Part shown: positions 1 to 64,000 of the stretch, piece after piece | Numbering within the stretch: position 1 is the stretch's first letter | How the letters are laid out: the number at the start of each line of letters is the position of its first letter | DNA from: a virus | DNA length: 64,000 nt | Strand: one strand, 5' to 3' | Virus record (IMG/VR): IMGVR_UViG_2513237163_000001 | Span: 3,708 to 67,707 of that record | Program-made: the position numbers and the translations under genes | The notes under the pieces: generated by a model | Database searches by the model: none | Told to the model about the DNA's origin: nothing | What the model saw: only the letters and a program-made list of their open reading frames with translations

Positions 1-3000
1 AACTTCGCGGCCTGGCGCAGGTTCATGCCCTTCGGCGCGACTTGCAGCTTGGATGCCTTGGCGAGGCGGCCCATTTCCGAGATAGCTAGGTCGTCCAGCG
101 ACTTGTCGACCGCGGCGCGGAACTCGCGGTAGAGGTCGATCTGCTCTTTGGTCAGGCCGAACTCGCGGCGCAGCGCATCATCGGAGTAGATCGTCTCGTT
201 CAGGGTTCCGTCGAAGATCGGCTTGGCAATCGCCTTGGCGTCGGCGGCGTCGCGTCGCACGGTGAACAACCCCTTGAATGCCTCGCGGGCGGTTTCGAGC
301 TTCGGTAGCAGGCCCTCGGCGCGGTCTGCTGCCTCGGAGGCATAGCGCGCCACGTCATCGATGTACTGCTGGGCGAGGTTGAAGACCTTGCCGAACCCTT
401 CCGGGTCGACCTGGGCCTTGTGGTACTGGGTGCCCACCGTCTTGTGCCACCAGCGGTTGAAGGTGCGTTGGCTGGTGAAGGTGTCGGATACCTGCTGGCG
501 CACGCGGTCGCGCAGGTTGGCCATAGCGTCTTGGTCGCCGGTGGCGGCAGCGCGGAACAGGGTCGGCTCATCGCCCGCCGGCTCGGCGCGGAAGCGGATG
601 TCCGGATTGGCGGGATCGAAGTTGCCATTGTTGCCGGTGGCGCTCTTGATCTGCTCGGGGCGGAAGGCAACCCATGCGTCCGCACCATACTCATCGCCGC
701 CCATCTGCTCGCCGAGGCTTTCATCGCCGCGGATCAAGATGCCATCGTGGCCGTCTTTGATGGCCCGGTCGCGGAAGGTGGCCGCCGACTCGTCACCGCG
801 CACGAAGCGCGCCGCGAACTCGCGCGCGCCGATCTCGACCGGGTTGGCGATAGACGCATAGACCGGCATCACGTTGCCGCCGGGCTTGTAGCCCATGCGA
901 ACGGGCCAAGTGGTCTGGTCGGGCTCTTGGCCGGCGAACAGAGCGGCCACCTGCGGCGACTCCGTCATGAAGATGCCAAGATCCGACGAACGATGGCCGG
1001 AGCCCTCGCGCGCTCGCCCGGTATCGAATTGCGAGAAATCGCGTTGGGTGCCGTGATACATCACCTTCGGCGAGCCGTCCGGATTTACCACCTTGCTATC
1101 GCCAAACCAGCGCCTGAAGGCCGCATCTTGCGTGGTGCCGCGGAATGCCGGGGCCGGCTGCCCACCGCGCGGGCTACCCTCCGGCCCACCGTTCTCCAGC
1201 CCCTTGCGGGCGGTGCGGATCAGGTGCGCCAGATCGGCGTCGTTGTACTCGGCCAGTTGGGTGAGCCCCAGCCGGCGCAGCGCGTCGCGGATCGCACCCA
1301 CGAATTCCTTCCAGCGCTGGCGCAGCGTCGGCTTTTCCTGAGCGATATGGGCGATCAACTCCTCGGACAGCAGGGCCTTGATGACTTCGTCGCCGTAGCG
1401 CGCCGGGTCGGCCTTCTGCGCCCGCACCATGCCGTCGATATAGCCCTCGAAGGTGTCACCAAAGCCGTATTGCTCGGCGATCGCGCGCAGCCCCTTGATG
1501 CCGCCCAGTTGGGCGAACAGCTTGTTCATGCGCCGGCCGACCTCGGCGCCCAGCAGTTGGCGGATACCGAAGTGCCCGACGAGTTCATGCAGCGCCGTCG
1601 TTTCGAGGTCTTCGAGGGTAGAATGGTTCGACAGGACTACATAGAGCTTGCCACCATGGAACGCGCCTTTCACGCCCTTCGGATTCAAGCCCGCCGCGCG
1701 CGCGTCGCGTTGCAGCGCATCGGGCAGATCTTCAAAAGACGCCGCGATCTCGACGCCGGGCATCTTGGCGAAGCCGGCGCGCAGGCGAGCAAACAGGTTG
1801 TCTGCGTCCGCACCGGAGACACGCGGTTCATTGTTGACGCTGGCGCCGCCGGCCGCGTTGATCCCGCCGTCCTGCCCGACTTCCTCCGGCGTTGACCGGA
1901 ACATGGCCACATTGCCGTCATCCGTCTCGCGCGTCTCGACCGTATCGAAGAAATGGTCGAAGCCCGCGCGGATCGCCGGGATTTCGCCGGCCGTTGGGTA
2001 CGGATACGCACCCTCGCGCGCGAATGCGTCTTCGCTGACGATGTTGGCCAGATAGTCGTTCGCGGCGCCCTGGTCCGCCAGCTTGGCAATGACATAGCTC
2101 TCGAACGCTCGCGCGGACATTTCTTCCGGCGTGGTCCAGTAAGCCTTTGAGCGCAGCTTGTCGAGTTCGCGCGAGCGCTCCCGCAGGGCTGTGTCGCTGA
2201 TGGCACGATTGACTCCGGCAAAGGCCGCGCGCATTTCCTCGCGCACACCCTCCCCGCCCTTCTGGTCGGCCGTCATCATGCCCAGGCGGTCGCCGCGCAT
2301 ACGGGAGAAGTAGCTGTCGAGCGAATGCCACCACTCATGCGCCAGCGAGCCGGCGCCGCTGCCCTTGGTCAGGTTGATGACCACGTTACCGCGCTCGTAG
2401 TGGGCGCTGCTCGGGTTCTTGCCACCGCTGCCACGTGCCCCGAAAGCGAGGCCAAGCTCGCCGTTCAGCGAGAGCGCGCGCGGCGGCACGTCCAGCACGC
2501 CGGCCAGGTCCATGAGCGCGTCATAGGCGTTGTTCAGGTCTTGCTGGCGGCGGGCGCCTTCGACGTAGTTGCCGAACTGCACGCCACGGAAGCCAAAGGA
2601 CTCCGCGAAGCGCTCGGGCGTCACGTCGGCGCCGTCGCGGTGGTCGCCGCCGACGCGCGGGGCGTTCTCAGCGTTGCGCACGTCTGGCGTTTCCTTCAGC
2701 TTGGCCAGCCTTTCCTCAAGCTCAGCTTGGTGCTCGGCGAGGTATGCACGCGCCTCCTGGGCCGTGGACAGGCCGGTATGCAGGCGCACCACCTCCTTGC
2801 CGATCTTCTTGCCGATGAAGAAACCTTTCTGGCCGCGGGTGGAGTAGATGGCGAAGCTGACCGCTCGCTTCTGCGGCTCCTCGTCCACCTTGGCCAGCGC
2901 CGCCTGCCTGAAGGCCTCGATTGCCTCTTCCTTGGTGTCACCCATGGCCAGCATGCGCGGCCAGTTGCCGAAGGCAGTAGCCTTGGCCTCTCGGTTGACA

Positions 3001-6000
3001 CTCCAGATCGTCTTTGCCGGGTCGTAGTGCTTGCCCTCAAAGATGCTGTAATGGCCAGCGCTGAGGGTCAGGCCCTTGAGCGACTTGGCGTGGCCGACGG
3101 CCAGATACAGATCGATGTTGTTCAGGATGTCACCGAGCCCATTCTGGCGGCGCGAGCCTTCCATGAACTCGCGGACAGCCTCCGGCTTGACGGTACCGGC
3201 AAGCAAATCCTCGGCGAACGCGCGCAGCGTCTCGACCTTCGAGACCCAACCGGACAGCTTCCAGCCTTTCTGCGGCTTGGTCGGGATAGCATCACGCGCA
3301 GCCCGAGCGAACGCAACCGCCCACGGATCGGCGCCGCCATCCAGCAGCTTGTTGTAGTCCGGATCGGGCCACGTCTTTGACAGCGGGTGCGCGGCGACAT
3401 CAAGGCCGTGCGCTTCCTTCATGGCGTCGGCGTAGGCTTGGGCGTAGTGCTTGCGGGCACCGGTCAGCACCTCGCCAAAGTCTTCGATCTTGCCTGGCTG
3501 GGGAGCGCGTGAGCCGTCGACAGCGGCGGGCTCAGGCTCCTCTTTGGCGGAAACCGGCTCCGGCTCGGTGGTAGCCGACGCGTCGGTGGATTGCGGTTCC
3601 GTGGACACACCCTCCGGCGCCGGCTCATCTCCCGCGGACTCTTGCGCGCGCCCGGCCTCCTTGGCCATCTGCTCGGCCCGGACCTCGGAATACGGGCGGT
3701 TGCCGTCCGGCTCGTGCTGGGCCAGATAGTCGCGCGCCGGCTGCAACTCGCCTTCGCCCAGCGCATCGAGCGCAGCTTGACCGGCATCGCGCGGCGCGCC
3801 AGCTTCGGCCAATCGCGTCACTTCCTTAGCCAAGAATGCGGCAGCCAGGCGCTGCGGCTCGCCGTCGACGTTGGAGCTTTGCAGCGGCTTGGGCTGGCGC
3901 AGCGGCTCGGCTGCGGTCTGCGCAGTGCCTGCCTCAGCCTTTGGCCTTACACTTTCCTCCGGCGTCGATTCCACTTGTTGCGGCGCGCCATCCTCGTCGA
4001 TTTCCTTGTCTGGCGCGGCCCTCAGGGTAGGTGATTCAACTTCCTGCGAGACGTCGCTCGACTTATTCGACTTCTGACGGATCTCGAACCGCTTCGTCCC
4101 GGCCGGGTTCACCACCTCATGGGTGTCGCTCAGGCCGTTCTCGGTAATGTGGCGCTCGGCGCGTGCCTTGGTGCCGTACCACTTGAGCGGCTTTTCGCTC
4201 AGTGCCGGCTGACCGTCGGCGGCGTCGCCTGCAGCAGGTACGCCGCTATCACCAGGTCGTACAGCCTCTCCGGCGGCATCGTCTGCGTCAGCAGTGCCTT
4301 GCGCAGCGTCTTCATGCTCCGCACCGGAATCTTCGTTACTCTCGACAGATGCTCCAGCGCCGCTATCGGTTCCACTTCCCACGCGAGATTCATTCGGTTG
4401 CTCCTGAATGCCGGTGACTTGCGGTGCCGGGGCAGCGCCGCTCTTGTCGCGCGAGGCGACGATGGCCTTGGCGATCTTCTCCGCACCACGCTTTTCGATC
4501 AGTTCGCGGGCAGCCTCGATGGTTGCCTCGGCCGTGGGCCCGTGCATCAGCGCCAAGCCGCTCGATACCTCGGAAAGCGTGTAGCGCGCTTCCGGGGCCG
4601 GGTTGTCCTTGAGCGACTCATGGACGATGAAATCGAAGTCCGGCAGCAGATCCTTGAGTTCAGTGACCGCGCGCGGGTGCTTGTCGGCAGGGATCGGCTG
4701 GAAGCCTTCCTCGGGGCCGCCGTAGAAGAAATACGTGGTCGCGGCCGGCGCCTCGGGCTCGTCCTGCGCCACCTCGGCCGGATTCACCGTCGCAGCACCC
4801 TCACCTGCGCGAATCGCCTTCGGGTCGATGGGCTGCTTGGTGTTGCCGTCCTTGAGCCAGGTCTTGAACTCGCCGATGGGCATTTCCGTGATGGCGCCCA
4901 AGCCCTGCCAGCCGTCCTCATAGCCGTCCAGATAGCCCTTGCGCGCGGCGGCCTCGGTGGTAAATCCGAGAAGGGCTTTATGCTCATCGAAGGCGCCGGT
5001 CTTCGGGTCGATCTGGTCGACTACGTAGACCTTCTTGCTCGTGGCGTCCGGGCCGATGAAGACGTCTACCGGGTCTTTGTCCGCCCCGTCGGTGCCCTCC
5101 ACATAGCCGTAGTGGTGCACCATAGTCGATTCCCAGGCGTTGCCGTCCGGATCGACGCCGCTGCGCGTGGCGCCCTTGGGGTTCTCGATGGCGATCGGCA
5201 GGCCGTGGAACTTGATGCGGGCCTTCTTGTAGTTGCCGTTTTCCTTCTGCGCCTCGGTCGGCTCGGTGTTCGTCTCGGCGGCTGCCGTGCTGACCTTTTT
5301 GGCCAACTCGTTCCGCGCGATCTGCATCTCGGCGGGCGTCAGGCGGCGAGCCTCGCCGGTCTCGGGATTGACCAGGTACGTGCCGTCGGCGCGTTTCTCC
5401 ACGGTCTGGCCGGCGGCGATCGCGGCGCGGATGGCCTCGCGGCGCTGGGCGAAGTCGCTCGGCTGTGCCGGTGCGGCCGGCGCGCGGGCGGGCGCGTAGG
5501 GGTCAAGCTCGTTCGGCGTGGAGGGGATAGCCTCGGGCGGAGCCATCAGGGCCTCGCGCAGGCCTTGGAAGCGGTCGATCTTGGCCAGTTCGTCCGCCGT
5601 CGGCGCGGTGTCACGGAATCCGGCGCGCGCCAGCTCGGCGGCGAAGCGCGGTTCGTGGTTCTCGACAGCCGGATCGGCCAGCACATCCGACAGGATGCGG
5701 GCGCGGTCCTGGCGCGAGCGCTCAGCGCGGTTGTGCTCGATGGCCTGCTGGATCTCGGCCAGACGTGCGGAGCCTTCGCGCTCGCGCATGGAGTCCTGGA
5801 ACAGCGTGCGCGCCTGGCTCTCCAGTGCGGCGAGGCTCCGGTCAATCTGGTCCGTCTTCACCAGGTCGGAGAATTCCTGCTCATAGCGGGCACGCTCGGC
5901 CATGTCGGCGGGCGCGGGCAGGCGGGCAGCGGGACGGCCCGGCAGGCGCGGCGCGGGCGGCGGCACTTCGCGCACCTCGCCCTCGATGGTGTTCAGGTCT

Positions 6001-7988
6001 TCATTCGGCAGGCCGGGGCCGGCGGCGCGCTGCTTCGGTGCCCGGGTCGGAACGAGCGCCCCACCCCCGCCAGCATCATCGCCGCCGCCCGGCGGCATGG
6101 TGAAGTTGCCCGCGCCGGAGAAAATGGATTCAAGCTGCGTCAGCGCCTGCTCGCGCAGGTCCGCGCGCGCTTCCGGATTGGTGGCCACCGTCAGCGCATA
6201 GAGCGCCTCATCGCGCAGAGTCGGATCCTTGCCCTGCATGAAGGTCGGGAAAGCCTCGCGGATCTTGTCGATGCGCGCGGTGAACGGGTCGACTTCCTCG
6301 GCGGGCTGCGCCGCAGCGCCCGGCGGCACCACACCATCCGCCGGCGGCACTGCACCCGGAGCCTCTGCGCCGGGCGCCACGCCGGGGACTACCGTCGGCT
6401 GGGCCGGTGCATGGCCGGCCGCGCGCGACAAGACGCCGCCTGCACCACCCATCGGACCGCCCACCATGGCGCCGCCGGCGAAGTTGCCGAACGAGCCGCG
6501 CGTCACATCCTGACCCACCGGTCGGCCAAGGGCAAAGTTCTCGCCCATGGCCTGGCCCACGCCTTCAGAGACTTCCTGCCCGCCCTCACCCACCGCGCCA
6601 GCCGTCGCGCCGACCACGCCGCGCACGGTCGGGCGCTTGCTGATACTGCCCAGCACGGCAGACACGCCCTTGTGTGCGATCAGGTCTTCGATGATCTTGG
6701 CATTGAAGGCGCCACCGGCGGCGCCCATCAGGCCGGCGCCCATGCCGGCGTACTGCGCTGCGGCGTTCTCCACGGCGTTGCGTGCCGTGCGCGCGTCGCC
6801 GGTCTTGTCGAAGGCCTCACGGTAAATCGGCACATCGGCCATGAGCTGGTCATGGGTCATCTTGCTGAGCGTCTGGCCGACGTTCTGGCGTGCATCCGAT
6901 GCGGCATTGCCGCCGGTCATCAGGCCACCGGTGGCAGCGCCGGTCACCTTGGCGGCAGCCGACGCAGCAGCAGCACCCGCGGCATCCCCTGCGGCGGCGA
7001 GGCGCGCGGCACGTGCGGCCGGGCCGAGCGCGGGCAGGATGCTGGGCGCCAGCGAGCCCAATCCGTTCGCCGCGGTCATCAGCCAGCCGGACACGCTGTC
7101 CGGCGCCTTCCACGTTTCCGGCTTCATCAGGTCGCCGTCGAATCCATCCTGACGCGCCAGCTTGCCGCCCTCAGTCATGCCGCTGCGCAGCGCCGCGGCC
7201 GGCTTCGTGAGCGGGTTGAAGCCCGCGTAGTCCTCGGTGCCAGTGAGGTGGTTGGCCGCGGCTGCCGCCACCTCACCGGCGCCGCCGAGCATGTCGCCCA
7301 GGCCGGACACAGCCGAGGCGCCGAACTCGCGCGCCAAGTCGCCCACCGTTGCGCCAGCCGCGCGCGCGGCGTCCGTGCGACGGGTATCTCGCTCGAAGTC
7401 CGCCGGCGAGGCGCCGGGCTGCTCGGCAGGATTGAAGTAGCTGACCGATGCTGGGCGCTCCTTGGGCGGGTTCAGCGTGCCGCGGATGCGCTTGACGGCC
7501 TCAGCCGCTGCGACCATCTTGTCGACGTATGCTGGATCTTCCGCATAGCCGCCCGCCTTGAGCGCCGTGGCGAACCGACGCGGATCGGAGCCGGAGCCGA
7601 TGGCGCCGGGATACTTGCGCCCGATCAGGCCGGTATAGTCGTTGCCGAAGTCATCCAGGCTGGCGTACTGGCGGTACCGGTCACGGCTGCCGGTCATGTT
7701 GTCCGTTGCCGCAGCGCCCTTGCCCGAAAAGTCCTTGATGTTCCCGAGATTGTTCGTGCCCGGGATGACGCTCTTGCCCCAGCCGGTTTCCAGCCCCCAC
7801 TGCCCGATCAGCGCATCGGGATCGACATCCAGATCGGCGCCGACGCGCTCGGCCAGAGCGCTGTTGTCGCGGATGAAGTTCGAGCGGGCGTCGCCGTCGG
7901 ATTGGGTGCCGGCCGGCGCGGAGGCGGGCGCAGCCCCACCCAACGCGCGGAGTTGATCGAGGAAATTACCGTTGGAGGCTTGGTCCAT
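1..7988 (-). CDS. Giant polyvalent internal-virion/ejection protein (partial, >2660 aa, runs off window start)
   Basis: ATG at 7988 (MDQASNGNFLDQL). Frame spot-checked as the same at 5279 and 1139; it is absent from the ORF track because its stop lies outside the window. Motifs in order: GH73/FlgJ-like muramidase (LIGQWGLETGWG..NNLGNIK..YAEDPAY), Gly/Ala-rich hydrophobic region, InPase (PTEAQKENGNYKK..IAIENPKG..YGYVEGTDGADKDPVDVF), LPD5-like (VWPDPDY), FGFRGVQFGNY..HEWWHSLD and LPD1-like (YWTTPEEMSARAFE), zincin HELVGH, ART-PolyVal (MYHGT..GIFMT..GHDGILI..EQIKSATGNNGNFD). Confidence 0.85.
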   Translation of the reverse strand, partial: MDQASNGNFLDQLRALGGAAPASAPAGTQSDGDARSNFIRDNSALAERVGADLDVDPDALIGQWGLETGWGKSVIPGTNNLGNIKDFSGKGAAATDNMTGSRDRYRQYASLDDFGNDYTGLIGRKYPGAIGSGSDPRRFATALKAGGYAEDPAYVDKMVAAAEAVKRIRGTLNPPKERPASVSYFNPAEQPGASPADFERDTRRTDAARAAGATVGDLAREFGASAVSGLGDMLGGAGEVAAAAANHLTGTEDYAGFNPLTKPAAALRSGMTEGGKLARQDGFDGDLMKPETWKAPDSVSGWLMTAANGLGSLAPSILPALGPAARAARLAAAGDAAGAAAASAAAKVTGAATGGLMTGGNAASDARQNVGQTLSKMTHDQLMADVPIYREAFDKTGDARTARNAVENAAAQYAGMGAGLMGAAGGAFNAKIIEDLIAHKGVSAVLGSISKRPTVRGVVGATAGAVGEGGQEVSEGVGQAMGENFALGRPVGQDVTRGSFGNFAGGAMVGGPMGGAGGVLSRAAGHAPAQPTVVPGVAPGAEAPGAVPPADGVVPPGAAAQPAEEVDPFTARIDKIREAFPTFMQGKDPTLRDEALYALTVATNPEARADLREQALTQLESIFSGAGNFTMPPGGGDDAGGGGALVPTRAPKQRAAGPGLPNEDLNTIEGEVREVPPPAPRLPGRPAARLPAPADMAERARYEQEFSDLVKTDQIDRSLAALESQARTLFQDSMREREGSARLAEIQQAIEHNRAERSRQDRARILSDVLADPAVENHEPRFAAELARAGFRDTAPTADELAKIDRFQGLREALMAPPEAIPSTPNELDPYAPARAPAAPAQPSDFAQRREAIRAAIAAGQTVEKRADGTYLVNPETGEARRLTPAEMQIARNELAKKVSTAAAETNTEPTEAQKENGNYKKARIKFHGLPIAIENPKGATRSGVDPDGNAWESTMVHHYGYVEGTDGADKDPVDVFIGPDATSKKVYVVDQIDPKTGAFDEHKALLGFTTEAAARKGYLDGYEDGWQGLGAITEMPIGEFKTWLKDGNTKQPIDPKAIRAGEGAATVNPAEVAQDEPEAPAATTYFFYGGPEEGFQPIPADKHPRAVTELKDLLPDFDFIVHESLKDNPAPEARYTLSEVSSGLALMHGPTAEATIEAARELIEKRGAEKIAKAIVASRDKSGAAPAPQVTGIQEQPNESRVGSGTDSGAGASVESNEDSGAEHEDAAQGTADADDAAGEAVRPGDSGVPAAGDAADGQPALSEKPLKWYGTKARAERHITENGLSDTHEVVNPAGTKRFEIRQKSNKSSDVSQEVESPTLRAAPDKEIDEDGAPQQVESTPEESVRPKAEAGTAQTAAEPLRQPKPLQSSNVDGEPQRLAAAFLAKEVTRLAEAGAPRDAGQAALDALGEGELQPARDYLAQHEPDGNRPYSEVRAEQMAKEAGRAQESAGDEPAPEGVSTEPQSTDASATTEPEPVSAKEEPEPAAVDGSRAPQPGKIEDFGEVLTGARKHYAQAYADAMKEAHGLDVAAHPLSKTWPDPDYNKLLDGGADPWAVAFARAARDAIPTKPQKGWKLSGWVSKVETLRAFAEDLLAGTVKPEAVREFMEGSRRQNGLGDILNNIDLYLAVGHAKSLKGLTLSAGHYSIFEGKHYDPAKTIWSVNREAKATAFGNWPRMLAMGDTKEEAIEAFRQAALAKVDEEPQKRAVSFAIYSTRGQKGFFIGKKIGKEVVRLHTGLSTAQEARAYLAEHQAELEERLAKLKETPDVRNAENAPRVGGDHRDGADVTPERFAESFGFRGVQFGNYVEGARRQQDLNNAYDALMDLAGVLDVPPRALSLNGELGLAFGARGSGGKNPSSAHYERGNVVINLTKGSGAGSLAHEWWHSLDSYFSRMRGDRLGMMTADQKGGEGVREEMRAAFAGVNRAISDTALRERSRELDKLRSKAYWTTPEEMSARAFESYVIAKLADQGAANDYLANIVSEDAFAREGAYPYPTAGEIPAIRAGFDHFFDTVETRETDDGNVAMFRSTPEEVGQDGGINAAGGASVNNEPRVSGADADNLFARLRAGFAKMPGVEIAASFEDLPDALQRDARAAGLNPKGVKGAFHGGKLYVVLSNHSTLEDLETTALHELVGHFGIRQLLGAEVGRRMNKLFAQLGGIKGLRAIAEQYGFGDTFEGYIDGMVRAQKADPARYGDEVIKALLSEELIAHIAQEKPTLRQRWKEFVGAIRDALRRLGLTQLAEYNDADLAHLIRTARKGLENGGPEGSPRGGQPAPAFRGTTQDAAFRRWFGDSKVVNPDGSPKVMYHGTQRDFSQFDTGRAREGSGHRSSDLGIFMTESPQVAALFAGQEPDQTTWPVRMGYKPGGNVMPVYASIANPVEIGAREFAARFVRGDESAATFRDRAIKDGHDGILIRGDESLGEQMGGDEYGADAWVAFRPEQIKSATGNNGNFDPANPDIRFRAEPAGDEPTLFRAAATGDQDAMANLRDRVRQQVSDTFTSQRTFNRWWHKTVGTQYHKAQVDPEGFGKVFNLAQQYIDDVARYASEAADRAEGLLPKLETAREAFKGLFTVRRDAADAKAIAKPIFDGTLNETIYSDDALRREFGLTKEQIDLYREFRAAVDKSLDDLAISEMGRLAKASKLQVAPKGMNLRQAAK

Positions 7989-8006
7989 ATTGGTCTTTGT
8001 GTGCGG

Positions 8007-10367
8007 TCAGATACGGCGGCCGGTGTAGATTTCGATCGCTCGGCGATCGTCGGGAGTGAGCTTGCTCAAGTAGCTGGGGTCGGCCTTGACGATCTGCGCC
8101 AGGGTCTCAGCGGCCTGCGGTTGCTGGCCACTCCGGAAGGCCTGCAGGGAGCGGGTAAAGTTGCTGCTGCGCAGCGACCTACCGTAGTCGCCGACGGCGC
8201 TGGCGACGGACGAGGCTGCGCCCTTGACCTGATCCCACACCGGTCGGCCAGGCTCCTCGATGCCATATTTCTTGGCTGACTCCAGTTCCTGCGCGGTGTA
8301 CTGGGGGGCGGCATTTCCAGCGGGGGCCGGCGCAGGCGCGGGGGCAGCGGACTTCGGTGTTGCCGCATCCGCCCCGTACTTATTGACCATATTCATGACC
8401 TGCAGGCTGCGCTGCGAGAGTTGGTCGCCACCAGCCGCTGCGGTGCGCACTTGGTCGACGGCTGCCTTGTTGCCGGCGTTCTGCGAAAGGGTCCGGAACA
8501 AGTCGGGGTTCGTCTTGGCGAAGTTCTGCATGAACCCAGTTTCCTGCTGCTTGATCCAGGCGTCATCGATGCCGCCCACCACCTTGCCGTCCTTGTCCTT
8601 GCGGATGAGGCCGGCGGGATTGACATTGCGCTGCAGGTAGTAGGTGTTGCCGTCCTCGTCGCGCGCACCGATGTCCCACGTGCCATCGGCGCTGAGAATC
8701 GGCAGCCGGCGATAGTTGGCCTGGCCGGACACCGGGATTTCCTCGCCGGCATCCGCTCGAGCGATGCCGCGGGCCATCGTCGCGGCCATGGCGCGGCCGC
8801 CCTCGGTCTGCGCCAGTTGCGGGTTGTTCTCCACGATCTGGTTGGCGTAGGTGTAGGCCGATGGGCCCCACGGCGCCACGGCGCCATCCACAGTGGCGTA
8901 ATTCTTGAAGAAGTCGTCTTGCTTGAACGGCGTGGCCTCGCCCTTGCCGCCGCGCGAGCCCGAACCAGATCCCGAGCCGCCCTGCCCGCGCATCAGCGCG
9001 GTAAGCATACGGTCCTCGCGCGCAGCAGCGGCGGCCCGGTCTCGCATGTTGTTGTTCCGCGTGACCTCGTCCAGTTGCGCCTGGCGCTGACGGTCCATCA
9101 TCCACATGCGCGTGAGCTGGTTGTCTTCCTTGCCCTGGTTGGTCAGCCACGTCGTCAGCAGCTTCGGATCGGACGCGGCAATCATGGCGCCCGCGGCCTC
9201 GCGCTCATCTTTGAACACGCGCGGCTGGCCGTAGACCGCCCCGGTCTTGTCGTTGACCATGGACAGCTTGATGCCGCCGCCGGTGCCGTCCGAATTCGTC
9301 GGCAACACCTCACGCTTGACCGAGTGCCCGTCAGGCAGCAGGTTGTAGATGTGATAGATGTCGTCGTAGTTGCCGTTCATGTAGGCGTTCATCGCCGCGC
9401 TGGAGTACTTGCGCGCGATCACGTCGGCCATCGCCTTGTTGGCTTCGTCGGCAAGGCCCAGGCTCGCTGCCTTCTCGATGTACTTGCGCTGGTAGTCGTC
9501 AAGGCTGAACTTGCGCGGCGCTAGCTCGGCAGGCTCTGCGGAGGCAGGCGCTGCGGCCTGACTCGGCACGGGCGTGGGGGCAAGCTCAGCCGGCGCGGCG
9601 GCTTGGCTCGGCGCGGGCGCACCACTGCCAGCAGCGGGCACATACATGCGCGCCTGGTCCTCATGCAGCTTGTCCGCGTAGGCCGTCGCACGCTCGGGGG
9701 TATCGAACACGCCAAGGTGCTTGCCGGTGCGCTGGAACTGCTGGATGGCCTCCTCATCTGACAAGATGCGGCTGCCGTCGTCGGCGACGGTCGGAATCAG
9801 GTATTCCTTGCCATCCATGCCCACCGACATCGAGCGAACGGTGCTGATCGAGCCATCGGCATTCTTGACCACCGGCCGCTTGGCGAGGTCGATGTTGCCC
9901 GCCTCCAGCAGCCCGTCATTACCCGCTGCCGGCGCGCCTGCATCCATACTGGTCTTCACCATACGCGGCGCGTTGTCGGCGAAGCGCTCGGGATTCAGCA
10001 AGGCCTCCATGCCTGCGCCGACACCGCGGCCCGGCGCGGGATTGTCGACCTGTGCCGGCATCGCCGCGCGCGTGGCGGCATCCATCGGGCGCGTGTCGGG
10101 CGGCCCGGCGGTCGCCTCATTGAAGGCGTCAGCGTAGGACGTCGGCGCCGAAGGTCCGGCCGCGGGCGCGGGCGCAGCCACTGGGGCCGGCGCAGCAGCC
10201 GGGGCCGGCGCGCTCTCGCCTGGCGCCGCGTCCTGTGCCATTTGATCCGCCGACCACTTCGCCAGTTCTTCTTGCCGACGGCGCTTTTCGCTCTCCTGAT
10301 ACTGCTGGGCAAAGTCCGCACCAGCGCCCATGCCCTGAAGGAAGCCCGTACCGAATCCGCCTGCCAT
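8007..10367 (-). CDS. Internal virion / DNA-ejection protein (786 aa)
   Basis: Start refined to [13 protein letters not shown] (ATG 10367, GAGGGG SD). Pro/Ala-rich linkers; position between pilot protein and giant polyvalent protein. Confidence 0.7.
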
Positions 10368-10368
10368 A

Positions 10369-10713
10369 TCAAGCCCCCTCAAGGAATTGGAATCCGGTGC
10401 CGAAGCCAGCATCGGTCGACGCGCTCATCGGCGCCGGAGCGTCTGGCGCCGCGGTCTCGGGCGCAGGAACAGCCGGTGCTGCGGCCGTCGTCGGGCTGTC
10501 GATCTGCGTGCCCTGCGGGTTGGACATATCGACCTTGCTCACCTGCGGCGTGCTCGCATCACCGGCCTGGCCCTTCATGTAGCCGGCCATCTGCTTGGCC
10601 AAGTCCTGCTGCGCGCGCAGTTTCTGCGCCTCCTGATACTGCTTGGCCAGGCTCATGGAGGCATTCATGCCTTGCAGGAAACCGGTACCGAAGCCACCTG
10701 TGTAAAGAGCCAT
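10369..10713 (-). CDS. Small internal virion protein (114 aa)
   Basis: Start refined to [16 protein letters not shown] (ATG 10713); shares its N-terminus with the downstream protein. Confidence 0.65.
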
Positions 10714-10715
10714 GG

Positions 10716-11456
10716 TCAGTCCTCGTTGATCGTGAGTTCGCGGTCGAGGTGCGCCACATGCGGGCGCAGCGCGTCGGCCACGAGGGTCAATTTGCGTTGG
10801 TATTCGGCATACTTGGCCGGGTGGTGCTTGGCGAGGTAGGCAGCGCGGCCCTCGTCCCACCAAGCCGTGCAGGTCATGCAATCGAGCGCGCCCTTGCAGC
10901 CTTCCGCGTAGAAGCGCGGCGCCTCGACGCCCATGGCGTCCAGCGCCAACATCACCTGCTCGGTGGTCCAGCTTTGGATGGGGTACAGCAGTTCGATCCC
11001 GTCATGCACGTCACCGGATCGCGTGACGGGCGCGGCATAGTCGGTGTCGCGCTGACCGCGCACGATGAGCGTGATGCCGTCTGCCTTCATGCGCGCCTGC
11101 ATCGGCAGCATGATCGTGCGCGCGCAGCAGTCGTAGCGGTCCTGCAGTCGCGGGCCACCCGTGTGAATCCGCCCGATAGTCGTCGCGCTCGTCGGGATCA
11201 GGTCGGAGGGCAAGCCGAATTCGGCACGCACTTCCCCCACCACGCCATCCACTAGCGCGAGGTGCGGCACGAGGTTGGCGATCTCCCGTACCAATTTCTG
11301 CGTCTCCGGGAAGTCGTCGCCGGTACGCAGGTGGTAGACCGTCATTGCAGCCCAATACGGGCGCAGCAGGTGCAGTGCACAGAGCGAGTCCCGCCCGCCC
11401 GAGAACTGGAAGGCGATGCGCTCGTGGCGCGCGAAGGCGGCGGCGATGTCCGTCAC
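10716..11456 (-). CDS. PAPS/APS-reductase-family PP-loop protein with CC-x81-CxxC motif
   Basis: FSGGRDS PP-loop, RGQR, YPIQSWT, CC at 110-111 and CMTC at 193-196; GTG start overlaps upstream TGA. Confidence 0.85.
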   Translation of the reverse strand: MTDIAAAFARHERIAFQFSGGRDSLCALHLLRPYWAAMTVYHLRTGDDFPETQKLVREIANLVPHLALVDGVVGEVRAEFGLPSDLIPTSATTIGRIHTGGPRLQDRYDCCARTIMLPMQARMKADGITLIVRGQRDTDYAAPVTRSGDVHDGIELLYPIQSWTTEQVMLALDAMGVEAPRFYAEGCKGALDCMTCTAWWDEGRAAYLAKHHPAKYAEYQRKLTLVADALRPHVAHLDRELTINED

Positions 11457-12325
11457 AGCAGCAACGCCCCCGCGCCGACGGCAGCACCTGCCATGCTTCC
11501 CATCGACTGGTTATTGGACGAGGCAGCCTGCACACCGAGGTTCATCGCGCCGACGGTGGAGTTGTTCGCGCTGATCGCCGTATTGGCGGCGTTGATCCCC
11601 ATGCCGTAGGCGCCGGACACAGAATTGCCCGCCGCCAGGGTGTTGCCGATGCCGGCACCAGAGGTGCCCGCCGCCGCCGAGCCTGCGCCGACCGCGCTGG
11701 TCAGGTTCTGGCCGGCGGTATTGGTCATGTTCCGACCGAACGACGCTGCACCGGCCCGCAGGGCGATGCCCTTGTCGCGCGCCGCGGTGCGGGCCCCGGT
11801 CATGCCGGCCGCCGTCTGCGCCGCTTGGGCAATGTCCGTCATCCGGTTGGCGCTGGCGAACTTACCCGAGTTCGGGTTGACGCCCATCGCGGTCAACTGG
11901 CGGTTCGCCTGCTCGCGCTGGGAATCGAACGACGCCGTCATGTCCGCGCGTGCGGTGCCGGCCTGCTGGTTCTGGTCGGCGGCGGAACCGTAGTCCATCG
12001 CCTCCTGCACCATCTGCTTCTCGACGGGCTGGAAGGTGTCCTTGTAGTAGTCCCACTGCTCGTCGGAGCGGTCCTGCGCCTGCCGGGCCAAGTCCATCTG
12101 CTGGCGCGAGGCTTCCGACGAGATGTCCAGCGAGTTCTTCAACGACGGCTGCAGGTCGGCGTATTGCTGCTTTTGGAAGGCCAGATTGTCATCGGCGGAT
12201 TGCTTGGCCAACTCGGCGGCCCGCTCGTTGGAAGCCGCAATGGCGCTGGTGTCCGGGGCGCTATCGCTGCAGCAGTACAGCGTGAAGCGCGGGGCGAGGA
12301 GGCGCAGAAGATTGGAAAGGATCAT
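11453..12325 (-). CDS. Pilot / DNA-ejection protein (P22 gp7-like position, 290 aa)
   Basis: ATG 12325 with GAGGA SD; leader MILSNLLRLLAPRFTLYCCSDSAPD, coiled-coil middle, Gly/Ala-rich hydrophobic C-terminus (MAGAAVGAGALLL). Confidence 0.65.
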   Translation of the reverse strand: MILSNLLRLLAPRFTLYCCSDSAPDTSAIAASNERAAELAKQSADDNLAFQKQQYADLQPSLKNSLDISSEASRQQMDLARQAQDRSDEQWDYYKDTFQPVEKQMVQEAMDYGSAADQNQQAGTARADMTASFDSQREQANRQLTAMGVNPNSGKFASANRMTDIAQAAQTAAGMTGARTAARDKGIALRAGAASFGRNMTNTAGQNLTSAVGAGSAAAGTSGAGIGNTLAAGNSVSGAYGMGINAANTAISANNSTVGAMNLGVQAASSNNQSMGSMAGAAVGAGALLL

Positions 12326-12329
12326 GGAG

Positions 12330-12806
12330 CTATCCTCGTGCGGCCTTTTCGGCCTCAAGGTTGAGCAGGTACCGATCGAACCCCTCCGCATGCCAATGCC
12401 GTCGCGCCTCAGGCAGCGCCTTGCGCGCGTGCTCGAAGCCGCCCACCAGGAACAGCGACTTGACGAACACGTTGATGTAGTCGGAGCGCGTGATGAAGGC
12501 GATTTCCTTGTCGGTCCTCGACTCGGTCGCCTCCATGGCATTGGCCGCCATCCAATTCAGGATGGCGTTGTCAATGAGGGGGTGCAGTTGCGCGAAGTGC
12601 GCGCGGTAGAAGGGATTGGCGGGGAGCAGGACCAACGCGCTGCGGAACGCTCGGTGGATGTCCTCGTCGGAGACGGGCTTGTCCCGGTCAATCAGGTCGT
12701 CCCAGGCATGGAGGACGTCTCGGAACAGCAGGTTGAAGGCGACGGCCGCCTCATTGCCGAGCAGGAAATGCTCGAAGAACTCTTTGATGCTTGAGAATGC
12801 GCGCAT
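12330..12806 (-). CDS. DDxxD-motif protein, isoprenoid-synthase-like fold suspected
   Basis: HAWDDLIDRD aspartate-rich motif in an all-helical 158-aa protein. Confidence 0.6.
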   Translation of the reverse strand: MRAFSSIKEFFEHFLLGNEAAVAFNLLFRDVLHAWDDLIDRDKPVSDEDIHRAFRSALVLLPANPFYRAHFAQLHPLIDNAILNWMAANAMEATESRTDKEIAFITRSDYINVFVKSLFLVGGFEHARKALPEARRHWHAEGFDRYLLNLEAEKAARG

Positions 12807-12833
12807 TTCCGCCTTCGTGGCCGAATGAGCCGC

Positions 12834-12876
12834 ACTCTATCACGATACTTACCTGCGATAAGTATTACTTTCGCAA
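12834..12876 (-). promoter_or_regulatory. Operator-bearing promoter for the ejection operon
   Basis: Palindrome ATACTTA-N7-TAAGTAT (12845-12865). Minus strand has -35-like TTATCG (12861-12856), 16 bp, then -10 TAGAGT (12839-12834). Confidence 0.55.
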
Positions 12877-12879
12877 CAG

Positions 12880-13065
12880 TCAGGGCCCCTCCTCCACCTT
12901 CGGGTAGCGGTCCTTGACGGCCTTGATCGGCTCGTAGAATTCCGGCACCTTGGGAAACTCGCCGCGATCCATGGCGTGCCACAGCGCGTCAAGCTGGTCT
13001 TCCACGGGGAGATAGGCGGCTTTGCGCAGCGGCCCATGGTCGGGGCGGTGTCGGATGACTTTCAT
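12880..13065 (-). CDS. Small tail-fibre-associated protein (61 aa)
   Basis: MKVIRHRPDH..QLDALWH..VKDRYPK; coupled ATGA overlap with upstream gene. Confidence 0.6.
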   Translation of the reverse strand: MKVIRHRPDHGPLRKAAYLPVEDQLDALWHAMDRGEFPKVPEFYEPIKAVKDRYPKVEEGP

Positions 13066-13421
13066 GGAACGCTCACAGTGAAAGTGGCGTCGAGAACAGG
13101 GAAGGCCTCGACGGTGATCGTATGCTCGCCCGCCAGCAGGTCCAACTCGACAGCCGACTCGTCGTGCCCATACCGCTGGCCGTCGATGATGATGGTGCAT
13201 GGCACCGGCAGGCCGGTAAGGATTGTGCCGATCAGCGTTGCGGTGTTCTCGGGGCGCTCTAGGATTTCGCCGCCCGCGACGTAGTGGCGCAAGTCATCGC
13301 ATGCACCCACAATCACCGACTCGCCCGGATGGTTGGCTTGGATCTGCACCATCTCTTCAGGGCAGGAGCCATAGCGCAGAATTCGCCCGGCTCCGTTGTA
13401 GACCGCGTATTGCGAATTCAT
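13062..13421 (-). CDS. Tail-fibre assembly-like protein (119 aa)
   Basis: MNSQYAVYNGAGRILRYGSC; directly downstream of tail fibre, ATGA-coupled. Confidence 0.6.
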   Translation of the reverse strand: MNSQYAVYNGAGRILRYGSCPEEMVQIQANHPGESVIVGACDDLRHYVAGGEILERPENTATLIGTILTGLPVPCTIIIDGQRYGHDESAVELDLLAGEHTITVEAFPVLDATFTVSVP

Positions 13422-14950
13422 CGCTTCGTCTCCAGTAGTACGATTGAACGTTTGGCACTGGTGAAAGTGGCGCCTGTTGATCGAAACATCAGACTGTAAG
13501 TATGTGACCCACCACCGGGAGTGTCTGACAGCACCGCTGCAACTCTTGTCCAAGGGAGGCCGGCTGGATCGAGAAAGTTCTCAGCCCATATATTGGTTCC
13601 ATCTCTATCTAGCCACACCTCAATGATGTCGTCCGTCGCCGTCAAGCTGAAACTAATGAACACTGCGATAGGGGCGCCGGACGAGGTGATTGTGCAAGAC
13701 GCTTCGTTGAAAGTGCCTGAGCCGCGAGTCGATTCTGCCGCAGAGTACCCACTGACCGGGATCGTCACAGCATTGCCGGCGATCTTCAGGGTATTAACCT
13801 CTGCATCCCCGATCTTGGCGTAGGTGATCGCCGCGTCCGCAATCTTGGCCGTGCCGATATTTGCGTCGGCGATCTTCGCGGCAGTGACCTGCGCATTGCC
13901 GATCTTGGCATTGGTGATAGCGCCGTCGGCAATGTTGGCGGTGCCTACAGTGATGGTGCCGAGGTTGCCAGAGATCGCCGACAGCGACGTCACGCTGATC
14001 TTGTCCGCCGTGATGGCGCCCGCCGCCACCTTCCCCGCCGTCACCGCGCCAGCCGCCAGCACATCCGTGGTGACCGACCCCGCGGCGAGCTGCCCCGCGG
14101 TGATGCTGTTCGCCACCAGCTTATCGGCGGTGATGGTGTTGGCCGCGATCTTGTCGCCGGTGATTGTGCCCGCCTCAATCCGCGCCACATCGATGAAGCC
14201 CGCCGTGATCTTCTCGGCCGAGAGGTCCGCAATGCGCGCGTCATCGATGGCCGCCAGCCCGATCATGGCCCTGCCGATCGTGCCCACCTTGATGAAGGCG
14301 TCTCGGATGTACGTCCCCGCGGGCACCAGGTAGCCGTTGATGACGGTTGGCTCCGCCTGGATGACAAACGGCGTGGTGGAATCCCCCGTGAGGATGTCCA
14401 TCACATAGCCCGGGTCCAGGCTCGTCTGCCCCTGCGTGCCGGCCACGGCGTTGTAAGGCCCGACCACATTGGCCCGCGACACGGCGCGCACCCAGTAGTA
14501 GAGCGACCGCCCGCCCCCGACCGAATCCGCATAGACCTTTCCCGGCGTCATCCCGACGCGCGAGGCCAGGCCGAGGTCATCCACCTCTGCGCGCCAGATC
14601 TCCGTGTAGGCGTGGTTCGGGTAGGTGGGCTGCGTCCAGGTCAGCAGGATGCTGGCCAGCCCGCCGGTGGCCTCCAAGTCCGTGAGCGCAGGCGGCGGCG
14701 TGAGGTCGCCGAGGGCGTCAGGGTCGATGGAGATGCCAGGCAGCCCGCCGGGGCCGATGCCGCCCTGCCCCGGCAGCTTGACCGTGAAGCCATCCATGCC
14801 CTGCAGCATGCGCAGCGTGACCCCCATGTCCAGCTGATCGCCCCGCTGGCCATTGCGCACTTCCACCGCCTCCTTGAGCGCCGAGAGGAACCCGCGCAGC
14901 GCGGGCGAGGCATCCGTCGGGATTGCGCCGATCGAGGGGTTCTTAGACAT
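13418..14950 (-). CDS. Tail fibre / host-specificity protein (510 aa)
   Basis: Fn3-like segment (LLTWTQP..YTEIWRA..YYWVRAVS) followed by ITADKI/AKIAD short repeats typical of phage fibre shafts. Confidence 0.75.
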   Translation of the reverse strand: MSKNPSIGAIPTDASPALRGFLSALKEAVEVRNGQRGDQLDMGVTLRMLQGMDGFTVKLPGQGGIGPGGLPGISIDPDALGDLTPPPALTDLEATGGLASILLTWTQPTYPNHAYTEIWRAEVDDLGLASRVGMTPGKVYADSVGGGRSLYYWVRAVSRANVVGPYNAVAGTQGQTSLDPGYVMDILTGDSTTPFVIQAEPTVINGYLVPAGTYIRDAFIKVGTIGRAMIGLAAIDDARIADLSAEKITAGFIDVARIEAGTITGDKIAANTITADKLVANSITAGQLAAGSVTTDVLAAGAVTAGKVAAGAITADKISVTSLSAISGNLGTITVGTANIADGAITNAKIGNAQVTAAKIADANIGTAKIADAAITYAKIGDAEVNTLKIAGNAVTIPVSGYSAAESTRGSGTFNEASCTITSSGAPIAVFISFSLTATDDIIEVWLDRDGTNIWAENFLDPAGLPWTRVAAVLSDTPGGGSHTYSLMFRSTGATFTSAKRSIVLLETKR

Positions 14951-16562
14951 TGGCCAACTCCCCGATGCTGTTGGCGACAAAGACCGCCGTGACCGGGTTG
15001 GTGCCGGTCAGCTCAATCTCGCAGATGCTGTAGCGCCGCGGGGATGGCAGCTTGAAGGGCTCGCCGTTCGTGACGCTGCGCTCGTGCAGCAACGTGCCAT
15101 CGGCAAAGAGGCGGAACGTGACCGGGTAGGCCGTGGCCTTGACCTGCGCAACCGCAAAGTTGGACGGCTTGAGCAGCAGGAACTTCTTCGAGCGCCAGAG
15201 GTAGGTGAGCAGCGCCGCCCCGCTGGCGGCCCAGCGCTTGACCGTGTTTCCGACGGCGAGATACAGCCCGCCGCTGCGCAGATCGAAGTACCCTGCGGTG
15301 GCGTACAGGTCGATCTTGGTGAGCGGCGCGCGGCTGTCCTGCGGATCGAGGATGAATCCGCCCTGCACCGTGCCGGCGTCGTAGAAAGCGAAGTACTTCC
15401 CATCCCAGCCGTAGGCGTGGATCGAGGCCGGGTTGAGCGCGTCCCAGTCCTCCTGCGACAGCAGATCCTCGGTGAGCACCCGGGCCGTGCCGTTGCCGAT
15501 CAGGGCCAGGCCGTTCGGCGCGGCATAGATGACACCCGCATCCACCTTGACGATGGAGCGCGCCGAGATGCACGAATGCGGGAACGACTGGATCGGCTGG
15601 CCGGATAGCGAGGTGGTATCCGTGCCGGTGTAGGCGTAGGGGAAGCCATCGGTCAGCACGATCAGGGTCTGCTCGACCACCGCGCCGCCGATGATCTTGT
15701 GCGGCACGGAATCCCGCAGGCTCGAAGGCCACGCATAGCCCTTGTATGGCTTGCAGGCGCACACGTCCGAGCCAGAGAACCCGACCATCCCGCCATTGGG
15801 ATAGGCCAGCAGCCCGAACATATCCGCCGGCGGCATGTCGTTGTCGATCGCCGAGAGCGTCTCGCCCAGCGCAGTGCCGGCAACGTTGTCGGTAAAGGTC
15901 GTCTGCGCGGCCGGGATCTCGGCGACGAACAGCAGCGCACCGTTGTCCGCGCTTCGGTAGAGCCGCTTCGTCGTGATGTTGAACGCGCCCGACGGCGGCA
16001 GGTCCAGGCCCGACAGATCGACGGTCTGGCCCTCGTAGACGGAGACCACATTCGATGCCAGGCTCGGTGTGCCCTCCTCGCTCCAGCCGGTCACAAAGGT
16101 CATCACGTAGACGCGCGACTGCTTGACAGTGGTGGTCACGCCACCGGTGCCCTCGACAGCAACCGGGGCGGTATCCGGCGCCGGCACGCCGAGGGTGTAC
16201 GCCGCGACGGGATACCCGGTGCCGCCGGTGAGCGCCAAGGCCGAATCCGTGACCTTAGGCACCCCGTCACCCGTGAAGTACGTGCGCTCGGTGGTGTCGC
16301 CCGCCACCTGCCCGCGTACGGCATTGACGACCGTGGTCCAGTGGAACCAGAAGGTCGCATCGCCTACCACGTCCTGACCAAAGCGGTAGATTGACTTGAT
16401 CGGCCCAGGCTTGGAGAGCGTGGCAATGTCGGCCGTGCCAGCCCAGCCGCGCAGGTCGCCGCGATTGAAGCGGCAGTTCTGCGCAATCTGCGCCGCGTTG
16501 TCAGGCAACTCGGTCGGCTCGAACAGCGGCATGATACCGGTTGGGACTTTGATAGCGAGCAT
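14943..16562 (-). CDS. Tail hub/stabilisation protein (P22 gp10 / tubular protein B-like)
   Basis: 539 aa beta-rich protein in tail cluster; ends with the WRSKKF..EIELTG motif typical of this class. Confidence 0.65.
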   Translation of the reverse strand: MLAIKVPTGIMPLFEPTELPDNAAQIAQNCRFNRGDLRGWAGTADIATLSKPGPIKSIYRFGQDVVGDATFWFHWTTVVNAVRGQVAGDTTERTYFTGDGVPKVTDSALALTGGTGYPVAAYTLGVPAPDTAPVAVEGTGGVTTTVKQSRVYVMTFVTGWSEEGTPSLASNVVSVYEGQTVDLSGLDLPPSGAFNITTKRLYRSADNGALLFVAEIPAAQTTFTDNVAGTALGETLSAIDNDMPPADMFGLLAYPNGGMVGFSGSDVCACKPYKGYAWPSSLRDSVPHKIIGGAVVEQTLIVLTDGFPYAYTGTDTTSLSGQPIQSFPHSCISARSIVKVDAGVIYAAPNGLALIGNGTARVLTEDLLSQEDWDALNPASIHAYGWDGKYFAFYDAGTVQGGFILDPQDSRAPLTKIDLYATAGYFDLRSGGLYLAVGNTVKRWAASGAALLTYLWRSKKFLLLKPSNFAVAQVKATAYPVTFRLFADGTLLHERSVTNGEPFKLPSPRRYSICEIELTGTNPVTAVFVANSIGELANV

Positions 16563-16572
16563 AGGCAGCACC

Positions 16573-16603
16573 AAAGAAAAAGCCCCGCTCAGTGGCGGGG
16601 CTT
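16573..16603 (-). terminator. Rho-independent terminator
   Basis: AAGCCCCGC-CACTGA-GCGGGGCTT followed by U-tract on minus strand. Confidence 0.75.
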
Positions 16604-16622
16604 GGTGTGGGGCGGGAGGGGC

Positions 16623-16847
16623 TTAGGCGAGCGTGATAACCGGATCGCCGAGGGGGTTCGCCGGCGGCTCGGCGCTCTCTGCCCGCGCGGCAGCGACACG
16701 CTCGGCGAGGCTCTGATTGGCCGTCCCCTCGATCAGCGCGATCAGGCTGGTGATGTGCTCGCGCTGGCGGATCAGGCCTTGCAGGACGATGTTGACGTCG
16801 GCCGGCGAGAGGTCGGGCAGTGCAGCGAGGATGGGGGACTGGCTCAT
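16623..16847 (-). CDS. Hypothetical protein (74 aa)
   Basis: ATGA-coupled to upstream phosphoesterase; GGAGGG SD. Confidence 0.55.
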   Translation of the reverse strand: MSQSPILAALPDLSPADVNIVLQGLIRQREHITSLIALIEGTANQSLAERVAAARAESAEPPANPLGDPVITLA

Positions 16848-18013
16848 GCTGCACCCTCCGACAGCATTCCAACGTCGCAACGGTGCCGCTCGATCTCCCC
16901 GTGCTCGCGGTGATGCACGATCAGACGCATGTCGCGGCCGGCTCGATAGCCCTGCCCTGCGTGCCAGGCATCGCGCGCAGCCAGCGTGCGGAAATACTCG
17001 ACCACGCCGCCGCGGTACTCCTTGGAATCCTGGTGGTGGACGTGCCCGACATACCAATATCGGTGCCCCGTCTCACCCCAGTCCTGCGGGCGGTCGGCAG
17101 CCATCAGGCTCACCATGTCCGCGCCCTTGATCGTGTCGCCATGCGTCGAGCCGATCAGCACCTTGCCGAATCGGTAGTACCAAGCCACGGCCGGCGACAG
17201 ATCCACCTCCACGCGCGGCTCGTCGTGGAAGTAGCACGAGAGCATCAGCGCGAGCGCGTAGGACGAGTGCCCATCGTGGTTGCCGCGGTTGACGCGCACC
17301 ACCACCTTCTGGTGCCTTTCGAGCAGGCGGCGAACGCAGTAGAGCATCGCGCGCAGGCCGACTTGCTGGACCTTGGCCCAGCGCCCGTCCACATCGAGCT
17401 GGTGGCCGGATTGTGACTGGTTCTTCTGATTATCAGCATGGAATGCATCGCCGAGGTTCAGCAGCAATGCCGTCTTAGCGGGCGGCGCGCTGGCCACGAG
17501 GCGATCCACCGCGCTGCACGTAAGGCGCTCGGCAATGCTGAGGTCGAAGTCCTCTCCCGCGTCCTGCCACCAGGCGTACATGCCAAAGTGCGGGTCGCCC
17601 TGCGGGTAGACGCACAGCAGATCCTCGTCAGCCACCTTGGGCGGCTTCGTGATCGGCGCGAGGCCCTTGACGCCCTCGGCCATCGTAGCGGCGAAGTCCC
17701 GCATGATTTGCTCGAAGCGCTCCGGATCTTGGGCACTCTTCACCCACTGCCCGCGCGGCTTGCCTTCCTCGTCATAGTAGGTCGACACCCCCTTGACCAT
17801 GAACCCGTCGGGCACCGTACGGGTCATGGCGTGTTCCGGCGAATACCCCGCCTTCGCCGCCCGCTTCCGCAGCGCCACCATGGAGTCATTCACCGCAGTC
17901 TTGCCCACTCCCAAAGCCCTGGCCGCCTTCGTGCCGCTCCCGTGCTTCAGGATGGCCTCAAGATATTCCAGTTGCCGCGGTGTCGCCCACTCGCGCAGTC
18001 GGTCATCAATCAT
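16844..18013 (-). CDS. HTH + calcineurin-like metallophosphoesterase
   Basis: N-terminal HTH (GTKAARALGVGKTAV); GDPHFG, GDAFH, GNHD, HGD, GHVHH motifs. Confidence 0.85.
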   Translation of the reverse strand: MIDDRLREWATPRQLEYLEAILKHGSGTKAARALGVGKTAVNDSMVALRKRAAKAGYSPEHAMTRTVPDGFMVKGVSTYYDEEGKPRGQWVKSAQDPERFEQIMRDFAATMAEGVKGLAPITKPPKVADEDLLCVYPQGDPHFGMYAWWQDAGEDFDLSIAERLTCSAVDRLVASAPPAKTALLLNLGDAFHADNQKNQSQSGHQLDVDGRWAKVQQVGLRAMLYCVRRLLERHQKVVVRVNRGNHDGHSSYALALMLSCYFHDEPRVEVDLSPAVAWYYRFGKVLIGSTHGDTIKGADMVSLMAADRPQDWGETGHRYWYVGHVHHQDSKEYRGGVVEYFRTLAARDAWHAGQGYRAGRDMRLIVHHREHGEIERHRCDVGMLSEGAA

Positions 18014-18017
18014 GGTA

Positions 18018-18212
18018 TTAGCTGCTCAGTCGTTGGCGGAATTCACCGCAAGCGGGCGAGGACGGCTCGCACCTGGGAAACTGCTGGATGGGCTGATAGA
18101 GGTCATCGACCCCAAGAACAACAGGCGGATACCGGCGGCATTCGCCCAACTCCTTGCAGAAGTAGGCGCACGGGCCGCAGCTCGGCCGGGCTTCGGGCTT
18201 CTTGCGTGCCAT
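18018..18212 (-). CDS. Small Cys-rich phage protein (64 aa)
   Basis: CxxC..CRRYPP..CGEF pattern. Confidence 0.6.
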   Translation of the reverse strand: MARKKPEARPSCGPCAYFCKELGECRRYPPVVLGVDDLYQPIQQFPRCEPSSPACGEFRQRLSS

Positions 18213-18215
18213 GGC

Positions 18216-18440
18216 TCAGTCCGGCAGCGCAGCGTTCGCACCCACGCCCGGCTCGATCGACTTGACGCAGTGGTCCGCCTGGAACCAGTTGAGGAAGCGG
18301 CAGAGCACGCAGCCCCAGCGCTTTTCCTCGCGCATGGCCTTACCGGCGCGGCTTGAAATCGTCTCGTCCGGGTCGCCGCCGAGCACGGCATTGGCGCCCT
18401 GGTCGAGGGCGATGAGCAGGTTCCAGAGGTATCGGCGCAT
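18216..18440 (-). CDS. Conserved phage protein with DPDETISSR motif (74 aa)
   Basis: ATG 18440 with AAGGAG SD; LDQGANAVLGGDPDETISSRAGK..DHC. Confidence 0.7.
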   Translation of the reverse strand: MRRYLWNLLIALDQGANAVLGGDPDETISSRAGKAMREEKRWGCVLCRFLNWFQADHCVKSIEPGVGANAALPD

Positions 18441-18461
18441 GGGCGTCTCCTTTTGGGCATG

Positions 18462-18483
18462 AAAAAACCGCCCGAAGGCGGTT
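18462..18483 (-). terminator. Rho-independent terminator
   Basis: AACCGCC-TTCG-GGCGGTTTTTT on minus strand. Confidence 0.8.
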
Positions 18484-18623
18484 GAGGGGGAATCGTAGGC
18501 CGGTCTGCCTATCCGGGCAGCACGGTAACCGGCTTTGGGGTTGGTAGAGATGCTAGTGGTGGGAGGGGCAATTCGAGTCGCGCGGCGCAAAAGGTCGCGC
18601 CCAGAAGGCGAACATATCCCACC

Positions 18624-18632
18624 TGCTATGAT
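18624..18632 (+). promoter_or_regulatory. Extended -10 promoter for the moron
   Basis: TG-C-TATGAT about 30 nt upstream of an ORF with GAGGA SD. Confidence 0.45.
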
Positions 18633-18661
18633 CCCTCGCTCGAACAATGCGAGGAAAAATG

Positions 18662-18889
18662 ATGCTTTCGGCTATATGGAGGCTGCTCGATCTTGCACGG
18701 TCGACACAGCATGGTCCCGCACCCACAGCCCCAACGATGCAATGCGAGCAAGCCTTTTTTGATGGTGTGCGAGCGTTTTACGCAGGCCTACGCAAGGCAG
18801 ATAACCCCTACTGGCAAGGAAGACCTCATCTACGGCAGGCCTGGGACAACGGATACGAATACAGCGATTGCCTCGCTCGACCGTGGTGA
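18662..18889 (+). CDS. Rmf/CrpP-like small protein (75 aa)
   Basis: AFFDGVRAFYAGLRKADNPY..AWDNGY matches the G..A...G.....PY..W..G pattern of ribosome-modulation-factor-like proteins. Confidence 0.5.
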   Translation: MLSAIWRLLDLARSTQHGPAPTAPTMQCEQAFFDGVRAFYAGLRKADNPYWQGRPHLRQAWDNGYEYSDCLARPW

Positions 18890-19077
18890 CTGTAGATGCT
18901 CAATTCGAGTTCAGGCCGATCGCATGCAATCCCCCACTTGGAAGGGATTGATGCATTGAGCACACAGGTAGAATCCCTTGTGGCGCACGACGAAACCAGA
19001 AATGCGCGCCGATTCAAGACCAGAACCTCAAGGGTGAGCTGGTACAAAAACGGATCACAACAAATAGGGGTCCATCA

Positions 19078-20262
19078 ATGCAGAAAATTATCGCGCGCCT
19101 TGGTGAAACCAGAGAGGGTGGGCGCGTCCGACGCCAACTGAATTTCTCGCATGGTGAGATCTGGTGGGACATCTCTGGACCCGATGAAGCCCTACCGCCG
19201 CCATTGAGTCGCCATGACATGGCGGCGACCGCTTTGATTTTCAAAGCGATGCACATCGGCCATTCGCTTCACATTGATGGCCCTGTATCCTCGTCGCTGC
19301 TGGAAAACCTCGAAAACTTCGTAGCAAGCTGGGCAGTCTGGCGCCCTGACCTGTATAAGCGCGTGGGCATCACCGCCACCGAGATTGTCCGGGACGATCA
19401 GCCGGCCGCCGGCGCAACCGGCAAAGCTGTAGCAGCATTCTCCGGCGGAGTTGACGCATCCTTTACCCTCCTTAGGCACGCGAGGGGTGATGTTGGGTTG
19501 CGCAGCAAGAATCTTGTCGCAGGCGTCCTCATTCAGGGGCTGGACATTCCGCTAGACAAGAACGACGCCTTTGACAAGGCCGCCATCTCTGCGGCCGACA
19601 GTCTTCGATCACTTGACGTTCCCTTTGCAACGGTGCGGACAAACTGGAAGTCGGTAGCGTGCACTCAATGGGAGATGGAGTTCGGCACCGCCGTGGCAAC
19701 TTGCCTCCGGAATTGGCTCGGTAAGGCCGACACCGCCCTCATTGGCTCCGATGAAGACTACTCCCGCCTTGTTCTTCCATGGGGCGGAAATCCCATCACC
19801 TATTCAATGCTCTCCTCGCGAGACCTCACGGTCGTTTATGACGGCGGCGAGTTTGCGCGCACGGAGAAGGTCGAATATCTTAACTCCTGGGCCGCAGGCG
19901 TGCGCAATTTGCGCGTTTGCTGGGAAGGCCCGATCACCGGCGAAAACTGCGGATACTGCGAGAAGTGCGTGCGCACCAAGATGAACTTCCTTGCCGTCGG
20001 CGCAAGGCTGCCTGCGTCACTGCCCGGCCATCTGACGCCATGGCGAGTGTTGAACGTTCGCGCGGGGAACGACGGCCAGGTCGCACTCCTCAGCGAGATC
20101 TACGACATCGCAAAAGACAGGCAGATTGACGCGCCTTGGGTCACGGCTCTCCACTACTCACTGACCAAGAATCGCCTCATGAACTCCGCGCGCCGCTTCA
20201 AAATCCTCAAGTCGGCTTGGAAATTTACCAAGTCTCTAGGGCTAAGACCGGCCACACAGTGA
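19078..20262 (+). CDS. PP-loop (AANH) ATPase with QueC/MurL-like Zn motif, polysaccharide-cluster type
   Basis: AFSGGVDAS PP-loop; PWGGNP; LRVCW..NCGYCEKCVRT. Confidence 0.75.
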   Translation: MQKIIARLGETREGGRVRRQLNFSHGEIWWDISGPDEALPPPLSRHDMAATALIFKAMHIGHSLHIDGPVSSSLLENLENFVASWAVWRPDLYKRVGITATEIVRDDQPAAGATGKAVAAFSGGVDASFTLLRHARGDVGLRSKNLVAGVLIQGLDIPLDKNDAFDKAAISAADSLRSLDVPFATVRTNWKSVACTQWEMEFGTAVATCLRNWLGKADTALIGSDEDYSRLVLPWGGNPITYSMLSSRDLTVVYDGGEFARTEKVEYLNSWAAGVRNLRVCWEGPITGENCGYCEKCVRTKMNFLAVGARLPASLPGHLTPWRVLNVRAGNDGQVALLSEIYDIAKDRQIDAPWVTALHYSLTKNRLMNSARRFKILKSAWKFTKSLGLRPATQ

Positions 20263-21707
20263 ATAGGAAGTCGCTATCTGCGGCGGTCCCGTGGGCGGCA
20301 TTTGATGCCGTCGCGGCTGCCGCTCTCAACCTGTTCACGATTGCCCTGCTCTCAAAAATCCTCAGCCCCCGGGATTTTGGGCTGGTCGTCCTCGCGCAGT
20401 CCGTCGTCGCAGTTGTCCAGCTCGTGGGTGGGCTCGGGCTTCAAGACGCCATTGTTCAGCGCAAGCAGATCGACCAGGCATGTCAGGACAGCGCCTTCAC
20501 GACATCAAGCGTCATGGGGCTCGTCGGCTCCGTCGTCTGCGCGCTAATCGCCGCCATTCTCGCTAGGGCGGGCCAGGACACAACGCTTTGCTACGTGATC
20601 CTGGTGGAAGGCCTATCCTGCACGCTTGTTGGCATCGCCACGCTGCCAACCGCGATCCTCACGCGCTCCTTGCGGACGAGCACTCTGGCGAAGCGCACTC
20701 TCGTTGGGCGACTGTCCTATCTGCTTGTCGCGACACTTCTCGCGCTGTCGCATTGGGGGCTATGGAGCATCGTCATTGCCAATGCGGTGCAAAACCTTAT
20801 CTGCACCGCAATGGTATGGCTATCTATCGAGAACAAGCCGAAGCTGCGATTCTCATGGGCGCACACGAAAGGCCTCATTGCGTTCGGCGCCCCCGTCATG
20901 CTTGAGGGAGTTCTATGGTCCGTTCTGACGCGCGTTTTCAACGTCCTGGTGGCCAGATACCACGGCCTTGATGCGCTCGGGTTCCTCAACATGGCAATGA
21001 GGGCCACCGACGCTCTTGCCGGGATAGTCCAGTCCGTATGTAGCAAGGTTGCCCTGCCGATGCTCTCGCAGCATCAGGATGACCCGGGGCGACTTCGCCT
21101 CTCGTTCATGCGGGCTACGGAACTGCTCTCCTTCATCTCTTTTCCGGCCTTCCTCGGGCTTGGCGTCACCTCTGACCTGTGGGTGCCTCTACTCCTCGGG
21201 CAGCAGTGGTCCAATGCCGTGCCGGCGGTTCAGTTGCTATGCGTGTACTGGGCCGTCATGCTTGCGCGGATGTTTGTCGCATACTGCCTGCGCGCCGTCG
21301 GGAAGACCACTGTCTACCTACTTCCAGCGGGAATATCTGCCATCACAACAGTGGCCGCGGTAATCCTCATGTCCGGTATGGAGCCCATCTATACGGTCTA
21401 CGCTTGGGCGGGCCGCCTCATCATCACCGTGCCGATCGGGGCGTATTTGCTCCTTCGCTTTACCAGCATTGATTACCGGAGCCAGTTTTCTCCACTGGTG
21501 GGGCCAGCATTTTGCTCTGTCCTTATGATCGCGGCGATCGTCTGGCTCCGGCATTCATACACGCCCGCCAACAGCTACTACCTGCTCCTCGCAGAGATTC
21601 TGATCGGCATGCTGTCATACGCCGTGGTTGCCGCAGCGTATTACCACAGGCTTACGTCGCAAGCGGCCCGCGCCCTGCGGGCGCGATTCTTAGCCAGTGC
21701 TAACTGA
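20259..21707 (+). CDS. wzx: Wzx-type polysaccharide flippase (MOP superfamily, 482 aa)
   Basis: GTG at 20259 coupled to upstream TGA; many hydrophobic segments; LSKILSPRDFGLV, GLQDAIVQRK, LGQQWSNAVP motifs. Confidence 0.85.
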   Translation: MNRKSLSAAVPWAAFDAVAAAALNLFTIALLSKILSPRDFGLVVLAQSVVAVVQLVGGLGLQDAIVQRKQIDQACQDSAFTTSSVMGLVGSVVCALIAAILARAGQDTTLCYVILVEGLSCTLVGIATLPTAILTRSLRTSTLAKRTLVGRLSYLLVATLLALSHWGLWSIVIANAVQNLICTAMVWLSIENKPKLRFSWAHTKGLIAFGAPVMLEGVLWSVLTRVFNVLVARYHGLDALGFLNMAMRATDALAGIVQSVCSKVALPMLSQHQDDPGRLRLSFMRATELLSFISFPAFLGLGVTSDLWVPLLLGQQWSNAVPAVQLLCVYWAVMLARMFVAYCLRAVGKTTVYLLPAGISAITTVAAVILMSGMEPIYTVYAWAGRLIITVPIGAYLLLRFTSIDYRSQFSPLVGPAFCSVLMIAAIVWLRHSYTPANSYYLLLAEILIGMLSYAVVAAAYYHRLTSQAARALRARFLASAN

Positions 21708-23126
21708 TTTGAGAATCAGTCGGCGCGCAATAAGGTCGCTCACCTTGAACGTTACAAGCGCTCCGGCTGACACCGTGAGTGGCGATGCACGCCCACCGAG
21801 ATCAATATTCCCCGAATTTCCGAAGGCCTGGGTAGTTTGGCCTCCATTCGCAATCAGTCGAATCGTAAGCTCCTGATTTGGTAGCATCTCGCAACTGATG
21901 TTGTTGATCTGCGTTGCAGAGCACTGAACCGCGGGAAATTCCGTGTGGCCGGTGATTAGCGTATCGGATGTTGCGGCTGCAAGCTGCTTGGTAATGCCGC
22001 TAGAACGTCCAACGAGCGCAGTTCCAGAAATCGTGTTCGGCCTCGGGTAGAAATACAAGACGTTGCTGCCGATGGCGATCTCATCAAAGGCACCGAGAAT
22101 GGTATTGCCACCGAATTCGGCGCCAACCGCATTCCCCATATACAAAAGGTAGCCGCTGCCATCTCCTACGGAGCCTGCATTGGCAAATCGGTTTCGCTCC
22201 ACGACATGCCCAACCCCCCCGCCATCCAATCGGACGGATTCTGCCAAGTTCTCAAACCAGTTGTCATCCACATGCACCTGACTGGCGCCATAGACATCGA
22301 TGGCTCGTCTCGCATTCTGGAAGGTGCACTTGTTCTTGAACGTCACATTGCCAGGGAAGACGGTATCCGTGCTCCGACCGTGTCGGGCAATCGTTCCAAC
22401 CCGGTTCGTGCTCACCCGATTTTGCAGGGTGCACGAATCAAAGGTCACCTGCCCGTGCTGCCCCCGCATGTCCAGGGCGTAGCCGGTCGTGCCCTCAACG
22501 TTCACATCGACGTCGATGAAGTTGACGAACTGTTGCGGCAGCAGTGCGCTATTGTCTAGTGTGCCAATGGACTGGATGCCGTTGTCAAAGAAGTCGATCT
22601 GGATGTCAGAGAACGACGAATTCCATAGTCCGCCGGCATTACCCTGAGCCGCTAGTGGCTGCGCGACGAACTGCATAGCAAAGCATCCGGCATTGGTGGG
22701 CGCCCCTGCCGATCCACCTACCATCCGATAGCTACTATCATTTAGGAACTGGATGGCACCGGGCACAAGCTTCTGCATGCCCCCAGCCAGGCCAGCTGCC
22801 GCAATGAACTGTGTAGCTCGCGCACCCTGCCCGAACATTGATACGTAGGCTTGCCGGAGAATGGACGAAGCGATGTAGAAACTTTCGTCGGAGAACTCGA
22901 GAGCCCAGCCTGTAAAGTTGTTGTGGTTGTGGAGGAATAGCAGCGCAGCGTTGATCTCCACGTCATCAGCGACCCCGTCACAGATGACGTCGCAGCCCGA
23001 GCCTTGGCGCCCAACGGTATAGCGCATGCGCCTGCCAATCTTTGTCCCGTCGGGGAACTGGGCATATTTTTGTTGTCGGCCACTATCGGTCCCGACTCGC
23101 GCGCTGGGAGCGTCAAGGATTGACAT
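21690..23126 (-). CDS. Tailspike-like right-handed beta-helix (pectate-lyase/GH28-like) protein
   Basis: CDGVADDVEINAAL N-terminal motif, G/N-rich beta-helix repeats, in tail gene operon. Confidence 0.75.
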   Translation of the reverse strand: MSILDAPSARVGTDSGRQQKYAQFPDGTKIGRRMRYTVGRQGSGCDVICDGVADDVEINAALLFLHNHNNFTGWALEFSDESFYIASSILRQAYVSMFGQGARATQFIAAAGLAGGMQKLVPGAIQFLNDSSYRMVGGSAGAPTNAGCFAMQFVAQPLAAQGNAGGLWNSSFSDIQIDFFDNGIQSIGTLDNSALLPQQFVNFIDVDVNVEGTTGYALDMRGQHGQVTFDSCTLQNRVSTNRVGTIARHGRSTDTVFPGNVTFKNKCTFQNARRAIDVYGASQVHVDDNWFENLAESVRLDGGGVGHVVERNRFANAGSVGDGSGYLLYMGNAVGAEFGGNTILGAFDEIAIGSNVLYFYPRPNTISGTALVGRSSGITKQLAAATSDTLITGHTEFPAVQCSATQINNISCEMLPNQELTIRLIANGGQTTQAFGNSGNIDLGGRASPLTVSAGALVTFKVSDLIARRLILKSVSTG

Positions 23127-23134
23127 ACATCACC

Positions 23135-23983
23135 TCACGAAATAGTAATGGCCGGCTGCACAGTGACAGAGCCGTTGGCGTCGCGCGTCACAGCGGGTTG
23201 CGTGACGGTCTTGGTCGTGGTGCCGAAGTAGGTCACGTGGTACGCATCAATGGCAGGCGTCACGCCATTGACAGCATCCGTTGTGAATACGCCGCTGGTG
23301 CCGTCCGGCCAGGTGATATTGGCCGACAACAGCACGTTATTGCTGTCGCGCGTGACGCTGGATAGCGAAGCGAACGAGCTACTGGCCACCCATGCCTTCA
23401 GTCGCATGTTCAGCCAGAATCCGGTGAGATAGTCCCGAATCTTGGCGACCGTCGTCTGCAGTAGACCAGCCCCACGACTAGCCGGGATCGTTTCCGCGCC
23501 GGTCAGCGTGCCGGCGTCCGTGGCGGTGCCGTTGGCGATGGCGGAATTCGCTGCGGCAGCTGCAGCAGCGGAGCCGGCTGCGGCTGCGGCGGATGTTGCC
23601 GCATTGCCGGCCTGTGTGGTTGCCGTGCCGGCCTGACTGGTTGCAGTCGTCGCTGATGTGGTAGCGCTAGCGGCTTGGGTTGTCGCAATGCCAGCCTGTG
23701 CGGTCGCCGTGTCGCGCGCCGTCTCAGCACCTTGGCGCGCGGCTACCGCCTGCGTGGCACTTGCCGCCGAGTCACTCTTGCTCTGCGCTGAGGCGATTTG
23801 GCTGGCGCCAGCCGCGTCACGCGCCGTAGCGGCGGCGGTACTGGCTGCGCTTGCTGTGGCGGCAGACGCTGCGGCGGCCTCCGCGAGGGAAACGCGCTCC
23901 AGGTATTTGAGGTTGGCCTCAGATTCCGCGAAAGTAGGCGTCCGCCCGAGGTCGCCGCGAAGCAGGAGGTGATCGGTTTCCAT
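23135..23983 (-). CDS. Tail fibre/adapter with Ala-rich repeats
   Basis: Stf-like Ala/Ser/Thr repeats, beta-rich C-terminal domain. Confidence 0.65.
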   Translation of the reverse strand: METDHLLLRGDLGRTPTFAESEANLKYLERVSLAEAAAASAATASAASTAAATARDAAGASQIASAQSKSDSAASATQAVAARQGAETARDTATAQAGIATTQAASATTSATTATSQAGTATTQAGNAATSAAAAAGSAAAAAAANSAIANGTATDAGTLTGAETIPASRGAGLLQTTVAKIRDYLTGFWLNMRLKAWVASSSFASLSSVTRDSNNVLLSANITWPDGTSGVFTTDAVNGVTPAIDAYHVTYFGTTTKTVTQPAVTRDANGSVTVQPAITIS

Positions 23984-24001
23984 CGAGTCTTCCGTGGTGG
24001 G

Positions 24002-25087
24002 TTACAGGCTGCCGTAGGCGGTGAGCACCCAGGCCGCGCCGTCATAGGTGGCGCGAGCCCATTGGCCGGGGTTCAGGTACTTCAGCGCAGCGACACCCAC
24101 CAGATCGGCGCCAGCCGCGGCAGCGGTGCGGGTGACATGCACGCGATCACCAGTCGCCGGGTTCGTCGTGTTCAGGGTGACGGTGCGCGGCGCAGTGATC
24201 GCTACGTCATAGATGACAGTGGTATCGACCACTCGCCCGGTGGTCACGTCGGCATTACCTGGCTTCGTGACGGTCGGCACGATCGTGCCGGCACTTGCCG
24301 CCGCAGCCGCGGCGCTCGCTGCCGCCGCCGTAGCACTCGCCGCAGCATTCCCTGCCTGCGTCGTTGCAGTGGTTGCTGAACCTGCGGCTGCCGTTGCGCT
24401 GCCCGCTGCCGCCGTGGCGGAGGCCGCGGCATTGCCGGCCTGCGTCGTGGCCGTGGCGGCGCTGCCCGCCGATGCCGTCGCCGAGCCCGCCGCAGCCGCG
24501 GCCGATCCGGCTGCATTCCCCTCAGACGTCGCCGCATTCACCCGCGACGCCTCCGAGGCATTGGCACTGGTAGTAGCGGACTGCGACGAAGCGAGGGCTG
24601 CTGCAGCTTGGGTACCTGCACTGGCGGCGCTACCTGCCCCTGCCGTGGCACTTCCTGCGGCTGCAGTCTGTGCGGCTTGCGCTGCTACCTTGGCTGCGGT
24701 GGCTTGGCCCACCAGGTCGGAGGCCAACCCGCTCACCTCTTCAAAGAACTGCTGGAAGTCCGCCTTCGGCTCTGCAACCAACTCGGCAATCTCATCGAGA
24801 TTGGCCGACGGCGCATCCGGGACGACAGCCAGCGCGCTATAGGCCTTGAGCCCGCCCGTCGGCGAAATCTTGATCTTGTACGAGGAGCCCGCCGCACCAA
24901 GGACGTTCGGGAACAGGCTCAGCGTGCATTCGCCAAAGGCATCGGTCACGCCCTCCACTTCGCGCGGCACCGCGAAGCCTTGGTAGATCTCATACCGGTC
25001 CAGCTTCGCCGTGACCTTGGCACCGACAACTGCCTGGGCGCCCTGGTCATAGAGCCGCACGAGGACGGCGCATGTTGGAATGCTCAT
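24002..25087 (-). CDS. Side tail fibre-like protein
   Basis: N-terminal anchor-like domain then ATTQAGNAAASATAAAGS repeats (lambda Stf-like). Confidence 0.7.
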   Translation of the reverse strand: MSIPTCAVLVRLYDQGAQAVVGAKVTAKLDRYEIYQGFAVPREVEGVTDAFGECTLSLFPNVLGAAGSSYKIKISPTGGLKAYSALAVVPDAPSANLDEIAELVAEPKADFQQFFEEVSGLASDLVGQATAAKVAAQAAQTAAAGSATAGAGSAASAGTQAAAALASSQSATTSANASEASRVNAATSEGNAAGSAAAAAGSATASAGSAATATTQAGNAAASATAAAGSATAAAGSATTATTQAGNAAASATAAAASAAAAAASAGTIVPTVTKPGNADVTTGRVVDTTVIYDVAITAPRTVTLNTTNPATGDRVHVTRTAAAAGADLVGVAALKYLNPGQWARATYDGAAWVLTAYGSL

Positions 25088-25098
25088 GGGGTCTCCAG

Positions 25099-25740
25099 TT
25101 ATCGGCCGAAGCGCACCGAATAGACGGTGCCGGTACCGCTCACGCCGTCGTTGAGGCGGTCCGCGCTGGCCTTGTCGCGCTCAGTCACGTAGAGGGTTTC
25201 GTGGTAGCCCGCCTGCTCCGCGCTGCTCCAGGCCTTGCTCGGCATCGCCATCAGATCGGCCTTGGCGCGCTCCAGCACGGCCCGGCGCCAGCGCGAGGCG
25301 ATCGCATCGGGGATGGTGGTTGCCGTGGCCTTGGGCTTGAGCGCCACGCGCACGGTCAGCGCCAGATCGGCGCCGGCATTGAGCGGGATCGGATAGAGGC
25401 GAAGCTCGCCCCACGTGACCATGTTGTAGAACCGCGGCGCGCCCGTGGCCGTCTGCCAGGCGGCAAAAATCCGGGAGATCTCCGGCACGGTCTTGGCCGT
25501 CAGTTCCACGCCCGGCGCCCACACCTCTCGGACCATCACCAGATCGGCGCCGGTGGGCAGGTCCAACTCATAGACCGCCTTGTTGTCGAACACCAGAATG
25601 GGGTCAAGCCACTCCATCCACGCTTGGGTGTCTTCGCAGAACTTGATTGCCGCCTGCACCACGGCGCGGCGCACCGTGAATTCCGGGCAGGACTCCACGT
25701 CTGCCATGATGTCTGGCAGGAAATCGTCAATCGCAGCCAT
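25099..25740 (-). CDS. Head-tail adaptor / tail tubular protein
   Basis: 213 aa, AVVQAAIKFCEDT motif, position after capsid module. Confidence 0.6.
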   Translation of the reverse strand: MAAIDDFLPDIMADVESCPEFTVRRAVVQAAIKFCEDTQAWMEWLDPILVFDNKAVYELDLPTGADLVMVREVWAPGVELTAKTVPEISRIFAAWQTATGAPRFYNMVTWGELRLYPIPLNAGADLALTVRVALKPKATATTIPDAIASRWRRAVLERAKADLMAMPSKAWSSAEQAGYHETLYVTERDKASADRLNDGVSGTGTVYSVRFGR

Positions 25741-25743
25741 GGA

Positions 25744-26532
25744 TTACCTCGCGGCGGCGGGCACGGCCGGGTTGAGCGGCAGCACCTGCAAATTCGGGTT
25801 GTTCCCGGTCAGGGCCTGCACCTGGGAATTGAGCGAGGACAGGAACATCGACGCGAACGTGTTGGCCAGGCCAGCGTTGGTCGCGTATTCCGAGTCCTTC
25901 ATGTAGGCGCGGGCAACGACGTAGTTCACGAGGTCATCGAGATACTTGTCGTCCACGCCAATGACCCCGGCGTCGCTCCCATCCTTGCCATAGCGAGGCG
26001 TTCCGGACGTGCCGGTATTGGGGATGGGTGCCGGGTTGGCGAGATAGCTCGCCTCGACCCACATCGCCGGCGAGGCCGGGACTGCGGGGTAGACGTAGAA
26101 GTACTTGGGCGTGCGCGGGTCGTAGACGAATGCCTCGACCTTCGCGCCCGTGGTCGTGTGCCAGTTCGGGTTCTGCGCGTCCAGCACGTCGCGCGAGATC
26201 ACGCGGATGGCGCGGCCCGGCGTGAGACCGTCGGCGCCCATGTTGCGGACGAGCTCGTTCAGCGCATTGCCGTGGACGGTGGCCGGCGTCGAACCGTCAC
26301 CGGGCTTGACGTCCGTGCTCGCAATCGTGTCGAGCGATTGCTTGGTGCCCTGCTTCAGCTTGATCGCATCAACGCGGGCCCCGGCGATCGGGAGATACTT
26401 GGCGATGGCCACCTGCCCGTCATCGAGCCAGCCGACCAGCTCACGCTCGGTCCAGCGCACGAATTGCGGCTCGGCGTCCAGCAGCAGCGTGGAGACGCGA
26501 AAGAGCGCGTCACGGATGAGGACAGATGGCAT
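25744..26532 (-). CDS. Head-tail connector protein (DUF6682-like)
   Basis: RWTERELVGWLDDGQ..LVNYVVARAYMKDSE motifs typical of N4-gp56-capsid phages. Confidence 0.65.
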   Translation of the reverse strand: MPSVLIRDALFRVSTLLLDAEPQFVRWTERELVGWLDDGQVAIAKYLPIAGARVDAIKLKQGTKQSLDTIASTDVKPGDGSTPATVHGNALNELVRNMGADGLTPGRAIRVISRDVLDAQNPNWHTTTGAKVEAFVYDPRTPKYFYVYPAVPASPAMWVEASYLANPAPIPNTGTSGTPRYGKDGSDAGVIGVDDKYLDDLVNYVVARAYMKDSEYATNAGLANTFASMFLSSLNSQVQALTGNNPNLQVLPLNPAVPAAAR

Positions 26533-26544
26533 CGCCGCGGCTCC

Positions 26545-26928
26545 TTACTGCACTGCGCCGTGGTACGAGTAGGCGAAGCGCGGGACGCTGCCCCTCACGA
26601 TGCCTTCCTTCGTGTGGGTGTAGGTATCCTGCACAGCGTTCTGCAGGATCTCCAGAACCTCGACGGGAATCTCGACCATCGCATTGCGGTGGATCGAGTA
26701 GGCGTAGCCGTTGAGCGAGATGTCCACAGGCAGTTTGCCCATGTCGTCGGCGCCGCTATGGATCGTGATTCGGGCCTTGCGGCCGCACAGTTCAACGTCG
26801 TGGCCGACGCTCTTGACGGCGACGGGCGGGACGTTCGGGGTACCGGCCTGCACGCCAGCCGGCGCGGTTGCCATCTGGTCCTCCAGGTCGATGACGGTCG
26901 AATCGGTATTGGTGGGGGTCTTTGCCAT
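26545..26928 (-). CDS. Virion-associated hypothetical protein (127 aa)
   Basis: ATG 26928, GAGG SD; VDISLNGYAYSIHRNAMVEIPVEV..PRFAYS. Confidence 0.6.
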   Translation of the reverse strand: MAKTPTNTDSTVIDLEDQMATAPAGVQAGTPNVPPVAVKSVGHDVELCGRKARITIHSGADDMGKLPVDISLNGYAYSIHRNAMVEIPVEVLEILQNAVQDTYTHTKEGIVRGSVPRFAYSYHGAVQ

Positions 26929-26948
26929 GGTGTTGCCTCTCGTCAATG

Positions 26949-27014
26949 AAAAAACCCGCTTGCGCGGGCTTGGTGGGTGAAGCGGAAATGAAAAACCCCG
27001 CAGGAGCGGGGCTT
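26949..27014 (-). terminator. Two tandem rho-independent terminators
   Basis: AAGCCCCGC-TCCT-GCGGGGTTTTT (26991-27014) and AAGCCCGC-GCAA-GCGGGTTTTTT (26949-26971). Confidence 0.8.
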
Positions 27015-27018
27015 GGGG

Positions 27019-27978
27019 TTACGGCATGTCAGGCCAGTGCCTGTTGTGCTTTCTCAGGTTGTCAGGCCCGGAAAGAACCTGCAGGTTGAACTCGTTATGC
27101 AGGCCGCAGACGATCTTGCTTATCAACGGCACGATGTGGTCGACGTGGTGAACGATGCCGGTCTGCTTCGAGATGCATTGCGCCTCGGCGTAGAACCGTC
27201 GAACCTTCACAAGGTTTGCCCATGCGACTGCAGCATTGCGTTTGGCAGCACGGCGCCGCGCCAGTTTCTCGTTCTCCTTCTCCGCGGACTGACGGGTGTA
27301 TCTCTTGCCAGTTGCGGATACAAAGACACGACCCTCACCTGTCCACATGGGGTTCTTGTCACCGATCATTCTCGCTGACCGCCTTGCGATCGCATCGGGA
27401 TCGGCACCACGACACTCATGGGAGCAGTAGATTCGCCGGCCAGCGTGGCACTCATGTTCCCTAAACTGCTTGCCGCACCATTTGCATGTGAGCGTCTGAA
27501 TCTCGCCATCGCGGCCGTTGTAGGCCTTGCGAATCTTGTAGCCACACTCAAGCGAGCAGGTGCGAACATGACTGAGGCTCGGAGGCAGACTGAACTCCTT
27601 CCCGCACGCCTCACAATCACGAGTCGTTGCTGCCTTGTTGCGCGCATACATGCACGCCTTTGAGCAGTAATCCCCCTTGTCGCTCGCCTTGGGCCGGAAC
27701 TTGGTGCCACATGTTTTGCACTCACGCTCAACCCGGCGGTTCTGTACCACGTGCCAGCATGCCTTCGAGCAGTACAGGCCCGCTCGCGCCGTTGGGTCGA
27801 CGCGGAACGTCACGCCGCAGTGGGCGCATTCACGATGCAACTCCGGACGGCGCGGCTTATACCTGCACGCGTTCGAGCAATTCAGCTTCGGATCGCCTGG
27901 CCTGGCAACATAAAAGGCCGCTCCGCACGTCTTGCACTGACGTTCAATTTTCCCTTTCGGGGCCTTCTCTTCCGCCAC
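27019..27978 (-). CDS. HNH endonuclease with five tandem Zn-finger repeats
   Basis: Five CxxC-x12-14-CSxxC repeats; C-terminal HHVDHIVPL..CGLHNEFNLQVL..DNLRKHN; GTG start. Confidence 0.85.
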   Translation of the reverse strand: MAEEKAPKGKIERQCKTCGAAFYVARPGDPKLNCSNACRYKPRRPELHRECAHCGVTFRVDPTARAGLYCSKACWHVVQNRRVERECKTCGTKFRPKASDKGDYCSKACMYARNKAATTRDCEACGKEFSLPPSLSHVRTCSLECGYKIRKAYNGRDGEIQTLTCKWCGKQFREHECHAGRRIYCSHECRGADPDAIARRSARMIGDKNPMWTGEGRVFVSATGKRYTRQSAEKENEKLARRRAAKRNAAVAWANLVKVRRFYAEAQCISKQTGIVHHVDHIVPLISKIVCGLHNEFNLQVLSGPDNLRKHNRHWPDMP

Positions 27979-28012
27979 AGATTCCCTCCACCATTGCAGG
28001 CGGAGGGAATCT
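27979..28012 (-). promoter_or_regulatory. SD-sequestering hairpin upstream of HNH gene
   Basis: AGAUUCCCUCCGCC-UGCAAU-GGUGGAGGGAAUCU then GUG start; 14 bp with one G-U. Confidence 0.75.
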
Positions 28013-28056
28013 TATGTCACGCGCCTTTATGCTTCAAGACGCATGGATACAACACC

Positions 28057-29040
28057 TTATGCCGTGCAGGCGACCTCTCCCCGGCAGAGCCAAAGGTCCT
28101 GCAAGAGGATAGCCCCCTGCATAGTTTTCCAGGCCACGTGGCCACGTTGCGCCAGCGGATCCGAGTCCGACGGCTTGGCGTTGACGACCATCGGGGTGAT
28201 GGCGAACGCGCCCTTCAGCGCCACGATGCCGTAGGCGTTGGCGGCCAGGAACAGCACCGGGTACACGTCCGCGTTGGTCGTGTTGCCCGACAGCATCGTG
28301 CCCGGGGCGCCGCCAGCCGACAGCCACGGCTCGAATATGGTCGACGTCACGTAACGCACGTCTTCCACCTTGCCCAGCTCGTTCTCGTACGGCGTGATCG
28401 AGCCGTACTTCTCGGCCGGGGTGAAGCCCGCCAGACCGCGGATGTCCGATTCCAGATCGGGGTGGACCAGCGCGATGTAGGCCGGCGCCACGTTCTCCGT
28501 GCCGAAGCTCGGCGTCGAGCGCACGATCTTGGTGATCGGGCGGCCGTTCTGACGCTTCAGCGCGCGGGTGGCGCGACGCTGCAGGGTCAGCGAGATCGGG
28601 GTGTTCACCGCAGCGCGCGAGGCGCCATTCGCATATTGAACATTCGTGCCAGCCTTTAGCACGCCGAAGCGGACCTTCTCCACGATCTGAGCGGCCTGCT
28701 CGCCCAGCAGTTCGGTGGCTTCCGCCAGCACCGGATCTTCGTGCGTGTCCTGCACGATGTCGGTGATAGTCGTTTTATCGCCGTACTGCGAGAGCGTGAG
28801 CGATACGTCGGTCGAGTTGAGGGTCTGACCAGCGGGGGTCACGCCTTCGGTCAGCGCAACCGGCGTGGTCGGCAGCGCGTTGTAGCGACGGAAGACGATG
28901 GTCTTCGAGTGGTTCGCCGGCAGCGGCTTGGCCTGGCCGAACTTCTCGATGACCAGGAACGGGATGCCGCGCTTCAGCAGGTCTTTCGACGCATAGGCGG
29001 CGGTACGGGGCGAAATATCGCCGTAGGCAGTTTGTGCCAT
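28057..29040 (-). CDS. Major capsid protein, N4-gp56 family
   Basis: YGDISPRTAAY..FRRY..EGVTP..DPLAQRGHVAWK signature. Confidence 0.95.
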   Translation of the reverse strand: MAQTAYGDISPRTAAYASKDLLKRGIPFLVIEKFGQAKPLPANHSKTIVFRRYNALPTTPVALTEGVTPAGQTLNSTDVSLTLSQYGDKTTITDIVQDTHEDPVLAEATELLGEQAAQIVEKVRFGVLKAGTNVQYANGASRAAVNTPISLTLQRRATRALKRQNGRPITKIVRSTPSFGTENVAPAYIALVHPDLESDIRGLAGFTPAEKYGSITPYENELGKVEDVRYVTSTIFEPWLSAGGAPGTMLSGNTTNADVYPVLFLAANAYGIVALKGAFAITPMVVNAKPSDSDPLAQRGHVAWKTMQGAILLQDLWLCRGEVACTA

Positions 29041-29375
29041 GGTGGGTTTCCTTTCAGGAGATGAATCGAGGGGATGGACTTCGAGTCAGCATTCGCCGCG
29101 GCCGGGCGATGAATCCGCCGGCTCAGACGAGGCCGTGAAAGGAGCGCGCACCTTTCGTATGCAGTCCGTTCGCCATGTGCGGCGCCTTGCGGCGTATCGC
29201 GGCGTTGGCCTGCGCAATCGGTGTTGCTGGCTCCAGGTTCCGCCGTTGACGCTGGCGGGGAAGCGGTTGCCGGTGATTTGCTTGCCCTGCGCACCGGCAC
29301 GCAGGGGAGGCAGTCTGTGCTGCGGGACTGCCGCAGAAAGCGGGAGGGTTTAGCCGATTCTTACGGCCATGAGCA

Positions 29376-29666
29376 CTAGCAGATGAGCGTGCCAGGGGCT
29401 CCCGGGGCGACGCCGGTGCCGGGGTTGGGTGCCAGCAGGTAATGCGGAGTCCACTGCCGCGACGGCCATGCATCCGGCAGAGGCCTCGTCGCCGGCTCCG
29501 CGATTGCCGGCCCAATGACCGGCGGCGTTCGGACGGCTGGCGTCACCTTGTTGAAGACCGTCGCCAGATGCTCGCGGATGGACTTCCACTGCTCCGGCGT
29601 AGGCGGCGTGTCGCCGGTCAGCTCGGCGAAGCCTTGCAGCCAGTAGGCGAATTGCTCGAGCGTCAT
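29376..29666 (-). CDS. Conserved phage protein (96 aa)
   Basis: MTLEQFAYWLQGFAEL..PTPEQW..HL..VF.KVTP. Confidence 0.7.
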   Translation of the reverse strand: MTLEQFAYWLQGFAELTGDTPPTPEQWKSIREHLATVFNKVTPAVRTPPVIGPAIAEPATRPLPDAWPSRQWTPHYLLAPNPGTGVAPGAPGTLIC

Positions 29667-29669
29667 GGC

Positions 29670-29969
29670 TTACTCGACGGCCTTGCGCGCGACGTAGCCC
29701 ACGCCGGCAGTGATGCCCACCGATGTCAGTGGCACCACGTCCTGCGGCTCAGGCGTTTGCCAGGACACGTACCCGTTGACCGAGACCGACACGTCCTTGC
29801 TGTCGTCGTCGGCCAGCAGGCTCAGGGCCGCGTCGACATTGGCCAGCACGGCGGCGCGATCGCGCGCATGCACGGGCTGGTGCGCCACGACATCCGCATC
29901 GAACTTGGCGGCGATGGCGGCCTTGGCGGCTTCCTTGGTTTCGGCGACAACGCCAATCGAATAGCTCAT
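29670..29969 (-). CDS. Conserved phage protein (99 aa)
   Basis: MSYSIGVVAETKEAAK..QPVHARD; AAGGAG SD. Confidence 0.65.
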   Translation of the reverse strand: MSYSIGVVAETKEAAKAAIAAKFDADVVAHQPVHARDRAAVLANVDAALSLLADDDSKDVSVSVNGYVSWQTPEPQDVVPLTSVGITAGVGYVARKAVE

Positions 29970-29979
29970 GGTTCGCTCC

Positions 29980-30357
29980 TTATTCGGCGATGGCCTGCGT
30001 GGCTGAAGCTGCGGCTGCAGCGGCAGAAGCGGAAGCGGCCTCAGCGGAGGCTTGTGCGGAGCCCTCCAGGCTCGCGGACGTGGTGAGCACGTGCTCCGAC
30101 GGCTCAGTTTCCGGAAGCTCGGCCGGTTCGTCGGTCACTCCCTGCCCGACGGCAGCCAGCGAGAACGACTGCAGCGTCACCGGCTCGGGCGCAGTTTCCA
30201 GCGCGACCTCGGCGATATGCAGGTCGTTGCCCGCGTAGACGTGGAATTGGGCCGCCTGGCCCGGCTCGATGCGCTGCTCGCCGCCGGCTTCGCTGGTGAC
30301 CACGATGGCGTGGTCGGCGTGCGGATTGCCGTGGGAAATGGTGATTGTGGTGGTCAT
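29980..30357 (-). CDS. Hypothetical protein (125 aa)
   Basis: ORF with AAGG SD in capsid operon. Confidence 0.55.
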   Translation of the reverse strand: MTTTITISHGNPHADHAIVVTSEAGGEQRIEPGQAAQFHVYAGNDLHIAEVALETAPEPVTLQSFSLAAVGQGVTDEPAELPETEPSEHVLTTSASLEGSAQASAEAASASAAAAAASATQAIAE

Positions 30358-30374
30358 GTTGGGTTCCTTGAAGA

Positions 30375-31343
30375 TCAGGCCTCGTTGAAGGCCCTGAGGA
30401 AGTCGTCGTTGCCCGACGGGGCGACATCGGCCGGCAGGCGCAGGCCCGACGAGCGCACGCCCTCGGCATCGGCAGCGTCATCCCACGGGTCCGTTTCCTC
30501 CACGCCAGCGTTCTCGGTGGCGTTGTCGGGCTTCATGTCGGCCGGTGCGCGGGTGTCAGCCTGGGCGGCGCCGGCTTCGTTGGCCTTCTTGAAGCGGTCC
30601 AGCAGACCATTCACTTCGCGTGCGGTGCCGGTGGCTTCGATGCGCATGGCGTCAGCCTTGTCACCTTCCGGCAGACCATCGCGCCAGGCGCCGAACTCGG
30701 GCGACTGGTAGGTGTCGAAGAAGTCGCCGTGGCGGTCGAGGATTCGCTCGAAGTGATCGCGCACGGCGTTGTCCTTGATGCCGGCAACCAGGTCATCGAT
30801 GTTCTTGTTCACCGCGCCCACGGAATCACCCGCGGCGCGGCCGCCGAAGTGCATGGCGATCTTCTTGATCGACTCCACGAACTCGGGACCAAAGTCCTCG
30901 GTCATCTGCGCGATCGCGGTCTTCACGTCCTCGGGCTCGCCCTCGCCCTCGCCTTCGCCGGCTACGTCGATTTCGATGGTCGGCTGATCGCCACCTTCAC
31001 CGCCGGCAGGCTGCATGGCAGCTTCGCGGGCATCCAGTTCGGCCGCACGCTGCGCCAGTTCGGTTTCACGGGCCTTGAGGCGCCCTTCCCACGAGCGCTC
31101 GCGCTGGGCGTCGGCTTCGCTCTGCGCGTCAGCGGCAGGTGCGGCGTCGGCAGCCGGAGCAGCATCAGCAGCAGGCGCATCGACAGCGACTACAGCCGGA
31201 GCATCGCCGCTTGCGTTATCGCCATCACCGGCCGGCACTTCCTCGGGCGGCATGATGCCGAAAGCCTCGTCTTCCGACGGCGCCGCGGCGGGCGCCTGGT
31301 CTTCGTTGAACGCGGTGTTGAAGTCTTCGTCTTGCTTTGCCAT
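30375..31343 (-). CDS. Capsid scaffolding protein
   Basis: Acidic, coiled-coil (RSWEGRLKA), located between portal and major capsid protein. Confidence 0.7.
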   Translation of the reverse strand: MAKQDEDFNTAFNEDQAPAAAPSEDEAFGIMPPEEVPAGDGDNASGDAPAVVAVDAPAADAAPAADAAPAADAQSEADAQRERSWEGRLKARETELAQRAAELDAREAAMQPAGGEGGDQPTIEIDVAGEGEGEGEPEDVKTAIAQMTEDFGPEFVESIKKIAMHFGGRAAGDSVGAVNKNIDDLVAGIKDNAVRDHFERILDRHGDFFDTYQSPEFGAWRDGLPEGDKADAMRIEATGTAREVNGLLDRFKKANEAGAAQADTRAPADMKPDNATENAGVEETDPWDDAADAEGVRSSGLRLPADVAPSGNDDFLRAFNEA

Positions 31344-31369
31344 CTGGTTATCTCCGTCGGCTTTTCAAC

Positions 31370-31394
31370 AAAAAAGCCGGGGAGTGCCCGGCTT
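31370..31394 (-). terminator. Rho-independent terminator
   Basis: AAGCCGGG-CACTC-CCCGGCTTTTTT. Confidence 0.7.
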
Positions 31395-31426
31395 CAACTG
31401 TCCTGCTTGGCGCAGGGGTCAAACCT

Positions 31427-31663
31427 TCAAACCTTGGGGAACGGCGCTTCTTCCTGATCCGTCAGCACCCGGCGCAGGGCGCGCAGTTGGGCCGCGGCGC
31501 CTTGCGTGCGCGCCAGCTTCTCGGGCAGCACAATGCGCAGTTCGTCGTGGTAGACCGCATCCATGGCATCGAGCAGATTCAGCAGCGCCAGGGCGGCTTG
31601 CGAGCGGGCAAAGCCCTGCAGCTCGCGCGCGGCGTCCATGGCGACTTCACGGGGATCGGTCAT
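31427..31663 (-). CDS. Hypothetical protein (78 aa)
   Basis: ATGA-coupled to portal; small helical protein. Confidence 0.6.
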   Translation of the reverse strand: MTDPREVAMDAARELQGFARSQAALALLNLLDAMDAVYHDELRIVLPEKLARTQGAAAQLRALRRVLTDQEEAPFPKV

Positions 31664-33981
31664 TGCGGGGCCTGCTGCGGTTGCTGCGGCTGTTCAGGGG
31701 CGGGCTGCCCGGGCTGGGCCTGCGGCGTCGTGCCTTGCATCTGCGCGATGGTGGCCAGCGCTTCGTCGGTCTTCTGCTCGGCGTGCTGCAGGATCTCGTC
31801 GCCTGCTGCCGCTGCATGGGGGTTGGCCGTGGCGATCGCACCGGCTTCCAGCGCGCGGGCGGCGGTCTCGACCTCAACCTGCTGCGTCACGGCGCGGACG
31901 CGTGCGGATTCGGCCAGCATGTGCTGCGCCTGGCGCATCAGACGCTCGGCGTCGGCATTGAGCTTCGCGGCAGTCGCCTGAGCCTGCGCCAGTACTGCAG
32001 CGGCTTGTGCCTCGGCCAGCTTCTGCTGCATCTGCGCCGCTTCGTTGTTCTGCTCGCCCTCCACCTCTTCCTTGGTCTTGACCACACCAGTCAAGTCCAG
32101 GGCCTCGGCCTGTTGACGCAGGAGTTCGTCGCGCTTCACGAACGGTGCATCCATCGGGTTGCCGGTGGCGACACCGAAGGCTTGCAGTTGCTGCGCCCGC
32201 ACTTCCTTGGCCACCAGCGACGCGGCGCCGGTTGCCTTGATGTCGTAGTCGCCCTTGACTTCGTCGTCCTTGCTGAACTGCATGTTCCAGCGGTACAGCG
32301 CGGTGATGAACGGGACTGTCACGCCCTCGTCGTAGTTGCTGACCTGATCCTTGAAGACGATGGAGCTATTGCCCATCAGCATCGAGAGGCCCGAAGCGGT
32401 ACCGGCAGCACCGGCCGTCGGGTTGTCGCCAGTGACGTACTTCGGCACCGCCGTCGTCTCGTCGGCGTTGTTCTCGAACATGGTGGCGAGCTGGTTCAAC
32501 TCGGTGATGCTGTTCGGGATGGTGTAGACGCGCAGGGCCGGTGCCACTGCGTTCTCATTGGAGCGCGTCCAGACCTTGAACGGACGAATGTCACGCGGAT
32601 CCTGCCCGGGATTCAGCAGGCCGGTGTTCGCCTCGATCTGCGGGCCCGCCGTGATGGCCGCGTTGTCCAGCATCATGCGCACGCTCGCATTGAGCATGTC
32701 CTGGTCGTCACGCATGATCGTGGCGATACCCTCGCCAAAGATGCTGGTCTCGTCCTTGTCCAGGTAGTAGATGTGGTACGGCCACAGCACGCCGGCGATC
32801 GGCTGGATGCTCGCCTTGATGACGTCGCCCGTGGGCAGCAGCCAGATATTCGTGAAGAACGTCTCGATCAAGCGCTCGTCGGGCACTTCCACGCCGCATT
32901 CGCGCAGCGAGGCGCCATCGATCCAGCCCCAGCGCTCCAGCACGTCGTACTTGCCGGTGCGGTCGGCAATGGCGGAGGCTTCCCGATCGCCCATGGAGCG
33001 CAGTTCCACGTCGAAGGGCCGCGCCTCGGCGGCGCCATCCGGACGCGATTCGATGTACTCGCGGATCTTCTTCTTGTCGAACTTGCGGCGCCTGGACAGG
33101 TCCAGCAGTTCCGTGCGCGTCATCGGGTGCAGTTCGTAGACGTACCGGCACGACTCCAGTTCGGTCGAGCTCATGTCCGGGTAGAAGTGCCACAGTGGCA
33201 CGTAGTCCACGAACGGGGCGATGTACGTCTCGGTCTTCATCACCCAGCAATAGCTGACCTTGCCCGTCTTCTCGTCCTTCTTGGTTTCCCGCACAAAGCG
33301 CTGACGCACCTTGCGCTCAACCAGGGGCGCCTTCAGCACGCCCGTACCGTACAGGTTGCCGCTGTGGATGACCTTCTTGGCCTGCGCCTTGTAGCGCGCC
33401 TCGATCAGTTGGTCATCAATGAGGGCCGCCATCTTCGAGGAGGCCTTGGCGCACGATTGGCGCACCGCCTCGTCAAGCTGGTCCTCATTAGGGGGCTGGC
33501 CCATCGAAGCCTTGAGAAGTGCAGCGAACTCTTGTCGCTGCTCCGGCGCTACGGTCGGACTCGGGGTTGGCTCGATGGACCAGTTTCGTTGCGCGTTGGC
33601 CGGAAACAGCAGATCGGTGATGCGTGCATCGACCGTCTTGACCTTCACGCGAGTCTTGCGGACAAACGCCTTGGAGCGGTTCTTGTCCAGATTGGCGATG
33701 ACTTCGGGATCGTAGATCCCCTTGTACTGACGCAGGTCGCGCAGCCAGCGCTCTTCCGTGAGCTGGCGCTCGATCCTGGCCTGGTTGAACTCGGCCAGCA
33801 GCTTCGGGCCGATGGCCGCCAGTTGCTCGAACGAAGGCGTCGGCGCAGCGTCATCGAAAGCGCTCTCGGCTGCCTCGGCATAGGCCACTTGATCCTGGCT
33901 CGGTACCGGCGGATTATCACGAGGGTGCGCGGACACGGGCGCCGCAAGCGGCTCGTCGTCCAGCATCAGGTCTTCTTGCAT
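31660..33981 (-). CDS. Portal protein
   Basis: 773 aa after TerL; YGTGVLK, DNAAITAGP, GTASGLSMLM, DIKATGA motifs; C-terminal coiled-coil barrel. Confidence 0.9.
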   Translation of the reverse strand: MQEDLMLDDEPLAAPVSAHPRDNPPVPSQDQVAYAEAAESAFDDAAPTPSFEQLAAIGPKLLAEFNQARIERQLTEERWLRDLRQYKGIYDPEVIANLDKNRSKAFVRKTRVKVKTVDARITDLLFPANAQRNWSIEPTPSPTVAPEQRQEFAALLKASMGQPPNEDQLDEAVRQSCAKASSKMAALIDDQLIEARYKAQAKKVIHSGNLYGTGVLKAPLVERKVRQRFVRETKKDEKTGKVSYCWVMKTETYIAPFVDYVPLWHFYPDMSSTELESCRYVYELHPMTRTELLDLSRRRKFDKKKIREYIESRPDGAAEARPFDVELRSMGDREASAIADRTGKYDVLERWGWIDGASLRECGVEVPDERLIETFFTNIWLLPTGDVIKASIQPIAGVLWPYHIYYLDKDETSIFGEGIATIMRDDQDMLNASVRMMLDNAAITAGPQIEANTGLLNPGQDPRDIRPFKVWTRSNENAVAPALRVYTIPNSITELNQLATMFENNADETTAVPKYVTGDNPTAGAAGTASGLSMLMGNSSIVFKDQVSNYDEGVTVPFITALYRWNMQFSKDDEVKGDYDIKATGAASLVAKEVRAQQLQAFGVATGNPMDAPFVKRDELLRQQAEALDLTGVVKTKEEVEGEQNNEAAQMQQKLAEAQAAAVLAQAQATAAKLNADAERLMRQAQHMLAESARVRAVTQQVEVETAARALEAGAIATANPHAAAAGDEILQHAEQKTDEALATIAQMQGTTPQAQPGQPAPEQPQQPQQAPQ

Positions 33982-33991
33982 AGGCTAAGCC

Positions 33992-35515
33992 TCAGTATCC
34001 AGCGGTCGATGCCGCGGCGTGGCCGCTGCTGCCGCCCCATGCGTCATTGCCGGCGTTGCGGGGAATGACCGGACGGGCGAAGGTGAGTGCGAGCGCATCG
34101 GCAAGGTCAGGAGACCGGATGCCGCGCTTGCGCATGTCGTCTTTGCTCTCCACCAGCTTCAGGCCGTTGGAGTTGTGCTTCCAGCCCGGGGCGGACAGGT
34201 CGGACATCAGTTCCGACGAATTGGGCAGCCGGCAGGGAACGTCCTCCAGCCACTCTTTCATCGTCCACCACATCTCGGCGCGCAGATTCGCGTAGACGTC
34301 GGTGCGCGCCGGCTTCTCGGCGGAGTTGACGCCGATAACGGGAATGTTCAGTTCCTTCAGGCGGTCCACGATGCCGGAGCCGATGCCGATCTTGTCGACA
34401 AAGAGCGCGTCTGGCTCGCGGGACCGATAGAGATCAGCCAGCATGCCGGCGATTTCCATCGTGCCCTTCTTCTTGTGCGTCTCGATGCGCGTGACCATCC
34501 GGCCGCGGCGGAAACAGATGGCAGTGCGGTCGTCGCCGTACTCAGCCGGGTCGCAGCCAATGACCGTCACGGCGCGCGGACTCTCGATGAAGTCGGAGTT
34601 CACGGCACGCGCGACCATCGTCGGCGGAATCAGCGGGTTGGCCGTCGAGGACTGGAACGCGAGCGACGGCACCGCCGGGTATTCCTGATCGAACAGCCAG
34701 GCCATGCCTTCGCCGTAGGTCCGGATCTTGTTCCGGCGCCACTGCATCTGCTCCATGTCCAGCCCGTAGGCCGTCTGGTATTCCAGTTCGTCCTTGCTCA
34801 GCTCGAAATTGGCCTGCAGCGGCGCGCGGTATTCGTCCTGCCAGAACCAGGGCACGAAGATGGCCAGCCATTCGCCGTCGCCCTTTTCGGCGTCCTGCCA
34901 CATGGCATGAAACTGATTGCCGATGCCGTTGGCCGTCGACTCGAGGATGATCTCGGTCCCCGCGGCGTCCGCCACGGTGTTGCCGATACCCGCCAGGTGC
35001 ATCGCGGCGTTCTGCCAGAAGCCAAACTCAGAGCCGTGCAGCAACTGCGCCGTGTTCGAGCGCCCTACGTCCTGCGTGCCGGCCGTGGCCAGCTTGTAGC
35101 CAGAATCCAGCACATCGAACACCAGTTCCTTGGCGTTCGTCGCGCCCGTGCTCGGCGGCAACGGGTTGTGCTCGTGATAGCGCTTGACCATCCCGAACAG
35201 GTTGTCCGTCGCCTTCTGCTCGTGAGCGACGATGAAGGCCCGGCGCCCCTGCGCCATGCTGGTCTTCCAATAGAAGCGACCGGCAATGTAGGTCGAAGCG
35301 CCCTGCTGCCGCCCCTTGAGAATCAGCACACGGACCTTGCCGGTCTCGCGCAGTTGCTTCTCGATCAGTTCGTGGATGTACTGCTGCGCCCGGTTCAGCA
35401 CAAACGGGCGCTTGGTGCCAACCTTGTCGAGGATCTTGAGGCAGTGCGGCGCGTAGATGCGAAACTCGTCCCGCAGCTTCTTGATGAGCTGCGCCTCGGT
35501 GCTGAGGACCGCCAC
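33992..35515 (-). CDS. terL: Terminase large subunit
   Basis: ILKGRQQGAST Walker A, LHGSE, ILESTANG, GCDPA, SPDLADAL nuclease motifs. Confidence 0.95.
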   Translation of the reverse strand: MAVLSTEAQLIKKLRDEFRIYAPHCLKILDKVGTKRPFVLNRAQQYIHELIEKQLRETGKVRVLILKGRQQGASTYIAGRFYWKTSMAQGRRAFIVAHEQKATDNLFGMVKRYHEHNPLPPSTGATNAKELVFDVLDSGYKLATAGTQDVGRSNTAQLLHGSEFGFWQNAAMHLAGIGNTVADAAGTEIILESTANGIGNQFHAMWQDAEKGDGEWLAIFVPWFWQDEYRAPLQANFELSKDELEYQTAYGLDMEQMQWRRNKIRTYGEGMAWLFDQEYPAVPSLAFQSSTANPLIPPTMVARAVNSDFIESPRAVTVIGCDPAEYGDDRTAICFRRGRMVTRIETHKKKGTMEIAGMLADLYRSREPDALFVDKIGIGSGIVDRLKELNIPVIGVNSAEKPARTDVYANLRAEMWWTMKEWLEDVPCRLPNSSELMSDLSAPGWKHNSNGLKLVESKDDMRKRGIRSPDLADALALTFARPVIPRNAGNDAWGGSSGHAAASTAGY

Positions 35516-36148
35516 TTACTCGGACGCCTCGGAAAGGCTGACTTCGCGGAGGAGCTTTTCGAGCGGCGACTCTTCCTTGTCCTTCGCATCGATGCCAAAG
35601 GCTTCGCGCTCCAGCTTGATCAAGGTCGCCTGCGTCCGCGACATGCTCTCCAGCGAGGAAACGCGGCTCGGCAGGCTGATGGCGCGCTGCAACGCTTTCG
35701 CCGTGCCGACCTCATCACCGGCAGCCAACATCTCGGCGGCCCGCTCGTACTCTTCCTTGCTCTCGGTCAGCGCCTCAAGCTCGTCGGCGATGGTATTGGC
35801 GATGCGACGCAACCGGCCAATGTCCTTGCGGTGCTCGCGCTGGACAGCAACCTTGACCTCGGCGCCGCCCTGGACAATCTCCTCCTCCGAGGCGCGCTCG
35901 GTTGCCGACTTGCCACCCCGGGGGAGCCTGGCAACCTCCGTGGCAACAATATCTCTGGCAAGCAAATCTGCCGCGCGCTCGTTGGTTTTCTTGGCGAGGT
36001 CGCGCTGCCAGTGGTTGGCCTCCGCATACTTCTGGATTGCCGTGTGCGAGATGCCATGTTCCTTGGCAATCTGGCGCACAGACTTCACATTGGGGCGATA
36101 GTCCTTGTAGATCGCATCCCAGTCGATGTCACGCTTCGGCTTAGCCAC
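35516..36148 (-). CDS. terS: Terminase small subunit
   Basis: N-terminal HTH (DWDAI..SVRQIAKEHGISHTAIQK..W.RDL), ERxAFG C-terminus, directly upstream of TerL. Confidence 0.85.
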   Translation of the reverse strand: MAKPKRDIDWDAIYKDYRPNVKSVRQIAKEHGISHTAIQKYAEANHWQRDLAKKTNERAADLLARDIVATEVARLPRGGKSATERASEEEIVQGGAEVKVAVQREHRKDIGRLRRIANTIADELEALTESKEEYERAAEMLAAGDEVGTAKALQRAISLPSRVSSLESMSRTQATLIKLEREAFGIDAKDKEESPLEKLLREVSLSEASE

Positions 36149-36647
36149 GATCCGCCTTCTCGCGCTCAGCGATCAGTTGGGTGACCAGCAGCAGCTTGAA
36201 CAGCGTCTTGGTCTGCTTGATGTGCGGGAAGTACACGGGAAGCACATCCGCCGCACGACACGACATCTCGATCAACTGGTCATCCTGCTCATTGCCGGTA
36301 GACGAGAACATCAGCACCTTGCGCACCTTCTTGGGCGCACCGGTCGACATCCCCATCTGCGTGGCATAGCAGACAACCTGGCCGATGCCTGCCACCACAT
36401 CGCGCACGCCACACCCGCCATCCTTGGCTTCGACCACCGTGGCCGTACCGTCGTCATGGAACAGCGCCAAGTCGGCACGGCCGCGCGGCAAGGGAAACTC
36501 ACGTTCAGCAACAGAGAATTCCGGGATGCCCTCATCGACAAAGGCGCAGCCGCCGTCCGCGAAGATACGCATCTGGATCGTCGCCACGAGCGACTTCTCG
36601 CCGCGGCTCAGAAGGACGTTGCGGATATGGTCAAAGCCTGCAGCCAT
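36141..36647 (-). CDS. PD-(D/E)xK nuclease-like protein (168 aa)
   Basis: E..GRADL..VVEAK..GIGQ...Y motif; ATG 36647 with GAGG SD. Confidence 0.7.
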   Translation of the reverse strand: MAAGFDHIRNVLLSRGEKSLVATIQMRIFADGGCAFVDEGIPEFSVAEREFPLPRGRADLALFHDDGTATVVEAKDGGCGVRDVVAGIGQVVCYATQMGMSTGAPKKVRKVLMFSSTGNEQDDQLIEMSCRAADVLPVYFPHIKQTKTLFKLLLVTQLIAEREKADRG

Positions 36648-36655
36648 AGCTAACC

Positions 36656-36973
36656 TCAGTGCTTCACCACGAGCGCCAGCAGGCCGACGCCCACAAAGCC
36701 AATGGTGGCCAGAATGCCCATCACCATCCACTTGCGGGATTCGATCAGCCCGGGCATGTCGCGCTCAATCTTGGCGACGCGCTCAGCCAGCCTCTCGTTC
36801 TCTTCCTTGCGGCGCTCGATGGCCACGAAGGCGCGGTCAAGGCCCAGGCGGGTCTCGGCGTGGCGCTCCTCCAGGCGGACGAGCTGCTGCATGGAGTCGG
36901 CGATCTTCTCGACGGCACCCTCCACGGCGCGGATGCGCAACTCGTGCGCCTGCATTTGGGCCTCGTCGCTCAT
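36656..36973 (-). CDS. Coiled-coil protein with C-terminal TM (holin/antiholin-associated)
   Basis: Single C-terminal hydrophobic helix; in lysis cassette. Confidence 0.6.
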   Translation of the reverse strand: MSDEAQMQAHELRIRAVEGAVEKIADSMQQLVRLEERHAETRLGLDRAFVAIERRKEENERLAERVAKIERDMPGLIESRKWMVMGILATIGFVGVGLLALVVKH

Positions 36974-37509
36974 GCCTTCTCCCCTGCGCGCGCCAGCAGC
37001 TCGCTCTTGGCCTGCGAGCCGCGGGTGCTGCCGTACAGGTAGTGGAAGATGCCGGTAATGATGGTCGACACCAGCACGCCGAGGATCGTGTCCGCGATCC
37101 GCTGGCCGAAGCCCTCGGGCGGGAAGAACGTCACGGCGCTGAAGAACGCCATGGAGAACAGGCTCCAGGCGGTGGCGAAGTAGTAGACGAAGCGCTTGGA
37201 GAACAGGTCTTCCTGGCCCAGCGCGGCTACCTGCATGGCGCGGGCGTTGGCGACGTCGTCGAGATACGCCTTCTCCATGTCCGCCTGCTGGGCGCTCATG
37301 GTCTGCTGGAACTCAAGCACCTTGGCGGGATCGGCTTTGAGCGCGGCGAGCGCGGCGTCACCATCGGCGGTGCCCGTTACGGTCTGCGCGATGCCAACCA
37401 CGTGCGCGGCGACGTCTTCAGCCTTGTCGCTGCCCGTGAGCAGCTTGATGATGCCTGGCGCGAAGTTGGCCAGGGCCATGGCGAGCGGAATGAAGGGCAT
37501 GTCAGGCAT
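36970..37509 (-). CDS. Holin (3TM-holin-like family)
   Basis: N-terminal amphipathic helix plus two C-terminal TM helices ending YLYGSTRGS; adjacent to endolysin. Confidence 0.7.
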   Translation of the reverse strand: MPDMPFIPLAMALANFAPGIIKLLTGSDKAEDVAAHVVGIAQTVTGTADGDAALAALKADPAKVLEFQQTMSAQQADMEKAYLDDVANARAMQVAALGQEDLFSKRFVYYFATAWSLFSMAFFSAVTFFPPEGFGQRIADTILGVLVSTIITGIFHYLYGSTRGSQAKSELLARAGEKA

Positions 37510-37987
37510 CCACGGCGCAATAGCGCAGGTTCTGCGCGATCCGGCCCGCCCAACCCGAGGCGTTGGCGCCCCAGTTGGAGAGCCTGCGCATGAAGTCCAG
37601 GCGCTCGGCGTTCAGGCGGAACAGTTGATCCGTCTCGCTCATGCGCTTCGCCGCGGCGGCGGTGATCGGGCCCCAATGGCCGTCGTCGGCGACGCCCAGC
37701 GCCACCTGCAGCTTGCGCACCGCGGTCTCGATGCCGCTGTTCACGGCGAAGTCGAAGGTCTGGAAGGCGACAGACGGATAGAGCTGGTCGGCGTTGGTGC
37801 GCGACCAGAAATCCCGTTCGTAGATCCGCCTGGCGTCCTCGCGGGTCAGGGCCTTGATGTTCAGGCTGGGATAGGAGCGCTTCGAAATGCCCCAGTTGGT
37901 TTCGCCGCCCGGGTCATCCTTGGGATTCCGATTGGAGTAGCCACCCTCGGAGCCGAGCAAGCGATCGAATGCAGTGTTGAAGTCCAT
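37502..37987 (-). CDS. Endolysin, glycoside hydrolase family 108
   Basis: EGGYSN..DPGGETNWGIS; C-terminal PG-binding segment (DDGHWGPIT..GWAGR). Confidence 0.92.
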   Translation of the reverse strand: MDFNTAFDRLLGSEGGYSNRNPKDDPGGETNWGISKRSYPSLNIKALTREDARRIYERDFWSRTNADQLYPSVAFQTFDFAVNSGIETAVRKLQVALGVADDGHWGPITAAAAKRMSETDQLFRLNAERLDFMRRLSNWGANASGWAGRIAQNLRYCAVDA

Positions 37988-38054
37988 GGCGACTCCAGAC
38001 GAGCTCCGACGCGCCCGTGCGCACTGGGCGCCGGACGGCCGCATCGGAAGCTGG

Positions 38055-38100
38055 AAATGAAAATGGCCCGGCGGCACCTTTCGGGTGCAGGCCGAGCCAT
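38055..38100 (-). terminator. Terminator upstream of lysis genes (tR'-like)
   Basis: Long GC stem ATGGCTCGGC..GCACC-CGAAA-GGTGC..GCCGGGCCAT followed by TTTCATTT. Confidence 0.5.
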
Positions 38101-38888
38101 CGAATAGACCGGGAGTGTGTGGAGGCTGCCACTCCCGAAGCAGCAATTCCGAGTCAGGGTGGAGGGACCGGCTCGAAAATTGGGCGCAACTTGGGCATCA
38201 GGGTAGATGCCACTGGCGTTTTGTCGTCGGCTGGGCGTGAAGCCCTAAGCGCCGATCATGTGCGAGTTATTTTACACAAGCTGTTCCTGTTATGTAGGGG
38301 AATCGTAATGTCAGTAACAACTTATTTCGCCTTTAACTTCAATGAGTTATACCCGTGGCGAGTAAAAGCCATGCGTATGGGGGGATCGCAAAAACACTAA
38401 CAGTTTATGTTATATAGTTAGGAAACCCATTGTGCAGCAATGGATTTTCTTGCTTAACAGGCCGTCATCAGGGCCTGCACCAACACGGGGAGGAATCTTG
38501 GAATCTGTTCTTTTTGCCGTCGCTTCGGCGCAACACTTGCACGCTGAGCTTGCGCCAGGCGGCACGGCAGTTGGTGGGCATCCTCCACCCCCTGTTGGGC
38601 GGGATTGGCACGTTGACAACCATGAGAAAATGAAAGTGCCTTGAAATTGGCTTGTGAATTAAGGAAATTTCACTACAGACCAAAACAAGGCTGTCAACGC
38701 AGACCCATTGCACACGTTGAATAGCTGGCACGAGTACGCCGGCGCTCGTGCTGCCATTAAGTGGGCGCATCAAGGTACTGGGCCATTGGTCCTGTCTAAA
38801 CCCTGGGGCATCTCAGGTGCGGTTCGCCGTGGTCGGAGTGGAGGCCGGCCACGGTTTGAGTCGCCCCGCCCCGCTCCCAAAAAGAAGA

Positions 38889-39122
38889 ATGGTGAAATCG
38901 AAAACTCAGCAGGCACTGGACTGGCTGTCCGTCAATCCAGGGCATTCGGCCTATGAGGCCGCAGCGCAATTCGGGCTCACGCCCACGGCCGTATACCGTG
39001 CACAGGCCAGGAAGAAGGGGAAGGTCATCTGCCCGTGCTGCGGGCAGGTGGTCCGCAAGGGGTTCGAGTTGAACCAGGCGCTTATTAAGACTCCGCGGGG
39101 TAGGCCGCCGAAGGACGGGTGA
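38889..39122 (+). CDS. Small HTH + CPCC Zn-knuckle protein (77 aa)
   Basis: SAYEAAAQFGLTPTAVYRA HTH-like; ICPCCGQ. Confidence 0.55.
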   Translation: MVKSKTQQALDWLSVNPGHSAYEAAAQFGLTPTAVYRAQARKKGKVICPCCGQVVRKGFELNQALIKTPRGRPPKDG

Positions 39123-39291
39123 TGGCGGCCCGCTCCGACACCGGAATCCACTCCGCCGCTGCGGGCTGGGGTGCGGCGCGCTCCAGCAGCGCATAGGCGG
39201 CGTCATACACGTATTGCTTGAGGTCGGATTGACCTTCCTTAACGGTGAATCCGTTGGCGAGGAAAATCTCGCGAATCTGGTCCTTGGTCAT
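39085..39291 (-). CDS. Accessory phage protein (68 aa)
   Basis: MTKDQIREIFLANGFTVKEGQSDLK; AAGGAGG SD, ATGA-coupled. Confidence 0.6.
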   Translation of the reverse strand: MTKDQIREIFLANGFTVKEGQSDLKQYVYDAAYALLERAAPQPAAAEWIPVSERAAITRPSAAYPAES

Positions 39292-39521
39292 GCTCCCTCC
39301 TTGCTGGCGCGACGCTTGCGCAGGATCTCAACCAAGCCCTCCCGGCCGATCTCAACGGCGCCGAGCTGCACTGCCAACGCCCGCTTGCTCTTGGCGATGT
39401 CGAAGTGCTCCTGGTGCGTGCCCGCCTTCTGGATCCACTTCCGGGCCACGCCGATCTTGTCAGCCGCGTTGAGGATCGCCGCGGCCAACATCTTCTCTGC
39501 TTCTGTCATTTCGATTTCCAT
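39288..39521 (-). CDS. Accessory phage protein (77 aa)
   Basis: Coupled ORF ending SKEGA. Confidence 0.5.
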   Translation of the reverse strand: MEIEMTEAEKMLAAAILNAADKIGVARKWIQKAGTHQEHFDIAKSKRALAVQLGAVEIGREGLVEILRKRRASKEGA

Positions 39522-39679
39522 TCCGGGTCCGGGTGCAGGCCGTCAGGCCCGTAGATAGCTTCCAGATCCATGCACTCAGCGCCGCAGTTCGGACAGTAGT
39601 GCGTGTCCGTGTGGATCTCGTCGCCTTGCCAGGCGCATTCCAGGCACTCCACTGTCGTGCCGGTACCGTTGTTGCTCAC
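39506..39679 (-). CDS. Zn-ribbon protein (57 aa)
   Basis: GTG at 39679; CLECAW..CPNCG. Confidence 0.5.
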   Translation of the reverse strand: MSNNGTGTTVECLECAWQGDEIHTDTHYCPNCGAECMDLEAIYGPDGLHPDPEWKSK

Positions 39680-40005
39680 GTCGGCACCCCCGGGGCGATC
39701 GGCATCCAGAACACGATGTCGTCCCACCCCCAGTCCTGCCCGTCGTTGTGCGGGTCGTCCCAGTAGCGGAACGCCTGGTGGGATTCCTCGTGGGTCGGCC
39801 GCTCCCACCGCAGCTCGCCGATGCGCACGTCGCCGTTGTTGAACATGATCAGCACCGGCTTCTCGCGGCCGCCAGTCGCCTCGAGCAACTTTCTCTCTCG
39901 GTACTCGCGCCACTGCGCGCGCGATCGCTCAGGATCGGATTCACGATACTTTCGTGTCGCCTGCCTGCGAGCTTCTTTTCGATCCCCCTCATAGACGCGC
40001 TTCAC
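39676..40005 (-). CDS. Accessory protein with DUF551-like C-terminus (109 aa)
   Basis: GTG at 40005 after AAGGAGG; ends DDIVFWMPIAP. Confidence 0.5.
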   Translation of the reverse strand: MKRVYEGDRKEARRQATRKYRESDPERSRAQWREYRERKLLEATGGREKPVLIMFNNGDVRIGELRWERPTHEESHQAFRYWDDPHNDGQDWGWDDIVFWMPIAPGVPT

Positions 40006-40082
40006 GCTCCCTCCTTGTTTTCGCGTAGGCACATCACCATGCGGCCGTAGCTGGCTTCCATGTCGTCCACATAGACGGCCAT
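40002..40082 (-). pseudogene. Truncated DUF4031-like gene remnant (26 codons)
   Basis: MAVYVDDMEASYGRMVMC is the typical DUF4031 N-terminus, cut off by a KEGA-stop junction. Confidence 0.5.
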
Positions 40083-40140
40083 CACGCGCCCTCCTTGCTT
40101 GCGCGCAGGGAGGCGTCGATGGGGTTTCGTTCTAGGATCA

Positions 40141-40785
40141 TCAATCCTCCTTTGGTTCGTCGGCAGGTATCCTGATCGCGCGCCGAGAACTTTGGGCGGC
40201 GATTTCAGCCTCGATGTTTGCCTCGATATGGTCGGCGGCGATGGAGGCGCTCGCACCACACGGCGCAAGCGGGATCACCCAGTCCGCGTATTTGGCGCCA
40301 TTCCGATTGATGTAGTCGCGGCGGAATGATTCATTGCCTTCAAACAGCCGAAGATCGTAGCTGCCCTCACCATCGAACACCGCCCACGCGAAAATCAAAT
40401 CCTCGCGCGGCTGCCCCACCATCCCGCGCGCTTGCGCCTGCGATGGCGCATCGAGACGTGCCGCATTGAAGCCGGCCCACCATGCTTTGCCATGCGACTC
40501 ATCCGCGTTGGCGTAGTCCATCTGGTCGGCGGCGATCGGGGCGGCGAGGATGGCTTTCAATGTGTTGACAACCACAGGCCATCCGGGCGGCTGAGTTTTC
40601 AGTACGGAGTCAATCGCGTCCTGTATGGCGCCTTTCTCCAGTTCGTCTAGTGCTCCCGCAGCCGGTGCGAGCGCGGCGCGGGCGATCCAAGCATCTCGGG
40701 CCGCATCCTTGCTCTGCTTGCTAAACCAGACCCACCGATCTGACCACGCATCAAACGCCTCGAGCTCAGTCTTCTGTTTTTCCAT
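40141..40785 (-). CDS. Mosaic accessory (Ead/Ea22-like) protein (214 aa)
   Basis: ATG 40785 with GGAGG SD; shares modules with 62106-63320. Confidence 0.6.
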   Translation of the reverse strand: MEKQKTELEAFDAWSDRWVWFSKQSKDAARDAWIARAALAPAAGALDELEKGAIQDAIDSVLKTQPPGWPVVVNTLKAILAAPIAADQMDYANADESHGKAWWAGFNAARLDAPSQAQARGMVGQPREDLIFAWAVFDGEGSYDLRLFEGNESFRRDYINRNGAKYADWVIPLAPCGASASIAADHIEANIEAEIAAQSSRRAIRIPADEPKED

Positions 40786-40786
40786 T

Positions 40787-40924
40787 TCACACTCCTCCAA
40801 TAGCCGGGATGCCGTCAACCTTGCCGATGTCAGCGAACAGGTTGATGGGGCCATTCCACGTTTCGTGAATTTCGACATTCAGTGCAGCCATTGCCGCCCG
40901 CCATTGTTTGTAGAGTTCTAGCAT
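40787..40924 (-). CDS. Hypothetical protein (45 aa)
   Basis: MLELYKQW; fits operon spacing. Confidence 0.4.
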   Translation of the reverse strand: MLELYKQWRAAMAALNVEIHETWNGPINLFADIGKVDGIPAIGGV

Positions 40925-40967
40925 GGCTGTCCCTGGGTTTCTGCCCGCCGGAGCGAGCGGGTTGTGG

Positions 40968-41117
40968 TCAGACGAGAAAGCTAAAGCCGCGCGCCAGTTC
41001 GTCAAAAACTGCGCCGTACATTTCATAGCAACGGCGATACATGGCTTTCGTTACCGGGTCCAGCGAACCCCGACGTGCCAGCAACATGCTGTAACGCTTG
41101 GCTAGTACTTTGCTCAT
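40968..41117 (-). CDS. Hypothetical protein (49 aa)
   Basis: MSKVLAKRYSMLL; GGGGA SD in duplicated leader; not in ORF track. Confidence 0.5.
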   Translation of the reverse strand: MSKVLAKRYSMLLARRGSLDPVTKAMYRRCYEMYGAVFDELARGFSFLV

Positions 41118-41148
41118 TTCTCAATCCCCCGTGCGTGTTGCGTTGTGG

Positions 41149-41406
41149 TTAGGCGCGAGCAGTGAGGATTTGCACCGGGACATTCCACGTGTCGCGCCAT
41201 TCGTTGCGCATGAGGTGCGCGGCGATGCCGCCTGCCGGCACATGTTCCGGAGCGTCAAGCGGACCGCCCATGCTGAAGAAATGGGAACCCTCGTCGACGA
41301 ACGTTTCGTCAAGGTGGCGAAGGCGATTTGCAGCATAGCCAGTACCCTTGATCGATTCGGCACGACGCGCGTGCACTTGCTTTACTGTTGCCAGAAGTTG
41401 CGCCAT
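41149..41406 (-). CDS. Hypothetical protein (85 aa)
   Basis: First gene after promoter; AGGGGA SD. Confidence 0.55.
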   Translation of the reverse strand: MAQLLATVKQVHARRAESIKGTGYAANRLRHLDETFVDEGSHFFSMGGPLDAPEHVPAGGIAAHLMRNEWRDTWNVPVQILTARA

Positions 41407-41444
41407 TTCTCTATCCCCTTTGCGTGTTGCGTTGTGACAGGGGA

Positions 41445-41499
41445 ATCGTAGCCAGCATTTGGCATCGATGCAAGAAATACTTATGCGTGGTAAGTATTT
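41445..41499 (-). promoter_or_regulatory. Sigma70 promoter with operator
   Basis: -35 TTGCAT (41473-41468), 17 bp, -10 TACGAT (41450-41445); palindrome AAATACTTA-N7-TAAGTATTT at 41475-41499. Confidence 0.75.
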
Positions 41500-41500
41500 T

Positions 41501-42016
41501 TTAACTTACCCGCCCCCGCACCTTAGTCCGGACGGCATCCTCCGCCACCCTCTCGATGTTCTCCAGCGCGCCGATGATCTCCGCGATTTCTCGGCCGTGC
41601 TGGAGGGGCAAGGGGCGCTTCCCGGTGCCGTGGCAGGGCCGGCAGATCTTGTCCGACAGGCGCTGGGTGCCGGGGAATAAGTCAAACTTCCGCCCGAAGC
41701 AGTGCGGGCACACCGGGCAGATGTAGTATTTCAGGGCCGTGCCCGAGATCCGGATCAGGTCGCGGACCTTCAGCTTCCACCTGCGCTTCAGATTCAGGTG
41801 CCGGGCGACCGCCACAGCGGCGCGCTCGGCTTCCTTGTACGCCGCTGGGTTCTGCGCCAGGTGCAGGTTCACCATGGCGCTCGCCGCGGAGTTGGCCCTC
41901 GCAGTCATTCCAAGGGCGATGATGTAGTCGACATCGCTTGTCCCGCGCTTGATGCTCAGGTCGCGCGAGCCCATGGCCGTGGCCAGTCGTTCAAGGGTAT
42001 TGGGAGCGTCGATCAT
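41501..42016 (-). CDS. Q-like late antiterminator (171 aa)
   Basis: End of nin-like region; CPHCFG..CRPCHGTG Zn motif. Confidence 0.6.
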   Translation of the reverse strand: MIDAPNTLERLATAMGSRDLSIKRGTSDVDYIIALGMTARANSAASAMVNLHLAQNPAAYKEAERAAVAVARHLNLKRRWKLKVRDLIRISGTALKYYICPVCPHCFGRKFDLFPGTQRLSDKICRPCHGTGKRPLPLQHGREIAEIIGALENIERVAEDAVRTKVRGRVS

Positions 42017-42180
42017 GCCTTTTTCGTCTTTGGCTTGGTGACTTCGGAAATTCGGCCCTCGGCCGTGGTGTAGCGCGCTTGGCAACTGCAGCACTCGCGG
42101 CGCCGGATGATGCGGTTCTTCACTGGATGCGGGCGGGAGTTGACGACGCGAGTTTCGCCGCCGCAGGCTGGGCACCTCAT
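42013..42180 (-). CDS. NrdR-N-like Zn-ribbon protein (55 aa)
   Basis: MRCPACGGETRVVNSR..IRRRECCSCQARYTTAE; ATGA-coupled both sides; missed by ORF track. Confidence 0.7.
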   Translation of the reverse strand: MRCPACGGETRVVNSRPHPVKNRIIRRRECCSCQARYTTAEGRISEVTKPKTKKA

Positions 42181-42602
42181 CGGGCAACTCGCTTCCCGGT
42201 TTCCCGGATCTCGATGCCGCGCAAGACTTTCATCATGTGGCGCTTCTGGCGGTACCCTTCCGTCACGAAGCCCTTAAAGTCTTCAATGACCTCCGCGCCG
42301 GCCTCCAGATAGACGAAATCCGCGACGTAGAAGCAAGGGCGGATCGTCTTTCCATTGATGGTCGTACCCGGCAGCAGCTCGAATGGCACTTGGCAGCGCA
42401 GGTTCTCGATGAGCCCGGCCCGCTCCAGGTGGCGCAACTCAACGTAGCGCGCGGCCTCGCCCTGGCTGTCAAAGGTGCGCCCATCCACGGCGGTCTTCTT
42501 GGCGCCGTATTTGTTCCGGCGCTCGCGCACCACCGAGGCGCCGTCGACCTGCTGCAGGCGCTGGGCGATTTCGGCGGCTTGTTTGCGGCTCCAGCGCGCC
42601 AT
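42177..42602 (-). CDS. DUF1064 / VRR-NUC-like endonuclease
   Basis: NKYGAKKT.VDGRTFDS..E..RY..YVADFVY..IEDFKG. Confidence 0.85.
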   Translation of the reverse strand: MARWSRKQAAEIAQRLQQVDGASVVRERRNKYGAKKTAVDGRTFDSQGEAARYVELRHLERAGLIENLRCQVPFELLPGTTINGKTIRPCFYVADFVYLEAGAEVIEDFKGFVTEGYRQKRHMMKVLRGIEIRETGKRVAR

Positions 42603-42859
42603 CAGGCTTGATCCCCGGACATCGCGGCCAGGCGCTGCGCTGCGGCCTGCAGCCGGGCATTGAACCAGCGGCGAATCACGTAGGAGCGCGTGATCGAGAT
42701 GGCCGTGTAAATCAGCCCCATCAGGAAGTTCGCACCCGGCGATATATGCATGCCAAACAACGGGAAAATCAGAAAATTGGCCGTGAAATTGACGCCGAAA
42801 CCAATCACGACGTTGATGACGGCCTCATAGAGCGAGCCAAGGCGGGTCTGCGTCATCAC
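42602..42859 (-). CDS. Small two-TM phage membrane protein
   Basis: MTQTRLGSLYEAVINVVIG..SITRSYVIRRWFN. Confidence 0.7.
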   Translation of the reverse strand: MMTQTRLGSLYEAVINVVIGFGVNFTANFLIFPLFGMHISPGANFLMGLIYTAISITRSYVIRRWFNARLQAAAQRLAAMSGDQA

Positions 42860-43452
42860 TGGCCCTCCGCGCGACCGTCCGCGATGGTGTGGGGCCGCTG
42901 CGCGATGTGCTTGTACTTCTCGCGCAGATCCGCCATCGTCGCCTGGACGAACTCATAGGTGTCACGCACCCCAACGATTGGCGGGCGGTCGTCGGTGAGC
43001 TTGCCGGCGGCCTTGGCATCCAGCAGGATCGCCGCGCAGGCCATGATGTTGCCGAGATGGTGCGTGCCGTCCACTGGATCCGTTTCCTCGCCGCTCATGT
43101 AGGCGTCCAGGTGGCGCTGCATGGCCGACAGATAGACCGAGTTGCGCACGCCGGCCGCGCGCCAGTTCCAGGCTTGGTACTTGCACATGCCGGCGAACTG
43201 GGCCAGCGCCCAATGGGCCTTGGCGATCGGCGAGAGCAGCCACAGCGGCACCTTCTTGTCGCCGATGGCGTCCTTCGGGTTGGTGTCCTTGGTGGCGCCG
43301 GGCTCGGCCACGGTGAAGCCGGCGCTCTGGAGGGCCTTCTCCGCGCCATCGAGAACTGGCAGGAGCGCCGCCTCCTCGGCCGCGCGCGTGCTGCGCCGGA
43401 ATTCCTCATCCACCCGCGCCCATTCCCGATTGGCTGCGCTCGCTGTCGTCAT
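42856..43452 (-). CDS. dATP/dGTP diphosphohydrolase-domain protein (DUF5664-like)
   Basis: TNPKDAIGDKK..GMCKY..WNWR..AMQRHL..DPVDGTHHLG..AC.AILLD. Confidence 0.8.
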   Translation of the reverse strand: MTTASAANREWARVDEEFRRSTRAAEEAALLPVLDGAEKALQSAGFTVAEPGATKDTNPKDAIGDKKVPLWLLSPIAKAHWALAQFAGMCKYQAWNWRAAGVRNSVYLSAMQRHLDAYMSGEETDPVDGTHHLGNIMACAAILLDAKAAGKLTDDRPPIVGVRDTYEFVQATMADLREKYKHIAQRPHTIADGRAEGQ

Positions 43453-43455
43453 GGC

Positions 43456-43758
43456 TCAGCCCTCCGCCTTGGACTTGCGCAGGGCGAACCCCACGAACTC
43501 GCGCACGCGCTTGCCCGGCGAGAACTTCACCACCTTGCGGGCCGCGATCTCGATGCGCTCCATCGTCTTGGGGTTGTGCCCCACGCGCGGCTTGCGCTCG
43601 ACCACCTCCAGCACGCCCATGGCGTAGAGCCGGACCTGGCCGTTGTTGGCGATCTCTTCCTCCGCCACGTCGACGTAGGCGGTCAGCATGCGCTTGGCCA
43701 CGGTCTTGGTTACGCCAGTGCGCTCGGCGATGCGTTCAATCCAGTCATTGCGCTGCAT
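43456..43758 (-). CDS. hup: HU/IHF-family DNA-binding protein
   Basis: RKPRVGHNPKTMERIEIAARKVVKFSPGK. Confidence 0.9.
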   Translation of the reverse strand: MQRNDWIERIAERTGVTKTVAKRMLTAYVDVAEEEIANNGQVRLYAMGVLEVVERKPRVGHNPKTMERIEIAARKVVKFSPGKRVREFVGFALRKSKAEG

Positions 43759-43782
43759 AGTGCTCCTACTGCCTCTCGAAAA

Positions 43783-43854
43783 TTAATCTTTGCGGGCCGG
43801 CGCGCTCCACCGGACCCCGCGTTCAGCGCCAAAGGCGAAGATGAGTTCGCGCAC
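43783..43854 (-). pseudogene. Stranded original 3' end of ninB
   Basis: VRELIFAFGAERGVRWSAPARKD-stop immediately downstream of the HNH gene; typical NinB C-terminus. Confidence 0.65.
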
Positions 43855-43856
43855 AC

Positions 43857-44426
43857 TCAAAGCAGAAACCCCCGCTCTTGCATGAAATCGATCGGGTGTT
43901 TCGCATACTTCGATTGATTGCATGGCTTACACAACAGTTGCGCGTTATCGTCAGAATTTTCACCCCCTAGCGCGAGAGGGATTATGTGGTCGAGATGCAT
44001 ATCTGAAATCTTGAACTTCTCCCGACAGCATGCGCAATGACCACCTTGCAGATCAAACAGCTTTTTCTTAATTCCGGGAGATAGCTTCCCGCCGTTCTGC
44101 CGCTTCCTTGCCCTTCTGTTGTGCTCGTACTCTGCCCTCTTGTCTGGGTTCGCTGCGAACCATGCGCGAGACTGCTCTCTCGCCAAATCCGGGTTCGCCG
44201 CCCTCCGTCTCGCGTTCTGCTCCTTTGCTTTCCCGGGGTTCCTCGCACGATAATCCGCCGAACGCTGGGCCTTTATCCGCAAAAACTCAGGATCCGAGGA
44301 CTTTCTTTTATATGCCTCTGCTTGTTGCGCGAGCAGCCTCTCCTTGTTTTCAAGATAACGCTGCCGCGAGCGCGCGTTCTTTCTCGCCCGCAACTCTTCT
44401 TCAGAGAATATTTTTGGTGTAGGCAT
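43857..44426 (-). CDS. HNH homing endonuclease
   Basis: CACC..HLDHIIPLALGGENSDDNAQLLCKPCNQSK; AT-richer than flanks. Confidence 0.9.
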   Translation of the reverse strand: MPTPKIFSEEELRARKNARSRQRYLENKERLLAQQAEAYKRKSSDPEFLRIKAQRSADYRARNPGKAKEQNARRRAANPDLAREQSRAWFAANPDKRAEYEHNRRARKRQNGGKLSPGIKKKLFDLQGGHCACCREKFKISDMHLDHIIPLALGGENSDDNAQLLCKPCNQSKYAKHPIDFMQERGFLL

Positions 44427-44811
44427 GAAGAGGAACCCCTTTATCTACGCAAAAGACTAACGAGTACTCTATAAGACTTGCCCCGCGCTTTTTGCTCATC
44501 AGTGCGGTACTTTCCCGGATATTTACAAACTCCCCTTCTAACCCTGGGACTATTTCCGCTTGCTCCTTTGTCGCGATTGCGTGGCCCGACACAAGGAGCA
44601 CCTTCCATTGCGCAGCATTTCTCCGCCTTCCCGCCCACTCAACATCAGATTTCCCCAAGTCGGAGCAGATCGCATGAAACTTGGCGTTCTGGTCTAAGCT
44701 GCGCGTCGGCTCGGCGACGGTCACGACATAGCCCTCAGGCGCAGCCTTGACGGCCTGCACTGCGCCGGCGCGGGCCTGCGGGTGGACCAAGCGGAAGAGT
44801 TGCTTGTTCAT
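44401..44811 (-). CDS. ninB: NinB/Orf-family recombination protein (136 aa)
   Basis: TRSLDQNAKFHA..QWKVLL..VPGLEGEFV..STALMSK. Confidence 0.85.
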   Translation of the reverse strand: MNKQLFRLVHPQARAGAVQAVKAAPEGYVVTVAEPTRSLDQNAKFHAICSDLGKSDVEWAGRRRNAAQWKVLLVSGHAIATKEQAEIVPGLEGEFVNIRESTALMSKKRGASLIEYSLVFCVDKGVPLHAYTKNIL

Positions 44812-45023
44812 GCCATCGCTCCCGCCGTCCACGGCCACTTGTCCCACTCCCTGACGTAGCCGAACAGCCAGTTGCGGTGATGATTGCCGCCGTCCGAGTA
44901 CGGGCAAAAGGCGATCCCGGTCTTGCAGGCGAGCGTAAATGCATCCCTGCCCTTAAAGCCGATCGCCGCTACCGGGCCGCCGGGGCCAGGACGGAACTTC
45001 ACCAAAACCTGTGGCTCGCTCAT
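44808..45023 (-). CDS. Hypothetical protein (71 aa)
   Basis: ATGA-coupled chain. Confidence 0.5.
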   Translation of the reverse strand: MSEPQVLVKFRPGPGGPVAAIGFKGRDAFTLACKTGIAFCPYSDGGNHHRNWLFGYVREWDKWPWTAGAMA

Positions 45024-45160
45024 CCCCGCGCCCTCTTCGCGCGCCGCACCCGCCGACCCACCGCCGCGCGCCACTGGCGCCAGAACCACAGCGCCGCGGC
45101 GAAGCTCATGCCCGCCGGCAGCAGCAAGGAAAGCACTGCCAATGTCTGCAGCAAGGTCAT
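45020..45160 (-). CDS. Small membrane protein (46 aa)
   Basis: MTLLQTLAVLSLLLPAGMSFAAALWFW; GAGGAGG SD. Confidence 0.5.
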   Translation of the reverse strand: MTLLQTLAVLSLLLPAGMSFAAALWFWRQWRAAVGRRVRRAKRARG

Positions 45161-45816
45161 GCGGTTACCTCCTCGTGCTGTTCGTTGTGGACTGGCGCGC
45201 AGCCTGAGGAGCGAGCGAGCCTAAACGCCTCCTCAGGACTTCTACCCTCTCGTCGCAATCGCCGGTGCGCGCTGTAGTAATCCAATCCCAACTCCTCGCA
45301 CCACTCCACGAGCAGCCTTGTCCTTCCCATGTAGGTAACGCTGATCGTGTTTCGGCGGTTCCGCGTCTGCGTGGTCGGGGTAGCCCACTCGCAGTTTTCC
45401 GGGGAGTAGGGGCCATTCACCTCACGACGCTCAAGCGTAAGCCCCGATGGCTTTTCGCCCATATCAGCAAGGAAGTTCTCGAAGGAATTCATCCACCGAT
45501 CGCACATCGTGATGCCGCGGCCGCCATACTCGGTGTAACTCTTATCGACTTGGCAGGTGCACCGCCTTTTGGCACCCTGCCAGGACTTATATGTGGCAGT
45601 TCCGGTCATGTAGTGAGTTGCGTTACGAGCGCCATTTCGAGTGGCTTTTTCCCTCTTCAAACAACCGCAACTTTTGGTGTTTCCGGACGCAACTGATCTT
45701 TGGAGGATGCGCTTGAGCGTCCCGCACGAACACCGGCAGACCGCATACTTGCCCTCGATTTCAGTTACCTCCAGACGGCCATAGAGCTTGCCCACCTGAA
45801 TCCCGTTACAGTTCAT
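45157..45816 (-). CDS. HNH homing endonuclease (YGGRGI type, 219 aa)
   Basis: CRCSCG..SCGC..YGGRGITMCDRW..FENFLADMG..TLER..NGPYSPENCEWAT. Confidence 0.9.
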   Translation of the reverse strand: MNCNGIQVGKLYGRLEVTEIEGKYAVCRCSCGTLKRILQRSVASGNTKSCGCLKREKATRNGARNATHYMTGTATYKSWQGAKRRCTCQVDKSYTEYGGRGITMCDRWMNSFENFLADMGEKPSGLTLERREVNGPYSPENCEWATPTTQTRNRRNTISVTYMGRTRLLVEWCEELGLDYYSAHRRLRREGRSPEEAFRLARSSGCAPVHNEQHEEVTA

Positions 45817-46055
45817 GTCGCGTTGCTCCTTATCCAATCCCGCCGGGCCGCCGCTTGGTCCGCGGCGATCGGCGCGTGCTTGTCGCAGTTGCGCGCCTGT
45901 TCCGCCGGCTCCCAGTGCAGCGCCAGGGTTTCCTTCGCGCACCTCCCCATGCCGATGCGCGCGTGGGCTACGTCGCTCGCTCGGTAGTGCGCCTCACCCT
46001 CGGCCGTGCGGGGCTTTAGGGTGAAGTGCTGGCAGGAGATGCAGGTGACTGTCAT
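45813..46055 (-). CDS. Cys-containing hypothetical protein (80 aa)
   Basis: MTVTCISCQHF..GRC..RNC. Confidence 0.55.
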   Translation of the reverse strand: MTVTCISCQHFTLKPRTAEGEAHYRASDVAHARIGMGRCAKETLALHWEPAEQARNCDKHAPIAADQAAARRDWIRSNAT

Positions 46056-46768
46056 GCGTGAGCCGGGTCCGCCATGCCGAGCGCGCTGCGCGCCATCTTC
46101 GCCGTCATGAAGGCCAGCTTCTCACCGGCTTTCTGGCGATCCAGAATCCGCTGCGCCCACAACTTGTTGCCCGGCACCCTGGTGGTGGCACGCACTTGTT
46201 CTACGGCAGCCTTCACCCGCTCGGGGTCCGCGCGGGTCTGCCCGGGAGCCGGCAGGGCCACGAGGCGCGGCGGCACAGGCTGGACTCCGCCCGCCAGCAC
46301 CGAATCCAGCGCGGCGGTGAAGCGCTTGATGAGCGAGTCGCGCGAAGAGTTGAGCATCTCGAACTCGCCAACCTTGATCGCGGCCCAGTAGAAGGCGGGG
46401 TTGGTCCACTCGTCCCTACCTTCGGCGCGGAGGCGCAGTTGCTGCGCGGCTTCGTAGAGTGCCGAGTCGTAGTCGACCTGAGGGCGGCAGATTTTCAAGA
46501 ACCGCGGGAGCGTCGGCGGCGCGTCGACCGATTTCAGCGCAGCGACGCCCTGCCTCAATTCCTCGCGCGACAACTGCGCCAACTCCACGCCCCACAACCG
46601 GCGAACCGTCGTGAGATCCGTTCCGCGCCACATGTCAGCAAACTTTGAGCCGTACATCGCGGACATCTTCTCGAACAGACTGTTCACCCAAGTTTCCGGC
46701 ACGGCGTCAGCCGGCCAATCAATCGACGAGGCGGGCTTCAACGTCGAATGCGTCATCGGTGCGTTCAT
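46052..46768 (-). CDS. Replication protein P-like helicase loader
   Basis: LFEKMSAMYGSKFAD.W..PPTLPRFLKICRP, downstream of initiator. Confidence 0.7.
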   Translation of the reverse strand: MNAPMTHSTLKPASSIDWPADAVPETWVNSLFEKMSAMYGSKFADMWRGTDLTTVRRLWGVELAQLSREELRQGVAALKSVDAPPTLPRFLKICRPQVDYDSALYEAAQQLRLRAEGRDEWTNPAFYWAAIKVGEFEMLNSSRDSLIKRFTAALDSVLAGGVQPVPPRLVALPAPGQTRADPERVKAAVEQVRATTRVPGNKLWAQRILDRQKAGEKLAFMTAKMARSALGMADPAHA

Positions 46769-47573
46769 AGGTCGGCTTCCTGCCGGTCAGCCCGGCGATA
46801 GTGTCGGCGCGCTCTTGCGCCCAGTCAGTGGAGCGTGGCCCGCTGCCATGGCCGGCTGCGCGCGGAGCGCGGTCCTGTGCCCGAGCGAACCAGTTGGTGA
46901 GAAATCGCTTGTAGTTGGATTTGGCGTTAGCCGGGTTGGCAACCAGCCATGCCCCTGCCCGGTTGATCTCGCGAAGCAGATCGAGCGCCGGATAGGCGTC
47001 GGACCATAGCTGCGTCAGTTGCGGCGTGATGCCAGAGAACTTTCCCGTTTCCAGGTTGAAGCCCAAAGCCGAGGCTCGCGCGTTTACCTTCTTCTTGTTC
47101 TTGATAGGTTCTATGACAGGTTCATGCCCGGCATTTTCTGCCGGTGGTAACGCACCTTTTTTGCCTGAGGCAGAAATTGCCGGTGGTTGTTTTTTGCCTG
47201 AGGCAGAAATTGCCGGTTGATCGTCGCAGTCGTCATCGCCGAATCCCTCATAAATCGAAGGGCCGCAAGACGTTTCCTCAAGTGGGAAAGTCGCTGGGGG
47301 CATGCTGAGGTTCAGCCACATGGCATCGGTCGTGCGCGTGCCATCCGGGCGGAACCGGCGCTTGCGTTGGATGTAGCCGCCGCTCTCCAGGTCATCCAGG
47401 TGATCGCGCAGAGCGCGCAGGCTCATACCCACGCGGCCTGCGAGTTTTGGTTGCGACGGAAAGCAAAAGCCGTTCTCGTCTGCGTACTGAGCAATGCCTG
47501 TCAGCACCCACTTTCTTCCGGGAGGGCCGCCCGGGCTTTGATCCCAGGCCCAGGCCACGGCTTTGAAGCTCAT
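46719..47573 (-). CDS. Replication initiator (O-like, N-terminal HTH)
   Basis: MSFKAVAWAW..ADENGFCFPSQPKLA..; contains internal iterons. Confidence 0.85.
   Translation of the reverse strand: MSFKAVAWAWDQSPGGPPGRKWVLTGIAQYADENGFCFPSQPKLAGRVGMSLRALRDHLDDLESGGYIQRKRRFRPDGTRTTDAMWLNLSMPPATFPLEETSCGPSIYEGFGDDDCDDQPAISASGKKQPPAISASGKKGALPPAENAGHEPVIEPIKNKKKVNARASALGFNLETGKFSGITPQLTQLWSDAYPALDLLREINRAGAWLVANPANAKSNYKRFLTNWFARAQDRAPRAAGHGSGPRSTDWAQERADTIAGLTGRKPTYERTDDAFDVEARLVD
47157..47217. repeat. Two identical 28-bp iterons (probable origin)
   Basis: TTTTTTGCCTGAGGCAGAAATTGCCGGT at 47157-47184 and 47190-47217. Confidence 0.75.
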
Positions 47574-47821
47574 GCGGCCGACCCGTTACAACCCGTTACC
47601 GGAAAAGCACTCTGGAATAAGTGTTTCTTGCTTAAACTTACGCTCATGGATGGCGCCCCGTGCGCGAAACTGCGCATCCCGTGCTGGAAATGGGGTGTCG
47701 GGCGCGCCGCTTTGCACGGGAAGAAAGCGACTGGGCTGGCCTGCCTGCCCGACTGGGAACCGTTGGCACCGCTGCGTGGACTCAGCCTTTTGGCCGATGC
47801 GCAAAGCTGGCGCCGCGCCTA

Positions 47822-47872
47822 AGGTTATCAAATAAAACTTACTCTTGCCAAGTTTAACTTGGCACGTATCAT
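47822..47872. promoter_or_regulatory. Divergent promoters with operator (PR/PRM-like)
   Basis: Minus TTGGCA-18-TAACCT; plus TTGCCA-16-TATCAT; ACTTA-N7-CAAGT and palindrome CCAAGTT-T-AACTTGG. Confidence 0.6.
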
Positions 47873-47980
47873 CATTTCGTCGTTGCTTCTGCGCAAGTGG
47901 AAGCTCGGCCGGATAGGCTGGGAGGCTCTTTTCTGGTCGGTGATGAACGATGAAATCGTTGGGTGGAGGCCCAAACAGAC

Positions 47981-48487
47981 ATGAAGCTGAACGAGCAGAT
48001 CGGGATTGCGAGGGAGGCGCGGGGACTATCCCGCGACGATCTCGCAGAGCATTTAGGGGTCTCGAAAACTTCCGTGGTGTGGTGGGAAGAGGGCAAACAC
48101 GCCCCTCGCCTTCCCATGCTGCGGAAGATCGAAACCATCCTGGAAACCAAGTTCAACGCTACCGGGACTGAGCTCGCTGAGGGTCAATCAGCAGCTTTTC
48201 CCGGCGTGTCTCCGCAGGACGTGCAACTTGCCGTTGCCATCTCGCGGCTGCCGGCAGCCCAACGGCTTGCCATCCAGACGCTGGTGGAGGCCAGCGCGCC
48301 GGGTGGTGTGCCCGCGGGTGACGCAGTGAAACCGTTCACCGAGATGGTGGAGAACGAGACGCCCCGAAGACCAACTCAACAAGGGCGGAAAATCGTTCAT
48401 GCAACAGAAGACGGTAGTGAATCACTCGGGGTTGAGCGACAACGTAGTGCGCCTCGAAAAAAGGCGACAACAGTTCGTCATCATTGA
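47981..48487 (+). CDS. XRE-family HTH repressor (CI-like, no S24 peptidase domain)
   Basis: IGIAREARGLSRDDLAEHLGVSKTSVVWWEEG; divergent from replication operon. Confidence 0.8.
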   Translation: MKLNEQIGIAREARGLSRDDLAEHLGVSKTSVVWWEEGKHAPRLPMLRKIETILETKFNATGTELAEGQSAAFPGVSPQDVQLAVAISRLPAAQRLAIQTLVEASAPGGVPAGDAVKPFTEMVENETPRRPTQQGRKIVHATEDGSESLGVERQRSAPRKKATTVRHH

Positions 48488-48662
48488 GCAACTTGAGCAA
48501 GCGCTCGCACTTGCGCGCGCCGGGGAGGTAGATGGCCTCTTGATGGCATTGGCCATCACAGGGGGGCGCCAGATGCGCGCAGCATCCGGGGCTTTTGTCG
48601 AATGCCCCGAGGCTGGCGTGGAGGCAGCCTTGGGGATGGCGACCCGGCTCGCAGGAGGGTAA
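48399..48662 (+). CDS. Small phage protein (DNVVRL..ARAGEVDG)
   Basis: Overlaps repressor 3' end; start uncertain. Confidence 0.45.
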   Translation: MQQKTVVNHSGLSDNVVRLEKRRQQFVIIEQLEQALALARAGEVDGLLMALAITGGRQMRAASGAFVECPEAGVEAALGMATRLAGG

Positions 48663-48700
48663 CGAAGAGGTGAGAGTGAGACAAAAAATTCAGCTACCGC

Positions 48701-48739
48701 AAAGTTTTACTTGCGCACGATAAGTTTCTTTAGTTTAAT
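48701..48739 (+). promoter_or_regulatory. Sigma70 promoter with operator
   Basis: TTGCGC (48711)-17-TTTAAT (48734); ACTTG-N7-TAAGT at 48709-48725. Confidence 0.7.
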
Positions 48740-48777
48740 GGCATCCATGCGGTAGCGCATGGTGCCAAGCATCATGC

Positions 48778-48805
48778 CGCCCCGCCTTGTGCGGGGTTTT
48801 CTTTT
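48778..48805 (+). terminator. Terminator-like hairpin near transcript start
   Basis: CCCCGC-CTTGT-GCGGGG-TTTTCTTTT. Confidence 0.6.
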
Positions 48806-49150
48806 GTGCCTACCCCAAGCGATACCAGCGAAACGTTGATCGCCGTGCCGTGAAATGCAGCCAACCTCCGGCGCCGGACTGGGTTGGGATTCGGCAGAGT
48901 AAGCAACGTGACTTTCCCGGGGAGAGACCGGGAGGCCTTTTGAATGGCGGTTGCGCTCAGCCACCAGCCAGAAGACCTCCGTATTGCGCGTGCGGCCGGC
49001 AGATGCCGGGATCTCCCCCAGGTTTGATACTGCCTGGACAGCCCAACGAGGTAGGGTAACGCGCTAGACCTCTGTGCCGGCTCGCGCTCGGGCCGCACAT
49101 CGAAGATCCTGCGCCGCGGGCTTTTCGATGTGCTTAACAGGAGTGAAAGC

Positions 49151-49393
49151 ATGGCATCAAACGTGGAGGAGCGCATCAAGCGCGTGGTGGCGGAGCAATT
49201 TGGCGTGGCTCTGGCATGCGTCAAGAACGATTCGAATTTCGTTGACGACTTCGGCGCCGATTCCCTGGATGCAGTCGAGCTCGTCATGGCTCTGGAAGAC
49301 GAATTTGGCGGCGAGATCTCCGACGACGAAGCCGACAAGATTGAAACGGTCCAACAAGCGATCGACTACGTCAACGCTCACGTTCCGGCCTGA
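49151..49393 (+). CDS. acpP: Acyl carrier protein (80 aa)
   Basis: [19 protein letters not shown] with phosphopantetheine Ser; AGGAG SD. Confidence 0.95.
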
Positions 49394-49425
49394 ATGATGG
49401 TGACAGCCTGGAGAGACGGGCATAT

Positions 49426-49500
49426 GGAGCGATCGTCTATCGGTCAGGACACCGGGTTTTCATCCCGGTAAGCGGGGTTCGATTCCCCGTCGCTCTACCA
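49426..49500 (+). tRNA. trnE: tRNA-Glu (UUC)
   Basis: Acceptor GGAGCGA/TCGCTCT, anticodon arm CCGGG-TTTTCAT-CCCGG, TTCGATT loop, encoded CCA. Confidence 0.93.
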
Positions 49501-49506
49501 GTTTTT

Positions 49507-49583
<77 letters not shown>

Positions 49584-50600
49584 GCATTGCAGTAGTGACG
49601 AGCCGATAGACGTTGCGCGATGGACAGGAGTAGCGCGGGGAGGAGCACCAAATGCCGCGAACAAACGATGGGATCGCAAAAACGATGAGGCGCCGAGGAC
49701 GGAAGGCAGATGCCGTGACAGCCGGGAGAGACCGGCACCCTGAAACATGGATAGCGGGCGGCTGATCACCGCCGGAATGCTCGGACAGCTGGAGTAGCGC
49801 CCAGCATCCATGCTTGAGGGTGACAGCCAGGAAGCGCGCACAACGCCGTGGGCCAAAAGCTAATGCGGCGCCGGCATGGGATGCCGGACAGAAGCCGTGC
49901 TTACTGCCGCCGCGAGAGCGGATTCCCTCAATAATCGCACCCGCTCCAACCTGCAAGGATACGGCAGGCCATCACCGGGCAAAGTGATGGGAGGTTAGAC
50001 GGCGACTCCGCAAGCCGTACGTGTCTGGCGGAATGCGGAGAGCGCGCCAACGCTTGATGCTGACAGCCGGGAACAGTACCGGCACCTTCACGCATGGCGA
50101 TTGGTGCAGATCAGCGCACCCCGGGCACTGTAGTTAAAGTGGCACCAGTCGCCATGACGTGAGGGTGCGTTACGACAGCAGCGATCAAGGTGCGAAAGCA
50201 GGGCCGCGCCCTTAAACCTTGGTCGCAGCCGCGGGTGGGAATCCTGCAGCACCCACCACATTGCCTGCCGCTCACATGACGGTGTGAGCCTCGGGTGATC
50301 TAGGAAAGGCGCGGTAAATCTCGTGAAAAAACCGCGCGCCCCTCCACAAGAGGCCAACCCGGAGTTGGATAGCAAAGAGAGGCCGAGAGTAGCGGTAAGC
50401 CTGGGGACGCCCAGGCCCTTCATGTTTGGCGACTGGTGCGCCTGCAGCGCAGCCGTTGCCGGAGTCGGCCGTAAAACCGCCAGCCGCCAAACACGAGGGA
50501 ATGCGCAGTGCTGATGCGCTATATGGCCAACACCCAATCCAGATGGGAAAGTCGCGTGCGGCTTGTTGGCCTTCTGGTATGCCGGGGATCAGTGCCGGCC
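49584..50600 (+). ncRNA. Candidate large structured ncRNA region
   Basis: No credible ORF; repeated GACAG-hairpin modules, long closing stems and a tRNA-like unit ending ACCA. Confidence 0.5.
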
Positions 50601-50608
50601 CCTCTACC

Positions 50609-51160
50609 CTATTCCGTCACGCAATTGACCGTGCCCGTCACCGAGAACGGCACGCGATCGCACCTGGTGCGCACCGGGGCGCTGGGCGCGGCGTGCGCCC
50701 GGGATGGCATCCAGCCAGATGGCGAACTGTCATAGGGCATCGGCCATGCTGGGCCCGAGCTGGAGCGCGACACCTCTACCCTCATCCTCGCCTCGTCTCG
50801 ACGATCAAGAATGGCAATGATGGCGTCCTTGGCGCGGTCTTCTGAAATCGCCTTGCGATCCAGTGCCTCGGTAACCTGCCACAGCGACTTGAGAGCGAGG
50901 TTGGTGATATTCACGTACACCGCCGGGTCGTCGCCGGATCGCTCAACCGCATAGACAGAGCAGACGGCGGCGAGCCGGGCCGGCATCTGAATGTAGGGAT
51001 TGCAGAAGCGATCAATCTGCTCTCCCGTTGCGCGCACCCGCTGGGTCTTCGTCTGCTTGGCAAACGCCAGGCCGAACTGGGCATCCTCTGTCGGCCCGGC
51101 CGCCGCGGCACAGCTCGCAATCAGCGCGGCCAGCGCGCCGGCAATCCATCTCGCGGCCAT
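50609..51160 (-). CDS. Putative lipoprotein/exported moron protein
   Basis: MAARWIAGALAALIASC: basic residue, hydrophobic core, lipobox IASC; GGGAG SD. Confidence 0.55.
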   Translation of the reverse strand: MAARWIAGALAALIASCAAAAGPTEDAQFGLAFAKQTKTQRVRATGEQIDRFCNPYIQMPARLAAVCSVYAVERSGDDPAVYVNITNLALKSLWQVTEALDRKAISEDRAKDAIIAILDRRDEARMRVEVSRSSSGPAWPMPYDSSPSGWMPSRAHAAPSAPVRTRCDRVPFSVTGTVNCVTE

Positions 51161-51246
51161 TGTTCGCTCCCTGTTGTTGGCTCGTGCGCTGAATCATATA
51201 TCCCACGTCCGAGCGGTAAATCCCTCCGACTGGGTGGAATTTGCAA

Positions 51247-51335
51247 CCAAGTTTTGCTTGGTGGATCGTAAGTTTTACTTGTACTGAGTAAGATATTCAC
51301 GCATCATTGACAGTGTGTTCCGGCGGGTCTAAGAT
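51247..51335 (+). promoter_or_regulatory. Tandem promoters with operator upstream of antirepressor
   Basis: TTGACA (51307)-17-TAAGAT (51330); upstream TTGTAC-17-CATCAT overlapped by ACTTG-N7-TAAGA (51277-51293). Confidence 0.75.
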
Positions 51336-51336
51336 T

Positions 51337-51560
51337 CCCATCATCACTGAGACAAAGGTGATACGGGCTTGGTCGTCCGGAACAGTTGGCGCAACTAACA
51401 AAGCCGCGCCGAAATTGCATGCGGCTTTTTTGTTTGCGATCGCTTGGCATCATCTCCTATGGTGGGCCGGGCGGGGACACCCGCAAGGGTGTGCCGGTGC
51501 CAACTACCGGTCGACCAACCCCGTTTCGGTCCACCACCCCGTTTGGTCGCGGGGCGGCGG
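51337..51560 (+). ncRNA. C4-type antisense RNA / ash-icd-like leader
   Basis: TTGGTCGTCCGGAACAGTTGGC (51369-51390) is near-complementary to GCCAACTACCGGTCGACCAA (51499-51518); terminator GCCGC..GCGGCTTTTTT; ATGGTGGGCCGGGCGGGG..CCGCAAGG layout as in P1 c4/P4 CI regions. Confidence 0.65.
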
Positions 51561-51588
51561 AATCAAAACCGCTTAGTTGGAGCCCATC

Positions 51589-52260
51589 ATGCCGGCACCG
51601 TCCCTCCTGTCGTTCAATTTCCAAGAATCTAATTCAGTCCGCGTTGTCATCGTTGATGGCGAGCCGTGGTTTGCTGCAACCGACGTTTGCAGGATCCTCG
51701 GGTACCGCGACGCCTTCAATGCGACGCGTCTCCTGGACGAGGATGAAAAGGGTACTCACATTCTGAGCACCCTTGGTGGCGAGCAAGTACTGTCCATCAT
51801 AAACGAGTCAGGCCTCTATGCCCTCGTCATTCGCAGCCGCAAGCCAGAAGCGAGGCGCTTCCGTAAGTGGGTGACCTCCGAAGTCATCCCCTCCATCCGC
51901 AAGACCGGCAGCTACACCCTGCCCTCCCAACTTCCCCGCATCACCCACCCCGAGCCCCAACCGGCCCACCCCATCAAGCCGTCCGACTACAAGAATCTTG
52001 AAGGGCGCGTCCATCTCCTCGCGGGCTACTTCGGCAGGAAAGAATCCACCAGCCGCGCCATTTGGGCTCACCTGCGCGAGCAGCTCGGCGTGCGCGTGAC
52101 GATCCGCAACCTGCCCGCCGACCGGCTCGATGATGCGCAGCAGATCCTCTCCGACCTCCAGACCAGCGTGCGGCCCTATATCCGCGCGCGCAACGAGTTC
52201 GACCGCGCCTGGCTGCAACGCCTGCTGGGCGGATCCGCAAGCACTGACCTCCTCCACTGA
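51589..52260 (+). CDS. Bro-N domain antirepressor (223 aa)
   Basis: VRVVIVDGEPWFAATDVCRILG..INESGLYALVIRSRKPEARRFRKWVTSEVIPSIRKTGSY. Confidence 0.9.
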   Translation: MPAPSLLSFNFQESNSVRVVIVDGEPWFAATDVCRILGYRDAFNATRLLDEDEKGTHILSTLGGEQVLSIINESGLYALVIRSRKPEARRFRKWVTSEVIPSIRKTGSYTLPSQLPRITHPEPQPAHPIKPSDYKNLEGRVHLLAGYFGRKESTSRAIWAHLREQLGVRVTIRNLPADRLDDAQQILSDLQTSVRPYIRARNEFDRAWLQRLLGGSASTDLLH

Positions 52261-52325
52261 TTGACCGCCGGGCGCCGAGCGCGCCCATCCGTGCGCTATC
52301 GCACGCAGCCGCCCGCATTTCTCGA

Positions 52326-52365
52326 ATAAGTTTTCCTTGCATGCGTAACTTATTTTGAATAAGAT
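52326..52365 (+). promoter_or_regulatory. Early promoter with operator
   Basis: TTGCAT (52337)-17-TAAGAT (52360); ACTTA-N7-TAAGA at 52348-52364. Confidence 0.75.
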
Positions 52366-52420
52366 ACTCGTAACGGGTAAGCGTGCAGCCCGAACGGCAC
52401 GCGAAGGACTGGAGATCGCC

Positions 52421-52816
52421 ATGCATCTGAACACTGCGCCCTGCGCAAATTCGCAGTACTTAGCTGCCTACCTCCGGGAGGAGGGCAAGGAATATCGCCG
52501 CACGACATGGGCCGAGAAGGAAGCCGAATCGATGCTGACTCAAATGCAGCCGCTCAATCCGGACGCCATCGATGAGGCCTTGAGCGAGGTCATGAACTCG
52601 CCGAAATCACCGGATCGCGCCGCGGTGCTGGCGGCCTTCGCTGGCAGCGATAACGCGGCACTCGGCACGGCAGTTCGCGCCGCCGTTTCGAACTACTGGC
52701 TTGCCTACTGCAAGACCAAGGCTGAAGAGGCCTATGACGATGGAGCTGCGGAACCGGATTCCGATGCCGAGCGTGAAGCGCTGAACGAGCGCCGCGAAAT
52801 GGCTTACGAGGACTGA
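52421..52816 (+). CDS. Early hypothetical protein (131 aa)
   Basis: GGAG SD, first ORF after promoter. Confidence 0.6.
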   Translation: MHLNTAPCANSQYLAAYLREEGKEYRRTTWAEKEAESMLTQMQPLNPDAIDEALSEVMNSPKSPDRAAVLAAFAGSDNAALGTAVRAAVSNYWLAYCKTKAEEAYDDGAAEPDSDAEREALNERREMAYED

Positions 52817-52820
52817 TGCC

Positions 52821-53144
52821 ATGCCCAAGACCATTGAAATCAAGGGCTTCATCCACGCACGTATCAGTTCGTGGAAGCCCGAGGCGCCGCAATACGAGTT
52901 CTTCAGCAGCGAAGACATGTCGGGCCTGAATAGCAAGAACACTACCTACGTCATGGTCAAGCCAGTGACGTTCGCGGTGGAGATCCCCGACACCGCACTG
53001 GACTATCGCACTGCGCGCATTGCTGCGCTCGAGAAGGAGGAGATCACGATACGTGCGCACCTGGCGAGACGTGTCGCGGAAATCCGGGAGGAGGTGTCGC
53101 GCCTCACTGCCATCGAATGCACGCCTGCGGAGGTGTCGGCATGA
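52821..53144 (+). CDS. Early hypothetical protein (107 aa)
   Basis: GAGGA SD; coiled-coil C-terminus. Confidence 0.6.
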   Translation: MPKTIEIKGFIHARISSWKPEAPQYEFFSSEDMSGLNSKNTTYVMVKPVTFAVEIPDTALDYRTARIAALEKEEITIRAHLARRVAEIREEVSRLTAIECTPAEVSA

Positions 53145-53644
53145 ATCACGCCATTGCCGATGCCTTCGACAAGGCCAGCGGTGCGAAGACGCCGTGGAAC
53201 CCCTCGCGCAGCGCCATTGCTCGCGTCAAGAACCCATTGCCGGCGCCCGTCACCTGCCCGCACTGCGGTGCTTCCGTGGAGATCGTCAGCAATGCGCTGA
53301 TCTACGGGCGGGAGTATGGCGAGTGGCCTTGGGCGTTCATGTGCACGGGGAAGTTCTGCGATTCCTACGTGGGCATGCACCCGTTAACCGGCATCCCGCT
53401 GGGCACGCTGGCCGATGGCCCGACGCGCGAGGCCCGCAAGCGTGCCAAGGCGGCATTCAACCCGCTTTGGCAAGCCAAGGCCATGACGCGCAGCGAAGCC
53501 TATGCGTGGCTCGCCCAGGCGCTGGGCATTGTCAACGTCGGTGAGTGCCACATCGGATGGTTCGATGTCGACCAGTGCCAGAGAGTGGTAGAGGCCTGCG
53601 CAAGCCGGCGGAATCAAGGGGAGAAGAACTCATGCCCCGCCTGA
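53141..53644 (+). CDS. DUF3268-family zinc-finger protein
   Basis: CPHCG..IYGREYG..YVGMHP..PLGTLAD..FNPLWQ..EAYAWLA..CHIGWFD. Confidence 0.8.
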   Translation: MNHAIADAFDKASGAKTPWNPSRSAIARVKNPLPAPVTCPHCGASVEIVSNALIYGREYGEWPWAFMCTGKFCDSYVGMHPLTGIPLGTLADGPTREARKRAKAAFNPLWQAKAMTRSEAYAWLAQALGIVNVGECHIGWFDVDQCQRVVEACASRRNQGEKNSCPA

Positions 53645-53760
53645 TCGAAACCCTCAAGGTAGTCGGCGTCATCGTCTTCATCATCGCCGCCGCCCTTCTG
53701 GCCCAGCACCTGGATGAACGAAGCGAACGGGAGGCCGCCAGCCTGGCGCGAAGCATGTGA
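53632..53760 (+). CDS. Small membrane protein (42 aa)
   Basis: Single hydrophobic helix VVGVIVFIIAAALLA. Confidence 0.5.
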   Translation: MPRLIETLKVVGVIVFIIAAALLAQHLDERSEREAASLARSM

Positions 53761-53870
53761 CAGAAGACCCCTACTTTGACGATTGGGTGCGCCAGTTGAA
53801 GGCGCAGGGATACCGACTCACCGGCCACTGGCTTGCGAATGGCGAGCCTGAGATGGTCAGAATCCACTGA
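53757..53870 (+). CDS. Hypothetical protein (37 aa)
   Basis: GTGA-coupled MTEDPYFDDWVRQL. Confidence 0.4.
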   Translation: MTEDPYFDDWVRQLKAQGYRLTGHWLANGEPEMVRIH

Positions 53871-53877
53871 GGCAATC

Positions 53878-54996
53878 ATGCAAGCAGCTACCGCAACACA
53901 AACACTCGGCAACGTCACGCCGATCAGCGCCGCCACCGGTGCGCTGGCCCTGCCCGCCGAGGAGCGCCGTGCCCTCGCGCTCAAGGTCATGGGCGACTCG
54001 CTCTATCCGGGCGCCAAGCCGGAAAGCGTCGTCATGGCCTACGAGTACTGCCAGGCCCAAGGGCTCGACCCGCTCCTCAAGCCGGTCCACATCATGCAGG
54101 TGTCCGTGAAGGGCGCGAAGGATGCCCGGGGGCGCGATTCGTACGACAAGCGCGACGTGATCCTGCCGGGCATTGGCTTGTACCGCACGATGGCTGCGCG
54201 CACCGGCTGCTATGCGGGCATGACCGAGCCGGAGTTCGGGCCGAACGAGATCCTTGGGTACCGCCGCAAGGTGTGGGAGGAAAACCCCACCACGGGCAAG
54301 AGCAGCTCCCGCTGGGTTGATGAGGAACTCACCTACCCCGCCTGGTGCAAGATCACCGTCCGCAAGATCGTGGCCGGCGTCATCTGCGACTTCACGGCGG
54401 TGGAGTACTGGCTGGAGAACTACGCCACCTCCGGCCGCGACACGGATGCACCGAACGAGATGTGGCGCAAGCGGGTGCGCGGGCAGCTCGCCAAGGTCGC
54501 CGAGAGCCAGGCGTTGCGCAAGGCCTTTCCCGAAGTGGGTGCCCTGCCCACCGCCGAGGAAATGGAAGGTCGCGTTATCGACCTGGATTCCTATCAGGCG
54601 ATGAGCGGCCGTGGCGACGGCGAGCACGAAGCCGGTGACGAGCCGCGCGCCAGCAAGCCGCTGCCCCGTCGTAAGTCGGAAGTTCAGCAGGCCGAACTGC
54701 AGATGGACCCGGAGCCGAAGCACGAAGTCACCGACGTGCCCTTCACGGAATCGCAACCGCAGGCCGAGGCGAAGCCCACCGCCCAGCCCGCGCGCCGTCA
54801 GCCCGCGCCGGAGAAGTCCGCCGACGCAAGCCCGGTGGCCACGGCCGGCATGCTGGGCCTGCTCCGGGTGAAGGCCAAGCAGGGCAACCTCACCGAAGCC
54901 GATCTCATGAAGCGCGCCGGCGTCGACGCCTTCGAGAGACTGACCATCGTGCAGGTGAACGGCCTGCTCGCATGGATCGCCAACCCGCAGGAGTAA
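53878..54996 (+). CDS. bet: Single-strand annealing recombinase Bet/RecT family
   Basis: GLDPLLKPVHI..GIGLYR..AARTG..YAG..MW..QLAKVAESQALRKAFPE. Confidence 0.88.
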   Translation: MQAATATQTLGNVTPISAATGALALPAEERRALALKVMGDSLYPGAKPESVVMAYEYCQAQGLDPLLKPVHIMQVSVKGAKDARGRDSYDKRDVILPGIGLYRTMAARTGCYAGMTEPEFGPNEILGYRRKVWEENPTTGKSSSRWVDEELTYPAWCKITVRKIVAGVICDFTAVEYWLENYATSGRDTDAPNEMWRKRVRGQLAKVAESQALRKAFPEVGALPTAEEMEGRVIDLDSYQAMSGRGDGEHEAGDEPRASKPLPRRKSEVQQAELQMDPEPKHEVTDVPFTESQPQAEAKPTAQPARRQPAPEKSADASPVATAGMLGLLRVKAKQGNLTEADLMKRAGVDAFERLTIVQVNGLLAWIANPQE

Positions 54997-55000
54997 TGCC

Positions 55001-55246
55001 ATGACCACCAGCAAGACCAAGATCCCGACCATCACGCCCGTCTCGTCCTCCAACCTGGCCGGCTACCACTATGACCCCGCCAAGCAGGTGTTCACGGTGA
55101 AGTTCTCCAGCGGCACGCACTACGCCTACTCGGGCGTGTCGGCAAAGACCATGAAGGGCTTCCACGAGGCGGAGTCGAAGGGCTCCTTCTTCGCCCGCGA
55201 GATCCGCAGCAAGCACGCCCACGAGCGGCTGGAGGAGGAAGCGTGA
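55001..55246 (+). CDS. KTSC-domain protein
   Basis: VSSSNLAGYHYDP..VKFSSG..Y.YSGV..AESKGSFF...I. Confidence 0.85.
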   Translation: MTTSKTKIPTITPVSSSNLAGYHYDPAKQVFTVKFSSGTHYAYSGVSAKTMKGFHEAESKGSFFAREIRSKHAHERLEEEA

Positions 55247-55854
55247 TCTATCCGGGCCTCACGTTCGATGAGCCGACGCATACCTATCGGTTCCAAGGCA
55301 AGGAAGTGCCGAGCGTCACGCAACTGCTGGACACTGCGCTCTACAACTTCGCCATGGTCCCGGAGGACTTGCTGCAAGCGGCGGCGGATCGCGGCACTGC
55401 GGTTCACCTGGCTACCGAGCTGTACGACCAGAACGACCTGGACGAAAGCAGCCTGGAGCCGGAGTGGGTGCCGTACCTCGATGCGTGGAAGAAGTTTCGC
55501 GCGGAATCGGGGTTCGAGATCGACTTCATCGAGCGCAAGGTCTTCCACCCCACCCTGCACTACGCCGGGACCATCGACCGCGGCGGCGTGATGAGCGGCA
55601 AGCGCTGGCTGATCGACATCAAGACCACCAGCGTCGTGTCTCATGCGGCTGGGGTCCAGCTCGCAGCCTACGAGAAGGCGGCCCGCGAGAACGACGAGAT
55701 TTACAAGAGCGCCCGCAAGGTTCACCGCGGGGTTGTGCAACTGAAGAACAACGGCACCTACCGTCTCGTGCCGTTCAAGGAAGAAAGCGACTGGAACACC
55801 TTCGTCGCCCTACTGAACCTCCACAACTGGAAGAAAAATCATGGAACTGCTTAA
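55243..55854 (+). CDS. PD-(D/E)xK exonuclease (recombination partner)
   Basis: VPSVTQLL..RGTAVH..YAGTIDR..LIDIKT..QLAAY. Confidence 0.85.
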   Translation: MIYPGLTFDEPTHTYRFQGKEVPSVTQLLDTALYNFAMVPEDLLQAAADRGTAVHLATELYDQNDLDESSLEPEWVPYLDAWKKFRAESGFEIDFIERKVFHPTLHYAGTIDRGGVMSGKRWLIDIKTTSVVSHAAGVQLAAYEKAARENDEIYKSARKVHRGVVQLKNNGTYRLVPFKEESDWNTFVALLNLHNWKKNHGTA

Positions 55855-56518
55855 ATCCCTCGCCACCCTGACCGCCCCGAAGGCTGACGATCTGCTGGCC
55901 GATGCCAATGCCTCGCACGAAATCGCGCATGCCATGGTGATTGACAGCGATGAGATGTTCGAGTTCGCCGGCAAGGAACTGCAGGACATCAGCACCAAGA
56001 TCTCGGCGCTCGAAGAAAAGCGCATGGCCATCACCCGCCCGATGGACGCCGCCAAGAAGGCCGTGATGGCTCTGTTCAGCCCGGCAATCGAGCGCCTCAC
56101 CGAGGGCAAGGTCTTCATCAACAACGGCATGCTGGTCTACACCCGCAAGAAGCAGGCTGAAGCTGCCGAGGCCCAGCGCAAGGCCGATGCCGCTGCCGCC
56201 GCGGAGCGCGCCAAGATCCAGCAGCGCGCCGAGCGGGCCGAGGCCTCCGGCAAGGTCGAGAAGGCTGAGGATCTGCGCGAGCTCGCCGCCACCACCGTCG
56301 CGCCCGTGGTCCGCATCGAAGCCGCCAAGGTCAAGGGCGTGAGCATCAAGGCCAACTGGCAATTCGAAGTGACGGACCCGAGCCTGATCCCGCGCGAGTT
56401 CCTGATGGTGGACGAGAAGAAGATTGGCCAGGTCGTCAAGGCCATGAAGGAAGCGACCAACATCCCGGGTATCCGCGTGTGGGATGCCGGCACGGTCTCG
56501 GCTCGCCGCTTCGGCTAA
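55841..56518 (+). CDS. Coiled-coil phage protein in recombination module
   Basis: Long helical region, C-terminal IPREFLMVDE..IPGIRV motif. Confidence 0.65.
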   Translation: MELLKSLATLTAPKADDLLADANASHEIAHAMVIDSDEMFEFAGKELQDISTKISALEEKRMAITRPMDAAKKAVMALFSPAIERLTEGKVFINNGMLVYTRKKQAEAAEAQRKADAAAAAERAKIQQRAERAEASGKVEKAEDLRELAATTVAPVVRIEAAKVKGVSIKANWQFEVTDPSLIPREFLMVDEKKIGQVVKAMKEATNIPGIRVWDAGTVSARRFG

Positions 56519-56528
56519 GGGCCTGACC

Positions 56529-56789
56529 ATGGGCACCGCACCGGGGGCGCAGCGTCTGCGTAGGCTGCGCCACAAGGCAGAACTATCGCAGACATTGTTT
56601 TGGGGACGCATCGGCGTTAGCCAGCAGCGAGGCAGCCGCTACGAGACCGGAGCCGAGATGACGAAGGACGTGACGCTCTTGGTCGAGCTGGCCTATGGAT
56701 GCATTCCCCTGTTCACGCTTGCCAAGCTCCGCGACATGCAGTTGGACGATTTTATGCGCGAGCAAGGTTTCGTTAGAAAGGAGAAGTGA
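56529..56789 (+). CDS. HTH DNA-binding protein (86 aa)
   Basis: [29 protein letters not shown]. Confidence 0.75.
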
Positions 56790-56791
56790 AA

Positions 56792-57304
56792 GTGGCATCA
56801 GTAAACAAATGCATCCTCGTAGGAAATTGCGGTGCCGACCCTGAAACTCGGTACTTGCCCAGCGGTGACGCCGTGACCAACGTTAGCCTGGCGATGACCG
56901 ATCGCTACAAGGACAAGCAGACCGGTGAGGCGCGCGAACATACCGAATGGATCCGCGTGAACTTCTTTGGAAAACTGGCTGAGATCGCCGGCCAATACCT
57001 GAAGAAGGGTTCGCAGGTCTACGTCGAAGGGTCCATCCGGACGCGCAAGTGGCAGGATCAGAACGGCCAGGATAAGTACAGCACCGAGATCCGCGCCGAT
57101 GTCATGAAGATGCTGGGCTCGCGCCAGGGCGGCGATGATGACGGCGGATCCGGCGGGCAGCAACAGCGACCGCAGCAGCAGGGCCAGCAGCGTCAAGCCG
57201 CCGGCCAGCAGCGCCAGCAGGCACCGCAAGGTGGCCAGCGTCGACAAGCCCCGCCGCAGGACAACGGGTTCGAGGGCATGGACGACGACCAAATCCCTTT
57301 TTAG
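56792..57304 (+). CDS. ssb: Single-stranded DNA-binding protein
   Basis: [38 protein letters not shown]. Confidence 0.95.
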
Positions 57305-57331
57305 ACGAAGGGCGCCAGCGACCAGCAGCGA

Positions 57332-57352
57332 GAGCCGCCGGCTCATTTTTTT
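57332..57352 (+). terminator. Rho-independent terminator
   Basis: GAGCC-GCC-GGCTC-ATTTTTTT. Confidence 0.55.
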
Positions 57353-57361
57353 GAGCCGGTG

Positions 57362-57402
57362 AATAAGTTTTGCTTGCGCTGTATAACTTTGTTTCTTAAA
57401 CT
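57362..57402 (+). promoter_or_regulatory. Promoter with operator-like site
   Basis: TAAGTTTTGC-TTGCGC (57374)-17-TAAACT (57397); GCTTG-N7-TAACT. Confidence 0.65.
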
Positions 57403-57468
57403 GGCTGAGTCGTTTTTCAGAAATTCAGCCACGCGCCGAACTCCCTCGGCGCCTTTGTCGGAGAACCC

Positions 57469-57654
57469 ATGAACGGAAAGAAAGCGAAGCAGCTCCGCGC
57501 TCTGGCGCGCGAGGGCACGGACGGGGCCAAGCCACTGTCGCAGGCGGCTAAACACGTCTATGCGCAAACGAAGCAGATCTACAAGGGCCTCACCGAGCCC
57601 GAGCGCAGCGCGGAGCGCCGGATCATCGTTGAGAACGCCTCGGTCGCAGCATGA
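57469..57654 (+). CDS. Hypothetical protein (61 aa)
   Basis: GGAG SD; MNGKKAKQLR. Confidence 0.55.
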   Translation: MNGKKAKQLRALAREGTDGAKPLSQAAKHVYAQTKQIYKGLTEPERSAERRIIVENASVAA

Positions 57655-57857
57655 GCCACAGCGTGAGAAAGCTCACCCTCCTCACCGCCGCGATGGCATT
57701 CGCCGCGTCGCTTACGTCGCCGGCCTACGCAGCACCGGGCCAGTGCCGTCGCGCAGGCGATCCCTACGGCGATCCCGTGGACTTCCAGCCTTCGGCCCCC
57801 TCCCAGCCGAAGCGCCAAGGAAAGCCCTGGGCTCGCAAGAAGGCCAACCGTCGATAG
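57651..57857 (+). CDS. Hypothetical protein (68 aa)
   Basis: ATGA-coupled; signal-peptide-like N-terminus. Confidence 0.45.
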   Translation: MSHSVRKLTLLTAAMAFAASLTSPAYAAPGQCRRAGDPYGDPVDFQPSAPSQPKRQGKPWARKKANRR

Positions 57858-57905
57858 AGCCATGGGGCGCCGGAACCCTCCACCTCTGGCGCCCGTGGAG
57901 ACCAC

Positions 57906-58196
57906 ATGAACGAACAACACCTCCTCGACCTGCTCCGCGAACTCGGCAAGCCTGTCCGGCGCCCCGAGCTGATGAGGCTCTCCGGTTTCTACGCGGAGGA
58001 CCTGCTGGCGGCGCTTGATGCCCTGGTCCTGCGCGGCGACGTCGAGCGCGTGGACGACAAGTACCGCGCAGTCGAACGCAAGCCGGAGCCGGTCAAATCA
58101 CCCTACCAGCCCGACTGGTGCGGGACGGAGTGGAAGCCGGACACCTTTACGCACTGGCACCGCTGCATGGAGTCCAGAAAGATGGGGATTAGCTGA
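57906..58196 (+). CDS. Winged-helix-like protein (96 aa)
   Basis: GGAG SD; LLRELGKPVRRPEL..LDALVLRGDVER. Confidence 0.55.
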   Translation: MNEQHLLDLLRELGKPVRRPELMRLSGFYAEDLLAALDALVLRGDVERVDDKYRAVERKPEPVKSPYQPDWCGTEWKPDTFTHWHRCMESRKMGIS

Positions 58197-58197
58197 C

Positions 58198-58908
58198 ATG
58201 AACCCTCCTAGCAGACAACTCACATTGCGGCGCATGGATGCCATTCTCGCGCTGCTACGCACGGGCGATCGAACCATCTATGAAATCGCCGACCACGTTT
58301 GCATCATCCCCGAGCACGTCCGCTCTCGCTATGTGAAAGTATTGATCGCCCAGGGCAAAGCTCACATTTGCCGCGCCGTGATCCGCCGGGAGGCTGCCAG
58401 CCCCAGTCCGCGCGTCGTTTTCGCCTATGGCCCACCACCAGAGGGCGTGCCCCACAACTACGGCGCCCAATTCACCCGCGCCCGCGGCGAGGCAGTGGGC
58501 GCGACCCGCAACTTCCAAGAGCTGTCGCTGACGCCGGTCCTCGCTGCGCTGGTCGATGGCGAGCGCGAGGTGGCCGAGATTTCGAATGTGACCGGCATCC
58601 ATCCGCACAACGTAAAGCTGCGTCTGGACCACCTCATCGACGCGGACCGGATCCATGTTTCCGAGCGGGAGATTCGCGACGGATACCCGAAGTTCCTCTA
58701 CGCCCTTGGGCCTGCACCGAAGGCCATGCCGCGCGGCACTGAGAAGCAATACGCCTACTGGCGCAAGAAGCACGCAGAGGCTGCGCGCAACGCGGATAAC
58801 GCCCGCCGCCGGGCGGTGTACCGACGTAGCGCCCCGGACGTCGCCGCGTTCTGGATTCCGCGCCAGACCACCAACACCGAGATCCGAGCGTCAACTACCC
58901 CCGCCTGA
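58198..58908 (+). CDS. Tandem winged-helix protein (236 aa); last codons supplied by IscB element
   Basis: Two wHTH-like repeats (TIYEIADHV; EVAEISNVTGIH); stop codon lies inside the IscB left end. Confidence 0.6.
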   Translation: MNPPSRQLTLRRMDAILALLRTGDRTIYEIADHVCIIPEHVRSRYVKVLIAQGKAHICRAVIRREAASPSPRVVFAYGPPPEGVPHNYGAQFTRARGEAVGATRNFQELSLTPVLAALVDGEREVAEISNVTGIHPHNVKLRLDHLIDADRIHVSEREIRDGYPKFLYALGPAPKAMPRGTEKQYAYWRKKHAEAARNADNARRRAVYRRSAPDVAAFWIPRQTTNTEIRASTTPA

Positions 58909-59171
58909 AGGTTGGAGCTTGAAGGGCAACCAACAAGCTCGGGTTGACCAGGCAGAGCGGTAAACAGCCCGCTACGTTGCGAATAGGTGCAAGACCGACG
59001 TTGGGATGCTTCCTTAGTCCCAACCTCTCGAAGCCCCGGTTGCAGACAAGCGACAGGGTAAGCACGAAACGGATCGGGGCAGATCGCCGGTTCGCAACAT
59101 TGCCGAAGGGAGACGCCCCGCAAGGGGCGCGTAACCAGGCCCGTAAGGGCGCCTATTTTGGAGAGATTGCC
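58890..59171 (+). ncRNA. IscB omegaRNA scaffold / IS200-IS605 left end
   Basis: Starts GTCAACTACCCC..CCTGAAGG..GAGCTTG, GTTGACCAG, CTACGTT, GGATGCTTCCTTAGTCC, ACATTGCCGAAGGGAGA: canonical omegaRNA layout upstream of iscB. Confidence 0.85.
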
Positions 59172-60533
59172 ATGGCAGTCTTTGTGTTGGACAAGCACGG
59201 CAAGCCGTTAATGCCTTGCACCGAGAAGCGAGCGCGGTTGTTGCTCGAGCGCGGGCGCGCACGGGTGCACCGCCTGATGCCGTTCGCCATTCGGCTGATT
59301 GATGGACGCGTGGCTGACAGCGAGTTCCAGCCGTTGCGTCTCAAGCTGGATCCGGGGAGTAAGGGAACGGGCGTCGCCCTCGTTCGTGAGACAACTGACG
59401 TGAATGGCATCCGGCACGCCATCGTGCTGTCGCTGGCCGAGATCCTTCACCGTGGCCGGCAGATCAGCGAGGCATTGCTCGCACGACGCTCGATGCGCCA
59501 GGCCCGTCGCGGGCGAAAGACGCGCTACCGCGCATCTCGGTTTCACAATCGCCGCAAGCCCAAGGGGTGGCTGGCGCCCAGCCTGCGCCACCGCGTCGAG
59601 ACCACCGTGTCGTGGGTTTCCCGCTTTCGCGCGCTAGCGCCAATCACGGCCCTCAGCACGGAGTTGGTGCGCTTCGACATGCAGGCGATGCAGCATCCGG
59701 AAATCTCAGGGATCCAATATCAGCAGGGGACGCTTCAGGGCTACGAACTGCGCGAGTACCTTCTCGAAAAATTCGGGCGAATCTGTGCATATTGTGACGC
59801 GAAGGACCGACCGCTCGAAATCGAGCACATCGACGCCCGCGCCAACAACGGGTCCAACCGGGTCTCGAATCTGACGCTGGCCTGCCGGCCCTGCAACCAA
59901 AAGAAAGGCGCTTTGCCACTCGAGGTATTCCTACACAATGACCCGCAGAGGGTCAGGCGAATCCGGGCGCACATGAAGGCACCACTGCGCGATGCTGCCG
60001 CAGTCAATGTCACCCGCTTCGCCTTGCTTGATGCGCTTAAAGCCACGAGCCTCCCAGTCGAGACCGGTTCCGGCGCCCAAACAAAGTACAACCGCCGACG
60101 TCTTGACATCCCGAAGGCCCACGCGCTTGACGCGGCGTGCGTTGGAGAGGTGCAGGCAATCTTGGGCTGGCAACGCCCTACGCTCTGCATCAAATGCACG
60201 GGGCGCGGCAGTTACCAGCGCACCCGGCTGACCGCAAACGGGTTCCCTCGCGGCTACCTGATGCGCAGCAAACGCGCGTTCGGGTTCCAGACGGGCGACA
60301 TGGTTAAGGCCGAAGTCCCGGCGGGAAAGAGGGCCGGCACACACGTCGGTAGGGTTGCGATCCGGGCCACCGGCAAATTCAACATCCAAACCATAGGGGG
60401 AGCCGTGCAAGGCATCTCACATAAGTACTGTTCTATCCTTCAGCGCGGTGACGGATATGGTTATGCACTCGTAGCGCACTCACAAAAGAAGATCGAGTCG
60501 AGGACTGGGGCGACGCTACGCGTCGCGCGCTAA
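59172..60533 (+). CDS. iscB: RNA-guided endonuclease IscB (453 aa)
   Basis: PLMP, RuvC-I LDPGSK, Arg-rich bridge helix, RuvC-II ELVRFD, HNH CAYC..EHI..NLTLAC..CN, RuvC-III HALDA. Confidence 0.95.
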   Translation: MAVFVLDKHGKPLMPCTEKRARLLLERGRARVHRLMPFAIRLIDGRVADSEFQPLRLKLDPGSKGTGVALVRETTDVNGIRHAIVLSLAEILHRGRQISEALLARRSMRQARRGRKTRYRASRFHNRRKPKGWLAPSLRHRVETTVSWVSRFRALAPITALSTELVRFDMQAMQHPEISGIQYQQGTLQGYELREYLLEKFGRICAYCDAKDRPLEIEHIDARANNGSNRVSNLTLACRPCNQKKGALPLEVFLHNDPQRVRRIRAHMKAPLRDAAAVNVTRFALLDALKATSLPVETGSGAQTKYNRRRLDIPKAHALDAACVGEVQAILGWQRPTLCIKCTGRGSYQRTRLTANGFPRGYLMRSKRAFGFQTGDMVKAEVPAGKRAGTHVGRVAIRATGKFNIQTIGGAVQGISHKYCSILQRGDGYGYALVAHSQKKIESRTGATLRVAR

Positions 60534-60542
60534 GGGGCCACC

Positions 60543-60788
60543 ATGTCAGAACAGAAAGTCCTGATGCCCTCCGCCCTCACCGCAGAGAACGGCGCCAAGG
60601 CCCTGCTGAGCGGCGAGTTCCACGAGACGTTTAGCTCGGCCTGCCCGGCTTGCGGTGGCGATGTTGAGGAGGATGACTGCGGTGTTTGCGAAGGCAGCGG
60701 CACGGTCGAGATCCGCATTCCTGTGAGCTGGACCACGATCAAGGCCATCTACGCCATGGCCGTCGAGCACCTTGGGAGCCCCGCGTGA
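60543..60788 (+). CDS. Zn-finger accessory protein (81 aa)
   Basis: MPSALTAENGAKALLSGEF..CPACGG..CGVCEGSG..VSWTTIKAIY. Confidence 0.7.
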   Translation: MSEQKVLMPSALTAENGAKALLSGEFHETFSSACPACGGDVEEDDCGVCEGSGTVEIRIPVSWTTIKAIYAMAVEHLGSPA

Positions 60789-61360
60789 TGACGCCGACCT
60801 CAAAGCAGATCGGACTGCTGCAGCACACCATCGGCGTGTCCGAGTGGCAGCGCGAGCCGCATCGCAATCACTTCGTCGCCGGCCCGGGCCACCATGACCA
60901 GAAAGACCTTGAGCAACTGGAGGCCGCCGGCCTGATGGGGCGCGGTCGCACGCCGAGCTTCATCCCCGCCGATAGCGTGGTGTTCATGGTCACGGAAGCC
61001 GGCCGCGCGTTGGCGATCGCCTCCCTGCCGGAGCCGAAGAAGCCGACGCGCTACGAGGAATACCTGCGCGCCGACGGGTGCGCGGGCGACTCGTTCGGCG
61101 AGTTCTTGTGCGGCATCCGCCTGCCGGAGTTCGAGTCTCGGCGCGCTCACAACAGACCGCGCGGCCGGTGGGGATACGAGTGCTACGAGTACCGCATGTT
61201 CCGCTGCGCTGGATGGGATTCGTACTACGGCATCCCCGGCGGCAGGGACGTGCAAGGCGATTGGGCGCCAACAAAGAAGGAAGCCAAGGCGAGTTACAAG
61301 GCAGCGCTCAAGGCGCATCAGCAGGCCAGGCGCGGCGACGCGTTGAGGAAGGCGGCATGA
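60788..61360 (+). CDS. Accessory protein (190 aa)
   Basis: TGATG-coupled; LLQHTIG..RNHFVAG. Confidence 0.6.
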   Translation: MTPTSKQIGLLQHTIGVSEWQREPHRNHFVAGPGHHDQKDLEQLEAAGLMGRGRTPSFIPADSVVFMVTEAGRALAIASLPEPKKPTRYEEYLRADGCAGDSFGEFLCGIRLPEFESRRAHNRPRGRWGYECYEYRMFRCAGWDSYYGIPGGRDVQGDWAPTKKEAKASYKAALKAHQQARRGDALRKAA

Positions 61361-61464
61361 CTTGCATCGCCCCACTCATCACCCTCGCCGGCTTCTTTGC
61401 CGCCATGGCTGTTGGCGCCTATGCCAACTACCGGTTTGCGAAGAGGTTGATGCGGCGACCCTGA
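61357..61464 (+). CDS. Small membrane peptide (35 aa)
   Basis: Hydrophobic helix; coupled start. Confidence 0.4.
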   Translation: MTCIAPLITLAGFFAAMAVGAYANYRFAKRLMRRP

Positions 61465-61524
61465 CAAGTTTTGCGGCGCGCTACCACCCGGCCAGCGCGC
61501 TGCCTTTTTATACCGAGGAACCAT

Positions 61525-62109
61525 ATGCCAAGCGGATACACAGCCTCCATCAAGGATGGCATCACCTTCCAACAGTTTGCCCTTCGCTGCGCGCGGGCCA
61601 TGGGCGCGCTGGTCCTGATGCGGGATGAGCCCTTCGACGCGCCGATTCCGGAACGCTTCGAACCGTCCGACTACCACCTTAAGCGGGCCGAGGAGGCGCG
61701 GCAGGATCTTGCCAGGCTTCGCGCGCTGTCGCTGGACGAGGCTGAGAAGGAGAATGAGGCCGCTTATTTGGCTGAACTCGCCCGACGCGCCAAGCATCTT
61801 CAAGAGAACGAGGATCTCCGCGCCAAGTATCAGGCCATGCTGGACCAGGTGAACGCCTGGGAGCCTCCCACTCCCGACCACACGGGATTCGCTGAGTTCA
61901 TGAGCACGCAGATCAATGAATCCATCAAGTGGGATTGCATGGACTGCATTGACGAACCCCAGCGCGTAGACGGCGAGCAATGGCTCGCGGCGCAGATCGA
62001 GAAAGCCGGGCGCAGCATCGCCTACCACGACCGCGAGCACGCCGCAGAAGTGGAGCGCACGGAGAAGCGGAACGCCTGGATCAAGGCACTGCGCGGGAGC
62101 CTGCAATGA
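61525..62109 (+). CDS. Conserved phage protein (194 aa)
   Basis: MPSGYTASIKDGITFQQFALRCARAMGA..WEPPTPDH; GAGGA SD. Confidence 0.7.
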   Translation: MPSGYTASIKDGITFQQFALRCARAMGALVLMRDEPFDAPIPERFEPSDYHLKRAEEARQDLARLRALSLDEAEKENEAAYLAELARRAKHLQENEDLRAKYQAMLDQVNAWEPPTPDHTGFAEFMSTQINESIKWDCMDCIDEPQRVDGEQWLAAQIEKAGRSIAYHDREHAAEVERTEKRNAWIKALRGSLQ

Positions 62110-63320
62110 ACGAGCAAGTGCCACAAATCACTCCGAAGATGCGCGACATCGCCATCCGACTGTGCGTGCAGCTATTCGACGTCACGCCACACCCAACTGC
62201 GGCCGAAAAGCTGTGCCGGGCGATTGCGGCAGCAATGCCGGCGCCGGCCGCCGCCCTCTCCCAACTGTCAGATGAGGCGGTGCATTACGTTCTGCGCCAA
62301 TACTTCGACGGCGTGACGGAGGAGAAAGCCCAGAACATCGCGCACGACTTGCGTATCGGCCTCGGCGCCGCCCCTGCGGCACCTGTCGCCGCACCAGCGA
62401 GCGAGCCCAAGCGCATCCTTTGGCCCGTGACGGGGAAGGTGCTTAGCTCCTTGGCGAACGAACTGGTACGTGCTGCTGAGTCCATGGGCTATGACGACGA
62501 ACTGGTTCTGGAAGTGCGCGCGCCTGGCACCTTCGAGGACCACAACAAGAAGCTGAACGCGCGTCACGTTCTGGCGGTATCTCTTGCCGAGTATCTCGAG
62601 GAAGGCTTCTACCCCATCGACCCGACCGACCCCACCGGCGGTCGCGCAGCACCAGCCAGCGGGGAAGCGGGGGCGATGAGCGACATGGAAAAGGGCTGTG
62701 TGCAAACAGCGATTGACTGTGTGCTTAAAAGTCAGCCCCCTGGCTGGCCTATCGTTGTCAATACGCTGAAAGCCATCCTCGCCGCCCCCATCGCCGCCGG
62801 CCAGGAGCAAGCGCGCGAGATGGTGGGGCTGAAGCAAGCGGCAGAGTTTATACAGAAAAAAGCCGATGACTATGCACGGGAGTTTGGGAAAGACGATATG
62901 GGATCGCTCTCATTCGGCAATGAAGACATGCAAATCTACCACTGGCATCTTCTAGAACTTGCCGATGAGATTCGTGCCCTCGCCGCACCCCTCGCGGAAT
63001 CCTTACAGGGTGACACGGCAGGGGCGAGCGAGCCGGTGGCATATGCCAATGCTCGGCATCTGGCTGAACGCATGAAAAGCGTGCCAGCTTGCCGCGATGC
63101 CGACCAATATTTCACGGTGCCTCTCTACACCGCCGCCCCGCAATGCCATGTGCAGAAGGGGTGGACGGCGAGTGCGGAGGCAAACAATGCGTTGCTTCTA
63201 CTTGGTCGATTGGACGTGTCAGCGGAAGACGATACGCGAGTTGAGCAGATTGCAGCCATCGTGCGCGGTCTCGTCGCCACGCCGCCCGCTACCGGCGCAG
63301 ACGATGCGAGGGATGCATGA
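62106..63320 (+). CDS. Mosaic accessory (Ead/Ea22-like) protein (404 aa)
   Basis: Ala/Pro linkers joining short modules; EPVAY..PLY motif. Confidence 0.6.
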   Translation: MNEQVPQITPKMRDIAIRLCVQLFDVTPHPTAAEKLCRAIAAAMPAPAAALSQLSDEAVHYVLRQYFDGVTEEKAQNIAHDLRIGLGAAPAAPVAAPASEPKRILWPVTGKVLSSLANELVRAAESMGYDDELVLEVRAPGTFEDHNKKLNARHVLAVSLAEYLEEGFYPIDPTDPTGGRAAPASGEAGAMSDMEKGCVQTAIDCVLKSQPPGWPIVVNTLKAILAAPIAAGQEQAREMVGLKQAAEFIQKKADDYAREFGKDDMGSLSFGNEDMQIYHWHLLELADEIRALAAPLAESLQGDTAGASEPVAYANARHLAERMKSVPACRDADQYFTVPLYTAAPQCHVQKGWTASAEANNALLLLGRLDVSAEDDTRVEQIAAIVRGLVATPPATGADDARDA

Positions 63321-63508
63321 GAACAGATCCGAGCTACTGCGATCATCAGTACGAATGCGTGCACTTTGATGGCATCTATCGATGCATGCATTGCGGCGAC
63401 CGCACCCGCTACCCGCACAACGGGCGAGCACCGTTTACCGAAGACATGTGCGCGGCCATCGACGCCGCCCTGCGCGCCAAGGAGGGAGAGAGCAATGCGG
63501 ATGCGTAA
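63317..63508 (+). CDS. Cys/His-rich hypothetical protein (63 aa)
   Basis: ATGA-coupled; CDH..C..CMHCG. Confidence 0.5.
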   Translation: MRTDPSYCDHQYECVHFDGIYRCMHCGDRTRYPHNGRAPFTEDMCAAIDAALRAKEGESNADA

Positions 63509-63635
63509 GCGCCGGCACACGTGGGAATGGACACTCACATTCGGCGTGCGAGGCAGTGTGTGGGGCGATAGATGGATTCGCACCGCTGTTCTCGTTAGGA
63601 AATGGCGGAATGCACGAAAAGGATTCGGGAAATGA
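63495..63635 (+). CDS. Basic hypothetical protein (46 aa)
   Basis: AAGGAGGG SD; couples into next ATG. Confidence 0.4.
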   Translation: MRMRKRRHTWEWTLTFGVRGSVWGDRWIRTAVLVRKWRNARKGFGK

Positions 63636-64000
63636 CCACGACTGACAAGCTGGATCTGGATACGCTGGAGGCATCTCTGAAGGGCGTCGGCAATATCTGC
63701 CTGCCGGTTCACGCCACGCAGCTACTCGCCCTGATCGCCCGCATCCGCGAACTGGAGAGCGCCTGCGACTCGCTGGCAAGCACGCTGACGAATGTCGATG
63801 TTGCGGTGCGCGACATCCTTGGCATTAGCCAGACCGCCGATGACGCCCTGCCCGAACTGGTCGCAGACTGGATGGAGAATCGCGCCGCACCCCAGCCCGC
63901 AGCGGCGCCACTGATCAAGCTGAAAGATGCGCTGGAAACTATTGCTGATTTGTATAGCTACGAGGCAACTGTTGGTGAAATGTCTAGTGCGATGTATGAG
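63632..64000 (+). CDS. Accessory protein (partial)
   Basis: MTTTDKLDLDTLE..LIARIRELE; open to window end. Confidence 0.55.
   Translation, partial: MTTTDKLDLDTLEASLKGVGNICLPVHATQLLALIARIRELESACDSLASTLTNVDVAVRDILGISQTADDALPELVADWMENRAAPQPAAAPLIKLKDALETIADLYSYEATVGEMSSAMYE

Follow-up and report, generated by a model that had tools for sequence, protein, structure and literature searches.

Results

The window, by which we mean the whole 64,000-nucleotide stretch of viral DNA analyzed here, contains a cassette of three minus-strand genes which is carried by a prophage. The most upstream gene (12330..12806, minus strand) encodes an all-helical protein of 158 aa that belongs to phrog_21390 and to no Pfam family. 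A preliminary description of this DNA had placed a 158-aa helical protein with the motif HAWDDLID directly upstream of the gene for an ejection or "pilot" protein, and this was confirmed, with HAWDDLIDRD occupying residues 33-42. The codons for D36-D42 (DDLIDRD; 12681..12701, minus strand) fall at the C-terminal end of helix 2 and specify a putative metal/diphosphate-binding motif; we refer to the product as the DDxxD protein. The pilot gene itself (11453..12325, minus strand) encodes a 290 aa virion/ejection protein that is homologous to Bcep22 gp70 and assigned to phrog_8003. Its reading frame spans 11453-12541 and is longer than the gene; the real start is the ATG at 12325 (12323-12325): a GAGGA ribosome-binding site, found by sequence inspection at 12333..12337 (minus strand), sits 7 nt upstream and the ATG follows the TAG stop of the DDxxD gene (12330-12332) after a gap of 4 nt. 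This ribosome-binding site falls within the DDxxD gene, at its 3' end, an arrangement that, as read from the DNA, shows the two genes to be translationally coupled.

The first 17 codons of the pilot gene (12275..12325, minus strand) make up a leader which, by homologue comparison, is missing from leaderless homologues, and the codons that follow (12251..12274, minus strand) encode CCSDSAPD, residues 18-25, a Cys patch with an AP.D motif at the N-terminus of the presumed mature protein. The third gene (10716..11456, minus strand) encodes a PAPS-reductase-like PP-loop protein and is coupled to the pilot gene, its GTG start overlapping the pilot stop. The 17-aa leader, the CCSDSAPD behind it and the PP-loop gene after the pilot had been described beforehand, and all three genes stand where they had been placed. 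Also on the minus strand are an ORF for a putative 801 aa ejection protein (8007..10412), in synteny with the virion-associated (as annotated) Bcep22 gp74, and an ORF leaving the window (3..7988) for a giant DarB-like/polyvalent ejected protein of >2662 aa, in synteny with Bcep22 gp75.

The pilot matches phrog_8003, a virion structural protein family, with an E-value of 9.9e-44, and is 34% identical to Bcep22 gp70, which is annotated as virion-associated; its homologue in phage JC1, gp64, was detected in virions by mass spectrometry (PMC9144972). We regard the pilot as a Bcep22 gp70-type virion protein, its presumed place in the virion following from the annotation and mass spectrometry of these homologues. 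Its layout consists of the leader, the Cys-Cys patch, the APD motif, a Q/A-rich helical region and a Gly/Ala-rich hydrophobic tail. Cys18 and Cys19 are its sole cysteines, and the co-ejected giant and 801-aa proteins have none. Arg occupies leader positions 8 and 13, and the leader runs out in T-L-Y-C, placing Tyr at -1. Many homologues are leaderless and begin with MCC, MC or MGC exactly at the leader's end, and BLAST alignments to the leaderless MCC homologues begin at their Cys2, which corresponds to Cys18. That the leader is cleaved, and that the pilot carries any covalent modification, is something we infer.

Known routes and families were considered for this N-terminus. We rejected the host lipoprotein pathway (Lgt/Lsp/Lnt) because the pilot's leader contains neither a Sec-type signal peptide nor a lipobox of the form [LVI][ASTVI][GAS]C. 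The pilot is likewise no CaaX prenylation substrate, its only cysteines being at positions 18 and 19 of 290, with none four residues from the C-terminus. Nor could it be assigned to the P22 gp7 family PF25688, for which no match was retrieved; an hhalign comparison of the pilot alignment A2 with gp7 was not significant.

The DDxxD protein matches the phrog_21390 profile over residues 8-131 (E 3.4e-25), and a profile search of 1.84 billion proteins placed 1023 representative clusters in the family at E <= 1e-3. Conservation across 241 family representatives is 100% for D36 and D40, 99.6% for D42, 98.7% for R107, 97.5% for D37 and 95% for E92; the DDxxD motif is also invariant in the family alignment A1. 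Because these four Asp, one Arg and one Glu are kept at near 100% while mean identity among the representatives is only ~40%, the conserved set looks like a metal or ligand site rather than a chaperone surface. Most family members stand alone. Natural fusions join the domain to Stf0/Sulfotransfer_3 (Stf0/Sulfotransfer_3::DDxxD, a 76-member viral cluster) and to a SAM-methyltransferase (DDxxD::SAM-methyltransferase), and downstream of these fusions MC/MCC proteins are again found. A tblastn search of 50,697 phage records, run with three family members of divergent sequence, retrieved only the cultured Achromobacter phage CF418P1, in which the DDxxD gene is accompanied by an MGC.. pilot.

An AlphaFold2 model of the DDxxD protein has eight helices and a pLDDT of 96.4. 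With VIA-align, the nearest matches of two independent models were prenyl-diphosphate synthases, at moderate scores, and the top structural match was a regulatory small subunit of a prenyl-PP synthase, which is non-catalytic and partner-binding. Small subunits of prenyl-PP synthases, to which the DDxxD protein bears the closest resemblance, are themselves not known to have DDxxD. Protein-language-model neighbors also fell among isoprenoid families, with the small subunit of heteromeric prenyl-PP synthases (HEPPP_synt_1/HexPS-like) a weak ESM-feature neighbor at 0.77. No nucleotide-binding fold appeared among the structural matches, and no large-subunit prenyl-PP synthase gene lies close by in the window.

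At the sequence level, no Pfam match was found for the DDxxD protein at E <= 0.1, Foldseek returned no PDB match with E < 1, and Foldseek against AFDB clusters together with an Atlas shape search gave nothing beyond the protein's own family and its sulfotransferase fusions. A profile search of PDB sequences yielded nothing relevant, the one hit being a spurious designed protein. An hhalign comparison of alignment A1 with 31 IspB sequences was not significant (probability 0.3%, P 0.17), and its best local alignment, at the same non-significant P of 0.17, put DDLID on the second Asp-rich motif of IspB. Membership in Polyprenyl synthetase PF00348 was rejected on sequence profiles and also on motif layout: where that family has two motifs (FARM and SARM) ~130 residues apart in a chain of ~300 aa, the DDxxD protein has one Asp-rich motif, DDLID at residues 36-40, in 158 aa. 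Set against trans-prenyl-diphosphate synthases (IspB/FPPS; HepS/HexA; MoeN5), it is only half as long as the catalytic members and has a single Asp-rich motif in place of two, and its presumed substrate would be a protein rather than isopentenyl diphosphate. The structural comparison points towards the isoprenoid-synthase fold foreseen in the preliminary description, but there is no sequence-level link; the DDxxD protein looks like a class I prenyl-diphosphate synthase of half the size.

We compared the genes next to DDxxD family members in IMG/VR. A same-strand gene follows in all 80 of the 80 loci with room for one, mostly within -35 to +4 nt, and in 80 viral contigs the immediate downstream neighbor of the DDxxD gene encodes a protein whose N-terminus is rich in Cys and/or Gly. 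The pairing, counting these 80 loci and the fusions, recurs far above chance across very diverse phages, and the overlapping same-strand position before one virion gene class is kept in 33 sequence clusters, with partners from several families. In 12 of 29 clusters Cys is found among residues 2-4 of the partner, where the background is 4.7% (P = 3e-9), and in 16 of the 18 partners checked the N-terminal Cys is the protein's only one. Many partners have P-[DE]-[YW] right after the patch, and the class of the partner's N-terminus covaries with three positions of the DDxxD protein (residues 84, 108 and 110). The proposed co-occurrence of DDxxD genes with N-terminal-Cys pilots is thus well above chance, but it is not exclusive: ~40% of family clusters have Cys-free partner N-termini (MSGGGG, a leader followed by GGGG, or a hydrophobic MPNP..AI.G type), and some MC-type pilots sit behind GNATs, for which reasons a strict rule equating DDxxD with Cys was rejected. 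One pilot with a hydrophobic N-terminus is preceded by a tail-fibre adhesin gene, and the statement that every pilot has an enzyme upstream was also discarded.

The slot of the DDxxD gene can be held by other folds. It had been proposed that other podoviruses place a GNAT acetyltransferase at this position, which holds for Bcep22 and Ralstonia phage RPZH6, both of which have an acyl-CoA N-acyltransferase there. GNAT cassettes were collected from IMG/VR loci with the GNAT as query; among 18 such loci with a readable downstream gene, that gene encodes Lys/Gly patches, GGKGG in 17, and RPZH6 likewise has a Lys/Gly patch, while GGKGG occurs in no DDxxD locus. Several GNAT families occupy the slot, and the accessory type covaries with the partner's nucleophile. 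The Bcep22 cassette (gp69, acyl-CoA N-acyltransferase; gp70, virion protein; gp73, PAPS-reductase-like) has the same order and coupling as that of the window, its gp70 being an orthologous pilot (34% identical to the window's pilot and 49-54% to the DDxxD-type pilots of loci L011, L020 and L024) and its gp73 an ortholog of the PP-loop protein. Unlike in the window, the upstream gene of Bcep22 is a GNAT (phrog_4470) and the pilot's patch is Lys/Gly instead of Cys. In the case of L024, whose MCC pilot has a DDxxD gene upstream, identity to Bcep22 gp70, which has a GNAT upstream, is 54%, and the alignment begins just past the patch. The accessory fold (GNAT or DDxxD helical) tracks the reactive residue of the pilot N-terminus (Lys or Cys). 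The accessory protein is probably not structural, because JC1 virions contain the pilot but lack the GNAT counterpart (PMC9144972). In the literature, the GNAT and PAPS reductase genes found here are treated as morons (PMC9144972).

The PP-loop protein contains a PF01507 PAPS_reduct domain (E 1.4e-11). Its cysteines are at 26, 110, 111, 187, 193 and 196 of 246 residues, with none near the C-terminus, where PAPS/APS reductase (CysH) has a catalytic Cys tail. Only Bcep22-like loci have a PP-loop gene after the pilot, in cassettes led by a GNAT gene as well as in those led by a DDxxD gene, and it is a clade-specific third member of the cassette. The preliminary description had noted this Fe-S gene behind the pilot; it does follow the pilot here, but the linkage is confined to one clade, and an obligatory three-gene system with the PP-loop enzyme was rejected for that reason. 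The suggested participation of the phage ACP was not borne out, as no link was found to the ACP gene elsewhere in the window.

Discussion

A close known parallel in layout is P22 gene 14/gene 7, in which a protein of ~150 aa (gene 14, 151 aa; DUF2824, "head morphogenesis") is likewise encoded directly upstream of an ejection protein. P22 gp7 also has a short leader (20 aa), followed by a patch, a Q/A-rich helical middle and a Gly-zipper tail, and the earlier statement that it loses an N-terminal leader agrees with the P22 record, where 20 N-terminal residues are annotated as removed by host OpdA. The P22 patch is Gly-rich (KGGKGG), and the Bcep22-type GNAT cassettes share a GGKGG patch, whereas the window's patch is Cys-Cys. 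The DDxxD protein has no sequence similarity to gp14, which is weakly GNAT-like (hhalign P 0.003) while the DDxxD protein is all-helical. The mature gp7 N-terminus was determined by Edman degradation as Lys-Gly-Gly-Lys-Gly, unblocked and apparently unmodified, and deletion of the leader has little cost (PMC8402733). A literature search covering the lipidation or acylation of ejection proteins, P22 gp14 and DUF2824 turned up no paper on this subject.

Two further systems are of interest for comparison. ComQ of Bacillus is a polyprenyl-synthase-like protein of ~300 aa which prenylates a Trp of the ComX precursor, and its gene lies just upstream of comX. The window resembles this pair in having a class-I-like DDxxD gene immediately upstream of, and overlapping, a presumed substrate with a removable leader. 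ComQ differs in being a full-size, recognisable polyprenyl_synt homologue acting on Trp in a secreted pheromone, whereas the presumed substrate in the window is the 290-aa virion protein, with an N-terminal Cys as candidate nucleophile. In eukaryotes, N-terminal signals for dual lipidation take the forms MGC.. and MxCC.., and N-myristoyltransferase is a GNAT. The phage partners similarly begin with MGC, MCC, MC or MGGK, and the candidate writer is a GNAT or a prenyl-enzyme-like protein. Unlike eukaryotic lipidation and CaaX prenylation, any such reaction would take place in the bacterial cytoplasm, on an N-terminal Cys and not a C-terminal CaaX box; the DDxxD protein also has no similarity to CaaX prenyltransferases.

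We tentatively favor, with confidence well short of even, a reading in which the DDxxD protein is a dedicated modifier of the pilot's N-terminus, possibly a prenyl transferase, and a stand-alone, half-size relative of class I (trans-)prenyl-diphosphate-binding enzymes. The 17-residue leader would be removed, as host OpdA does for P22 gp7, or, in leaderless homologues, Met excision would expose the same patch; the DDxxD protein would bind Mg2+ and a diphosphate-bearing donor and transfer a hydrophobic group, probably an isoprenoid, to Cys18/Cys19, so that the ejected pilot would be membrane-anchored while building the DNA conduit. Where a GNAT holds the slot, Lys/Gly patches (GGKGG) would be treated in an equivalent way. 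This modifier reading is favored because of the site-like conservation, the coupling, the Cys enrichment, the GNAT swap, the fusions together with a tandem DDxxD-DDxxD relative, the subfamily covariation and the absence of the JC1 GNAT counterpart from virions. Prenylation in particular is weakened by the ~40% of partners that are Cys-free, the single Asp-rich motif, the unmodified N-terminal Lys of P22 gp7, the MC-type pilots behind GNATs and the small cost of deleting the P22 leader. A fuller version, cytoplasmic lipidation by phages in which a half-size, probably dimeric class-I enzyme S-prenylates the pilot Cys, GNATs (including P22 gene 14) N-acylate the GGKGG Lys, and the lipid anchors a trans-envelope channel, seems to us rather unlikely.

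Nearly as likely as a modifier would be a non-catalytic escort or assembly factor which, in the producing cell, binds the pilot's flexible or membrane-active N-terminus, keeps it soluble and harmless, and delivers it to the procapsid. P22 gene 14 may act likewise for gp7; such a factor would be comparable to the small, helical proteins that chaperone type III secretion translocators, its enzyme-like fold being ancestral or coincidental, a view that we hold possible, if doubtful. Position, size and coupling are the same for P22 gene 14 (151 aa) before gene 7, the partner N-termini are very varied, some being Cys-free and some hydrophobic, the top structural match is itself a non-catalytic, partner-binding synthase subunit, and the unmodified gp7 N-terminus (PMC8402733) and the absence of the JC1 counterpart from virions (PMC9144972) also agree with an escort. 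The near-100% conservation in 241 representatives of what looks like a metal or ligand site argues against it, as does a slot otherwise held by transferase folds (several GNAT families) that covary with the partner's nucleophile, and the sulfotransferase and methyltransferase fusions would be left unexplained. Those recurrent fusions (the 76-member Stf0/Sulfotransfer_3 cluster and the SAM-methyltransferase type) instead speak for a subunit serving another chemistry, which we consider unlikely overall: the DDxxD domain would bind the pilot patch and/or a nucleotide-type diphosphate/phosphosulfate donor, as a catalytic or docking part, for a non-lipid sulfo-, thio- or methyl- addition with partner enzymes, these being the PAPS-reductase-like PP-loop/Fe-S protein here and a fused sulfotransferase or methyltransferase elsewhere. 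The P-[DE]-[YW] just past the patch in many partners and the coupling of a PAPS-family gene to the pilot in the window and its clade would fit, but only a minority of DDxxD loci contain the PP-loop gene, which also accompanies GNAT-type cassettes, most family members stand alone, and the structural matches lack a nucleotide-binding fold.

It is improbable, in our estimation, that the Cys pair acts alone, e.g., by cross-linking ejected pilot subunits through disulfides in the oxidising periplasm, or by binding metal, with the DDxxD protein doing an unrelated job. The other ejected proteins here are Cys-free, implying that a retained Cys-Cys would be reactive once periplasmic, and ~40% of DDxxD partners need no Cys; yet the tight coupling of DDxxD genes to such N-termini in diverse contexts and fusions, and the covariation of DDxxD subfamily with partner N-terminus, would go unexplained. 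Slightly more improbable still is a host-directed accessory gene, unrelated to the pilot, that mimics the small subunit of a heteromeric prenyl-PP synthase and binds or redirects host IspB or UppS, altering the supply of quinone or undecaprenyl-phosphate. Its appeal comes from the regulatory small subunit as top structural match and from the naming of the GNAT and PAPS reductase genes at the site as morons (PMC9144972), but a moron would not hold an overlapping same-strand place before one virion class across 33 clusters, nor covary with its partner's N-terminus.

How the ejection proteins of short-tailed phages enter and cross the host envelope is a matter of which little is understood, and what P22 gene 14 does has been a puzzle for decades. 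In the comparison presented here, an accessory protein and a gp7-like pilot emerge as a widespread two-gene unit, whose sequence features suggest that the phage modifies the tip of its injection protein chemically or provides it with an escort. Were modification true, it would add a maturation step to phage assembly and a new enzyme family of >1000 sequence clusters with no characterised member; were phage lipidation true, it would represent a new enzyme class and the first bacterial/phage protein prenylation outside peptide pheromones. If there is no modification, the family would still be a conserved, dedicated escort of membrane-active injected proteins. Modification would also make the DDxxD protein a model of class I prenyl enzymes at minimal size, a half domain that may be ancestral. 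The only two-motif relative, the tandem DDxxD-DDxxD protein P0185 (315 aa, motifs 165 aa apart), mimics the two-motif layout of full-size prenyl synthases.

Gene order at the DDxxD locus

The region lies in the late virion operon, on the minus strand, of a Bcep22-type prophage (Lessievirus/Gervaisevirus-like). It encodes, all on the minus strand, a giant DarB-like/polyvalent protein that runs off the window (3-7988), an 801-aa protein (8007-10412), a PAPS-reductase-like PP-loop protein (10716-11456), a 290-aa virion protein referred to here as the pilot (11453-12325), the 158-aa DDxxD protein (12330-12806), a small gene (13062-13553), a tail fibre (13418-14980), and a phrog_511 protein (14943-16574). 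The 163-codon frame of the small gene overlaps the tail-fibre frame and matches phrog_18216 at residues 45-161 only; its true start is probably an internal Met, yielding a protein of ~119 aa. The pilot begins with an ATG at 12325, with GAGGA 7 nt upstream and the DDxxD stop 4 nt before, and the GTG start of the PP-loop gene overlaps the pilot stop. All of the elements named in the preliminary description were found. The gene order is common to the window, Burkholderia phage Bcep22, and Ralstonia phage RPZH6, and in both phages the slot of the 158-aa gene holds an acyl-CoA N-acyltransferase (GNAT), as the preliminary description states for other podoviruses.

The DDxxD protein family

No Pfam family was found for the 158-aa DDxxD protein, which belongs to phrog_21390, a family of unknown function. 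The family comprises 1023 clusters (50% identity) at E <= 1e-3 and is almost wholly metagenomic. Among 50,697 deposited phage genomes it occurs in that of Achromobacter phage CF418P1 alone, and a sample of 299 other genomes from the host's class has it in 2. Across 241 representatives, conservation is 100% for D36 and D40, 99.6% for D42, 97.5% for D37, 98.7% for R107, 95% for E92 and N64, and 94% for Y146. The conserved positions are mainly polar, and this core resembles a site for a ligand or metal. The AlphaFold2 model is confident (pLDDT 96.4) and has eight helices, of which helix 2 carries DDLID at its C-terminal end. As to the isoprenoid-synthase fold suggested previously, Foldseek against the PDB and AFDB and a profile search of PDB sequences retrieved no match beyond the family itself, and hhalign against 31 IspB sequences gave none. 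Independently of these searches, language-model neighbours outside the family were polyprenyl_synt, DUF2600, HEPPP_synt_1, and HexPS-like clusters, though their scores were low (0.77-0.79). The protein probably bears a real, if distant, likeness to half of a class I isoprenoid-synthase fold; such a likeness proves neither homology nor function. The 315-aa metagenomic protein P0185 is a natural tandem of two DDxxD units in one chain, both of which keep WDD[LI]IDKDK. Because its motifs lie 165 residues apart, much like the interval between FARM and SARM in full-size prenyl synthases, there is a hint that the DDxxD unit may work as a dimer, restoring the two-motif layout of those enzymes.

The pilot and its N-terminal patch

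The pilot, which is homologous to Bcep22 gp70, falls in phrog_8003 (virion structural protein); in phage JC1 its counterpart, gp64, was detected in virions and the GNAT gp63 was not (PMC9144972). The pilot has no cysteines besides C18 and C19, which directly follow a 17-aa leader. The giant (>2662 aa) and 801-aa proteins, which are presumed to be co-ejected, contain no Cys in 3463 residues, heightening the significance of the pair retained in the pilot. Pilot homologues follow two layouts, either starting MC, MCC, or MGC right at the C18 position or carrying their own leader, which ends in a hydrophobic residue and [YFHW] just ahead of a Cys/Gly-rich patch, and BLAST alignments to the leaderless homologues begin at their Cys2, equivalent to Cys18. 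The leader is neither a Sec nor a lipoprotein signal. P22 gp7, cited in the preliminary description as losing an N-terminal leader, does lose one, of 20 residues, cut by the host OpdA to expose KGGKGG (PMC8402733). Since P22 gp7 has the same layout of leader and patch and the host of this prophage encodes an M3 peptidase, removal of the pilot leader is, by analogy, plausible.

Pairing with the downstream gene

The DDxxD family alignment retrieved 80 IMG/VR loci. In these, a same-strand gene follows the DDxxD gene, mostly spaced from it by -35 to +4 nt, and its product has an N-terminus rich in Cys and/or Gly. Only about one third of these partners match the pilot HMM, the others being different families of 200-1143 aa; the association is therefore with a type of N-terminus and not with a single protein family. 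The earlier suggestion of co-occurrence with N-terminal-Cys pilots held for a portion of the 33 DDxxD clusters formed at 60%: the partner patch contains Cys in 16-17 of them, 12 of those at positions 2-4 (background 4.7%; binomial P = 3e-9), but in another 12 the partner is Cys-free (MSGGGG.., leader plus GGGG, or the hydrophobic MPNP..AI.G type). Four clusters have no clear partner. The N-terminal Cys is the sole Cys of the whole protein in 16 of 18 Cys-type partners, and DDxxD residues 84, 108, and 110 differ systematically between the Cys-type and Cys-free classes, the Cys-type subfamily, including the protein in the window, having N84, S108, and Y110.

Natural fusions of the DDxxD protein keep the rule on the partner N-terminus. 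An N-terminal Stf0 sulfotransferase fusion precedes a gene starting MCMSSS.., and two fusions to a C-terminal class I SAM-methyltransferase precede genes starting MCCGNE.. and MCCDNE.. (L115:5001-6137, L117:1248-2411, and L120:70-1257 for the three fusions). The sulfotransferase fusions form a 76-member viral cluster in the Atlas.

A second partner family (350-1143 aa) has a conserved [IL]P[ED][YW]A[KR]PY ~15-25 residues past the Cys/Gly patch and lies downstream of the DDxxD gene at many loci (e.g., L006, L012, L052, L067, and L079). Several pilot homologues have AP.PDY in its place.

GNAT proteins in the same slot

With the RPZH6 GNAT as query, 19 IMG/VR loci were found; in these, Bcep22, and RPZH6, the GNAT lies directly upstream, and wherever the downstream gene was readable it was a pilot homologue with Lys and Gly in its patch (MGGKGGGD.., ..TLEGGGKGGGG.., ..QGGGKGGGG.., and KKDAGD in Bcep22). 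GGKGG occurs in none of the DDxxD partners. The pilots are orthologous across this swap, the MCC pilot of L024, with DDxxD upstream, being 54% identical to Bcep22 gp70 in an alignment that begins directly past the patch; the two sides of the swap also have the neighbouring PP-loop gene in common.

Searching outward from the pilot gave mixed upstream genes: GNAT-like proteins of ~200 aa for MCC/MCK/MCS pilots, an Acetyltransf_1 GNAT for an MAFLC pilot, a phrog_4470 GNAT for an MGKG pilot, and a DDxxD protein for an MGWLGGD pilot. A homologue with a hydrophobic Gly/Ala-rich N-terminus (MSFVAVAIGG..; L147:1952-2497) had a short-tail-fibre/adhesin gene (phrog_12032) and no enzyme upstream. The Lys/Gly patch therefore goes with one GNAT family and the Cys patch with DDxxD or other GNATs, and DDxxD proteins also serve Cys-free partners. 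Gene 14 of P22 (DUF2824) occupies the same slot ahead of gene 7, and its product shows weak hhalign similarity to the phage GNAT family (P 0.003; 105 columns in register).

Possible roles of the DDxxD protein

We consider it very probable that the function of the 158-aa protein is directed specifically at the N-terminal region of the downstream gene product. Covalent modification of the pilot N-terminus is favoured by three points: unrelated transferase-type folds fill the slot, the type of fold tracks the available nucleophile, and the DDxxD family has an invariant metal-site-like core on a scaffold like that of prenyl synthases. The most specific reading for the Cys-type subfamily to which the window protein belongs, and a tentative one, is that Cys18/19 receives a prenyl group or another lipid. 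Nearly as likely, the DDxxD protein could be a non-catalytic escort or assembly factor: many partners are Cys-free, the protein has one Asp-rich motif only, the fold scores are moderate, and mature P22 gp7, when Edman-sequenced, reads as unmodified Lys-Gly-Gly-Lys-Gly, loss of the gp7 leader being tolerated (PMC8402733). A role in docking or in a different chemistry, for which the fusions and the adjoining PP-loop gene leave room, seems unlikely. The comparative pattern renders the question of pilot modification directly testable.

An accessory gene paired with an ejection protein is known from P22 14/7; the accessory family here is uncharacterised. We found no paper tying these accessory genes to the pilot's N-terminus, and nothing relevant came up when the literature was searched for lipidated ejection proteins, for P22 gp14, and for DUF2824. 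Published discussion of Bcep22-like phages treats their GNAT and PAPS reductase as morons (PMC9144972).

The PP-loop gene and a chimeric GNAT gene

The PP-loop gene, noted in the preliminary description as following the pilot gene, is not a general member of the system: it follows the pilot only within the Bcep22-like clade, regardless of whether GNAT, GNAT-200, or DDxxD lies ahead of the pilot (window 10716-11456, minus strand, and L143:2748-3419). No link of the phage ACP to the DDxxD-pilot system was found. The PP-loop protein has six Cys (positions 26, 110, 111, 187, 193, and 196), none near its C-terminus.

The GNAT gene upstream of the pilot in Ralstonia phage RPZH6 (ORF77, L003:9468-10025) is a chimera, its product matching the phage GNAT family (phrog_4470) over residues 1-106 and HNH endonuclease families over residues 118-174. 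A homing-endonuclease-like segment seems to break into, or take the place of, the 3' end of the acetyltransferase.

Follow-up and report, generated by a model that had tools for sequence, protein, structure and literature searches.

A prophage cassette pairing a QueC/MurL-like PP-loop enzyme with a Wzx flippase beside a tailspike gene may retailor a host surface polysaccharide

Genes and features at the locus

The window, a 64,000-nucleotide stretch of DNA, corresponded to C344:14598-78597, where a prophage was integrated in a 156-kb host contig. Two genes, designated A and B, were found on the plus strand. Both were intact and opposed the minus-strand virion operon. PHROG matches and synteny with Bcep22 placed them in the structural region of a Bcep22-like prophage. 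An exonuclease was considered as a synteny anchor and was rejected because it was too widespread. Around the prophage, att direct repeats and an integrase were looked for, but just chance-level repeats of 15-20 nt were obtained, and the prophage ends were not defined in this way. The features of the locus are given in Table 1.

Table 1. Coordinates of features in and around the cassette (positions in the window)
Feature	Position	Strand	Basis or remark
Terminator-like hairpin and T-run	18466..18483	-	Pattern match only; left cassette edge
Small ORF, 80 aa	18647..18889	+	Rmf/CrpP-like below threshold; PF04957 RMF E 2.7e-5, 24.6 bits vs cut-off 27.9
Gene A, soluble PP-loop ATP pyrophosphatase-fold enzyme, 394 aa	19078..20262	+	ORF, homologues, motifs, AlphaFold model
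PP-loop SGGVD, S122-D126	19441..19455	+	SGGxD ATP-binding motif
Cys4 motif, C281, C291-x2-C294-x2-C297	19918..19968	+	QueC-type, probable Zn; invariant columns
Gene B, Wzx-type MOP flippase, 482 aa	20259..21707	+	PF13440, PF01943, 12 hydrophobic segments
GTGA overlap of gene B start and gene A stop, 4 nt	20259..20262	+	Sequence; layout expected for translational coupling
Right-handed beta-helix pectate-lyase-like tailspike, 478 aa	21690..23126	-	Convergent with gene B; weak Pfam Beta_helix match
Tail protein, 282 aa, N-terminal adaptor-like part of the tail fibre/tailspike set	23135..23983	-	phrog_8780 'minor tail protein' 5e-9

Base composition set the region apart. GC over 18500-23250 was 0.54-0.60, compared with 0.64-0.69 in the flanks. 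The GC3 values of gene A (0.68), gene B (0.73) and the tailspike (0.64) were also lower than those of the core phage genes (0.82-0.87), and the GC of the tailspike gene was 0.56. Gene A, the Wzx gene and the adjacent pectate-lyase-like tailspike gene make up one low-GC cassette. On the host contig, a low-GC block extended from about 30 to 95 kb. The GT2, GT4 and Acyl_transf_3 profiles gave no match within the window. The preliminary description had called the gene pair a phage moron of lower GC, placed against the tail operon and lacking a glycosyltransferase. All of this held: the ORFs ran opposite the virion operon, GC and GC3 were both reduced, the pair belonged to a prophage and abutted a tailspike gene, and neither a glycosyltransferase nor an acyltransferase was found with these profiles.

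The tailspike gene overlapped the 3' end of gene B by 18 nt with its own 3' end. In Atlas, its product had a feature match of 0.97 with a viral Pect-lyase_RHGA_epim cluster, and its TM to 'Tail spike protein' clusters was 0.66. It is probably a polysaccharide depolymerase and receptor-binding protein. The 282-aa tail protein showed tblastx conservation with the end of a 1107-aa tail protein in a second phage fragment (L094), where the homologous part was fused to a beta-helix. The tail fibre at 24002-25087 gave no match to phage records by tblastn.

Gene A is a QueC/MurL-like PP-loop enzyme

The product of gene A contained no transmembrane segment. It was composed of an N-terminal extra domain (approximately residues 1-110), a PP-loop core, the Cys4 motif and a basic C-terminal helix, and the C-terminal tail had a net charge of +6. 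The database gene call starts later and gives 347 aa. Homologues aligned from approximately residue 2-4, which supported the 394-aa start.

The conserved residues were examined in 34 family members. S122, G123, G124 and D126 were invariant and were also kept in fusions with pyruvyl transferase. The SGGVD stretch aligned with the PP-loops of GMP synthase and QueC. In addition to the cysteines, E295, K296 and R299 were invariant. The cysteine spacing, C-x9-C-x2-C-x2-C, agreed with the four-cysteine pattern of QueC, C-x(8-9)-C-x2-C-x2-C, and a role in Zn binding was predicted from the sequence. This was the only part of gene A that gave weak matches to QueC, DUF6395 and phrog_1550. The QueC profile (PF06508) scored 12.4 bits over residues 276-305 only, below the gathering cut-off of 22, and similarly weak matches were seen in 31 of 34 relatives. 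For DUF6395 (PF19932), weak matches were obtained in 32 of the 34 members, and gene A scored 12.7 bits against a cut-off of 25. No Pfam or NCBIfam family was found for gene A (NCBIfam searched to E 0.1). The MurL_N and MurL_epimerase_C profiles (PF26298/PF26299) gave no match in any of the 34 members at E values up to 10. Sequence and profile searches against PDB chains returned just PP-loop-motif matches with E above 0.03.

The AF2 model of gene A had a pLDDT of 93. Among PDB structures, the best fold match was QatC (E 5e-5), followed by LarE, QueC, MnmA, Cap9 and ArtA. The TM to QueC (3bl5) was 0.66 by target. A Foldseek search of AFDB Swiss-Prot placed full-length MurL first (E 5e-9) and QueC after it. 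In the superposition, residues 2-365 of gene A covered residues 10-448 of MurL with TM 0.49/0.44, and the two proteins shared a two-domain architecture. The TM to MurL in Atlas was 0.68. The fold matches to characterised proteins were modest, with TM of 0.35-0.68 and 13-16% identity. Most of the nearest fold relatives (MurL, QatC, QueC and LarE) adenylate a substrate carboxylate. All fold matches were PP-loop enzymes, and SGGVD at residues 122-126 agreed with the SGGxD(S) PP-loop of the PP-loop ATP pyrophosphatase (AANH) superfamily, in which this motif ends the first beta-strand of a Rossmann-like core. The identity as a PP-loop enzyme given in the preliminary description was therefore confirmed by the invariant SGGxD and the fold matches, and was refined. 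Gene A resembles QueC and MurL and belongs to a very large family for which Pfam has no model.

Gene B is a Wzx flippase coupled to gene A

Gene B matched PF13440 Polysacc_synt_3 (E 3e-65, 220.8 bits against a cut-off of 23) and PF01943 (E 3e-22, 79.7 bits). A profile score above the curated cut-off and about 12 transmembrane segments are the features of a Wzx/MOP flippase, and both were present. The NF007773 'MOP flippase' model scored 171.7 bits, under its equivalog cut-off of 273. The phage Wzx gave no match to the flippases of the host by tblastn at E 1e-5.

The start of gene B was assigned to GTG 20259, where the homologues and profile matches begin. A TTG at 20136, proposed earlier, was too far upstream. 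The overlap of the gene A stop with the gene B start was kept in relatives, with 4 nt in Herminiimonas and 1 nt in L094. Both the flippase identity and the coupling of the two genes had been read from the sequence in the preliminary description, and both were supported by these results.

Compared with WzxC-type MOP flippases of colanic acid and EPS, gene B was similar in its full-length match and its 12 hydrophobic segments. However, it scored under the WzxC equivalog cut-off, was encoded by a phage and was unlike the host's own flippases.

The gene pair in other phages and in bacterial polysaccharide loci

Homologous pairs, which the preliminary description had proposed to look for in other prophages and in bacterial polysaccharide loci, were found in a second phage fragment and in bacterial EPS loci. 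L094 carried the same A-Wzx layout facing a convergent tailspike. Protein identity to L094 was 69% for gene A and 68% for Wzx, with dN/dS of approximately 0.10 and 0.06, respectively, at saturated dS. The A-Wzx pair is conserved and under purifying selection. In IMG/VR contigs, more distant copies of gene A had as neighbours an integrase and baseplate J, tail-tip genes, or a pectate-lyase tail gene. Their ORFs were intact, and the motifs were kept in all except one (L089), from which Cys4 was missing. In a tree of the gene A family (quick IQ-TREE with SH-aLRT support), the phage-borne copies had at least four origins. In five or more phage contexts, gene A directly adjoined a tailspike or tail fibre gene. 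A tblastn search of gene A against 50,697 phage records gave no match, and blastn with 17001-25000 gave only short matches outside the cassette.

In bacteria, gene A and Wzx were co-directional and overlapping in 10 EPS loci of Oxalobacteraceae and Methylotenera. These 10 copies formed one clade with the phage copies (support 99). The nearest non-phage relatives of the cassette were the terminal two genes of betaproteobacterial EPS operons. The family as a whole was very large: at least 685 close homologues were found, and clustering at 50% identity gave 8,189 clusters. A flippase, pyruvyl transferase or GT2 gene was present within 6 kb in 57 of 89 homologue loci. Of the same 89 loci, 30 had a pyruvyl transferase within 5 kb, 18 had one within 300 bp, and 18 had a Wzx within 300 bp. 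Each of the 11 longer homologues found was fused to a polysaccharide pyruvyl transferase (PF04230). In addition, an Atlas cluster of 635-aa proteins, 96% of which carried PF04230, gave a TM of 0.83 to gene A.

Gene neighbourhood, fusions and repeated phage capture beside tail fibre genes supported a link of the gene A family to polysaccharide synthesis. Since the commonest partner is a polysaccharide pyruvyl transferase, the likely target is a glycan carboxylate, either a pyruvate ketal or a uronate. The Wzx-coupled clade, which includes the phage copies, had no pyruvyl transferase within 10 kb, so the pyruvate-ketal target is extrapolated from other clades. Our literature search returned no papers on this family and none linking PP-loop or QueC-like enzymes with pyruvyl transferases. 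A survey of the QueC family mentions neither polysaccharides nor MurL (PMC13329287). What is new is the phage setting of the gene A family.

In the host genome, gene A was single-copy. Searches of 36 further species of the host genus and of 24 further families of the order did not recover it. A Wzc-Wzx-pyruvyl transferase-Wzy EPS locus of the host was located on another contig (C348), and it could be the source of the substrate for gene A.

Proposed function and alternatives

We lean towards reading the locus as a lysogenic-conversion cassette of a Bcep22-like prophage, which retailors a Wzx/Wzy-dependent surface polysaccharide of the host. Gene A would be a PP-loop enzyme of the cytoplasm and probably a peripheral membrane protein. 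With ATP, it would adenylate a carboxylate of the repeat unit while this is linked to undecaprenyl-PP. The association of the family suggests that this carboxylate is most likely a pyruvate ketal, and otherwise a uronate. The adenylate would then be resolved by a nitrogen nucleophile, either ammonia or an amine/amino acid, to give an amide with loss of the negative charge. An amidated pyruvate ketal is not known to us from any natural polysaccharide. The coupled phage Wzx might be the flippase that accepts the altered unit, and the host machinery would then polymerise and export it. Tailspikes of the pectate-lyase type, including the neighbouring one, would be expected to cleave the altered glycan, or use it as a receptor, less well. 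Expression of the cassette in lysogens, which we infer, could in this way affect adsorption, with superinfection exclusion or serotype conversion as the outcome.

The chemistry has precedents in the fold relatives. MurL converts one ATP to AMP, and the proposed target of its adenylation is a carboxylate carried by a UDP-sugar peptide (PMC8788868). Enzymes of the QueC family are described as forming amide links from a carboxylate (PMC13279940; 10.1101/2025.04.06.647259).

A different chemistry within the same module and for the same purpose was considered unlikely. Gene A might use ATP for an epimerisation, as MurL does, or might form a thio or nitrile group in the manner of LarE, QueC or ArtA. 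Its target would be an acidic or amino-acid group attached to the repeat unit. MurL was the best full-length structural match, it turns ATP to AMP without forming an amide (PMC8788868), and LarE and ArtA were also among the fold matches. However, the MurL profiles were silent in all 34 family members, and the Cys4 motif was QueC-like; QueC forms amides, as do QatC and Cap9. Moreover, the neighbour clusters that were checked contained no recurrent MurD2-like ligase or enzyme that adds amino acids. MurL, the nearest to gene A in full-length structure, is itself an epimerase and does not form amides, an observation that speaks against amide chemistry.

It was judged improbable that the cassette is host-benefit cargo that changes EPS for biofilm formation, desiccation tolerance or plant/animal interaction, with no role in phage exclusion or receptor masking. 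The chromosomal homologues end ordinary EPS operons of free-living Betaproteobacteria, as this view would have it. However, gene A lay directly beside tailspike or tail fibre genes in the phage contexts counted above, and the low-GC cassette was common to A-Wzx and the tailspike, which is the classic position of receptor-modifying genes.

We gave very little weight to the view that gene A is a QueC-family modifier of nucleic acid or protein, with Wzx as an unrelated neighbour, serving 7-deazaguanine DNA modification or QatC/Cap9-type deazaguanylation in anti-phage defence. QatC was the top PDB fold match with Cap9 also listed, a faint match to phrog_1550 'QueC-like' was seen, and phages are known to carry QueC homologues for DNA modification (PMC6884629). 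However, the QueC match fell below its cut-off and covered the cysteine motif only, and no PADLOC model, including those for QatABCD and type IV CBASS, matched gene A, gene B or four neighbouring ORFs. No TGT/DpdA-family gene was found in the window, and the sole genome copy was on contig C125. In the 89 loci, the genes that recurred nearby encoded flippases, pyruvyl transferases and glycosyltransferases, and PF04230 was the partner in every fusion found; the survey of the QueC family (PMC13329287) is silent on such a polysaccharide role.

Passive capture of a bacterial EPS-locus fragment with no function in phage or lysogen would fit the atypical GC and GC3 and the relatives at the ends of betaproteobacterial EPS operons, but it is very improbable because both ORFs were intact with all family-invariant residues and the coupling overlap, a second phage kept the pair at about 70% identity with dN/dS of about 0.1, and other phages acquired the enzyme independently.

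The lysogenic-conversion reading can be extended to the whole family, although we regard this wider proposal as speculative and somewhat doubtful. The gene A family might be a new glycan-tailoring class that adenylates pyruvate-ketal or uronate carboxylates on lipid-linked units, with amides or amino-acid amides as the products. Recruitment by temperate phages would have occurred several times, here with a dedicated Wzx, as an unrecognised form of serotype conversion that neutralises the charge needed by their own lyase-type tailspikes.

Comparison with known systems

Known serotype-conversion modules of phages include GtrABC of P22 and SfX, Oac of Sf6, and Wzy of D3 and of an A. baumannii phage (PMC4815439, PMC9241936). 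Like these, the cassette consists of accessory genes of a temperate phage adjoining tailspike or tail fibre genes, and it would alter a Wzx/Wzy-dependent receptor glycan. However, no GtrA, GtrB, GtrC or acyltransferase was present, as far as the GT2, GT4 and Acyl_transf_3 profiles cover them, and no Wzy or polymerase inhibitor was recognised at the locus. A cytoplasmic PP-loop enzyme and a full-size Wzx were found instead. The combination of a phage Wzx with such an enzyme was not described in the literature that we searched.

Gene A resembled MurL in having an N-terminal domain and a PP-loop core, and MurL is thought to adenylate the carboxylate of a sugar-linked substrate (PMC8788868). It differed in the low identity (13-15%), the absence of a MurL Pfam match and of a MurD2 partner, the QueC-type Cys4 of its family, and a context of exopolysaccharide and flippase genes rather than peptidoglycan genes. 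With the QueC family (QueC, QatC and Cap9) it shared SGGxD, the cysteine motif and the fold, and the chemistry of that family is carboxylate adenylation leading to an amide. In contrast, gene A scored under the Pfam gathering threshold and had an extra N-terminal domain, a basic tail, glycan-gene neighbours and no partners from the deazaguanine pathway or from Qat/CBASS systems. The canonical QueC of the host was located elsewhere, on contig C113. Association with polysaccharide pyruvyl transferase was common to gene A and DUF6395, for which all matches were weak and under the cut-off. However, this copy of gene A is borne by a phage and coupled to Wzx rather than to a pyruvyl transferase.

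A functional analogy for the possible role of gene A may be found in O-antigen loci. WbpS (AsnB-type) and the 'N-acetyl sugar amidotransferase' PP-loop family of WbpG, PseA and LfnA convert acidic or acetamido groups to amides or amidines. Gene A differed from these in having no NCBIfam or Pfam match at E 0.1, another N-terminal domain and cysteine motif, and no glutaminase partner.

Phage-driven change of surface polysaccharide shapes serotypes, host range and the targets of vaccines and phage therapy, and the known toolkits are few, namely glucosylation, acetylation and polymerase swaps. The cassette points to a different route, in which a cytoplasmic ATP-dependent tailoring enzyme is delivered with a matching flippase. 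If true, this would give phages a new means of changing their own receptor. The gene A family comprises thousands of uncharacterised proteins in polysaccharide loci of many phyla, often as pyruvyl-transferase fusions. With its two genes and a defined host EPS locus to act on, such a phage module offers a compact system for finding the reaction of this family, and for testing whether Wzx specificity co-evolves with repeat-unit decoration.

Expression and the left edge of the cassette

Runs X1-X4, labelled RNA-Seq, were rejected as evidence of expression. The stretch lay in identical 110-125-kb contigs with uniform depth; the runs were genomic DNA or mislabelled data and are therefore silent on transcription. 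A sigma-70 promoter scan upstream of gene A gave no candidate, with counts no higher than in shuffled sequence, and such a scan is uninformative in this genome of 65% GC. The 80-aa ORF upstream of gene A lay within the GC minimum and showed no clear conservation in L094. It may be the first gene of the plus-strand unit, although this assignment is uncertain. The terminator-like hairpin was located just upstream of the next minus-strand gene (18026-18460).

Organization of the gene pair in the prophage

The window was located inside a 156.5-kb contig of the host genome (7.86 Mb, 65% GC). The preliminary description had reported two plus-strand genes of lower GC content against the tail operon. 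Both open reading frames were found, with minus-strand virion genes on both sides, and the GC content fell to 0.54-0.60 over 18500-23250. The gene pair was confirmed, and the start of gene B was moved from 20136 to a GTG at 20259, which forms a GTGA overlap with the TGA stop of gene A. Core phage genes had GC3 values of 0.82-0.87, and the values were lower for A (0.68), the flippase gene (0.73) and the tailspike gene (0.64). Gene B and the tailspike gene overlapped at their 3' ends by 18 nt. The gene order agreed with that of Burkholderia phage Bcep22 (pectin-lyase tailspike, tail fibres, internal virion protein, PAPS reductase and DarB-like giant), which indicated a Bcep22-like prophage. The A/B pair is inserted directly downstream of its tailspike gene. 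Profile searches inside the window matched no GT2, GT4 or Acyl_transf_3, in agreement with the earlier statement that a glycosyltransferase was absent. Lysogenic conversion of surface glycans by phages is already known. The gene set found here, an unnamed QueC/MurL-like PP-loop enzyme with a phage-encoded Wzx, is not described in the papers that were searched.

Positions of the features in the window and in the host genome
Feature	Position	Strand	Remarks
Tail fibre; PAPS-reductase-like gene; giant DarB-like polyvalent protein			left of A/B; giant protein >2,660 aa
Internal virion protein			left of A/B; phrog_511, E 9e-149
phrog_704 exonuclease and small (144-aa) ORF	16844-18460	-	left of A/B
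Terminator-like hairpin	18466-18483	-	strong, with T6 run
80-aa ORF	18647-18889	+	upstream of A
Gene A	19078-20262	+	PP-loop enzyme
Gene B	20259-21707	+	flippase
Beta-helix protein (pectate-lyase-like tailspike)	21690-23126	-	right of A/B
Minor tail protein	23135-23983	-	right of beta-helix gene
Tail fibre	24002-25087	-	right of minor tail protein gene
Structural proteins, major head protein, portal, terminase		-	further right of tail fibre
L105, host Wzx/Wzy-dependent EPS/capsule locus	G000:C348:3484-15653		LMW phosphatase, Wzc kinase, flippase (Wzx), pyruvyl transferase, GT4, Wzy-like, GT2, GT4, WbsX
Weak QueC PP-loop match (22.2 bits)	G000:C14:55592-55765		754-aa open frame in host polysaccharide locus

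Sequence and predicted fold of the two proteins

No Pfam or NCBIfam family was assigned to gene A. Lax thresholds gave only weak QueC/DUF6395 matches over the cysteine motif, in 31-32 of 34 relatives. When the 34 homologues (40-69% identity) were aligned, S122-G-G-x-D126 of the PP-loop, H134, D156, R261, R279, C281, C291, C294, E295, K296, C297 and R299 were invariant. The database gene call starts at a later Met (19219 instead of 19078) and gives 347 aa. Since the homologues align to the 394-aa frame from about residue 2-4, the N-terminal domain is probably cut short in the public annotation.

The AlphaFold model of A was confident (pLDDT 93, pTM 0.90). Foldseek against the PDB ranked QatC at the top (E 5e-5), followed by LarE, QueC, MnmA, Cap9 and ArtA. 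Against AFDB Swiss-Prot, three full-length MurL matches ranked highest (E 5e-9 to 9e-8), with many QueC entries next. TM was 0.68 with MurL clusters of the ESM Atlas and 0.7-0.8 with AFDB fold clusters named 'PP-loop superfamily ATPase' or automatically named QueC. MurL uses one ATP and releases AMP, and adenylation of a UDP-sugar peptide at its carboxylate was proposed (PMC8788868). For QueC-family enzymes, carboxylate adenylation and amide formation, including protein conjugates of defence systems, are described (PMC13279940; 10.1101/2025.04.06.647259). The characterized folds nearest to the predicted structure of A have in common ATP-dependent activation of a substrate carboxylate. No TM segment was found in A, and its C-terminal helix is basic (net charge +6), as would suit a peripheral membrane enzyme.

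Gene B matched Polysacc_synt_3 (E 3e-65), Polysacc_synt (E 3e-22) and the NCBIfam 'MOP flippase' over its full length, and 12 hydrophobic segments were found. These results indicated a Wzx-type flippase, which scored under the WzxC equivalog cut-off. The host encodes several flippases of its own, and none of them matched gene B by tblastn at 1e-5.

Genomic context of the A family

The A family spans many phyla, with 8,189 clusters at 50% identity (E up to 1e-3), 2,303 of these at E <=1e-30, and at least 685 close homologues among the scored candidates. We compared 89 loci, comprising 80 kept from a GTDB species-genome scan (570 relatives confirmed), viral and phage loci, and the window. A flippase, pyruvyl transferase or GT2 was located within 6 kb of A in 57 of the 89. 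Thirty loci had the pyruvyl transferase (PF04230) at a distance of up to 5 kb, and 18 had it at up to 300 bp. A Wzx gene lay no more than 300 bp from A in 18 loci. All 11 longer homologues found (751-1260 aa) carried PF04230, and in these fusions the residues of the PP-loop and the cysteines were retained. A also matched (TM 0.83) an Atlas cluster of 635-aa proteins, of which 96% carry PF04230. Polysaccharide pyruvylation is a reaction that adds a carboxylate. These fusions and adjacencies tie the A family functionally to polysaccharide pyruvylation. In the Wzx-coupled clade, no pyruvyl transferase was found within 10 kb. In 15 loci, a gene within 5 kb of A encoded a second PP-loop protein (about 600 aa; Asn_synthase/QueC-like). 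In the cyanobacterial loci L043, L038, L050 and L065, GT2 genes in tandem flanked the A gene together with the 600-aa PP-loop protein and with a 665-aa HSP90/HATPase-like protein, the last an odd companion in a polysaccharide locus.

Homologous pairs were sought in bacterial loci and other phages, and were found in EPS operons of Oxalobacteraceae and Methylotenera and in L094, a related phage fragment from a Logan metagenome. In a quick maximum-likelihood tree, the window A grouped with L094 (support 99), and both were sister to chromosomal copies in Herminiimonas, Oxalicibacterium and Methylotenera (12 rows, support 99). Throughout this clade Wzx was co-directional with A and overlapped it, and the chromosomal pairs closed an EPS operon. 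In L094, as in the window, A (70% identity) overlaps Wzx, and the next gene is convergent and encodes a 1107-aa Phage_tail_beta/Beta_helix protein. This tail protein is a single gene in L094 (3473-6796) and two genes in the window (21690-23983; a 282-aa anchor and a 478-aa beta-helix protein). The anchor end was conserved and the distal receptor-binding part was swapped, with the A-Wzx pair kept.

Distant homologues in IMG/VR contigs had intact frames and no Wzx. All retained the PP-loop, and all except L089 the Cys4 motif. In L086 the neighbours were an integrase and baseplate J, in L087 a phage tail protein, in L088 a tail-tip protein and in L090 a pectate-lyase-like tail protein. The tree required at least four origins of phage-borne copies. 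These solitary genes suggest that A is the effector and Wzx a lineage-specific accessory.

Proposed function of the A-Wzx pair

The host genome contained a single copy of A. Searches of 36 further species of the genus, and of 24 further families of the order, gave no copy, which meant that the gene came into the host with the prophage. A surface polysaccharide is the probable recognition target of the phage, since the neighbouring tailspike is pectate-lyase-like. The host locus on contig C348 and further polysaccharide loci on C311, C113 and C14 are candidate substrate sources for A. The 754-aa frame on C14 resembles the second PP-loop protein found beside A-family genes in 15 other loci.

We propose that A would adenylate a carboxylate of the Und-PP-linked repeat unit. 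Given the genes with which the family is linked, this carboxylate would more likely belong to a pyruvate ketal than to a uronate. The adenylate would then react with a nitrogen nucleophile to give a neutral amide. The coupled Wzx would flip the modified unit, which may be a poor substrate for the native flippase, and host Wzy, Wzc and Wza would assemble the polymer. The modified polymer might resist, or no longer bind, lyase-type tailspikes.

The same module could give a different product, by MurL-like epimerisation or other carboxylate chemistry; we consider this unlikely. That the EPS change benefits the host without phage exclusion seems quite improbable. A nucleobase or defence enzyme of the QueC/QatC type was disfavoured, because the flippase, pyruvyl transferase and GT2 neighbours and the PF04230 fusions point elsewhere, PADLOC matched neither A, B nor four neighbouring ORFs, and no TGT-family partner was found in the window. 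Inert cargo was disfavoured by conservation, as the invariant residues were intact, the same pair occurred in L094, and dN/dS between the window and L094 copies was about 0.10 for A and 0.06 for Wzx, with dS saturated.

Neighbouring features and transcription

A sigma-70 scan identified no promoter upstream of A. A phrog_704 'DNA repair exonuclease'/metallophosphoesterase (E 3e-108) and the 144-aa ORF separate the tail genes from the gene of the internal virion protein. Because Bcep22 has only tail fibre genes there, this is a second insertion in the same slot. The 80-aa ORF, in the GC minimum, gave a sub-threshold Ribosome-modulation-factor match (Rmf/CrpP-like; E 2.7e-5, 24.6 bits against a cut-off of 27.9) and is possibly a third moron gene on this strand. 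In L094, A is likewise preceded by two small ORFs on the plus strand, without clear homology to the 80-aa ORF.

The runs X1-X4, searched with window 11001-31000, were filed as RNA-Seq (RT-PCR selection), apparently from another organism. They gave 110-125-kb contigs of uniform depth, identical to the host genome; the libraries were probably mislabelled or made from genomic DNA of this bacterium. The terminator-like hairpin is immediately ahead of the ATG of the minus-strand gene 18026-18460. Unless antiterminated, late transcription that continues past the tailspike gene would run antisense through the moron and end at this hairpin.

What the first reader, a model, noticed from the sequence alone, without database searches (positions are those of the whole stretch)
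50163..50258. tRNA-mimic: acceptor stem, T-arm and ACCA end, but a branched domain instead of D and anticodon arms
Seen: GGGTGC (50163) pairs with GCACCC (50249-50254), followed by A-CCA. The T-like arm is GCGGG-TGGGAAT-CCTGC. The interior is GATCAAGG/CCTTGGTC enclosing TGC-GAAA-GCA and GGGC-CGC-GCCC. Known: tmRNA and viral tRNA-like structures keep only the acceptor/T half. Inference: a processed tRNA-like RNA that could be aminoacylated or decoy tRNA-targeting toxins.
Basis: partly seen in the sequence, partly recalled or inferred. Interest (0 to 1): 0.6.

Follow-up and report, generated by a model that had tools for sequence, protein, structure and literature searches.

The report
Anticodon-less tRNA look-alike in prophage RNA array
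A prophage carries, just after its own two tRNA genes, a 96-base element that copies the top half of a tRNA (with the same acceptor stem as the host's valine tRNA) but has no anticodon. It is one unit of a chain of folded RNAs that many phages carry, and whether it is made and used is untested.

Summary
Window 50163-50258 (+) folds alone exactly as described: a 6-bp acceptor stem, a 5-bp/7-nt T-arm abutting it, a 13-bp rod with two small hairpins, and a 3' ACCA. Its energy z-score is about -3. This tRNA top-half geometry occurs in about 0.03 of shuffled windows.

It is not a tRNA, tmRNA or any Rfam family, and no overlapping ORF has a family match. It lies in a prophage, in about 1 kb of non-coding DNA after phage tRNA-Glu and tRNA-Asp.

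That DNA is a modular array. Conserved long hairpins (here called E) alternate with closed, structured units (here called K). In about 50 phage and metagenome loci the slot after E holds K units with strong covariation. In some loci it holds a real tRNA or a tRNA with an insert. The candidate fills this slot. Its acceptor stem, discriminator and CCA match the host tRNA-Val(UAC).

Three points count against it. No homologue was found, so there is no covariation for this element. No usable expression data exist. In the unprocessed transcript its 5' strand is predicted to pair upstream instead.

Best reading (about 0.4): a tRNA-derived handle carrying a cargo domain, matured by tRNA-processing enzymes. 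Charging and decoy roles are unsupported. Earlier notes of this scan describe similar phage tRNA-like arrays on other DNA.

The parts
50163..50258 (+). The candidate: a 96-nt tRNA top-half look-alike (acceptor stem, 9-nt single-stranded linker, rod domain, T-like arm, ACCA)
   Evidence: fold, z -3.2; geometry scan; its model hits true tRNAs; not called by ARAGORN or Rfam
50163..50168 (+). Acceptor-stem 5' strand. It is identical to positions 1-6 of the host tRNA-Val(UAC). It can alternatively pair with 50082-50087.
50249..50258 (+). Acceptor-stem 3' strand (50249-50254), discriminator A50255 and CCA (50256-50258). The last 12 nt are identical to the host tRNA-Val(UAC).
50231..50247 (+). T-like arm: a 5-bp stem and a 7-nt loop that keeps U at position 1 and A at position 5 but has GG where tRNAs have psi-C. 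The 31-nt 3' part is 74% identical to the 3' part of the neighbouring phage tRNA-Asp.
   Evidence: repeat D2
50178..50229 (+). Rod domain replacing the D and anticodon arms: a 13-bp helix with one A/A mismatch, ending in a three-way junction with a GNRA-tetraloop hairpin and a triloop hairpin. There is no 7-nt anticodon-type loop.
50088..50162 (+). E1: a conserved long hairpin that ends one base before the candidate. Homologous to Burkholderia phage Bcep22 (79% over 87 nt) and to about 50 phage and metagenome loci.
50082..50087 (+). Upstream segment complementary to the candidate's acceptor 5' strand. Pairing here extends E1 to about 26 bp and excludes the acceptor stem.
49992..50090 (+). Degenerate K-like unit preceding E1. 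It ends in a GA-rich-loop hairpin followed by a strand similar to the candidate's 3' strand.
   Evidence: 10.5 bits, E 0.07: weak
50302..50422 (+). Second degenerate K-like unit
   Evidence: 11 bits, E 0.05: weak
50417..50499 (+). E2: a second E-type hairpin (20-nt inverted-repeat arms)
   Evidence: (I1)
50495..50607 (+). Canonical K unit: closing stem, 5' hairpin, branched middle domain, and a 3' hairpin stacked on the closing stem, with complementary loops
   Evidence: (51.6 bits, E 3e-11)
49426..49583 (+). Phage tRNA-Glu(UUC) and tRNA-Asp(GUC) at the head of the array

Best explanation
The element is a tRNA-derived module of a prophage non-coding RNA array. It keeps the acceptor/T-arm half of a tRNA, with the acceptor stem of tRNA-Val and an encoded ACCA. 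Its D and anticodon arms are replaced by a rod-shaped cargo domain.

The inferred mechanism has three steps.
1. The array is transcribed with the phage tRNA-Glu and tRNA-Asp.
2. Once the upstream E1 hairpin is cut or folded away, the acceptor/T-arm stack forms. The host tRNA-maturation enzymes then treat it like a pre-tRNA. RNase P would cut between 50162 and 50163, and 3' trimming would stop at the ACCA.
3. This releases a stable RNA of about 96 nt and at the same stroke defines the 3' end of the E1 hairpin RNA.

The tRNA half would thus serve as a processing and stability handle, as in engineered tRNA scaffolds, plant t-elements or MALAT1/mascRNA. The rod domain would be the working part, with an unknown partner.

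Shown: the fold of the isolated sequence, its tRNA-like geometry, the array context and the identity to the tRNA-Val acceptor. Inferred: transcription, cleavage sites, stability and any function.
For: 1. The isolated fold is stable and has exact tRNA top-half geometry: 6 bp plus a G/A mismatch at 7-66, a T-stem abutting position 66, a 7-nt loop with U1/A5, and A73-CCA. The chance rate is 0.03 per shuffled window.
2. A single-sequence model of it finds true tRNAs as its best matches in 527 kb of phage loci, for example 26 bits at E 0.001.
3. Its acceptor 5' hexamer and its last 12 nt are identical to the host tRNA-Val(UAC). Its 3' 31 nt are 74% identical to the adjacent phage tRNA-Asp.
4. The context is a prophage RNA array directly behind two phage tRNAs. 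No overlapping ORF has a Pfam or PHROG match.
5. The candidate starts at the first base after the conserved E hairpin.
   - In L232, a tRNA-Glu begins one intervening base after E (E ends at 929, the tRNA starts at 931).
   - In L221, a sequence that passes the Rfam tRNA threshold (38 bits) starts in that slot.
   - L058, L076 and L251 hold closed units with T-arm-like 3' hairpins there.
6. The common slot occupant, the K unit, has a closing stem with a hairpin stacked directly on its 3' strand. It has strong covariation: 99.4% of cells paired, 10 of 20 pairs with compensatory changes, 0 of 500 shuffles as good. A closing stem of this kind is therefore a family feature.
7. The same prophage has a C4 antisense RNA. 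From my own knowledge, that class is matured by RNase P, which gives a precedent.
Against: - No homologue of this element was found: not in 24+77 genomes of the genus, 400 of the class, the phage collection, or IMG/VR pattern scans. Nothing shows that selection keeps its pairing.
- There is no expression evidence. The runs labelled RNA that hold the locus contain it on a 110-kb contig, so they are DNA, and two raw RNA runs lack the prophage.
- In the precursor the acceptor 5' strand is predicted to pair with 50082-50087. The acceptor pair probability is 0.001, and forcing the acceptor costs about 4.8 kcal/mol. Pairing of the flanks across E also covaries in the family.
- The K-family model does not score the candidate.
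- In the family the closing stem is usually followed by UCA, so CCA is one substitution away and could be fortuitous.
- A closing stem of the GGGUG type is common among K units. The match to tRNA-Val may therefore partly reflect family ancestry rather than mimicry of this host's tRNA.
Confidence: 0.4

Rival explanations
1. It is a decaying tRNA gene with no function of its own. A tRNA-Val-type gene of the phage tRNA cluster lost its D and anticodon arms through rearrangement with array modules. The intact-looking top half is what is left.
For: - It is a singleton with no homologue.
- The 5' 16 nt can be aligned with the tRNA-Val 5' end through the start of the D-loop, with one insertion and three substitutions (by eye).
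- The T-loop has lost the psi-C positions that dock the D-loop.
- There is a mismatch at 7-66.
- Phage tRNA clusters are known to hold pseudo-tRNAs (own knowledge).
Against: - The replacement domain is a clean 13-bp helix with two capped hairpins, and the whole fold is unusually stable at z -3.2. Plain decay would not be expected to produce this.
- The acceptor, T-stem and ACCA are all intact.
- Anticodon-less closed units are the rule in this slot in related arrays and are under selection.
Confidence: 0.25
2. The tRNA-like acceptor stem never forms. The real structures are the extended E1 helix of about 26 bp, which uses 50163-50168 and is probably an RNase III-type processing stem, plus two independent local hairpins (the rod and the T-like hairpin). 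The tRNA look is a by-product of neighbouring array units sharing similar end sequences.
For: - The MFE and ensemble of the 208-nt and 316-nt contexts pair 50163-50168 with upstream bases at probability of about 1.
- Across 39 loci the three bases before and after E pair with covariation (A-U 15, U-G 13, C-G 10 at the innermost pair).
Against: - In K units the closure with the unit's own 3' strand is supported over 5 pairs, including positions 4 and 5, where the upstream flank often does not match.
- The energy gap is small at about 5 kcal/mol, and it ignores coaxial stacking and any cleavage.
- In L232 and L221 the slot holds tRNAs whose acceptor stems must form.
Confidence: 0.2
3. It is a working tRNA mimic. 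The matured RNA is either charged (most plausibly by ValRS) or acts as a decoy for enzymes or toxins that read the acceptor end of tRNA-Val.
For: - The acceptor stem, A73 and CCA are identical to the host tRNA-Val(UAC).
- The CCA is encoded.
- From own knowledge, minihelices with valine identity can be weakly valylated without an anticodon, and toxins that act on tRNA acceptor ends or T-loops exist in this group of bacteria.
Against: - There is no anticodon-like loop, and the anticodon is the main ValRS determinant (own knowledge).
- No neighbouring gene points to a tRNA-targeting system.
- It is a singleton.
- The GGGUG-type closing stem is common in the K family and so is not specific to this host.
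Confidence: 0.08

Closest known systems
STnc100 (Rfam RF02076) and the related PasD prophage small RNAs of Enterobacteria
   Same: - STnc100 passes its Rfam threshold in an enterobacterial phage contig inside the same kind of array (L039 4445-4635, 48.1 bits).
- A weaker copy in a P1-like Leclercia plasmid has, by eye, the same plan as K units: a closing stem, a 5' hairpin, and a 3' hairpin abutting the closing stem.
- That copy matches unannotated DNA of phage P1.
- The preprint 10.64898/2026.05.13.724894 describes these RNAs as prophage-borne.
   Different: - No Rfam STnc100 match anywhere in window 49300-51700, even at E up to 10.
- The candidate has a 7-nt T-type loop, an encoded ACCA and a rod domain.
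- The passages I read of that preprint (a term search on 'STnc100' and 'tRNA') mention tRNA-like sequences only as remnants of prophage integration sites, not a tRNA-like architecture of these sRNAs. They credit PasD and STnc100 with seed regions and sets of targets, that is, base-pairing sRNAs; Hfq binding is my own recollection.
Bacteriophage T4 stable RNAs 'species 1' and 'species 2' of the tRNA cluster (own knowledge)
   Same: They are non-decoding stable RNAs encoded within a phage tRNA gene cluster, co-transcribed with the tRNAs and matured by the tRNA-processing machinery. Their function is still unknown.
   Different: No sequence relation was tested or expected. The host group is different, and the T4 RNAs are not part of an E/K-type modular array.
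C4 antisense RNA of P1/P7-type phages (Rfam RF01695)
   Same: It is a phage small RNA whose paired ends are recognised by RNase P for 5' maturation (own knowledge). A copy lies 1.2 kb downstream in the same prophage (51455-51541, 61.7 bits).
   Different: C4 has no T-arm and a different fold. It has a known antisense target in the ant operon. The candidate does not match the model.
Processing-signal tRNA mimics: plant mitochondrial t-elements and MALAT1 mascRNA (own knowledge; papers listed, not read)
   Same: These are tRNA-like folds embedded in longer transcripts. Their cleavage by RNase P (and RNase Z) sets the ends of the neighbouring RNA. Here the cut would make the 3' end of E1.
   Different: They are eukaryotic or organellar. 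mascRNA keeps a cloverleaf. Cleavage has not been shown here.
tRNA-like domain of tmRNA and viral 3' tRNA-like structures
   Same: An acceptor/T-arm stack with a CCA end and no normal D or anticodon arms. The TYMV structure has valine identity (own knowledge).
   Different: ARAGORN finds no tmRNA. No Rfam tmRNA or Tymo_tRNA-like match falls on the candidate. There is no tag reading frame, no pseudoknots, and no G3-U70.
Engineered tRNA scaffolds for expressing recombinant RNA in E. coli (own knowledge; PMC3753655 listed, not read)
   Same: A cargo RNA replaces the anticodon arm while the acceptor and T arms ensure correct processing and nuclease resistance. This is the same design logic as the reading proposed here.
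   Different: The scaffolds are artificial and keep the D-arm and the D/T-loop contact. The candidate has only a 9-nt linker in place of the D-arm.

Membership tests
tRNA (Rfam RF00005 / ARAGORN) | Cloverleaf with a D-arm and a 7-nt anticodon loop; score above the model threshold | tested here: not met
   ARAGORN calls only tRNA-Glu and tRNA-Asp. No RF00005 match falls on 50163-50258 even at E up to 10. The only loops are a tetraloop, a triloop and the T-like loop.
tRNA (Rfam RF00005 / ARAGORN) | 7-bp acceptor stem stacked on a 5-bp T-stem with a 7-nt T-loop, then discriminator and CCA | tested here: met
   There are 6 Watson-Crick pairs plus a G/A at 7-66. The T-stem abuts position 66, the loop has U1 and A5, and A-CCA follows. 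A model of the candidate retrieves true tRNAs through this part.
tmRNA | tRNA-like domain plus a tag reading frame and pseudoknots; G3-U70 alanine identity | tested here: not met
   ARAGORN finds no tmRNA. No tmRNA-family match falls on the candidate. Pair 3-70 is G-C.
K units of the phage E/K array (model R1 built here; undescribed apart from the STnc100 relatives) | Match to the covariance model: closing stem, 5' hairpin, 3' hairpin stacked on the closing stem, complementary loops | tested here: not met
   R1 with filters off gives 51.6 bits for 50495-50607 but no match up to E 10 on 50163-50258. The candidate has no 5' hairpin and no complementary loop pair.
K units of the phage E/K array (model R1 built here; undescribed apart from the STnc100 relatives) | Position: a closed unit that starts at the base after the E hairpin | tested here: met
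   E1 ends at 50162 and the candidate starts at 50163. The arrangement is the same in about 50 loci.
STnc100 (RF02076) | Score above the Rfam gathering threshold | tested here: not met
   No match in 49300-51700 at E up to 10.
Viral tRNA-like structures (Tymo_tRNA-like RF00233) | Match to the model; pseudoknotted acceptor arm; anticodon mimic | tested here: not met
   The only weak RF00233 match lies on tRNA-Glu, not on the candidate. The acceptor here is a plain helix.
RNase P substrates (a functional class, not a sequence family) | Acceptor/T-type coaxial stack of about 12 bp with a T-loop and a 3' RCCA; cleavage at -1/+1 | not testable with these tools
   The sequence features are present. 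Cleavage needs an enzyme assay or end mapping. The competing upstream pairing may prevent it in the precursor.
Bacterial Y RNAs of the YrlA type | Ro-binding stem formed by the RNA's two ends, with a tRNA-like domain at the far end; linkage to rsr | tested here: inconclusive
   The topology is the opposite: here the acceptor stem closes the molecule. No Rfam match of any kind falls on the candidate, but I did not confirm which Y-RNA models the library holds, and rsr linkage was not examined.

The most novel reading that the evidence does not exclude
The 96-nt RNA is matured by RNase P and the 3'-end machinery. It then acts as a specific stand-in for the acceptor arm of tRNA-Val. Either it is valylated, or it soaks up a toxin or defence enzyme that attacks tRNA acceptor ends or T-loops. 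More broadly, the whole E/K array family would be a widespread, uncatalogued class of phage RNAs built on the tRNA plan and handled by the tRNA machinery. In K units the D-loop/T-loop corner would be replaced by a base-paired loop-loop contact.
Probability: 0.08. Interest if true: 0.85.

Novelty: new variant of a known kind. Interest (0 to 1): 0.5.

Why it matters
Phages carry tRNA genes, and next to them many unannotated folded RNAs. If anticodon-less tRNA look-alikes such as this one are cut out and stabilised by the host's tRNA enzymes, that would explain how phages make sets of small RNAs from one long transcript. It would also give a natural counterpart to the engineered tRNA scaffold.

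The family context found here is the more useful result:
- conserved E hairpins;
- K units with covarying stems and loop-loop pairing;
- a slot that can hold real tRNAs.

It links Burkholderia, Caulobacter, cyanobacterial and enterobacterial phages (including P1 and the STnc100/PasD RNAs) and can be tested directly in laboratory lysogens.

The single element itself is unproven. It is a singleton without expression data.

Tried and rejected
1. Expression. The look-up of sequencing runs gave four runs labelled RNA that hold the locus. Two were laid, and each carries the stretch on a 110,830-base contig at flat depth, so they are DNA in fact. Two raw RNA runs with the same species label had no reads on the stretch. 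This gives no evidence either way.

2. Homologue searches that found nothing for the candidate:
- 40 relatives, where only tRNA-Asp matched;
- 400 genomes of the class;
- 77 genomes of the genus with model R2;
- the phage and plasmid collections;
- two IMG/VR pattern scans.

4. Coding. Eight ORFs overlapping 49513-50845 have no Pfam or PHROG match.

5. An integration-site remnant, meaning a duplicated tRNA-Asp 3' end, was rejected. The repeat is only 74% identical with a 9-nt identical core, and the element has its own matching 5' strand.

6. A group I intron, a self-cleaving ribozyme or a large ornate RNA was considered for the region. There is no Rfam match at E up to 10.

7. A CsrA-sponge reading was considered for the GGA-rich 40-mer module. 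It was prompted by a CsrA moron in the Bcep22-like phage JC1 (PMC9144972). This genome has no CsrA homologue, so the idea was dropped.

8. ACP-anchored synteny gave 9 viral loci, but none held a match to the candidate model.

Full report
THE OBSERVATION

- The 5' strand at 50163-50168 pairs with 50249-50254. A50255 follows, then CCA at 50256-50258.
- A 5-bp stem (50231-50235 with 50243-50247) encloses a 7-nt loop. It ends one base before the acceptor 3' strand, which is the tRNA arrangement with a G/A mismatch at pair 7-66.
- The loop keeps U at position 1 and A at position 5, the T-loop signature. It has GG where tRNAs have the two bases that dock the D-loop.
- Between the acceptor and the T-like arm lie a 9-nt single strand and a 13-bp rod with one A/A mismatch. 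The rod ends in a three-way junction with a GNRA tetraloop hairpin and a triloop hairpin.

Folded alone, the 96 nt give exactly this structure at -45.7 kcal/mol, against -34.9 for shuffles (z -3.2).

I wrote a generic scan for the tRNA top half: six Watson-Crick acceptor pairs, a directly stacked 5-bp/7-nt arm with U...A, then NCCA. It finds only this site in the real window and 0.03 sites per shuffled window. The criteria were set after the fact, and the scan covers very many windows, so this number alone does not settle the matter. The context does more.

THE SURROUNDINGS

The window is a prophage. Its genes and RNAs near the candidate are:
- O/P-like replication genes (46052-47573, minus strand);
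- an HTH regulator (47963-48487);
- an acyl carrier protein (49130-49393);
- tRNA-Glu and tRNA-Asp (49426-49583);
- about 1 kb without a credible gene;
- a small minus-strand ORF;
- a C4 antisense RNA with a BRO-N anti-repressor;
- RecT and exonuclease genes;
- a HEARO RNA.

The ORFs that overlap the candidate have no family match. The non-coding kilobase is absent from 40 relatives. Only the tRNA-Asp part matches elsewhere, at about 83% identity, so even the two tRNAs are phage-specific.

THE ARRAY

The stretch just upstream of the candidate (50079-50165) matches unannotated DNA of Burkholderia phage Bcep22. It is a long hairpin, here called E1 (50088-50162), with compensatory differences between the two phages.

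A pattern built from its ends found E in 5 viral contigs and 48 metagenome contigs.

In most of these loci the base after E starts a closed unit, here called K. A K unit has:
- a 5-bp closing stem;
- a 5' hairpin;
- a variable middle;
- a 3' hairpin stacked directly on the closing stem's 3' strand;
- loops in the two hairpins that are complementary to each other.

A covariance model of K (R1) collected 26 units. On that alignment 99.4% of cells pair, 10 of 20 pairs show compensatory changes, and no shuffle of 500 does as well. The loop-loop helix has one compensatory change. The alignment was fitted to the model, which favours the structure, but the slid controls fall to about 30-50% paired.

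The window has one canonical K at 50495-50607 (51.6 bits), preceded by a second E hairpin (50417-50499). It also has two degenerate K-like stretches at 49992-50090 and 50302-50422.

THE SLOT CAN HOLD tRNAs

- In L232 a tRNA-Glu begins two bases after E ends, with a single intervening base (E ends at 929, the tRNA starts at 931).
- In L221 the slot sequence passes the Rfam tRNA threshold at 38 bits. It has a normal D-arm and T-arm and an insert. Its 7-bp acceptor stem uses the last two bases of E.
- In L223 the E hairpin itself is called tRNA-Gly by ARAGORN.
- L251 has a K-type 5' hairpin combined with a T-arm-like 3' hairpin. L058 and L076 hold small closed units with T-arm-like 3' hairpins.

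The array therefore mixes tRNAs, tRNA derivatives and K units in equivalent positions. The candidate fills the slot after E1.

The K model does not score the candidate, so by the only formal test available it is not a K unit. It shares with K units the position, the closing stem, the hairpin stacked on that stem, and a branched rod as middle domain.

HOW tRNA-LIKE IS IT?

A single-sequence model of the candidate (R2), run over 527 kb of phage loci, has true tRNAs as its best matches. They are aligned through the acceptor, T-arm and ACCA, for example 26 bits at E 0.001.

Among the 68 tRNAs of the host genome, tRNA-Val(UAC) has the same first six bases and the same last twelve bases. So pairs 1-72 to 6-67, A66, A73 and CCA are all identical. 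My rough estimate is that a random 6-bp stem matches one of about 45 host acceptor stems 1% of the time. That figure rises for G-rich starts.

The T-stem resembles those of the phage tRNA-Asp and the host tRNA-Thr. By eye, the 5' 16 nt align with the tRNA-Val 5' end up to the start of the D-loop.

One caution applies. A closing stem of the GGGUG type is common among K units in unrelated samples. The likeness may therefore reflect family ancestry rather than mimicry of this host's tRNA. In the family the closing stem is usually followed by UCA, one change away from CCA.

WHAT SPEAKS AGAINST A WORKING tRNA-LIKE FOLD

First, the element is a singleton. Nothing similar was found in 24+77 genomes of the genus, 400 of the class, the phage and plasmid collections, or IMG/VR pattern scans.

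Second, there are no expression data. The runs labelled RNA that hold the locus are whole-genome DNA, and the raw RNA runs tried lack the prophage.

Third, in the precursor the bases 50163-50168 are predicted to pair with 50082-50087. This lengthens E1 to about 26 bp. The acceptor pairs have probability 0.001, and forcing them costs 4.8 kcal/mol. Across 39 loci the three bases on either side of E pair with covariation. Closure with the unit's own 3' strand has support over five pairs, including positions where the upstream flank does not match. Both pairings may therefore be used in turn, or the flank match may only reflect the similarity of neighbouring units.

MOST LIKELY MECHANISM

I read the element as a tRNA-derived handle carrying a cargo domain. 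After the array is transcribed with the phage tRNAs, the extended E helix is a plausible first target for a double-strand-specific nuclease. Once freed, the acceptor/T stack with its ACCA would be a substrate for RNase P and 3' trimming. That would give a stable RNA of about 96 nt and set the 3' end of the E1 RNA.

Precedents, from my own knowledge:
- the RNase P-matured C4 RNA, a copy of which lies in this prophage;
- the stable RNAs of the T4 tRNA cluster;
- DicF, which is cut from a prophage operon. A DicF-like match and an STnc100 match lie in an enterobacterial version of this array;
- plant t-elements;
- mascRNA;
- engineered tRNA scaffolds.

Every step after "the sequence can fold this way" is inference. 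I give this reading 0.4, a functionless tRNA remnant 0.25, an acceptor stem that never forms 0.2, and a charged mimic or decoy 0.08.

WHAT IS KNOWN

The nearest catalogued family is STnc100 (RF02076). Together with PasD it is described as a prophage-borne small RNA of pathogenic E. coli and Salmonella (preprint 10.64898/2026.05.13.724894). It co-occurs in these arrays, and a relative matches unannotated DNA of phage P1. I found no paper that describes the E/K array or its tRNA-like plan. That is not proof that none exists.

Earlier AI notes of this scan report anticodon-less tRNA look-alikes and folded-RNA arrays in phages of other hosts. They agree in kind and were not checked here, except that I saw the P1 match myself.

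VERDICT

The element is a new variant within a loosely known kind, the non-decoding RNAs of phage tRNA clusters. The element itself is of moderate interest. The family around it is of more interest.

Noticed in passing
window 49690-49742 (+); also L023 about 1501, L024 about 1501, L025-L043: A 40-nt segment followed by a 5-bp hairpin with a GA-rich hexaloop. The segment is over 90% identical in Caulobacter phages CcrPW and CcrColossus (right after their tRNA array), in cyanophages, in Leclercia and Acetobacter plasmids, and in 19 IMG/VR contigs. The hairpin stem covaries. No Rfam match and no annotation. A CsrA-sponge idea (three GGA motifs) was dropped because this genome has no CsrA.
   Followed up: partly
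window 50495-50607 (+); L206-L253 and others: The K unit, a widespread phage and metagenome RNA. It has a covarying closing stem, two hairpins whose loops are complementary (a 5-bp loop-loop helix with one compensatory change), and a variable middle. With the last two bases of E, the closing stem makes 7 bp followed by an A, like an acceptor stem with a discriminator. It is not in Rfam apart from the distant STnc100.
   Followed up: partly
window 50088-50162 and 50417-50499 (+); Bcep22 AY349011 9177-9262: The E hairpin family: long stems that separate the array units. In some metagenome loci (L223, L225, L236) the inside of E carries a D-arm and/or a canonical T-arm, and ARAGORN calls one of them tRNA-Gly. 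The conserved end sequences were fixed by my search pattern, so their invariance says nothing.
   Followed up: partly
window 49395-49422, 49715-49737, 49815-49832, 50055-50086 (+): A repeated module: a GACAG-containing single strand followed by a hairpin with a purine-rich loop. One copy lies between the ACP stop codon and tRNA-Glu. It resembles the 3' hairpin of K units without the loop-pairing sequence. The candidate's own linker and rod start with a similar motif.
   Followed up: partly
window 51307-51541 (+): A promoter-like site (10 of 12 matches) is followed by an RNA of about 120 nt that ends in a strong terminator, with weak RcsR1 and isrK-like Rfam matches. Then come a C4 antisense RNA and a BRO-N anti-repressor gene. 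This looks like a P1/P7-type c4-ant immunity module in a Bcep22-like prophage.
   Followed up: no
window 49426-49583 versus the rest of the genome: The prophage tRNA-Asp is only about 83% identical to any other tRNA gene of the host or its relatives. It is a phage-specific tRNA rather than a captured host copy.
   Followed up: no
runs X2 and X4: Two public runs filed as RNA-Seq hold this locus on an identical 110,830-base contig at flat depth. They are genomic DNA in practice and may be the source strain.
   Followed up: no
L076 225-280; L246 1099-1175; L039 4395-4446: Other small-RNA matches lie beside E/K arrays in other loci: a Betaproteobacteria toxic sRNA (41.6 bits, below threshold), a Burkholderiales-2 RNA (76 bits, above threshold), and a DicF-like match (29 bits, below threshold).
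   Followed up: no
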